Part shown: positions 1 through 64,000 of the stretch, in pieces
How positions within the stretch are numbered: the stretch's first letter is position 1
Layout: the number at the start of each line of letters is the position of its first letter
DNA from: Euglena gracilis
Taxonomy: Eukaryota
Direction: 5' to 3'
DNA length: 64,000 bases
NCBI GenBank assembly: GCA_039621445.1
Contig: CP154954.1
Coordinates: forward strand, 17,018,589 to 17,082,588
Position numbers and translations under genes: made by a program
Notes under the pieces: model-generated
The model's input: the letters and a program-made list of their open reading frames with translations, nothing else
Databases searched by the model: none
Told to the model about the DNA's origin: nothing

Positions 1-1272
1 TCTGTTTCAGGGTTGGAATTAAAACACCTGGGAGGAGTAAAATACAAACAAACTGTTTTAAACATTTTTCAAACAGTTTCCAACAATTCAGATCGCGAAA
101 GACAGCCTGATTCCTAACTTCTGTGTCCCGGCGAAGTAACTGAAGATCAGGGACTGAATGGAACAAGCCTGGCCCATATCCTCTCCAGAATGGTATCTGT
201 TTGCCTTGCCCCCAAATCAAACAACACCCCACCAGAAAGCACCCAAATCAATCCCCCAAATGAGCCCCAGCAGCCTCAAAAAAGTTCCATCTTCCAAATC
301 AATCTCCCAAATGATCCCCAGCAGCCCCAAAAAAGTTCCATCTTCCAAATTCCAACCCCCATCTACAACACCCTGGAGGATGAAAACAGGAAGTCAGCTG
401 ATTGGACAGTGGGTTTCCAGGAGCCCCCCCCCCTCTAGAGAGGGGAGCCCCCCCAGGGGGGACAAGGAAAGGAATTTTTGGAAATTAAGACAAAAAAGTT
501 GGTCGACACCATGGGTCAGACCCCTGGGAGACATTTTAAAGGAAAGACTCACCGACAAAAAACACAAGTGGGAACACATGGGGAGGAGCTTGGACTTAAA
601 GTTGTCCAAATGGGCCCCAAAGCCCTTCCAACCCCCACCCCCCCCCCGCCAGCGCCGGAACCGGGGACCATTATCCCTGGGGGGGGCCCAACCCAAAACA
701 TTTCCCACAGAGACCCCCCACAGGGGGGCACCAGGGAGACCCCAACCCAGCAGGCCGCCCCCGCAGCCCACCCGAGGTGGGGACACCCACGGCCCAAAAC
801 ACCACCTCAAAGCATCACAGTGACGGACCTCCGGGAAGTGGGCACGCAGTACACACCCCCCCCCCCCCCCCCGGAAGAAGACCACCAGCCAACCACAACC
901 AGGACGAAAAGGAGGATCGCCCCCAACAGGTCGCCAACCCTCCCCCCCCTGTGGAGATATTATCCCAGGAAATGGGGCGACCCCCTCCATATTCCCATCG
1001 GTTTTGGCGGACAGTCTCTCTCACCCTCTTACTGGCAGCAGACGGACTCGGAGAGCGGGGAAGAGTATCCCGCCCGTGCGTGCACCCGAGCGGCACCCCC
1101 CCCCCCGGAGGGACAAACCAAGAGATTGCGCGGAAGAGCGGAGCTCCCCAAACCGGTCCTAGTCCAAAGCAGGATGTGGAGGCAGGAACTCTCCCGTTTC
1201 ACGGTATGGTGCAAGCGGGAACAATGTTTCCTCTTCCAAAAAGACTGCTGGAACAGGCACTTCAAGGTGCGC

Positions 1273-1338
1273 TGTGGACTCTGCCATCGCCTTCTGCCCA
1301 GCACACCCAAAACGCTGGATCAACATTATTTCGTGTGC
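1273..1338 (+). other. Zinc-finger-like motif CGLC-x13-H-x3-C in the retroelement ORF
   Basis: Translation CGLCHRLLPSTPKTLDQHYFVC in ORF 478-1656. Confidence 0.5.
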
Positions 1339-1380
1339 ACGATACAATTTATGCACGAGGCAGATGAAATTGAGTCGCTT

Positions 1381-1431
1381 GGACGGGGGACGGCAACTGC
1401 TGGGGGCTGTGTGGAGGAGAATCCGGGGCCG
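1381..1431 (+). other. 2A-like (ribosome-skipping) peptide 1: GRGTATAGGCVEENPGP
   Basis: Matches the 2A core (D)VExNPG|P with C in place of D; lies immediately upstream of the MTase domain. Confidence 0.6.
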
Positions 1432-1845
1432 GCCTCAGCTGACGGGGACTACATGCTGGACGCCCCGTGGCAACGAAGAGTTGTCCAGAGGCTGAGCCCA
1501 GTTCTGGAGCCCGAAATAGACGCCTTCGCGGCTGCACATAACAGTCATTACCCTCACTTCTGGGATAAGAGCACAAATGCGCTTCTGCAGGACTGGAATC
1601 GGAGAAACCCGGTATGGATGAACCCGCCGTGGCACTCTTGCTGCCCCAGATTCTAAACAAGCTCAAGGCAGAAGGAGGGCATGTCCTTCTCCTGTGTCCA
1701 TCCACGCGGCCAGAACTGCACCACCTCCTGCTGATTGCGGAAAACTCTCTCCGCTTACCTACCGGAACCCCATTGTATCGTGCCCAGGGGAATCTGCTTT
1801 TGGAACCGCCACCGTGGTCCACATGGGCCATGCGGATACACACGA
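1432..1845 (+). pseudogene. Dam-like/DIRS-MT-like DNA N6-adenine methyltransferase domain (frameshift just after NPPW)
   Basis: IDAFAAAHN...NALLQDW...VWMNPPW (NPPW at 1621-1632), continuing in the next frame as LLPQILNKLKAEGGHVLLLCP...PPPWSTWAMRI. Confidence 0.8.
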
Positions 1846-2076
1846 AGCCCCTGTCCCGCACATCCGCCCGACCGACGTGTCGGATGACGCCACCGTATCA
1901 GCGGTCACGCCACACCAAAATCCCGCACATCAGGGCCACGGATCTGCCGCCCCCCCGAGGCATGGGTCGCCCTCGACTGCGCCAAAGGATCCTTCCGACT
2001 CATTCCATTCGCCTCACGCCTCTTCCTGTTGCAAAAGGGGTATCTCTGGGACATTCGCTTACCGCCACCAGAACAG

Positions 2077-2115
2077 TGCCCGCACTGTGGCCAAAGTCAC
2101 TGGCCTTGGGACTGC
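2077..2115 (+). other. CCHC-like zinc knuckle CPHCGQSHWPWDC (frame not in the ORF track)
   Basis: Manual translation of TGC CCG CAC TGT GGC CAA AGT CAC TGG CCT TGG GAC TGC. Confidence 0.55.
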
Positions 2116-2182
2116 CACACCCTCATCTGGCTGATCGGCCCCCTCCCACGCGCCGCATCGGGCCCGCCCGCCTTTCAGATTA

Positions 2183-2597
2183 CCCCCACCCCCTAGTCGT
2201 ATGACCGGGTTCCTGCAACCTGTGACCGGGGGGGGGGGGGTGGTCATAACACCCCCATAACCTGCAACCTGTGACCGGGGGGTGGTCATAGATGAGGGGG
2301 CGGTCGTAGAAGTGTGTGAAAACTGTCCCAAAATGGCAGATTTACCCCCCCCCAAATGTCCCATTTTTCAAAAATCCGGCGCTTCGCGCCGGCAGGGGGG
2401 ACCTTATTTTGGGGGGGTCCATTTCATGGATTTTTGCTCGGACCGGCCAGGGGGGGGGACTTATTTTTGGGGGTTAAATTTTTCGCAACCTGCAACCTGT
2501 GACCGGGGGGGGGTGGTCATAACACCCCCAAGACCTGCAACCTGTGACCGGGGGGTGGTCATAAATGAGGGGTGGTCGTACGACTAGGGGGGGGGGG
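2183..2597. mobile_element. Tc1/mariner-type MITE inserted in the non-LTR element
   Basis: TIR CCCCC(A)CCCCCTAGTCGTATGACC / GGTCGTACGACTAGGGGGGGGGGG, with TA duplicated at 2181-2182 and 2598-2599. Confidence 0.85.
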
Positions 2598-2640
2598 TAC
2601 AAGTGGGATGCGCCCCACAGCCCCCTACCAGGGCAGACGT

Positions 2641-2694
2641 GACGGACGGGGCAGCCTGCTCACCTGTGGATACGTAGAGGAGAATCCCGGACCA
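2641..2694 (+). other. 2A-like peptide 2: DGRGSLLTCGYVEENPGP (T2A-like)
   Basis: 16/18 identical to Thosea asigna T2A (EGRGSLLTCGDVEENPGP); directly precedes the RT-containing segment. Confidence 0.85.
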
Positions 2695-4752
2695 GCCAAG
2701 CGCCCAGCACCTGCGTCACCCCGCGCTGCACCGGAGGTGGCAGCTGTCCGGGACCAGGACCTCCTGTTGCTAGACCTTGCACACCCGGAACGCGACGCCG
2801 CAGTGGTCATCGACAGCGCCGGGCAGGAGTCCAATCTCCGGGGGCAGTCCACGCACACCCTCGTCGTGGGCACCCCCCCTTGCGACATCACCCACATCCT
2901 ACAGCAAAGAATCCCGACCCTCCTTCACCTACCTTCGGCCTGCCAACAACATGTCTTTGACACCATGGCAGATGCCATCAGCACCTATGCCCACGCACCC
3001 TCAGACGCAGCATTGTTCGGGGTACTCTCCTTCCCAAAGCTCGTCCTACGACCGGTTTCAACAAGCACACCACCCCCGGCTGCCGAGCTGGAGTCCATCC
3101 TGCTGAGACGCACCAGACTTTTCCGCGAGGGGGATTACGCCAGCCTCCTGTCAGAGGCAATGAAGGACACACAGACACGACACTCCATCGTGGAGACCAG
3201 GGCGGAGAAACGCTCTAGAACACAGCCGTCTGCCCTCAGTGAGGCTATGACGAGACGTGTTCGCACCCTCACGGCCGAAGGGGCGTCTGCAAAGGCGGTC
3301 CAGGTACTGCTCTCCGAGGGCGCTCACCAACCCTGACGACCCGGAAGTCTGGGCCGCCCTGGAGAAGCTGCATCCGCCTGGCAGACATGTCGACACCAAC
3401 CGCCTCCCACGGCACGTGCGGCCTTTCTCAGAGAACTACAGCCCTGAATGGGAGGACAGACTGAAGGAGGCCATCCGCCGTTTCCCACGGGGATCCGCAC
3501 CAGGACCATCAGGCCTGCGGCCCAGCCACCTCCAAGACTGCCTGCGCAGACCGGGCCGGGGGGCGAAGCTGATCACAGCCCTTGCACGACTGACCCACGT
3601 CTGGGTTCACGGTCAACTGCCACCGCACCACGCTGCGGCCTGGTGCTGCGCAAACCTGACACCCCTCCGCAAGAAGGACAACGGGGTGCGACCTGTAGCG
3701 GTGGGGGAGACCATTCGACGCCTGGTGGGGAAGGCGCTGCTCCAGACACCAAATGCACGGTCGGAGGTCGCAACCCTCGCCCCCACACAGGTTGGGGTAG
3801 GGGTACGAAATGCGGCTGAAGCCGTCGCCCTGGGCATGCAACACCTCGTCAATCGGCTGGGGGACACATCGCCCTGGGTATCTCTCCAGGTGGACTACTC
3901 CAACGCGTTCAACACTGTGGACCGCGGGGCAATCCTCACGGAAGCAGAGACACGGACCCCCAGCCTGTTCAATTTCCTGAGGTTTGCCTACAGCACACCC
4001 GTGCCCCTCTTCTGCGGCGGCCGGTCCATCCTCTCACAACGGGGGACACACCAAGGCTGTCCTCTGGGCCCCATTGGGTTCGCCCTGGCACTACAGCCCC
4101 TACTGGAGCAGATTACCAGGGACGGCCAGCTACTGTGGAACAGCTGGTACCTGGACGATGGCCTTTTGGTCGGGACCCCGGACAGGATTGAGCACTGCCT
4201 ACGTTTCCTGCTGCAAGAGTCCCACCGTATAGGTCTCGGCCTGAACCTGCGAAAATGCGTCCTGTGGGGCCCGGGAGCGAAAAGCACACCCAGCCGCGAC
4301 AAATTACAGCTTGTCCCTTGGACACCAGGGGAGGGCATTACCGGTACTGTCCTCGGCATCCCAGTTGACCACCCGGCATCTTCAGACACCACCAAGACAG
4401 CGGGGGAAGACGCTGCCGCCAAATTTGAGAAGGCCGCATCCACAATAACTTCCCTGACCGACGCCCAGGTAGCACATCATCTGCTACGGAGCTGCCTGGA
4501 CGGCTGCAAGGTGAACCATCTTCTGCATGCGTCCAACTCCTATGGCAGCCAAGACCAAGTAAGCAGCTGCTCGGAGGCAATCATGAACGCCTTCGAGGAC
4601 ATACTGGGCACGGCGCTAAACTCGCAACAGCGGACACAGGCCTCGCTGCCCCTGTCAAGTGGCGGCTGCGGCCTTCGCATACCGTCATACACCCAACCCG
4701 CGGCAAGGATTTCCTGCCTCGCAGATTTCTACTCAGACGGGGCCCGGCGGGT
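2695..4752 (+). pseudogene. Non-LTR reverse transcriptase ORF, CRE-like (frameshift ~3325, C-terminus lost)
   Basis: SAPGPSGLRPSHL, LRKKDNGVRPVAVGETIRRL, QVGVG, VDYSNAFN, GTHQGCPLGP, WYLDDG (YLDD 4148-4159), LNLRKC, SLPLSSGGCGL. Confidence 0.9.
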
Positions 4753-6826
4753 AGCAATGGCCAAAAGTTTTCAAAAGGCGTGAAATTTCAGTAAATTGAA
4801 ATTTGCACGGTTTTATTGCATTTTTCCATATTTTCATGAAATCTCAGAAAATTGAAATCTAAAAAATTTCAAAGCATTCGCGGCGATCGCGGACGGAAGG
4901 ACTTCCTAATTGGGTGTGTTCTCCCCTTGAAATTCGTTGTTTTTCTTTGTTTGGAACTCAGAATCCAACTATTTGAAGGATAAGGAATATATTGATGCAG
5001 TATTTATTGAACGTCGAAACAGGTGTGCCCCCGAAGGTGACTTTTGAAGAATTCTTCTCCTGGTCTTTTCTGGTGCATCTAGACCACTTTCAAAAAATTG
5101 CCATTTTTTTCAAAATACGCTCCGCTGGGTGACAATTTTGAGTGCCACCCTCATTTGCGCCTGGAGCAAAGCGTGAGAAAGGCCTCAGCAGCAATTCCAA
5201 AGAAATAAACTCCAAGTGGTTCCGCAATGTGTCTTTGTATGTAAAATTTTGAGATAATATTTCCTTCAAAAAAAATAATAAATTGATATTGCATTTTTGA
5301 AATTCCAGGCGCAATTGCGCCAGGACCAACACAGGGGGGCGCAGTTTTTGAGCACCATTCCCAAACATCATTCACCAAATTGCAACACAAAAAAATGCAT
5401 TTTCAAAAAATGGAAACTACAAAACACTTCAACTTTGAAGAAGAACAAACACTACCCTTCAAAAAATTGATTCAACTACTTCCCTTGCTGCTATTTTTAT
5501 TTTTCTGCAATCACCTGCTGGGGGGGGGGGGACATCAGGGCAGACCTTTTTTATACTCTTTCCCCCCTGACCTGGGCTGGCCGTGGCCGAAGGCAGGTCG
5601 GGGGGGGGGGTCAGGCTGGGCAGACTTTTTTAAAAACTCCTTCCCCCTGACCTGGGCTGGCCGAGGCCGAAGGCAGGTCGGGGGGGGGGGTCAGGCTGGG
5701 CAGACTTTTTTAAAACTCCTTCCCCCTGACCTGGTCTGGCCGAGGCCGAAGGCAGGTCGGGGGGGGGGGGGTTCTGGCTGAGCAGCAGAAAATACAGCTT
5801 TTTTTCGACCCAGCCAGTTGAGTTTCCAGATGACTGACCCGGGTCGTCATGGAGCCAATGGCGGATGTCATTTACAGCCATCTGGCATGTTCAGATGGGC
5901 CAGGTGGGGCTGTTTTAATGGATTCTTTTTGCATTTCACCCAGCAGTTTTGGAGTCGTTTGGGTTGTTTTGTCCACTCTGTGACCCGGGTTGCTGACCCC
6001 CAGGTTCAGGCGTTCAGTAGCACCGGAATAAGTTTATGTTGTTGTATCCTGCACAGTTTATAATGTGCCTCCACCAGGTTTTTGGTTTGGCAGAACCGAA
6101 GGCCCTGGGGGGGAGGGCATTTTTCTCTCTCCCAGCCGAAATTAGGCTGAAAGGATGCCAATTTCTGGACTGGGGGGGGGGGGCAGCATTTTTATCTCTC
6201 CCCGCCGAAATATGGCTGAAAGAATGCCAATTTCTGGACTGGGGGGGGGGGGCAGCATTTTTATCTCCCCCAGCAGGAATCAGGCCGAAAGGAAGCCAAT
6301 TTCTGGGCTGGGAGGGGGCAGCTCTTTTTGTCTCTCTACCTCCCCGAACCTGGGTCAGATGATGGCAGGCCGGGGGGGGGGGCAGCAAAAATACCCAGAA
6401 CCAAAGATTTGGGCTGTGGCTGATGCATTTTTACCTCCACCAGGTTTACGGTTGTACCGAACCGAAAACCCTGGGGGGGGGGGGCAGGAATTTAAACGGC
6501 CAGGATGAGAATGGCTGTGGCTGTGGCAGTGACAGTTTATTTTCTCAGAATTTTCCACAGTCGGTTGGCATAAAAAAATATCTCTCCTCTCAACCGTTTC
6601 GGGCTGGGTCAGCCCTCAACGATGGGGGGGGGGGGGCTGTGCGAAGGAATATTTTCCCAGAAGATTTCAGCCCAAAGCATAAACACCCCAGCCAGTTCGG
6701 TGACAAGAGCCCAGAACTGGGGGGGGGGGGGGCAGCCCGCAAGAAAACAGAATGGGGTTCCATTCCCTGACCTGATTTTTGGCTGTTTAGAGCCGAAATC
6801 GGGGGGGGGGGGTTCAGAATGAATTA

Positions 6827-6994
6827 CCATGCCCCCCCCAATATAAGACCCCCCCCCATATAAGACCCCCCCCTGGCCGGCCGAAGGCCGGCCCTTTGGC
6901 CGGGACCGACCCCCCAATATAAGACCCCCCACCATATAAGACCCCCCCCTAGGATTTTGGCTCCCGAGGGGGGGTCTTATATGGGGGGGCATGG
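6827..6994. mobile_element. TA-flanked MITE inside the LTR (copy at 21690-21859)
   Basis: TIR CCATGCCCCCCCA(A)TATAAGACCCCCC / GGGGGGTCTTATATGGGGGGGCATGG with TA on both sides. Confidence 0.8.
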
Positions 6995-6996
6995 TA

Positions 6997-7177
6997 CCAC
7001 CCCCCCTAAATGACCCCCCCCCCTAGATGACCCCCCTGGGGGGTCATCCAGGGGGGGTCATGGAGTAGAGCAATTTTTCAGTGGGAAAAGTATCCCCCCC
7101 CCCCAGATGACCCTCCCCCCCTAGATGACCCTTTGGGGGGTCCTGAAGCAACATCAATAGGGTCATTTAGGGGGGGG
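6997..7177. mobile_element. Second TA-flanked MITE abutting the first inside the LTR (copy at 21862-22044)
   Basis: TIR CCCCCCTAAATGACCC / GGGTCATTTAGGGGGG; shares the TA at 6995-6996, second TA at 7178-7179. Confidence 0.75.
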
Positions 7178-7788
7178 TATTTGCCCCCCTGATTTAGGCT
7201 CGTTCGGAGCCGAAGTTCGGGGGGGGGGCAAAATACAGAATTTAAAACACGTTGTCCCCTCTGCAGCGTCTTCCCATTTTTCCTATATTATGCTTCAACT
7301 TCCATCTCTCGATTGTCTATCCCAGGAACTCAAGTACTTTGCACAAACTCAATTTCGCTACAAGAATTCAATTGATTTGTTTGTGCTTCAATTCAATCTT
7401 TGCAAGCGGAGCGAGCGGTGTGACACGCACAAGCATGCACACAGCGGGGAATCAGGGAGGGGAAAAGCAAGTAGGGAGTCCACGGGCCGAGGTTGGGGAA
7501 ATTCCAGGTTTAACCCCGTTCCTAGCAACAGCCCAAAACACTCCGGGGGGTGGACCTGAGCCCACCCACCCCCTGCATTCGGTGTGTCCGGTTCCCCTCG
7601 AGGGGGCCGGGCAGGGTGGGGCGTGTGCCGAGACCACGGGAACTGGAGCCCTCCGGGTTGCGGGGGGGGGACAGTCCCCGGGGGGGATCGGGGCAAAACC
7701 TGCCGACGCACCCAGGAGTGGCTGACGGCCACGGAAATTTTGAAAATCGATCCTACGCCGGGGACCCCGAGGACGGGTTCCGCGGACA

Positions 7789-7800
7789 TGGTAGCAGAGG
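7789..7800 (+). promoter_or_regulatory. Primer-binding site complementary to the initiator tRNA-Met 3' end
   Basis: TGGTAGCAGAGG directly after the LTR-terminal CA; complementary to ...CCUCUGCUACCA. Confidence 0.9.
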
Positions 7801-7888
7801 TTTGTCAACTGATCATGTTGTTAGTCATGATCAGTTTGAAAATGCAGCGACTTTTCAGAATTATCAGAAATTTTCCCCCCAGTTTCAG

Positions 7889-10800
7889 ATGGGTGGAAAT
7901 ACTTCTCACACCATTTCAGATATGGCACATTCTTCGAATGAAAACCTGGGTGCACTTGTGTTAATTTCCCAGCCGGCTGCTGAGGAATTTACTTTCGGCA
8001 GGACACCAGGATTTTTCAGGAATTCTGGCCCAGATTTTTCTGGGGATGGGGATATTCAATTTTCTGGTTTGGTATCTCCCAGTGGCCCAAGAAATCTTGA
8101 GTTTACAAACCAGCCCACCGATATTCAGCAAATTGAGTGGAACCCGGTTACAACTTCAGATTCGACACCAGCATTTTTGAAGATTGCTGGAAACCCTGAT
8201 TTTTCACCAATGTATTTTCCAGGGACAGCGATTGTTAATTTTAACGGGGATCAGACCTGCAGTGGGGTAGCAGCACCCACTGGAGGGCTGGGTTTTGTGG
8301 ACTCCCGCATGCACTTTCAGCCAAATGAAAATCTTCCTTTACTCCCTGTCCCTCTGCCCCATCCTCTACATGGTCCCTGTTCAGCGGGTGCAACCATAGG
8401 GGAGGTCCAGGGGGTTTTCCAAGGGGATGAGCTAACGGATAAGGATATGATCCAAGCCCTGATCCAAGCCCAAGTTCCCTTGGATGTATTTTTAACAGAG
8501 GAGGGTGAGAGATATCCACGGGAGATGGTAAAGGCACGGGTGCAAGAGTGGCAGAAGGGTTTACACCCAGGGGGGGGGAGCCGTTGGAAGACCCGATGGA
8601 GGGCTCCACCAACCCCCTAATTCGAGGGAGGGGCACACCCCCATCTGATGAATCAGTGATGGAGGTGAAAAGACCCCACCAAGATCTGGGGGTGGGTGAT
8701 GCTCAGAAAGATGGGCAAACTGACATTTTTCTGAACAATGATTCTGAACAGCCAGCCCAGACCCAAATGGATTGTGGGGAGGAGGGCCCGGCTCCCCCAT
8801 ACCCATTTTGGGAGGAAGAAAATGAACGGTGGGGGTTGTGGGCCCAGGGGCTGTCAACTCAGCTTAATCAGATGAATGCCAGAGTTTCGAGTATGGAGGA
8901 GCAAGTGGTTCTGCGTGATGCACAGCCACTCGCTTATATATATATTGAAAAGTCTTTGGATGAGACGAGGGCACAAGTAGTGGAACACCTGGTTTTGGAG
9001 GGCATCAAATTATCAAATGCATTGGAGCAAAAGGCCGAGCAGATTTTGCTTCAATGCAGAAACAAAGTCGATCAACATATGCTGGAATTTTCTGCACAGC
9101 AGTAGGACCATATTTCCAACTTTGTTCAGCGGGCCGTGGCTGAACTCCAAATCCAAATGACCTGTGTCAGGTCAGAAAATAATTTGGTGCAACAGTTTGA
9201 AAGGAATTATCAAAAGGAGAGACAGAAAAATGAGAATTTGGAGAGAGGACTACAAGAAATCCAACAAGAGGTGAAAAGCTTTCAACAGGAGCAAATGAAG
9301 GAAATCAGATTGCTCCATGAAAAGCAGGATCAGCAAATCCTGACACTGGGTCAGCAATTTACGGTGCTCACCGATGCGTTTATACAACAAATTCATGGCA
9401 GGGTCCTGCATAATGAAGCTGTGCAGTCACAGGTCCAGCATAGTTTGATGCAAAGTATTGCTGGGGGGCAGCAATCGGCAGAAAAGGGGATCCATGATTT
9501 GGAGGGTGCTATGCGAGGTTTTTCGCTGGGACTCCAATCATGCTCATCCCAAACACAAAATCTGCAGGGGGCAGTTCAAAATGTTGAGAAAGGGGTTCAG
9601 TCTGCTTTGGGGCAAGTGGCCAACCAGTTTTTGTCATCAGAATTTTCAGCAGCAAGAATAAACGATAAGCTCCTCCAGGTTGAAAGAAACCTAAAGGAGA
9701 AATCGTCATCTTCCACAGTCGCAGTCCCAGCACCGGTTGTGGTGCCTGTAACTGTGAATGTGGAACCAGTAATAGCAGTGCAGAAACCGGCTGACCTTGT
9801 GCAGCCTGTTCCCGCACTAGCCACCCCTGAGATTGGTTTTGTTTTGGAACCACTTGATGAAGGTCCTACCCCATTGTTTTCAGGATCTTTTCCTTCCTTG
9901 CAAAGCGGGAATCAAGGTCCCACTTATTCCATTCGACCAGTTTCTGCGGGGGGTGGAACAGGGGGTCAGCACCATCCGGTTTTACCCCTGGGGGGTGACC
10001 TGGTGGTGTCAGAAATTGCCAAGTCGATAAGACCTCCCCGATTCGACGATAGGTCTCCTGATTGACAGAATTTTGAGGCAGATTGGGAAATGCATTGGCA
10101 GGCCATTTCCCTGGGGAGGGAATACGGGGAGGCAATGAAGCTGCAGATTTTCGAGTCCTGTTTGTGTGACAGTCTCAAACAGGAAATTAAATTTCTGCAA
10201 CGTTCAGGAGCAAAGCCAGGATTCACGCCGGTTTTTGCGCGGATCAAGGCGAGATATGCACCTGAAAATAATTTTGAGGCTAGGAGGACTTGGTATAACA
10301 TATCGTTGAAGACCCCCTGGAAAGACCACCCGGGCAGATTGGAATGATTTCTGGGTGAGGTTTATGTCAGCCCAGCTTTGCGTGAAGGATACATCTGCCG
10401 AGGAAGCAATTCGGTTGCTCCTCAACAGAGTTCCTGAATTTATATCAAAGTGGATTACTGAGGATTCTTGCATTAAAACACAGAAAAATCCCCGTGTCAG
10501 GATGTTTGCCCCACCTGATTTGTCAGATCAGGTGTTGAGCAACACAATTGTCAGTTTGGTTGGCACTCCCCCCAAGGCAGTGAAATCCATGGGAGGGGGG
10601 GAGTACATAGTGGCTTTTGACTCCAGGACTCCCATGGAAAGGTTGATCAATTTCAATGGGAGGCGGATTGCCAATTACCCCAGACCCCTGCAGATCGAAG
10701 GAATAGAGTGGAAAATCACCCTTGATGAAATTTTCAGGCTTGTGGATGACAAATTGTGGATCCGCGAAAGACAGGAGACGGTCCTGAATTTCAACGCACT

Positions 10801-10975
10801 CTTTTGCTCTGGGAAGGGGAGCAAGGGAGGCAAGGGCAAAGGCTTTTCAGATTGGGGGAAAGGGAAAGGCAAAGGGAAAGGGCCGAATGCCTCTCCTCAC
10901 CAGCCAGTGCAGGGTGAAAGGAAGGGCGGGGGCCCGGCCCAGCCCGCACCTGCTCAGCCACAGGATGCTAAGTAG
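7889..10975 (+). pseudogene. Gag-like region (long coiled coil plus capsid-like part), broken by stops/frameshifts
   Basis: Consecutive + ORFs 7550-8620, 8548-9105, 9136-10065, 10090-10347 and 10355-10975 between the PBS and pol; IRPPRFDDR..WEMHW motif; GKGK-rich basic tail. Confidence 0.65.
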
Positions 10976-11145
10976 GGGGGCCTTGGGTTTTGCGAGGGAG
11001 GGGGCAGGACCTCTGGCTGTCAGGACCCCTCCACAGTGAAATGTGCTAACCACCCCAACCCTAAATCGAACCCGAAATCTGCCTTGCACCTCTGCCCGTC
11101 GTCACCAACCGTTGAGTCAATTCCTCCAGTGTATCTGCCTTCCAA

Positions 11146-11985
11146 TTGTGGGAGTGCGGTGGCAGTGCCCCATTGACAGGGTTCATGGGGAGCCAGCCCA
11201 ACCACTCTAGATTTTCCCAGCTTTCTCCTCGCAATTTAAACGGTCAGCATGGTAAGGGGAAAGGTTTTGTGGGTGGCCCATCTCACCATCAGGACCCCCC
11301 ACAGGTGCCAGGAACCACACAGGCGGGTGGTTCCCAGAAAAGATTGAGCATGCTGGATCTGTTTTCTGGAACCAACAGCGTGGGAAATAAATTCTGGGAC
11401 CAAGGGTACGAAGTCATTTCCCAAGACATCCAACCCCACGGAAAACCCACGATTTGCAGGGATATTTTGGAGTGGGATTACAGGGAGTTTTCCAGCAATT
11501 ATTTCGACGTAATAGCGGCTGGCCCTCCCTGTGAAGACTACTCCAATGCTAAGGTTCAGAGGCCAAGGGATTTTGAAAAGGCTGATGCCCTGGTTCAAAG
11601 GACTCTTGAAATTATAGAGTACTTTCAGCCACGGTTTTGGTGGATTGAGAACCCCAGGTTTGGGTTTCTGCGATCCAGGGATTTTATGCAGGATTTGAAT
11701 CTCATCGATGTGGATTATTGCCAATTTTCTTGTTGGGGCTACCAGAAGCCAACAAGAATTTGGTGTTGTCCACGAATTGCGGCCCTCCCTAATTTTTTGT
11801 GTGATAAACAGACCTGTGAAAACCTGGTGGTAACCCCCTGGGGCACCAGGAGACACCGAGAAAGGCTGGGTGGAAATGAGATGAGTTTTTCACCCAAGCA
11901 AAAGGGGAGGATGCCTGGTGCATTGGTGGATTACCTGATGAGTGCACCCCCATTACGCAAGGGGCAAAATCATTCGGGGAGGTGA
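11146..11985 (+). CDS. DNA (cytosine-5)-methyltransferase domain within the LTR element
   Basis: Motif I LDLFSGTNSVG, DILEWDY, motif IV GPPCEDYS (11521-11532), motif VI WIENP (11641-11655), VDYCQF..YQKPTRIW; uninterrupted frame. Confidence 0.92.
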   Translation: MWECGGSAPLTGFMGSQPNHSRFSQLSPRNLNGQHGKGKGFVGGPSHHQDPPQVPGTTQAGGSQKRLSMLDLFSGTNSVGNKFWDQGYEVISQDIQPHGKPTICRDILEWDYREFSSNYFDVIAAGPPCEDYSNAKVQRPRDFEKADALVQRTLEIIEYFQPRFWWIENPRFGFLRSRDFMQDLNLIDVDYCQFSCWGYQKPTRIWCCPRIAALPNFLCDKQTCENLVVTPWGTRRHRERLGGNEMSFSPKQKGRMPGALVDYLMSAPPLRKGQNHSGR

Positions 11986-12300
11986 ACCTGATTAAGGCAG
12001 GTTTGCTTGAGTCCAGATTTTTGGAATATGCTGATCAGCCAATCAGATTGGTGACAGCTAACAATCAAGTAATGGATGGGGGAAACAAGAAGGTCACACT
12101 GGGGGTGACCTTTCGACAGAAGTTCAACGGGGAGTTTCTGCCAAATCTGGTCTCGTGCGAGACGGAATTTTATGAAGCATCCATGGAGGTGGATGCAATT
12201 CTGTCTTTTCCATGGATGTCCCAGAATCACATTGGCGTTTTCCCCCACCATAAAGCCTTGGCCATTGATGAACCGTATTTTGCTCTCCTGTACGGTTGGA
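11980..12300 (+). pseudogene. Retropepsin-like aspartic protease, catalytic D(T/S)G lost or degenerate
   Basis: EVNLIK...IRLVTANN...FYEASMEVDAILSFPWM; position upstream of RT. Confidence 0.6.
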
Positions 12301-12699
12301 CAGGAGAGAGGAAACAAAAGAGGAAACGTTGTGGGAAGGACCAAAGGAGACGTGTGAGGATGATCCGTGAGGAGGAACCACAAAGGTACGGAATCCCAAC
12401 ACAAGCTCCCGTTTCACAGGATTTTGACACTGAGTTTGAACAAATCCTGTGGAAAATGAAGTTGCAAGTGCCACCTGAAGGTCACAATGGTGACAGTGAA
12501 AAGCTCACACGGGCTGAGAGGAGGCGCATTGCCAAGGCGTTGCAGCACCTGGGCAATTCCAAGGCCATACGCAACATTGTTGAGGCACGTGAGGAGGAAA
12601 ATGTGGATCCCAGAATTCTTGACCTGCGAGAAAAAATTCAGAGGGATTATGACGGGGTGGTCTTTGACAAGGAACCGCTCAAGGACCCACCTGTCAGAG

Positions 12700-14030
12700 G
12701 CCCATATGGTCAAGGAAGGTGCCGTACCCACCCGAGCCAAACCTTTTCGCTTGCACGGGGAGAAGTTCGAGGCCCATTGCAAAGTGACAAGGGAATGGCA
12801 GGATCGGGGGTACATTGAAAGAATTCCTGAGGGGGTGGTCAGCGAATGGATGTCCAATACTTTTGTTGTTCCAAAAAAGGATGGTGACTGGCGAGGGGTG
12901 GTAGATATGTCCGAATTCCCAGACTCGGAGGATCTCATATCCACTCCCTGTGATTGAAGATTTGTTGGTGAAACAAGGTGGGAGGCAAATTTTTTCAATC
13001 ATGGATTTGCGGCAGGCCTTCCACCAGCAACCCTTACACCCGGAAAGTCGACCCACCACAGCTTGTTACACTCCACTGGGGGTTTTCCAGTGGAGGGTAA
13101 ATGTAATGGGTCTGACAAACGCCAGTCAACAGTTCCAACAGATGATGGAGGATGTTTTATCATCAGTGAGGGATGTAGCTGACCCCTTCATCGATGATAT
13201 CTTGGTTGGAACTCGGGTGGAGGAGGGGGAGGATCTCCTAGCAGCCCACGACAGGGACCTGAGACGGGTGCTAGAAGTCCTCAAGGATGCCAAATTGATC
13301 TGTGATGTCCGAAAGTGTAAGTTTTTTGTCAAGGGGGTTGCATTTTGCGGCCATGTTCTGGAGAACGGGACCCGTAGACCAGAACCTGGCAAGCTCAGGG
13401 CCATTGAGAAATGGCAAAGGCCACAGACGATCACGGCCCTTAGAGCATTTTTGGGTTTTACGAACTACTACAGTTCGTATGTCAAGGAGTATGCACGGGT
13501 TGTGTCGCGACTCCAAGACAAGTTGAAAATTCCACGCAGTGAGGGGAAAAAGGGATCCAAAAAACGAATCACGTGGGATAAGGAGGACGAGGAGGCATTT
13601 CAGGAAATCAAATCAAGGCTTTGTGGGGAGCTCATCTTGCAAAGGGTGAACCCCGACAAGCCTTTCGTCTTGAGAGCTGACGCAAGCCAATATGCAATAG
13701 GGGCTACGTTGGAGCAACTCACAGACGAGGATCGGGCACCAACGGTGGAGGATGTCTTGGCGAAAAAGACATCCCCTGTGGCGTTCATGAGCAGGAAGCT
13801 CACGGACAGCCAACGGAATTGGGTGCCGAGGGAGCAGGAAACATATGCCATAATAGCGGCCCTTCAAAAATGGGAGTCATGGATTGGCGGGCCCCTAGGC
13901 CGAAGGGCGCGATGGCACCAACTCCTGTCAAAATATGATTTGACAGTGGGTTACGTGCCTGGAAAGGACAACACCATTGCAGACGTCCTTTCCAGGTGGG
14001 CGCATCCTGCAAGTGAAGCCGTGAAGGATG
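12700..14030 (+). pseudogene. Gypsy RT + RNase H (frameshifts and small deletions)
   Basis: FVVPKKDGDWRGVVD, MDLRQAFHQ, MGLTNA, FIDD (13187-13198), LRAFLGFTNYY, RADASQYAIGA, SRKLT, NTIADVLSR. Confidence 0.92.
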
Positions 14031-14584
14031 TGAGTTGCCACGGCACGGCGCAGGACAAGGAAGACGTCATGGCTCTGATTCGTGAGGAGAAAAGGGAGGA
14101 GGCAAATTGCATGTGGGTTAGGCTCCGAGGGCCACCCACACAGCAAAATGCCTGGATTCGGGGTGTTACCACTCGGAGTGGTAAGGAGACGGGGACCCAG
14201 GACATAGGATTGGAAAGTGCACGAGAGGATGCCTCGTTTGTGGGGGATGTAGGAGGAACGGAACCCCTGCCAACCCCTGCAACACAAGGATCCGAGGAAG
14301 TTCAGCCCCTACATGTAGACCAATATGGGAATGCTCATTGGTCTACCGAGGAAGAGGTGAACGAGATTGCTGGACCTGTAGTGGATTCCTCAAGCACGGC
14401 CACCGAGGAGCTTGCAAACCCTGCAACCTCTTCCCACACGCTCTCTACCACACCAATTCCTAAACCCACACAGGTGGATTTCGGCAAACTCTGGGAGGTG
14501 AATTTGGTTTGGAATACGGGAAATGTCCGAGTTTTGGTCCCATTTTTACTCGAACCCAAACACCAGGGATGTCATGGCCCAAGG

Positions 14585-15815
14585 CAGGGTTCGGCGTTTT
14601 TTTCCGGTTCGAATAATTCGAATTTTTCGCAGTTGAATTATTCGAATTTTTCGTGAGGAAAATTTCCAAAAATTCCACAAGGTGAAGCACTGCGCACGGA
14701 AAACGTTTTTTTCCACCTCTGATGAGGTTCTCTCTCCCGTCCACGGCAAATCCTGCTCGCAGCAACAAGGTTTTTTTTTACCAGTTGAAGACCACCGCAA
14801 CTGCGTGGAAGCCCCTCGATAAAATGGAAAAAAAAACCGACCCCCTCCCCCACCAAGAGAGGCCCCCCTCCGATAAAATGAACAAAAAAGACCAAACACC
14901 CCCCCCCACCCATAGAAGTCCCCCCAGACCGTCCCGACCCACCGAAGCCAAAACCCCCTGCACCAAACCTTCTCCACATCTGGCCCAATGACCAGTGCGC
15001 CTGGCCCAAAACTGGCCAGGACAGCACAAATGTGGCCGAAAACTGGCCACCACCTCTGGCCCAAAACTGGCCAGCACAAATGTGGCCGAAAACTGCCCAG
15101 CAAAAATGCGGACGAAAACTGGCCACCAATCTGGCCCAAAACTGGCCAGCACAAATGTGGCCGAAAACTGGCCAGCACAAATGTGCGAAAACTGCCCCCA
15201 AAAACTGGCCACCACCTCTGACCCAAAACTGGCCAGCACCTCTGGCCCAAAACTGGCCATCACAACAAATGTGGCCGAAAACTGGCCAGCGCATCTGGCC
15301 TAAAAACTGGCCACCACATCTGGCCCAAAACTGGCCAGCATGTGGTCCAAAACGGGGTAGCACATCTGGCCCAAAGCTGGCCAGTTCTTTTGCCATTGAA
15401 AAGCACACAGGAACAGCAACAGGAACCAGAAAATACCGTTTTCTGGTTCCTGAAAAGGCCGGATGAAAACAAATGGAACAGTTTAGCAGGGACATGCTCA
15501 GGTCCAGATTACCAAGCATGATAAGCTTTAATAATTTCTTGTCAGTGAGATCTGCAACAGAGAAGAATGAACATTTCCCAAGAGAGAGTGTTCGGCAAAT
15601 TCATCATATGCTCTTGCATCCGGCTGGAATATTAGAGTTCTCTGCACAGTCCACAAAGTGCAAGTCTCTCACAGCAGCTTCGCCTGTTGTGGTAAATTAG
15701 GAATACCCAGATTCGCGTTTCGCGATTTTTGAAAAATTCGAAAAATTCGAATTTTTCGAATTTTTCAATTGAAATGAAAAATTCCCAAAAAAATTTCGAA
15801 ATTTGCCGAACCTTG
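14585..15815. mobile_element. hAT-like non-autonomous element inserted between RNase H and integrase; internal ~20-37 bp tandem repeats at ~14980-15385
   Basis: TIR CAGGGTTCGGC / GCCGAACCTTG; perfect 8-bp TSD GCCCAAGG; removal restores the frame ...MSWPKGVRVENG. Confidence 0.9.
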
Positions 15816-15823
15816 GCCCAAGG

Positions 15824-17546
15824 GTGTGAGGGTGGAGAATGGTTTCATGTATGTGGATGGTCTCCTGTGTGTTCCATGGAGCCTCCAAAACGCAGTGGTC
15901 AGGGATTTCCATGCATACCTTGGGCATGCCGGATTCCCACGGCTGTGGGATGCCATGTCCGTACGGTACAAGTGGGCGGACGAGGCATCGGTGAAAAAGT
16001 TCGCCAAGGTGGTGATGGGTGAGTGTGAGACCTGCCAGGCCTGCCAAAGACCCAGATTCTTGGAAGGCCCTTTGGAACCCACTCCCATCCCACCCCAGGC
16101 GATGGTTTCAGTTGCCTTGGACATTTTCGACATGCCACCTGTTCAGCATGAAGGGACCCTCCATAATGCCATTGTCTTGTGCGTAGACAGGCATAGTGGG
16201 TGGGTTGTGGCTGTCCCATGTAAGAAACAGGGCCTTACAGGGGGCAGGGTGGCAAAAATGATGGTTGCTCACCAATGGCGACCTTTTGGAGTCCCGAGTG
16301 TAGTAACGACGGACCAGGGGATGTGCTTTTCTGGGCATAAGGCACGCTTTCTCTCAGGCGTATTTTCATAACACCAATGGACGGGCTGAGAGAGCGGGCC
16401 AGCAACTCATCGAGGGAATCCGCAAGATTCAGATCGATGAGCGGCTTACATGGGTGGAAGCTCTCCCACAGGTTCTGGATAGGCTGCATGACACCCCGGG
16501 GGAGGGGGGCCTGTCTCCCTACCAAATTCTGTTTGGTAGGGAAAGACCTTTGGGAGGGATTCCCAGGGAGCCTCTTTTTGAGTGTGAGGAGGCAAATTCA
16601 TTTTTTCAAGAGGATGAAGGAAATTGATCAAGTGGTGGCAAAACGGCTCAACGATTTGCAGGGGGTGGGGCGGGACACGGGGGGGACACGGGGGGGGGGG
16701 ACACTGGGGGGACACGGGGGAAACATGCCTCTTTTCGGGACCTTCTGGGACGAAATTTGCGACTTTTTGAGGGACCAAAAATTCATTTCACATTGACCCC
16801 GAGCCAAGCTCCAGGCCACACTAGGTGAAAAAAAAGGATTGTGGGTGGGGGAAAGTCAAATGGCCTTGAGAATCCATTAAAACCCATGGAAAATGATGCC
16901 AAACAGCTAAAAATTCATGCTGTATGTTGCCTTGGCCACCTTCTAGGGCCCCCCTGAAGTGCGGGACACGGGGGGGACACGGGGGGGGGGACACGGGGGG
17001 GGGGGGGACACGGGGATCACACCCCCGCACATTCAGCAATCCTCCCAAGTCAATGTGGGGAGGAATGTCTTGAGTGACCAGCAGGTTGGGGCAAAGGTGT
17101 GGTACCTGCGACCCCCCAATGCAGGTGACAAGCTAGATTCCAAGTGGCTAGGACCGGGAGTGGTAGTCGCAAGGGAGGGGGAGAGCTCATATGTCGTGGA
17201 GATAAAGCCAGGGCACCGGCTGAAGGCTCCACGACGATCATTAAAAGTGTACGTGGATGACACTTTCGGAGGTAACCCCCTTCCCTTGTATTATCACAAG
17301 CGAACGGTCCGGGATCCGGACGCGGAGCCGGACGAGTGGATCACAGAAGAAATATTGAGCCACCGCAGGACACCCCAGGGCACCTGGGAATTTAAAACAA
17401 AATGGAAAGGGTCAGATAAGGTGACGTGGGAGCCCACAGGAAACTTTTTCTCCCGGTACAATGCTGATTTAGTAAAGTATTGCCAGGAGAAACGGCTGGG
17501 TTTGGATTTGACCAAACATCTCTCCCCTACTCCAACCACAGAGTGA
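15824..17546 (+). pseudogene. Integrase (HHCC, DDE core) with C-terminal chromodomain
   Basis: FHAYLGHAG..CETCQAC; VALDIFD; TTDQG; GRAER; SPYQILFG; KLDSKWLGP; chromodomain EWITEEILSHRR...EFKTKWKG...TWEP (~17334-17480). Confidence 0.9.
16661..17026. mobile_element. MITE with 3-bp TSD inserted in integrase (PIF/Harbinger-like?)
   Basis: GGGGGTG...CACCCCC termini; GCA duplicated; removal restores NDLHIQQS in frame. Confidence 0.8.
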
Positions 17547-18408
17547 GGTGTGGGGGGGGGGGCAAGTTGGATTTCTACAGGTGGTGGACTCCCGAAAGTT
17601 TTCCTGGACCCTCGCTCCTTGTTGTGTTGCAAGGCAAGGGTAAGGGTGGCAAGGGCTAGGGCAAGGAGATTGAACGAGGCATGGGCAAGGGATATGGCGA
17701 GGTCAAGGAGAGACCAACGTGGACGCGGTGCCTGGGGCGGTGCTTGGAGTGGCGGTATTGCTAACCCCAAAGCCGGAGATATCCCACTTTGTGGGATAGT
17801 GTACCCTATGACTGCTAGGAGGGGCAACGTTTTCACCACCCGACCTTCTTCACCTGGGTCGAGGTGAAGTTGGGAGGGGGTTTACAAAAGTGGGATTTGA
17901 GTGTGTCCGACTAAGGGTCGCAAGGGAGGGGGTGTTGGCTGTTTGGACAGCCACGCTCCAGCCCAGAACAGGCTCCGGAAGTGAAAGTTGGGAAACGGCC
18001 GAGTGGCGCCCTAAATTGGACATCTTTGGATAGCGCTTGGGAAGGCGCATCCAATGATACGGGGGGCTGGCATTGGAATTGCAGTTTTCCAGGTGCCATC
18101 CCCCAGATTTTTTCCAAAATAAGAGATCCCAGCTTGGTAAGAAAGGAGCCTGTGGACGCGCGGACCAAATCCCCGCCAATTGGAAGAGAGTCCAACACAC
18201 AAACACACAGATTTGGACTCAGGGTATATGGTTCAGCCATAAACCCTAGTCATGAGGGTTGGGATCTTGCCAAAAGGAGACTGTGGATGATCAGTGGGTT
18301 GGACAGGTTGGCCACAGGGTCTAGAGGTTCAAGGCCTCTAGACTAACCTTTTCCCTCACAAACACCCCCTGAAGGCCTCCAGTGTAGCTGGGAGTCCTGA
18401 AGGGAGGT

Positions 18409-18640
18409 TTTGAGGGGAGATTTTGGACGTCCACAGGGTTTAGACCTGTGGATTGTTCAGAAACTCACCCCGGAAAGCACAAGGGTGGTTTTGAGGGGAG
18501 ATTTTGGACGTCCACAGGGTTTAGACCTGTGGATTGTTCGGAAACTCGCCCTGGAAAGCACAAGGGAGGTTTTGGGGGGAGGTTTTGGACGTCCACAGGG
18601 TTTAGACCTGTGGTTTGTTCAGAAACTCGCCCTGAAAAGC
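18409..18640 (+). repeat. ~81-bp tandem repeat, ~3 copies
   Basis: TTTTGGACGTCCACAGGGTTTAGACCTGTGG recurring at an 81-bp period. Confidence 0.85.
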
Positions 18641-19604
18641 AAATGGGGGCTAGGCTGCCTCCTCCATGCCCTAAATGTGACCATTTTGCAGAATGGTTGC
18701 ATGAGATGGGGTGGAAAATGCTTTGCGTTTTTGCAGGTTCAATTTTCAAATGGGACAAGTACCTGCAAGGAATTACCGGACCCGAAGTCCAGTGGACAGG
18801 ATTTCGAGTGCTTGCAAGATTCTTTGGAACCCAAAAGGTGGTGAATCAAACTGAATTTGCAGTGCTGCCTCAACCCGTATCGAAACGTGGATCAAGGAGT
18901 CATCGGAGCTTGCCAGTCGGATGGCTGATCCAAAACCTTTTTCTGAGGCGTGGCAATGATAATGATCCACTCCCAGATTGGGTTTTCAGAACATTTTTAT
19001 TCTCCTCTGGTCCTGAAGAGTTCAGCCTCGGGCAGGGAGGGGGGAGCCAGCCTTGGGACAATTCCTCCCCTGGACCCCCCCCCCATTTCTGGAAGAGGAC
19101 GGGCCAGAACGGGGGGGGGGGGCAGCCCAGGGGTATTTCTTCCCCTGAACCCTCGTTTCTGGATGTGCACGGGCCAGAACGGGGGGGGATCAGATTATTT
19201 TTGCAAACCCCAGTCCCCAACCTGAGCATGATTTAGCAGAACCGTGCTGGGGTGGGGGGGGGGGGCTGATCGAGGGGTATTTTTATTCTCCCTCGACTAA
19301 GTCGGCTGTGCTTGGATGGAATATTCACAGGAATTTCTGAGAATTATTTGCTGCCGAGGGTGATTTTTTATCAAGGCTGTCCAAGGTTCGTAGGGTCATT
19401 GGACCAGCGACCGTAGGAAGCAACGGACAGCCAGGGTATGTGGCTGGTCCAGATTTTGCAGCGAATTCCACAGCTTTCTGCGGCTATGGACCAGCCCTGG
19501 CTGGGCCCCAATACCAGAAGGAGTGCCCAGTTTTTATGTCGGAGATTTTTGGGTATCTTTCCCCATCAGGTTACGGCTGTCAGCCAACACCTGGGGGGGG
19601 GGGG

Positions 19605-22600
19605 TGTATAAAACCCTGAATTAAGGCTGTTTCGTGCCGAATCCAGGGTGTGACAGACCAATTATTTTTTCCCCAACCCTGAAATTTGGCTGGCTTGCCG
19701 AATTCGGGGGGGGGACAACATTAAACTCCCCCACCACAGATTTACGGCTGTGGACCGATAATTTGGGTTTAGGGGACAGGAATAATTGTTATTTTTTCCC
19801 TCCTCCGAAACCTGGGCCGATGGCAGGTCGGGGGGGGGGATGCCAATCCCTCCCCAGCAGAAGTGCGGCTGGAAGTATGCCGAATTCTGGGCTGGGGGGG
19901 GGCATCAGGGCAGACCTTTTTTATACTCTTTCCCCCCTGACCTGGGCTGGCCGTGGCCGAAGGCAGGTCGGGGGGGGGGGTCAGGCTGGGCAGACTTTTT
20001 TAAAAACTCCTTCCCCTTGACCTGGGCTGGCCGAGGCCGAAGGCAGGTCGGGGGGGGTCAGGCTGGGCAGACTTTTTTAAAACTCCTTCCCCCTAACCTG
20101 GGCTGGCCGAGGCCGAAGGCAGGTTGGGGGGGGGGGGTTAGGCTGGGCAGACTTTTTTATGCTCTTTTCCCCTGACCTGGGCTGGCTGAGGGCAGGTCGG
20201 GGGGGGGGGGTTCTGGCTGAGCAGCAGAAAATACAGCTTTTTTTCGACCCAGCCAGTTGAGTTTCCAGATGACTGACCCGGGTCGTCATGGAGCCAATGG
20301 CGGATGTCATTTACAGCCATCTGGCATGTTCAGATGGGCCAGGTGGGGCTGTTTTAATGGATTCTTTTTGCATTTCACCCAGCAGTTTTGGAGTCGTTTG
20401 GGTTGTTTTGTCCACTCTGTGACCCGGGTTGCTGACCCCCAGGTTCAGGCGTTCAGTAGCACCGGAATAAGTTTATGTTGTTGTATCCTGCACAGTTTAT
20501 AATGTGCCTCCACCAGGTTTTTGGTTTGGCAGAACCGAAGGCCCTGGGGGGGAGGGCATTTTTCTCTCTCCCAGCCGAAATTAGGCTGAAAGGATGCCAA
20601 TTTCTGGACTGGGGGGGGGGCAGCAATTTTATCTCTCCCCGCCGAAATATGGCTGAAAGAATGCCAATTTCTGGACTGGGGGGGGGGCAGCATTTTTATC
20701 TCCCCCAGCAGGAATCAGGCCGAAAGGAAGCCAATTTCTGGGCTGGGGGGGGGGCAGCTCTTTTTGTCTCTCTACCTCCCCGAACCTGGGTCAGATGATG
20801 GCAGGCCGGGGGGGGGGGCAGCAAAAATACCCAGAACCACAGATTTGGGTTGTGGCTGATGCATTTTTACCTCCACCAGGTTTACGGTTGTACCGAACCG
20901 AAAACCCTGGGGGGGGGCAGGAATTTAAACGGCCAGGATGAGAATGGCTGTGGCTGTGGCAGTGACAGTTTATTTTCTCAGAATTTTCCACAGTCGGTTG
21001 GCATAAAAAAATATCTCTCCTCTCAACCGTTTCGGGCTGGGTCAGCCATAGCTGGCGTTTTTTTTGTTTTTTTTTTTAAAAAAAACGTTTTTTTTGTTTT
21101 TTATTAAAAAAAACGAGCAAAAAAAACGGACAAAAAAACAAAGGGGAAAATGATGGTCCAAATTTTGCCTTTGATCGCAAGGGTGAACCAATCTTAGCTC
21201 AAATGACTTGAAAACCAATGATTTTGGTTGTCTTCAACAAGAATGGTCAAAATAGGGCATTTTTCTGCCATTTTGGGATTTTTCAACTTGAAACGTCCCA
21301 AATTTGGTGTCTTTCTCTGACCGAGGATGGGCAAAAAAAGCAAAAATTAAAGGCAAAATTTTTTTTTGCCCTGGACCCTCAATGGCGTTTTTTTTGTTTT
21401 TTTTAAAAAAAAACATGTTTTTTTTAAAAAAAACGTGTTTTTTTTGACTTCGTTTTAAACGAAGTGCCAGCTATGGGGTCAGCCCTCAACGATGGGGGGG
21501 GGGGCTGTGCGAAGGAATATTTTCCCAGAAGATTTCAGCCCAAAGCATAAACACCCCAGCCAGTTCGGTGACAAGAGCCCAGAACTGGGGGGGGGGCAGC
21601 CCCGCAAGAAAACAGAATGGGGTTCCATTCCCTGACCTGATTTTTGGCTGTTTAGAGCCGAAATCGGGGGGGGGGTTCAGAATGAATTACCATGCCCCCC
21701 CCCATATAAGACCCCCCCCATATAAGACCCCCCCCTGGCCGGCCGAAGGCCGGCCCTTTGGCCGGGACCGACCCCCCAATATAAGACCCCCCACCATATA
21801 AGACCCCCCCCCCTAGGATTTTGGCTCCCGAGGGGGGGTCTTATATGGGGGGGGCATGGTACCACCCCCCCTAAATGACCCCCCCCCCCCTAGATGACCC
21901 CCCTGGGGGGTCATCCAGGGGGGGTCATGGAGTAGAGCAATTTTTCAGTGGGAAAAGTATCCCCCCCCCCTAGATGACCCTCCCCCCCTAGATGACCCTT
22001 TGGGGGGTCCTGAAGCAACATCAATAGGGTCATTTAGGGGGGGGTATTTGCCCCCCTGATTTAGGCTCGTTCGGAGCCGAAGTTCGGGGGGGGGGCAAAA
22101 TACAGAATTTAAAACACGTTGTCCCCTCTGCAGCGTCTTCCCATTTTTCCTATATTATGCTTCAACTTCCATCTCTCGATTGTCTATCCCACGAACTCAA
22201 GTACTTTGCACAAACTCAATTTCGCTACAAGAATTCAATTGATTTGTTTGTGCTTCAATTCAATCTTTGCAAGCGGAGCGAGCGGTGTGACACGCACAAG
22301 CATGCACACAGCGGGGAATCAGGGAGGGGAAAAGCAAGTAGGGAGTCCACGGGCCGAGGTTGGGGAAATTCCAGGTTTAACCCCGTTCCTAGCAACAGCC
22401 CAAAACACTCCGGGGGGTGGACCTGAGCCCACCCACCCCCTGCATTCGATGTGTCCGGTTCCCCTCGAGGGGGCCGGGCAGGGTGGGGCGTGTGCCGAGA
22501 CCACGGGAACTGGAGCCCTCCGGGTTGCGGGGGGGGACAGTCCCCGGGGGGGATCGGGGCAAAACCTGCCGACGCACCCAGGAGTGGCTGACGGCCACGG

Positions 22601-22654
22601 AAATTTTGAAAATTGATCCTACGCCGGGGACCCCGAGGACGGGTTCCGCGGACA
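19605..22654 (+). repeat. 3' LTR (start tentative)
   Basis: Homology to the 5' LTR from ~19891 to the terminal CA at 22654; candidate TGT start at 19605 after a poly-G tract (possible PPT). Confidence 0.8.
21047..21475. mobile_element. hAT-like MITE present only in the 3' LTR
   Basis: TIR CATAGCTGGC / GCCAGCTATG; 8-bp TSD GGGTCAGC; empty site in the 5' LTR at ~6606-6613. Confidence 0.93.
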
Positions 22655-23006
22655 ATGGTTCCAAGGGCTTCAAATTAGGTTCCCATACATTACTTTGATT
22701 TTGGCTTCATTTTGGAGATATTTTGAAAATTGACATTTTTTTTGGCCGAAATGGCAGAGTCCAAAGGGGGGCTTAAAAAGGGGGGCGGGCCGATCCTACC
22801 CAGTTTAGACCCCCCCCGCGTGAATAACTCGGGCCGCTGCTCCTGCCAACCCTTCACTGCGGCTAGATGGAGATGGGCTCGTCGAGGCCAAGGATTACAC
22901 CTGTTGCTGGCACCCATCCTCCTCCTGCGGTGACACCCTCGGGATTCGGGGGGGCTCACCACTGTTCATGGATCGCCTTTGTCCCGAGGCCATGCTCTCT
23001 CCAAGG

Positions 23007-25544
23007 CATATCTGGCTTTTTTTAAAAAAAACATTTTTTTTTGTTTTTGACCCTCACCCCCCCCCTCAAAGTGTCCCCCCTCAGAGTGGCCAAAATTTTT
23101 GGCAAATTTGGTTTCCCCCCCTCAAAGTGGCCACTTTCTTTTGGCGCCGAAGGTGCCGAAGCCCAAAAATTGACCCCCCCCCCCAAAGTGTCCCCTCCCC
23201 CAGAGTGGCCTTTTTGGGGTCCCGTGGTGTATGGAGGGTGGCCACTTTGAGGGGGGGGGGGTGAGGGTATTTAAAAAAAAACGGGCAAAAAAACGGCAAA
23301 ACAACAAAGGGGAAAATGATGGTCCAAATTTGCCTTTGATCGCAAGGGTGAACCAATCTTAGCTCAAATGGCTTGAAAACCAATACTTTTGGTTGTCATA
23401 CTTTTGTTTTTTGTTGTTGTTTTTTTAAAAACGTGTTTTTTTAAAACTTTGTTTTAAACGAAGGGGGCGGACGGACGGACGGACGGACGGCTGGTGAAAA
23501 TTGTGAAGGTCCGGACGGACGGCTGGCCTTGTGGGCTTGGTCCAGACGGCTGAAGAAAATTCAAAAGGTCCAGCTAGCCGGCCGGCCGGCTGGCCGGCTG
23601 GCCGGCTAGCCGGCTGGCCGGCTAGCCGGCCAGGTCTTTGGAAGCGCAGGCGTCTCAGTGCACGCGACTCTGGGCGGATATATACCAATTTTTGGGTCCC
23701 ATGGCTGGTGTGGATGCGCTCCAAGGTTGAGATTGCCAAGTTTTTGCTAACAGATTCAAAGCTGGAACGGATGCGGGCAATTGCCCGTGGTGCCCAGGAC
23801 AGCATTGGACTCCCTGCGGGCGCACTCACGGCAATGCTGGAGCGTGCACACCAGGAAAAACCGAAGGGCAGGGACTGGATGTCTCGTACCGTCCATTGGA
23901 GTCAGCGACACATTGCAGAATGTGGCCCCGTCACCACTGTGGAGCTGAATAAGCATCTGAATATCATTTGGAAGAGATGGGCAAGGGCAGAAGCCTCAGC
24001 GCAACAAAGAACGTCGAAGTTGGAGAAAGCTCGACAAGAGGGTGGGGTATGTCAAATCCGCATGTGCTTTTTTCCAATGTTGTCTGACAGGTTACAAATG
24101 ATCAACCTCCAGTTGTTGCAAATGTGCAGAACGATTCAGATGTTATGGTCATCCCAGATGAACCAGAGGAGGTATTACTTGTTTTAATCCTTTTCAGTGC
24201 CAATCACATGTTAATTCCACAGGATGATAGCCGACAGCAAGCTGTGGTGGACACAGAGGACAATGCTGTGGCATCACAGGAGGTCTGGTGCCGAGTTGCA
24301 ACAGTATCGACTGTCCTGCGCGTAACGTGGTCCCGCCAGGTGGAACCGTCTGTGACATTTTCTGTTCTTCCCTTCAGGATTATTGGTGCTTCGCCTCTGG
24401 GGGGCGTCACAACGTGCCTTCCAGGATTGGAATTCCCAGTTGGGCAGCGGAAATCGTTTACGAAAAATATTGCAAGCCCCGCAGTTGCAGCAGGCTGGAT
24501 CTTTTTCTCACTTTGGCGTGGATGAAGCTTTACCCCTCCAGCAAAAATTTGCAGTCTTTGTGGCCCCACAACATTCAGAAACCAGGCTCCTCCCAAAGTT
24601 TTTCTGATTCGATTGGGTACGGTTGTGAGTTTCGGGGGGGGTGCATTTCGTATTTTATGCACAATTTTTTCCCGTTATTCCAAAAAAACGCGTTTTCTCC
24701 GTTTGAGGGTCGGGCATTTTTTGTACAATTGTTCCATTTTTTTGGGGTTATTGTCTTCTGAATGTTTTTTTGGGGGGTTCCCCCCCACTTGGTTCGAAAA
24801 GCCTGTCCTTGAGCCCCCAAAAATTGGAAACTGTACCAAATTATCAGCAGAACTGTCCAGATGTTGGGCAGTTGCATGGTGGAGGTTGACCTGTGCCATC
24901 TCCGCCAACCTGGAAACAGTGTGCCTCACTTCCCCCATACCATTGGCAGCTGGTGTCAGGGCCTTTCTGAACGCTCTTCTGGGAAGCAAAGAAAGACCCT
25001 GAGTGGGACACGGTTCCAGTCCATACCTATTCCCATAGATTCACTACAGTGGGTGAATTTTTTTGGGGGGCTTATCCTGAATCTATGCCTGAGACAATGA
25101 GTACCGGCGGCAGCCGAAGTACAAGGGGAGTGTCGCCACCACGAGGAGAGGGACGCCGTCACTGCTTTTCAGGGAGAAGGATTTTTTTTTTTGTTTCCGG
25201 CCGGCTGGCCAGACAGACATTGGTCCGGCTGGACGGACGGCTGGCGAAAAAATCGAAGGTCCGGACGGACGGCTGGGCGTCCAGCATACGTCCGGCTGAA
25301 GACGTCCGGACGGCTCGGACGGACGGACGGCCAGCCGCCCCCGAAGTGCCAGCTGTGGTTGAAACATCCCAAATTTGGTGTCTTTCTCTGACCGAGGATG
25401 GGCAAAAAAAGCTAAAATTAAAGGCAAAAAAAATTTTCGCCCTGGACCCCTCAATGGCGTTTTTTTTGTTTTTTAAAAAAAACATTTTTTAAAAAAAAAA
25501 CGTGTTTTTTTTTTGACTTTGTTTTAAACGAAGTGGCAGCTATT
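23007..25544. mobile_element. Older composite copy of the CATAGCTGGC MITE family with nested insertions
   Basis: Ends CATATCTGGC / GGCAGCTATT; TSD CTCCAAGG/CCCCAAGG; internal blocks match 21047-21475; nested TIR element ~23051-23267 and GGAC-repeat segments. Confidence 0.7.
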
Positions 25545-27081
25545 CCCCAAGGCGCCTCGACTGCTTCCACGGGGGGCTCACATTTTCCTGACTGTACATT
25601 GAGCCACCATGCGCAGGTGCCTCCACAACGACCTCCCTACATTTAGGTGACCAGCCGGGACCCGTTGATAGCGATCGGTGCGCCACATTCCGATGTCCAG
25701 GCCACTCACCCCCACGGTATATCGAACGCTGCTTCAAGTGCACCACACTCCGAAGGTCGCCCGACCTGATGACCAACTAGCGAGTCCCACTGAACCAGGT
25801 TGATTACTGGTTGCTATCGGTTGCTGCCGTTCAAAAGGCTTCCCATCTTCCGCGAAGCACCCTGAGGACCCATGCGGTCCCGCCGCTCGTTAGGGACTGG
25901 GTATCGGCCAACCGCGGGAAGATTAGGATTCAACATTTCGCCTTGAAGCCCGCGTTTCCAAGCTTTTTCTTTTTTTCTTTCTTTTGAGATAATTTGGGCC
26001 AAGCTACCAATCGGGATGGTCCACATGAAATTTTGTGCCGTCTGCACGGTTCATGGCAACTCCACAATTCCTCGTCCGCCTGTACAATTGTCGCAAGCGC
26101 TGATTGCCATCCTTCCTCAGGATCGGACTGGAAGACATGCAACAAGTAGGGAAGGTTGTTTCAAAGACATGTCCAGTTTTGGCGAAACGATTTTTTAAAG
26201 TTCCTGCACTTGTACAACCAGAAGCAAAAGAGTTCGGCGTCTTTAAAGTGTACATCGATGGGCAGATGTTCGCATGGCTTGTCATGGATCGCCCAGGGTG
26301 TGTCTGCTGCTTCAATTGAAGTGAAAATTCATCTCAATTTGGGGGCAGTCCAACTTTGTCCTCTCTGTTTTTCTTGATTTCAAGAAAGAATTGCCGATTC
26401 TTTGGGAAGGAGGTTGGACAGTTTTTTTTCCCATTTCAAATCAAAGTCAAATTCTGACTTTTAATTTCAAGGCAAATGCAGGTGGCTTTTTTCCATTCCA
26501 AAAAAGCCCATTCAAAATTGAACACCCTGACCTTTGCATGAAAAAATATTTTTCATTGCAACTGATTGTTTGGGTTCGATTGATCCAAATCAATCGTTCG
26601 AGGTGGATTTGTGGCAACATTTTTGATCTTAAGTCAAAACACAAAAGGGTGAGTCTTGTTTTTGGGAGTGAGGAATAGAGTGTAAAAATTATTTTCAGAA
26701 TTGGCACGATTGTGCAAAGATCTTCCAAAAAGCTTTAGTGCAAAGCAGACCTCCTTGACAAAAAATGCATTTTTTTGCAAATTGCAAAAAAATGCCAATT
26801 ATGCAACTTGCATATCCCTGGTTTTAGCCCAAAAATGTCAACCCCGCAGCAGGGAGGGGGGGGTTCAAACAGTCGGGGCGACCACGCAAAGCGCTGGGGA
26901 CGAAAAATTGCTTCCCAAATTTGCCGAAAATGCCATTTTGGACACTTTCTGGACAAAACTGCAAAAATATTCAGTGCGAAGCGAAGCACCCCCCCCCCAG
27001 CTCTTTCTGTATGGTGCCAAATTCTTCTGTGGGCCATCTTTCAGCATCCCGGGACAATGGGAAGCAAGGAAAGGTATTTTC

Positions 27082-28035
27082 TTTGAAACCGTGTCTGGGG
27101 GCTCCGTTTTCATGCCCGAACCGGCGTCTGGGACGCCGGTTCGGGCGGGAAATTTCTGCGCCGAACCGGCGTCCCAGACGCCGGTTCGGGCGGGAAACCG
27201 GCGTCTGGGGGACCCAAAATAAAAAGTGCCAAAAAGTGTCCAAAAGGGTTTGTAGACAGGTGGCATTCATATTTTAGCAGTTTTTTGGTGGTCTTGGGCC
27301 AAAAATTGGGGGTTTTTGAGGAAAAGTTTCCTTTTGGCCATTTTTGGAGAATTTCTGAAATAGAATACCACGCAGCATGGCTGAAATCTAAGGCCATCTG
27401 CTGAAAGCCCTTGAGAAGAGCTTTCGATCGATGGGTAACATGGCAGCTGAAAAGTGGAATTTTAGATATGCAAATGGGGTCCGAAAAATGCGGAAAAATG
27501 CGATCGCTGATTTTGAGGTCGCTTTGCAATCTGGCTGAGTTCTGTGGGTACCAAGCGAAAGGTGTTGGCGAGACCTTTCGTTTGATATGCAATTTGCAAC
27601 CTGAACTGTGGGATTTGACAAATTAGGATGTCAAATTTTGGAATACACGATCGCTGAAAATAAGCGCTGCGTGCATTATGGCCGAATCCTGTGATTATCT
27701 GTCGAAAGCCCTTGAGGAGAGCTTTCGATTAATGGGTAACATGGCTTCATAAGTGTGGAATCTGCCATTTTTGACCGGCGGCCCATTTGGGCCAAAATCG
27801 CCCAAAACTACCCCAAACATGGGTATTTTGGGCGAAATTGGCCGTGATTCCCTAGCCGCCGGTTCGGGCATGAAAACGGAGCCCCCTAGCCACGGTTTCA
27901 AAAACTGTGTCCCAGACGCCGGTTCGGGCGGGAAACCTGTGCCTGGGACGCCGGTTCGGGCGGTAGCCCGAACCGGCGTCCCAGGCACAGGTTTCCCGCC
28001 CGAACCGGCGTCTGGGACACAGTTCTCGATATAGA
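27082..28035. mobile_element. Element with subterminal inverted repeats + ~120-bp terminal hairpin (Helentron-like?)
   Basis: IR 27082-27126 vs 27858-27902; palindrome 27903-28024; ends TATAGA. Confidence 0.6.
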
Positions 28036-28867
28036 AACTCACTTCACAATTGCGCAACTGATTGAAATTTACACTCCTTTGCGCAATTGCGCCAGCAACT
28101 TTTTTGTTTTTGTTTGTGCGATTGTGCAAGTTGCACAATTTTATTTGACCTCACTGGGACCATTTCCTGGCGTTATTTTTTGCTTATCAGAAATGATGGG
28201 CTTTTTTCCAACCTGGACCCCCCAAGGGTCCTGAACAAAAATTCAAGAATTCTTCTTTCCTCCAAAAAAGTTTATCTTTCACCTTTTTGTTTCCTGCTTC
28301 AGCAAGAGTGAGAATGCAATTGGACTGGATTTCCAAGACAGCATCATGAAGGTGTGCTTTATATGTGTGCATGCATGTATGCATGTATGTATGTATGTAT
28401 GTATGTATGTATGTATGCAGATATGCATGATTCATGTATGCATGTACGTATGTGTATGTGTGCATGTTTCATTTACTAAATTTCTGACTCTGCCATTTGG
28501 AGGGTGACGGATGATTTCCAAGGGATTAGATGCGCCAAATAACTTGGGGGAGGTCCAAGACTAAAAACCCCTGATCAGGGCAAGGGCAGAACCGGAAGGC
28601 CTGGTGGGGGTGGGTCGACCCACCACAGCATTTTCACCGATTTCGGGAAAACGGGCATTTTGGCCAGAAAAATTTTGAATTTTTTTTGAAAAATGAACTC
28701 AAAACATATGTTTTTTTTTTATGGAAAACCACATTTTTTTCACAAAAAAAATCTCAAAAAAATCAGGGTAAAAAATTGGTAGTTTTCAGGAGAGGGGGGG
28801 AAAAAATGAACGTCAAAAAAAGTGGACCAAATTTTGCCCCAGTCAAATTTTATTGACATTTTTCTCT

Positions 28868-30309
28868 TTAAAAACGTGTTCAGCCTGCCAAATGCCTGCC
28901 CTGAAATTCGTGGTCATGAACACGTTTTCAATGAGGGCATTTGTGGCAATGACACGTTTTCAGTGAAGGCATCTGTGTTCAGGCACGTTTTCAGTGAGGG
29001 CATCTGTGGCAACCCCCAGCAAGAAACGAATATCGCTATCAGGAAAAATCGACGTGCGGTTGAGAGGCCGGGTGGCCCTCAACGGGTGAGGCGGGTCGGG
29101 GGCACTCTACAACACGAAGAAGACGACAACAAGAAGGCTAGGTTGCCTTGGCACAACGACAGGGAAGGGGCGAAAATCACGGCACACGACAGGCTTTACA
29201 CAAAAAAGAGCCATACTTTGGTGGCCGCCGCAAATCTTGGCAATGAAAATGATATGCCAAACTGCAGGCGTCACACACAACTTTGTTCAGCTCCACACAA
29301 TTTGGATTTTTCGGAATGGCAACACCACAAAAACCACATTTCTCCTGTTTTATAGGCAGTCGACACAGCACGAGGCACAGGGGGTTGGTCAGGGGAGGGA
29401 ACAGAGCTGACCGCAGGAGCGGAACGTTTCTCGGCGGTGGGAAAGACAGAGGGAACACTGGTCAGGTCCTGATTTTTGAAATGAAAGAGGTTGCCTAACG
29501 ATTCCCTGAAACGAACAAAGTTCCCGACTGCTGCTCACGTTGAGCCACACATTGTTCGATGACGCTCGCCTCATCGAACAACAGGCTGGGTTCCAGCTCC
29601 CATCCCGTCCAGGCAACAAAGAAAGCATCCAGCTCAGGATAAGAGGCTTGCCGATGTTGACACAGTTTGGCGAACTCCAAATAGTTGGCAACAGCAGCAA
29701 GCTCTGCACCCACGGAGCCGGACTTTTTCTTTGTGTTGCCCTGTGCCAACAAGGTGCCACGAAGGGGGTCAACCTTCGGCATATTGGCATCTTGCTGGTA
29801 TACCGCGAGAGCAGCCAGGAACAGTTCCGTCCTAGGGGGTGGTGGCAAAAGACCATTCACAAAGTTTGCCGTGCGTTTGGCCATATTGGCAGGGCTGCGG
29901 GAAAAAAGAAAAAAAAGAAAAAAAGGGGGGGGGGCACGTTTTCAGTGAGGGCATTTGTGGCAATGACACGTTTTCAGTGAAGGCATCTGTGTTCAGGCAC
30001 GTTTTCAGTGAGGGCATTTGTGGCAATGACACGTTTTCAGTGAAGGCATCTGTGTTCAGGCACGTTTTCAATGAGGGCGCCGTTTTTTTGGGTCCGAATT
30101 TCACAAATTCGCGTTTTTGACCCCTTGCGTGAATCATGACCACGAATTTCAGGGCAGGCATTTGGCGGGCTCTGAACACGTTTTTAAACAAATTGTGGCT
30201 GAGCCCAGATTTCAGCCTGAAAACGTGTTCAGGGGGCCCCCTTCGGGGGCCCCCTGGCTGAACACGCGTTCAGGCTGAAATCTGGGCTCAGCCACAATTT
30301 GTTTATAGA
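28868..30309. mobile_element. Element with ~50-bp inverted repeats, internal tandem repeats, PHD cargo and terminal hairpin
   Basis: IR 28868-28920 vs 30135-30188; ~63-bp tandem units; hairpin 30185-30305; ends TATAGA. Confidence 0.65.
29177..29884 (-). pseudogene. Gene/transposase fragment ending in a PHD finger (29189-29338)
   Basis: CGFC-x17-CDAC-x4-H-x2-C-x13-CKAC (C4HC3); upstream in-frame ORF 29495-29884 separated by stops. Confidence 0.7.
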
Positions 30310-31183
30310 AAATTTTTGGACTTTTAATGGCATTTTTACTTCAAAAACCTCTCAAAATCAAAATTTTGAGAAAATGTTGAATTTTGGAAGGTGTGAAAAA
30401 ATGGGGTTTTGAGGGGCTTTTGGGGGGACCTCCCATATGGGTCCCAAAATCGGCCAAAAAAAACACCCGAAATTTTTTTCTTGGGTCCAAATTTTGGTGC
30501 TCCCGGAAATACGGGAAGAGGTGATGGGGGGTGGGTCGACCCCCCCCCCCACCCACCCACCATGCAGGGGGTGGGGGGGTCGACCTCCCCCACCCACCAC
30601 CCTGGCTGATTGGCCAATTCCCGTTCTGCCCTGCCCCTGATTGTGACAATATCCAGAGAGTTTGCTCTTCTCATGCTTAAGGCTAAACTTATTTGCGATT
30701 CCCCCAATTTTTCACGTTTCCTATTTGTGATTTTGTGCATTTTTTTTTGAATTTTTTCCCCTTTCATCCTGTCCAGGCTGTTTTTTTACCAACCCCGGGG
30801 GGTCCGGAGTGCCTATGAGTGCTTGCCCAGGCAGGCACTACTCCCCCCGGGGAGGGTCGGATTTCGGCCTGTGCCCAGGCACATTCCTTTGAAAATAGGG
30901 CATTTTTGGCTCCTCTGTGCCTTCAGCGGCGGGGTCTGTGCTAGGGCACTTTTAGCCATGTGCCCCCCCCCCCCCGGGGTCGGATCGAGAGCCTGCCCGG
31001 GCAGCCCCCCCCCCCCCCCGGGGTGGGGTCGGCACCCGACTAAAATACGGACTGACCCTGTCCGCTGCTCTTCGAATGGCTGGAAATGGATTGTTTTCTC
31101 TCAGGGGCAAATATGGGTCGAAAGGGGCTGCCCAGCTCACAATCCCTGGGCATAAATTCCCCCCCCAGGGAGGGTTTTTGGTA

Positions 31184-32017
31184 CTTGTCTGTTAGTCGAT
31201 CCACGGCAGTGCATCAAGTCTGTTAGTCGATCCACACCTATTTTTTGCCTACTTTGGGTCACTGATGGACAAGGAAAGCACAAAACAGGGTCAGAAGATA
31301 CGGCTGTTGTGTCGGCACAGGGTCTAGAGAGTTAGGGTTAGGGTCAGGGTTAGGGTTAGGGCTGGGGCTAAGTTTGGGCTTCGTGACCCTGACCCTAACC
31401 CTATCCTTAACCGTATTTTTGGCCTACTTTCGGTCACTGATGGACAGGGAAAGCACAAAAAAGGGTCAGAAGATACGGCTGGTGTTGGCACAGGGTCTAG
31501 AGAGTTAGGGTTAGGTTTAGGGTTAGGATTAGGGTTAGGGTTAGGGGTCAGTGTTAGGTTTAGGGTTAGGGCTAGGGCTAGGTTAGGGCTACGTGACCCT
31601 AACCCTAACCCTAATTCTAACCCTAACCCAAACCCTAACCCTACTTTTGGTCTACATTGGGTCACTGATGGACAGGGAAAGCACAAAAAAGGGTCAGAAG
31701 ATACGGCTGGTGTTGGCACAGTGTCTAGAGAGTAAGGGTTAGGGTCAGGGTTTAGGGTTAGGGTTAGGTTTTTGGGTTTGGTTCAGATTTACGGTTAGGG
31801 TTGCGTAGCCCTAACCTAACCCTAAACCCAAACTCAAACCCAGAACCCTAACCCTAAACCCTAACTCTCTAAACCCTGTGCCGACACCAGCCGTATCTTC
31901 TGACCCTGTTTTGTGCTTTCCCTGTCCATCAATGACCCAAAGTACATCAGTGACCCAAAGTAGGCCAAAAATAGGTGTGGATCGACCTGTTTTGCCGTGG
32001 ATCGACTAACAGACAAG
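31184..32017. mobile_element. TA-flanked MITE containing TTAGGG/CCCTAA telomere-like arrays
   Basis: TIR CTTGTCTGTTAGTCGATCCACGGCA / TGCCGTGGATCGACTAACAGACAAG; TA TSD; degenerate TTAGGG arrays in both orientations. Confidence 0.88.
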
Positions 32018-32200
32018 TACCGGGTTTTTTGGGCTCTTGACCAGGGGGGGGGGAATTTTCGGCCGTTTCAGGCACTTTGTCCCGTCCCTTCTATTCTTTG
32101 ACGCCATGAAGCCCACCGGGATTCAGAATTCATTTGCCGTATGTTGTGGGGTTGTTATGGTATATTCCCGAACACCTCTGTTCGTCTTATTGATAGATGC

Positions 32201-64000
<31,800 letters not shown>

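What the first reader, a model, noticed from the sequence alone, without database searches (positions are those of the whole stretch)
11146..11985. Gypsy LTR retrotransposon encoding its own C5-cytosine DNA methyltransferase
Seen: an uninterrupted DNMT domain (FSG, PPC, ENP, DYC..KPTRIW) between gag and protease, co-oriented with them and inside the LTRs. No TIR/TSD marks it as a secondary insertion. Known: DNMT-bearing retrotransposons have been reported in dinoflagellates and charophyte algae. Inference: this may be an independent capture in a euglenid-like lineage. The compact motif set resembles DNMTs of large DNA viruses/Polinton-like elements more than DNMT1/3. Self-methylation of the new DNA copy is a plausible role.
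Basis: partly seen in the sequence, partly recalled or inferred. Interest (0 to 1): 0.85.

Follow-up and report, generated by a model that had tools for sequence, protein, structure and literature searches.

The report
Retrotransposon carrying its own cytosine methyltransferase
A jumping gene of the retrovirus-like kind carries a small DNA cytosine methyltransferase of a type otherwise seen in small algal viruses; this copy is dead, but many intact relatives keep the enzyme fused into their polyprotein, and a closely related case was described in a 2026 preprint.

Summary
ORF 11116-11985 (+) encodes a compact C5-cytosine DNA methyltransferase: Pfam PF00145 at 31.5 bits (cut-off 22), an AlphaFold model at pLDDT 94, and DNMT3/DNMT1/M.HhaI fold matches. 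It lies between a gag-like region and protease-RT-RNase H-integrase-chromodomain, inside LTRs of about 2.3 kb.

It is not a secondary insertion. In relatives the DNMT is in frame with protease and RT (L025, L004, L002, L005, P0148). All 36 retroelement-linked DNMTs plus the window form one clade (98 SH-aLRT). The catalytic Cys, ENP and FxG are kept in 37 of 37.

The nearest non-transposon relatives are stand-alone genes of about 205-215 aa on polinton-like or giant-virus-like contigs (Tetraselmis virus 1, TM 0.81). The donor direction is unresolved (AU p 0.81).

This copy is dead. It has stops and frameshifts in gag, a deletion at 11979/11980 that removes the protease active site, two private insertions and an integrase frameshift. 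The family is highly repeated in public runs.

A May 2026 preprint reports DAM+DNMT+chromodomain "EpiLTRs" in Euglena and Cymbomonas. DAM-fused relatives sit in the same DNMT clade, so this is probably a DAM-less variant of that kind, not an independent capture. The host could not be named. Self-methylation of the cDNA is plausible but untested.

The parts
5518..7788 (+). 5' LTR (about 2.27 kb); its start is uncertain because it lies in an approximately 80-nt tandem array
   Evidence: BLASTN of the window against itself: 5521-6614 matches 19970-21047 (95.8%) and 6606-7792 matches 21476-22659 (98.2%). Ends ...GGACA. Tandem units at 5524-5767.
7789..7800 (+). Primer-binding-site-like TGGTAGCAGAGG directly after the 5' LTR
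   Evidence: Read from the sequence. Complementarity to the 3' end of initiator tRNA-Met is recalled, not tested (no tRNA gene in the window).
8509..10975 (+). gag-like region, named by position only. In-frame stops at 9103-9105 and 10063-10065; frame change near 10310-10347.
   Evidence: ORF list; no Pfam family; no similarity to relatives' upstream ORFs.
11116..11985 (+). Open C5-cytosine DNA methyltransferase ORF (289 codons). The domain is about 11341-11955, with motif I FSG at 11362-11370, catalytic PPC at 11524-11532, ENP at 11647-11655 and QKPTRIW at 11743-11763.
11979..11980 (.). Deletion junction private to this copy. The DNMT-protease linker and the protease N-terminus with DTG are missing, and the terminal stop of the DNMT ORF lies just behind it.
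   Evidence: Protease homology to L025 starts at nt 11979. The alignment with L025, L004, P0015, P0025 and P0008 shows a missing stretch of about 50-90 residues that includes LIDTGA. An X15 contig matches 11609-11979 and then runs on unlike the window. An X18 contig has 157 loose letters before 11980.
11979..12818 (+). Aspartic protease remnant (frame 0) without its catalytic DTG
   Evidence: tblastn with the L025 protease: 53% identity, E 1e-33; alignment. No Pfam hit for the window ORF.
12905..14574 (+). Reverse transcriptase (about 12938-13357) and RNase H (about 13574-13891)
   Evidence: RVT_1 8.4e-18, RT_RNaseH_2 4.8e-24. 70.6% identical to the L025 RT.
14575..15813 (.). 1239-nt low-complexity insertion that other family copies lack
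   Evidence: Contigs in all 4 laid runs join 14574 to 15814.
15778..16627 (+). Integrase (zinc-binding H2C2 and core), broken by a 1-base frameshift at 16321
   Evidence: Integrase_H2C2 2.5e-5, rve 5.6e-5. Two ORFs in different frames. Contigs of X1 and X18 lack one base at 16321.
16658..17026 (.). 369-nt stretch absent from other copies
   Evidence: A joint from 16657 to 17027 is seen in all 4 runs.
17346..17438 (+). Chromodomain-like C-terminal module of integrase
   Evidence: Weak in the window (Chromo E 0.035, below the cut-off). Clear in relatives aligned to it: L025 4.6e-9, P0148 1.8e-6 and P0162 9.7e-8. tblastn of the window ORF against L025 gives 40% identity, E 1e-40.
19887..22659 (+). 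3' LTR, with an extra approximately 428 nt at 21048-21475

Best explanation
The window holds one decayed copy of a very abundant chromovirus-like Ty3/gypsy LTR retrotransposon. In its lineage a compact C5-cytosine DNA methyltransferase (about 205 residues) is a built-in domain of the polyprotein, placed just upstream of the protease.

Shown:
- The DNMT ORF is open and keeps every catalytic motif.
- In relatives the same domain is translated in one frame with protease, RT, RNase H, integrase and chromodomain.
- Retroelement-borne DNMTs form a single clade.
- The nearest relatives outside it are stand-alone DNMT genes of polinton-like or giant-virus-like contigs.
- This copy itself cannot transpose: protease active site deleted, stops and frameshifts, two insertions.

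Inferred: in intact copies the DNMT is made as part of Gag-Pol and travels into the virus-like particle with RT and integrase. There it methylates cytosines of the newly made double-stranded cDNA, or of the fresh insertion. The new copy then enters an already CpG-methylated host genome carrying the host's default mark. Together with chromodomain-guided integration this would lower harm and recognition.

The DNMT module was probably exchanged once between a small dsDNA virus lineage and an LTR retrotransposon. It was then shuffled within Pol, before or after the protease, with or without a DAM adenine methylase.
For: Identity of the domain:
- Pfam PF00145 at 31.5 bits against a cut-off of 22.
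- Model with pLDDT 94.4.
- DNMT3B/3A, DNMT1, M.HhaI and M.HaeIII fold hits.

Built-in, not inserted:
- L025 ORF 3-2837: DNMT-PR-RT-RNase H in one frame, then IN-Chromo.
- L004: DNMT-PR in frame. L002: PR-DNMT in frame.
- L005: Dam-PR-DNMT-RT in one ORF.
- P0148: one 2513-aa ORF with DNMT 625-822, DTGA at 920, then RT, RNase H, IN and Chromo.
- 44 of 250 retrieved proteins and 6 of 163 loci have PR, RT, IN or DAM beside the DNMT.

One clade:
- FastTree, 153 rows: all 36 retro-context rows plus the window fall in a 90-row clade (99, SH-like) that holds 0 of 18 IMG/VR rows.
- IQ-TREE quick, 91 rows: a 41-row set with all 36 retro rows has 98 SH-aLRT.

Constraint:
- F83, C139, E178, P180, C202, C229, C234 and H247 are kept in 37 of 37 retro+window rows, although these are only about 40-55% identical and synonymous sites are saturated.

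Family abundance and DNMT in other copies:
- 37,397 contig pieces of run X1 lay on the element at 90-99% identity.
- At the three listed DNMT places 8-15 X1 contigs, 2-3 X3 contigs and 1 X15 contig cover the site.

Viral kin:
- 516 of 544 IMG/VR candidates confirmed.
- Stand-alone ORFs of 204-215 aa.
- Capsid_N and D5/AEP primase neighbours.
- Tetraselmis virus 1 DNMT: E 3e-20, TM 0.81.
- PLV repertoires include a cytosine methylase (PMC9356565, passage read).

Methylated host:
- CpG observed/expected is 0.55 across the window, with a TpG+CpA excess of 1.16.

Precedent for function:
- Per the abstract and Discussion read (section 11), retrotransposon DNMTs methylated CG de novo in a heterologous (yeast) assay. 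cDNA self-methylation was proposed there (PMC5890265; abstract and sections 6, 9 and 11 read, section 10 not read).
Against: - No activity, target sequence or substrate was tested; the cDNA-methylation step is pure inference.
- This copy is dead, and its three listed private changes in the DNMT are all non-synonymous (R76, Q103, F227 where all other contigs read K, L, V). So the ORF being open here may be luck.
- Selection within the host's own family could not be measured. No sequences of sister copies were obtainable, and the dN/dS pairs among metagenome loci were saturated.
- Motifs IX and X and a normal target-recognition domain were not identified. PDB sequence similarity is weak (best DNMT1 hit E 1e-3).
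- Virus-to-transposon direction is not shown. A tree holding the 48 non-transposon, non-phage rows together is not rejected (p-AU 0.81). The preprint places its EpiLTR DNMTs sister to eukaryotic DNMT4, which I could not test.
- Expression evidence is weak: contigs in one metatranscriptome, which may hold DNA.
Confidence: 0.7

Rival explanations
1. The DNMT is a secondary event in this copy only: a nested insertion of a foreign gene, or an assembly chimera. On this reading it is not a real component of the retrotransposon.
For: The DNMT ORF is in a different frame from both neighbours, with stops on each side. No start codon lies at its beginning. The element has other private insertions at 14575-15813 and 16658-17026.
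Against: Five metagenome loci and dozens of database proteins have the same DNMT in frame with PR, RT or IN. Contigs from four runs cover the DNMT region. The frame break downstream is explained by a private deletion at 11979/11980. No joint that skips the DNMT appeared among the 15 listed (133 were not shown).
Confidence: 0.03
2. The domain is catalytically competent but does not methylate the element's own DNA. It might act on RNA or RNA-DNA hybrids in the particle, as proposed for SymbioLINE-Dnmt. It might methylate host DNA in trans to perturb silencing. Or it might serve mainly as a nucleic-acid-binding or structural module of Gag-Pol.
For: The domain is unusually small, with a minimal target-recognition region and a conserved Cys/Cys/Cys/His cluster (C202, C229, C234, H247: 37 of 37). 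Sequence similarity to characterised DNA enzymes is weak. It sits next to gag, where nucleic-acid-binding functions usually sit. De Mendoza et al. could not show DNA methylation for the LINE-borne DNMT and suggested RNA (PMC5890265, section 11 read).
Against: The fold matches DNA C5-methyltransferases (DNMT3, DNMT1, M.HhaI) and not the RNA-acting families specifically. The closest kin are stand-alone genes of dsDNA viruses and phages annotated as DNA methylases. PC, ENP and the motif VIII-like arginine are conserved.
Confidence: 0.2
3. The DNMT module came from a cellular eukaryotic DNMT (the DNMT4-related origin proposed for EpiLTRs), or went from retrotransposons into viruses. It did not go from a virus into a retrotransposon.
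For: The preprint's tree places Euglena and Cymbomonas EpiLTR DNMTs sister to DNMT4 with 100% bootstrap for the EpiLTR group (10.64898/2026.05.21.726589, section 8 read; its Supplementary Fig. 2D was not seen). My AU test does not reject reciprocal monophyly of the transposon and viral groups (p 0.81).
Against: With phage compact DNMTs as outgroup, the free trees put viral and metagenome rows as a basal grade. The viral forms are the simple stand-alone state and are very numerous. The prokaryote scan found 0 confirmed relatives, but with one narrow pattern only. I had no eukaryotic DNMT reference sequences, so this rival is open rather than weakened.
Confidence: 0.35

Closest known systems
EpiLTRs of Euglena gracilis and Cymbomonas tetramitiformis (Fernandez-Moreno et al., bioRxiv 10.64898/2026.05.21.726589, May 2026; abstract, sections 7 and 8 and passages read; supplements not seen)
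   Same: Ty3/gypsy-like LTR retrotransposons with a chromodomain and a C5-DNMT in the coding region. Relatives of the window's DNMT are fused to DAM domains and fall in the same DNMT clade as the window (L005 Dam 1e-7, P0053 Dam 3e-13, P0146, P0160). A DAM-bearing retroelement lies next door in the window (439-4780).
   Different: The window's element has no DAM between its LTRs. Its DNMT sits between gag and protease, whereas in Cymbomonas it is at the 3' end of pol. I could not see the Euglena domain order. Identity of the two DNMT clades was not tested directly, because no sequences were available. The preprint roots its clade next to DNMT4 and does not mention viral relatives in the parts I read.
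KnitGypsy-Dnmt3 of Klebsormidium nitens, with SymbioDIRS-Dnmt3 and SymbioLINE-Dnmt of Symbiodinium (de Mendoza et al. 2018, PMC5890265; sections 6, 9 and 11 read)
   Same: Retrotransposons with a catalytically conserved C5-DNMT inside their ORFs. The proposed role is methylation of retrotranscribed cDNA. KnitGypsy is also a gypsy element with the DNMT in Pol.
   Different: Those DNMTs are of the Dnmt3 family or a Symbiodinium-specific orphan lineage, and sit in DIRS, LINE or a gypsy with a DIRS-like repeat arrangement. Here the DNMT is a compact type of about 205 aa whose sequence kin are viral stand-alone genes. The element has ordinary direct LTRs. The Foldseek top hits to DNMT3 have only 14-20% identity, and family membership was not tested by phylogeny.
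Compact cytosine methylases of polinton-like viruses, giant viruses of algae (e.g. Tetraselmis virus 1, UniProt A0A2P0VN45) and Bastillevirinae Bacillus phages
   Same: Same size, fold and motif set. 32-46% identity to IMG/VR genes. TM 0.81 and 35% identity to the TetV-1 protein. About 30% identity to phage orf172-type DNMTs over 92% of the domain.
   Different: These are stand-alone genes of dsDNA viruses (204-215 aa ORFs), presumably acting on viral genomes. In the window's lineage the domain is fused into a retroelement polyprotein. The retroelement forms make their own clade.

Membership tests
C5-cytosine DNA methyltransferase (Pfam PF00145) | Profile match above the curated threshold | tested here: met
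   31.5 bits against a cut-off of 22, E 1.7e-7, but only residues 109-180 are aligned.
C5-cytosine DNA methyltransferase (Pfam PF00145) | Catalytic motifs: I (FxGxG, AdoMet binding), IV (PC, nucleophile Cys), VI (ENV/ENP), VIII (Q/K-x-R-x-R-like). Motif names are recalled. | tested here: met
   FSG 83-85, PPC 137-139, ENP 178-180 and QKPTRIW 210-216 are present. F83, C139, E178 and P180 are kept in 37 of 37 retroelement rows.
C5-cytosine DNA methyltransferase (Pfam PF00145) | Methyltransferase fold with the catalytic-loop architecture of DNA C5-MTases | tested here: met
   Model pLDDT 94.4. Foldseek hits DNMT3B/3A, DNMT1, M.HhaI and M.HaeIII, probability 1.00, TMq 0.46-0.63.
C5-cytosine DNA methyltransferase (Pfam PF00145) | Motifs IX/X and a target-recognition domain; DNA methylation activity | not testable with these tools
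   The C-terminal 60 residues are conserved (GG..M.F....K.R.P..L..YL) but were not assigned to motifs. Activity needs an assay.
Ty3/gypsy LTR retrotransposon, chromovirus type | Two direct LTRs flanking the coding region, with a PBS after the 5' LTR | tested here: met
   LTRs are 95.8-98.2% identical. TGGTAGCAGAGG lies directly after the 5' LTR. The tRNA match is recalled.
Ty3/gypsy LTR retrotransposon, chromovirus type | Pol order PR-RT-RNase H-IN | tested here: met
   PR remnant at 11979-12818, RT/RNase H at 12905-14574, IN at 15778-16627. The same order is intact in L025 and P0148.
Ty3/gypsy LTR retrotransposon, chromovirus type | Chromodomain at the integrase C-terminus | tested here: inconclusive
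   Window: Chromo E 0.035, 14.5 bits, below the cut-off of 25.1. The homologous region of L025 scores 4.6e-9, and those of P0148 and P0162 score 1.8e-6 and 9.7e-8.
Ty3/gypsy LTR retrotransposon, chromovirus type | Target-site duplication flanking the LTRs | tested here: not met
   The flanks read ...CACCTGC before and ATGGTTCC after the LTRs, with no matching 4-6-mer. The 5' boundary is uncertain because of tandem repeats, so this is weak evidence.
EpiLTR (DAM + DNMT + chromodomain LTR retrotransposon) | DAM adenine methyltransferase domain within the same element | tested here: not met
   No Dam hit in the ten + strand ORFs scanned between 7526 and 17546. tblastn with two DAM domains hits only 1447-1830, outside the LTRs.
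EpiLTR (DAM + DNMT + chromodomain LTR retrotransposon) | DNMT belonging to the EpiLTR DNMT clade | not testable with these tools
   The preprint's sequences and supplements were not available. Indirect support: DAM-fused DNMTs (L005, P0053, P0146, P0160, P0181, P0183, P0205) fall inside the window's clade.
Dnmt3-type retrotransposon DNMTs (KnitGypsy-Dnmt3, SymbioDIRS-Dnmt3) | Phylogenetic placement within eukaryotic Dnmt3 | not testable with these tools
   No reference Dnmt3 sequences could be brought in. The structural top hits are DNMT3A/B but at 14-20% identity, while sequence kin at 32-46% are viral.
PLV/giant-virus compact cytosine methylase | Stand-alone gene in a dsDNA virus genome | tested here: not met
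   The window's gene lies inside an LTR retroelement, and 0 of 80 IMG/VR loci show retroelement context. It is homologous but forms a separate clade.

The most novel reading that the evidence does not exclude
A single ancient exchange between polinton-like or giant viruses and a chromovirus gave rise to a widespread, still active lineage of 'self-methylating' LTR retrotransposons. The lineage is present in several protist groups and in many freshwater and marine metagenomes. In it a minimal virus-type C5-DNMT is a fixed Pol domain that has been shuffled around the protease and combined with, or separated from, a DAM adenine methylase. The Euglena/Cymbomonas EpiLTRs would then be only the DAM-bearing tip of this lineage. 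Its DNMT would be viral rather than DNMT4-derived.
Probability: 0.4. Interest if true: 0.65.

Novelty: new variant of a known kind. Interest (0 to 1): 0.5.

Why it matters
Cytosine methylation is normally the host's weapon against transposons, so a transposon that carries its own DNMT reverses the usual roles.

Such elements are already known from Symbiodinium, Klebsormidium and, since 2026, Euglena and Cymbomonas. This window adds four points that could be followed up:
- A DAM-less form exists with the DNMT at the gag/protease boundary.
- The retroelement-borne DNMTs found here form one clade, with at least four domain arrangements across many environmental eukaryotes.
- Their closest relatives outside transposons are the small cytosine methylases of polinton-like and algal giant viruses. 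This suggests gene flow between dsDNA viruses and retroelements and questions a DNMT4-related origin.
- The enzyme is only about 205 residues with a conserved Cys3His cluster, so it is a convenient minimal DNMT for biochemistry.

None of this changes the general picture established in 2018. The function remains untested.

Tried and rejected
**Host identification**
- No genome is held for the window.
- No earlier notes exist for this genome or sequence.
- Rfam found no family and ARAGORN found no tRNA in the window.
- Run organisms are coded.
- A recalled spliced-leader motif gave 0 matches within 3 mismatches, which says nothing either way.
- Cluster look-up of ten homologues gave no accessions or organism names.

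**Other copies in the window**
- There are none.

**dN/dS**
- Among metagenome loci, the transposon pairs above 55% amino-acid identity (WIN-L025, L005-L011) were saturated at synonymous sites (pS 0.86-0.92).
- The L001-L003 figures were inconsistent: amino-acid identity 0.75 but pN 0.33, probably a frameshifted HSP.
- The one close pair (L036/L037: dN 0.032, dS 0.078, 139 codons) has no proven transposon context.
- These figures were not used as evidence.

**Searches that added little**
- The PDB sequence search with the family profile gave only weak hits: a generic methyltransferase at 7e-4 and DNMT1 at 1e-3.
- The prokaryote genome scan returned 29 pattern matches and 0 confirmed. Only one narrow pattern was used, so this is not evidence of absence.
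- The Atlas search gave only generic hits of about 210 aa, labelled viral or archaeal DNMT clusters.
- Pfam on seven further flank ORFs found nothing.

**Viral nesting**
- The free trees suggested that the transposon clade is nested in a viral grade. The AU test did not reject viral monophyly (p 0.81), so I do not claim a viral donor.

**Expression**
- Contigs of a leaf-litter metatranscriptome (X18, share 0.18) lie on gag, PR and RT at about 93-98% identity.
- An RNA library can hold DNA and the share is small, so this shows neither transcription nor habitat.
- Depth across bins cannot be used to rank parts.
Full report
**What is there**

On the + strand an ORF runs from 11116 to 11985 (289 codons).
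- Pfam PF00145 matches above its curated threshold: 31.5 bits against 22, E 1.7e-7, though only over residues 109-180.
- An AlphaFold2 model built on 43 aligned homologues is confident: pLDDT 94.4, pTM 0.89.
- Foldseek places the model with DNMT3B/3A, DNMT1, M.HhaI and M.HaeIII at E 6e-9 to 1e-7 and TMq 0.46-0.63.
- The whole-library HMMER search found 3086 proteins at E<=1e-3, 1484 at E<=1e-10 and 203 at E<=1e-30.

**The element around it**

- Direct repeats 5518-7792 and 19887-22659 are 95.8-98.2% identical.
- The 5' repeat ends in ...GGACA and is followed at once by TGGTAGCAGAGG. I recall this as complementary to the 3' end of initiator tRNA-Met.
- Downstream of the DNMT lie a protease remnant (from 11979), RT and RNase H (12905-14574; RVT_1 8e-18, RT_RNaseH_2 5e-24), integrase (15778-16627) and a chromodomain-like tail.
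- The chromodomain is weak here (E 0.035) but clear in the homologous region of relatives (L025 4.6e-9).
- The 'gag' (8509-10975) is named by position only. It has no Pfam family and no similarity to relatives.
- No target-site duplication was found. The LTR 5' ends lie in an approximately 80-nt tandem array, so the exact start is uncertain.

**This copy is dead**

- The gag frame has stops at 9103-9105 and 10063-10065 and a frame change near 10310-10347.
- Protease homology begins abruptly at nt 11979. An alignment with five relatives shows that the linker of about 50-90 residues and the protease N-terminus, including LIDTGA, are missing.
- Public-run contigs break at the same place. One X15 contig matches 11609-11979 and then runs on unlike the window. 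An X18 contig has 157 loose letters before 11980.
- So the stop that closes the DNMT ORF most likely comes from a private deletion.
- Other copies also skip 14575-15813 (1239 nt; all four laid runs) and 16658-17026 (369 nt; all four runs). They lack one base at 16321, which is the integrase frameshift.
- Within the DNMT, the three listed places where all other contigs differ from the window are all non-synonymous. The window has R76, Q103 and F227 where the others read K, L and V. L103 is the family-conserved residue.

**The DNMT belongs to the element**

Laying contigs of four runs showed a very abundant family. 37,397 pieces of X1 lay on the element at 90-99% identity. Several distinct contigs cover the DNMT: 8-15 in X1, 2-3 in X3 and 1 in X15 at the three listed places.

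Related DNA from metagenomes shows the same domain in frame with the retroelement enzymes:
- L025 ORF 3-2837 reads DNMT-protease-RT-RNase H, followed by integrase-chromodomain.
- L004 reads DNMT-protease.
- L002 reads protease-DNMT.
- L011 reads protease-DNMT (one frameshift)-RT-RNase H-integrase-chromodomain.
- L005 reads Dam-protease-DNMT-RT in one ORF.

P0148 is a single 2513-residue ORF with DNMT 625-822, DTGA at 920, then RT, RNase H, integrase and chromodomain. This is the intact analogue of the window's order. By BLAST, 44 of 250 retrieved proteins and 6 of 163 loci have protease, RT, integrase or DAM beside the DNMT.

**Relatives outside retroelements**

- 516 of 544 candidate stretches in IMG/VR, and 292 of 383 in the metagenome collection, encode a relative. 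The 80 loci kept from each are mostly 32-46% identical (up to 56% among the metagenome loci).
- None of the 80 IMG/VR loci kept shows retroelement context.
- There the gene is a stand-alone ORF of 204-215 aa in the six loci inspected (L082, L086, L085, L047, L024, L145); in L091 and L096 the ORFs are 293 and 249 aa.
- Its neighbours include D5/AEP primase-helicases and an NCLDV/PLV-type capsid protein.
- 41 of 160 loci (31 IMG/VR, 10 metagenome) carry a homologue of that capsid gene.
- The best viral structure match is the putative cytosine DNMT of Tetraselmis virus 1: 218 aa, E 3e-20, TM 0.81, 35% identity.
- A paper on Tetraselmis polinton-like viruses lists a cytosine methylase in the typical PLV repertoire (PMC9356565, passage read).
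- Compact phage DNMTs are about 30% identical.

**Trees**

- With two phage sequences as outgroup, FastTree on 153 rows puts all 36 retro-context rows and the window in one 90-row clade (99, SH-like) without any of the 18 IMG/VR rows.
- I had removed 42 of 195 near-full-length domains as more than 80% identical duplicates.
- For IQ-TREE (quick, LG+C20 PMSF) I kept 91 rows: the window and P0001, all 36 retro, all 18 IMG/VR, 14 of 26 metagenome loci chosen at random, 19 context-less proteins that were basal in the first tree, and 2 phage rows.
- That tree gives a 41-row set (36 retro, window, 3 context-less proteins, L001) with 98 SH-aLRT.
- The free trees show viral rows as a basal grade. But an AU test does not reject holding the 48 non-transposon, non-phage rows together (p 0.81). 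That constrained tree was even 27 log-likelihood units better than the short free search.
- So a single origin of the retroelement DNMTs is supported. The direction of transfer is not.

**Constraint**

F83, C139, E178, P180, C202, C229, C234 and H247 are kept in 37 of 37 retro+window rows. These rows are only about 40-55% identical, and synonymous sites between them are saturated. This argues for long-term purifying selection on catalysis. A proper dN/dS within the host's own family could not be done.

**Prior work**

De Mendoza et al. 2018 (PMC5890265; sections 6, 9 and 11 read) described SymbioLINE-Dnmt, SymbioDIRS-Dnmt3 and KnitGypsy-Dnmt3, and proposed methylation of the cDNA.

Fernandez-Moreno et al. 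(bioRxiv 10.64898/2026.05.21.726589; abstract, sections 7 and 8 and passages read) describe 'EpiLTRs' in Euglena gracilis and Cymbomonas tetramitiformis. These are LTR elements with a chromodomain, a DAM and a DNMT. Their DNMTs form one group sister to DNMT4.

How the window relates to that report:
- DAM-fused relatives fall in the window's DNMT clade, so the window's DNMT is probably of that group.
- The window's element has no DAM between its LTRs.
- A separate DAM-bearing retroelement lies just upstream at 439-4780.
- I could not see the preprint's supplements or sequences, so clade identity and the DNMT4 placement remain untested.

**Host**

The host is unknown.
- The window is repeat-rich, about 50% G+C, and CpG-depleted: observed/expected 0.55, with TpG+CpA at 1.16. 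This fits a CpG-methylated genome.
- A DAM-retroelement next to a DNMT-chromovirus matches what the preprint describes for Euglena.
- That is a resemblance, not an identification.

**Verdict**

The reading as a DNMT-encoding gypsy element with a virus-like DNMT is supported. 'Independent capture' is not supported. The function is inferred only. I rate it a new variant of a known kind, of moderate interest.

Noticed in passing
window 439-4780 (+): This is a second retroelement just upstream of the 5' LTR. ORF 439-1653 has a Dam adenine-methylase match (PF05869, 8e-8) and similarity to DAM domains of DNMT-bearing elements (1447-1830, E 6e-7). ORF 2569-3333 contains a 2A-like VEENPGP at 2674-2694. 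ORF 3251-4780 has an RT (RVT_1, 2e-12). No recombinase or integrase was found. It may be a DIRS-like DAM element, possibly the one the gypsy copy inserted into.
   Followed up: partly
window 14575-15813: This is the 1239-nt low-complexity insertion between RNase H and integrase that other family copies lack. The inserted sequence is itself among the most abundant stretches in the laid runs.
   Followed up: partly
window 21048-21475 and 23298-23397: The 3' LTR carries about 428 extra nt that are absent from the 5' LTR. Part of it (21133-21232) recurs at 83% identity 2.2 kb downstream, so it may be a small dispersed repeat.
   Followed up: no
whole window: CpG is depleted (observed/expected 0.55; 0.35 within the DNMT ORF) and TpG+CpA is in excess at 1.16. 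This fits a host genome with heavy CpG methylation. Long G and C homopolymer runs occur throughout.
   Followed up: partly
DNMT residues C202, C229, C234, H247 (nt about 11719-11859): A Cys-Cys-Cys-His set in and after the motif VIII region is kept in 37 of 37 retroelement rows. The three Cys are also kept in nearly all viral rows and in both phage rows; H247 is kept in all viral rows but is a gap in both phage rows. It may be a zinc site that replaces a normal target-recognition domain. The model's geometry was not checked.
   Followed up: no
window 5524-5767, 19894-20133 and 18388-18700: Tandem repeats of about 80 nt lie at the 5' ends of both LTRs, with one more unit in the 3' LTR. A threefold repeat of about 81 nt lies between the chromodomain and the 3' LTR.
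   Followed up: no
window 58802-59491 (+): The ORF has a short match to the C-terminal domain of 3-hydroxyacyl-CoA dehydrogenase (PF00725, 1.8e-8, residues 152-198). It may be an exon of a host gene.
   Followed up: no
related proteins and loci: P0162; P0053, P0029, P0049; L005, P0146, P0160; L002, L011: The DNMT occupies at least four positions in related polyproteins: before the protease, after the protease, directly before a DAM, and in a protein with integrase-chromodomain downstream. This points to repeated domain shuffling.
   Followed up: partly
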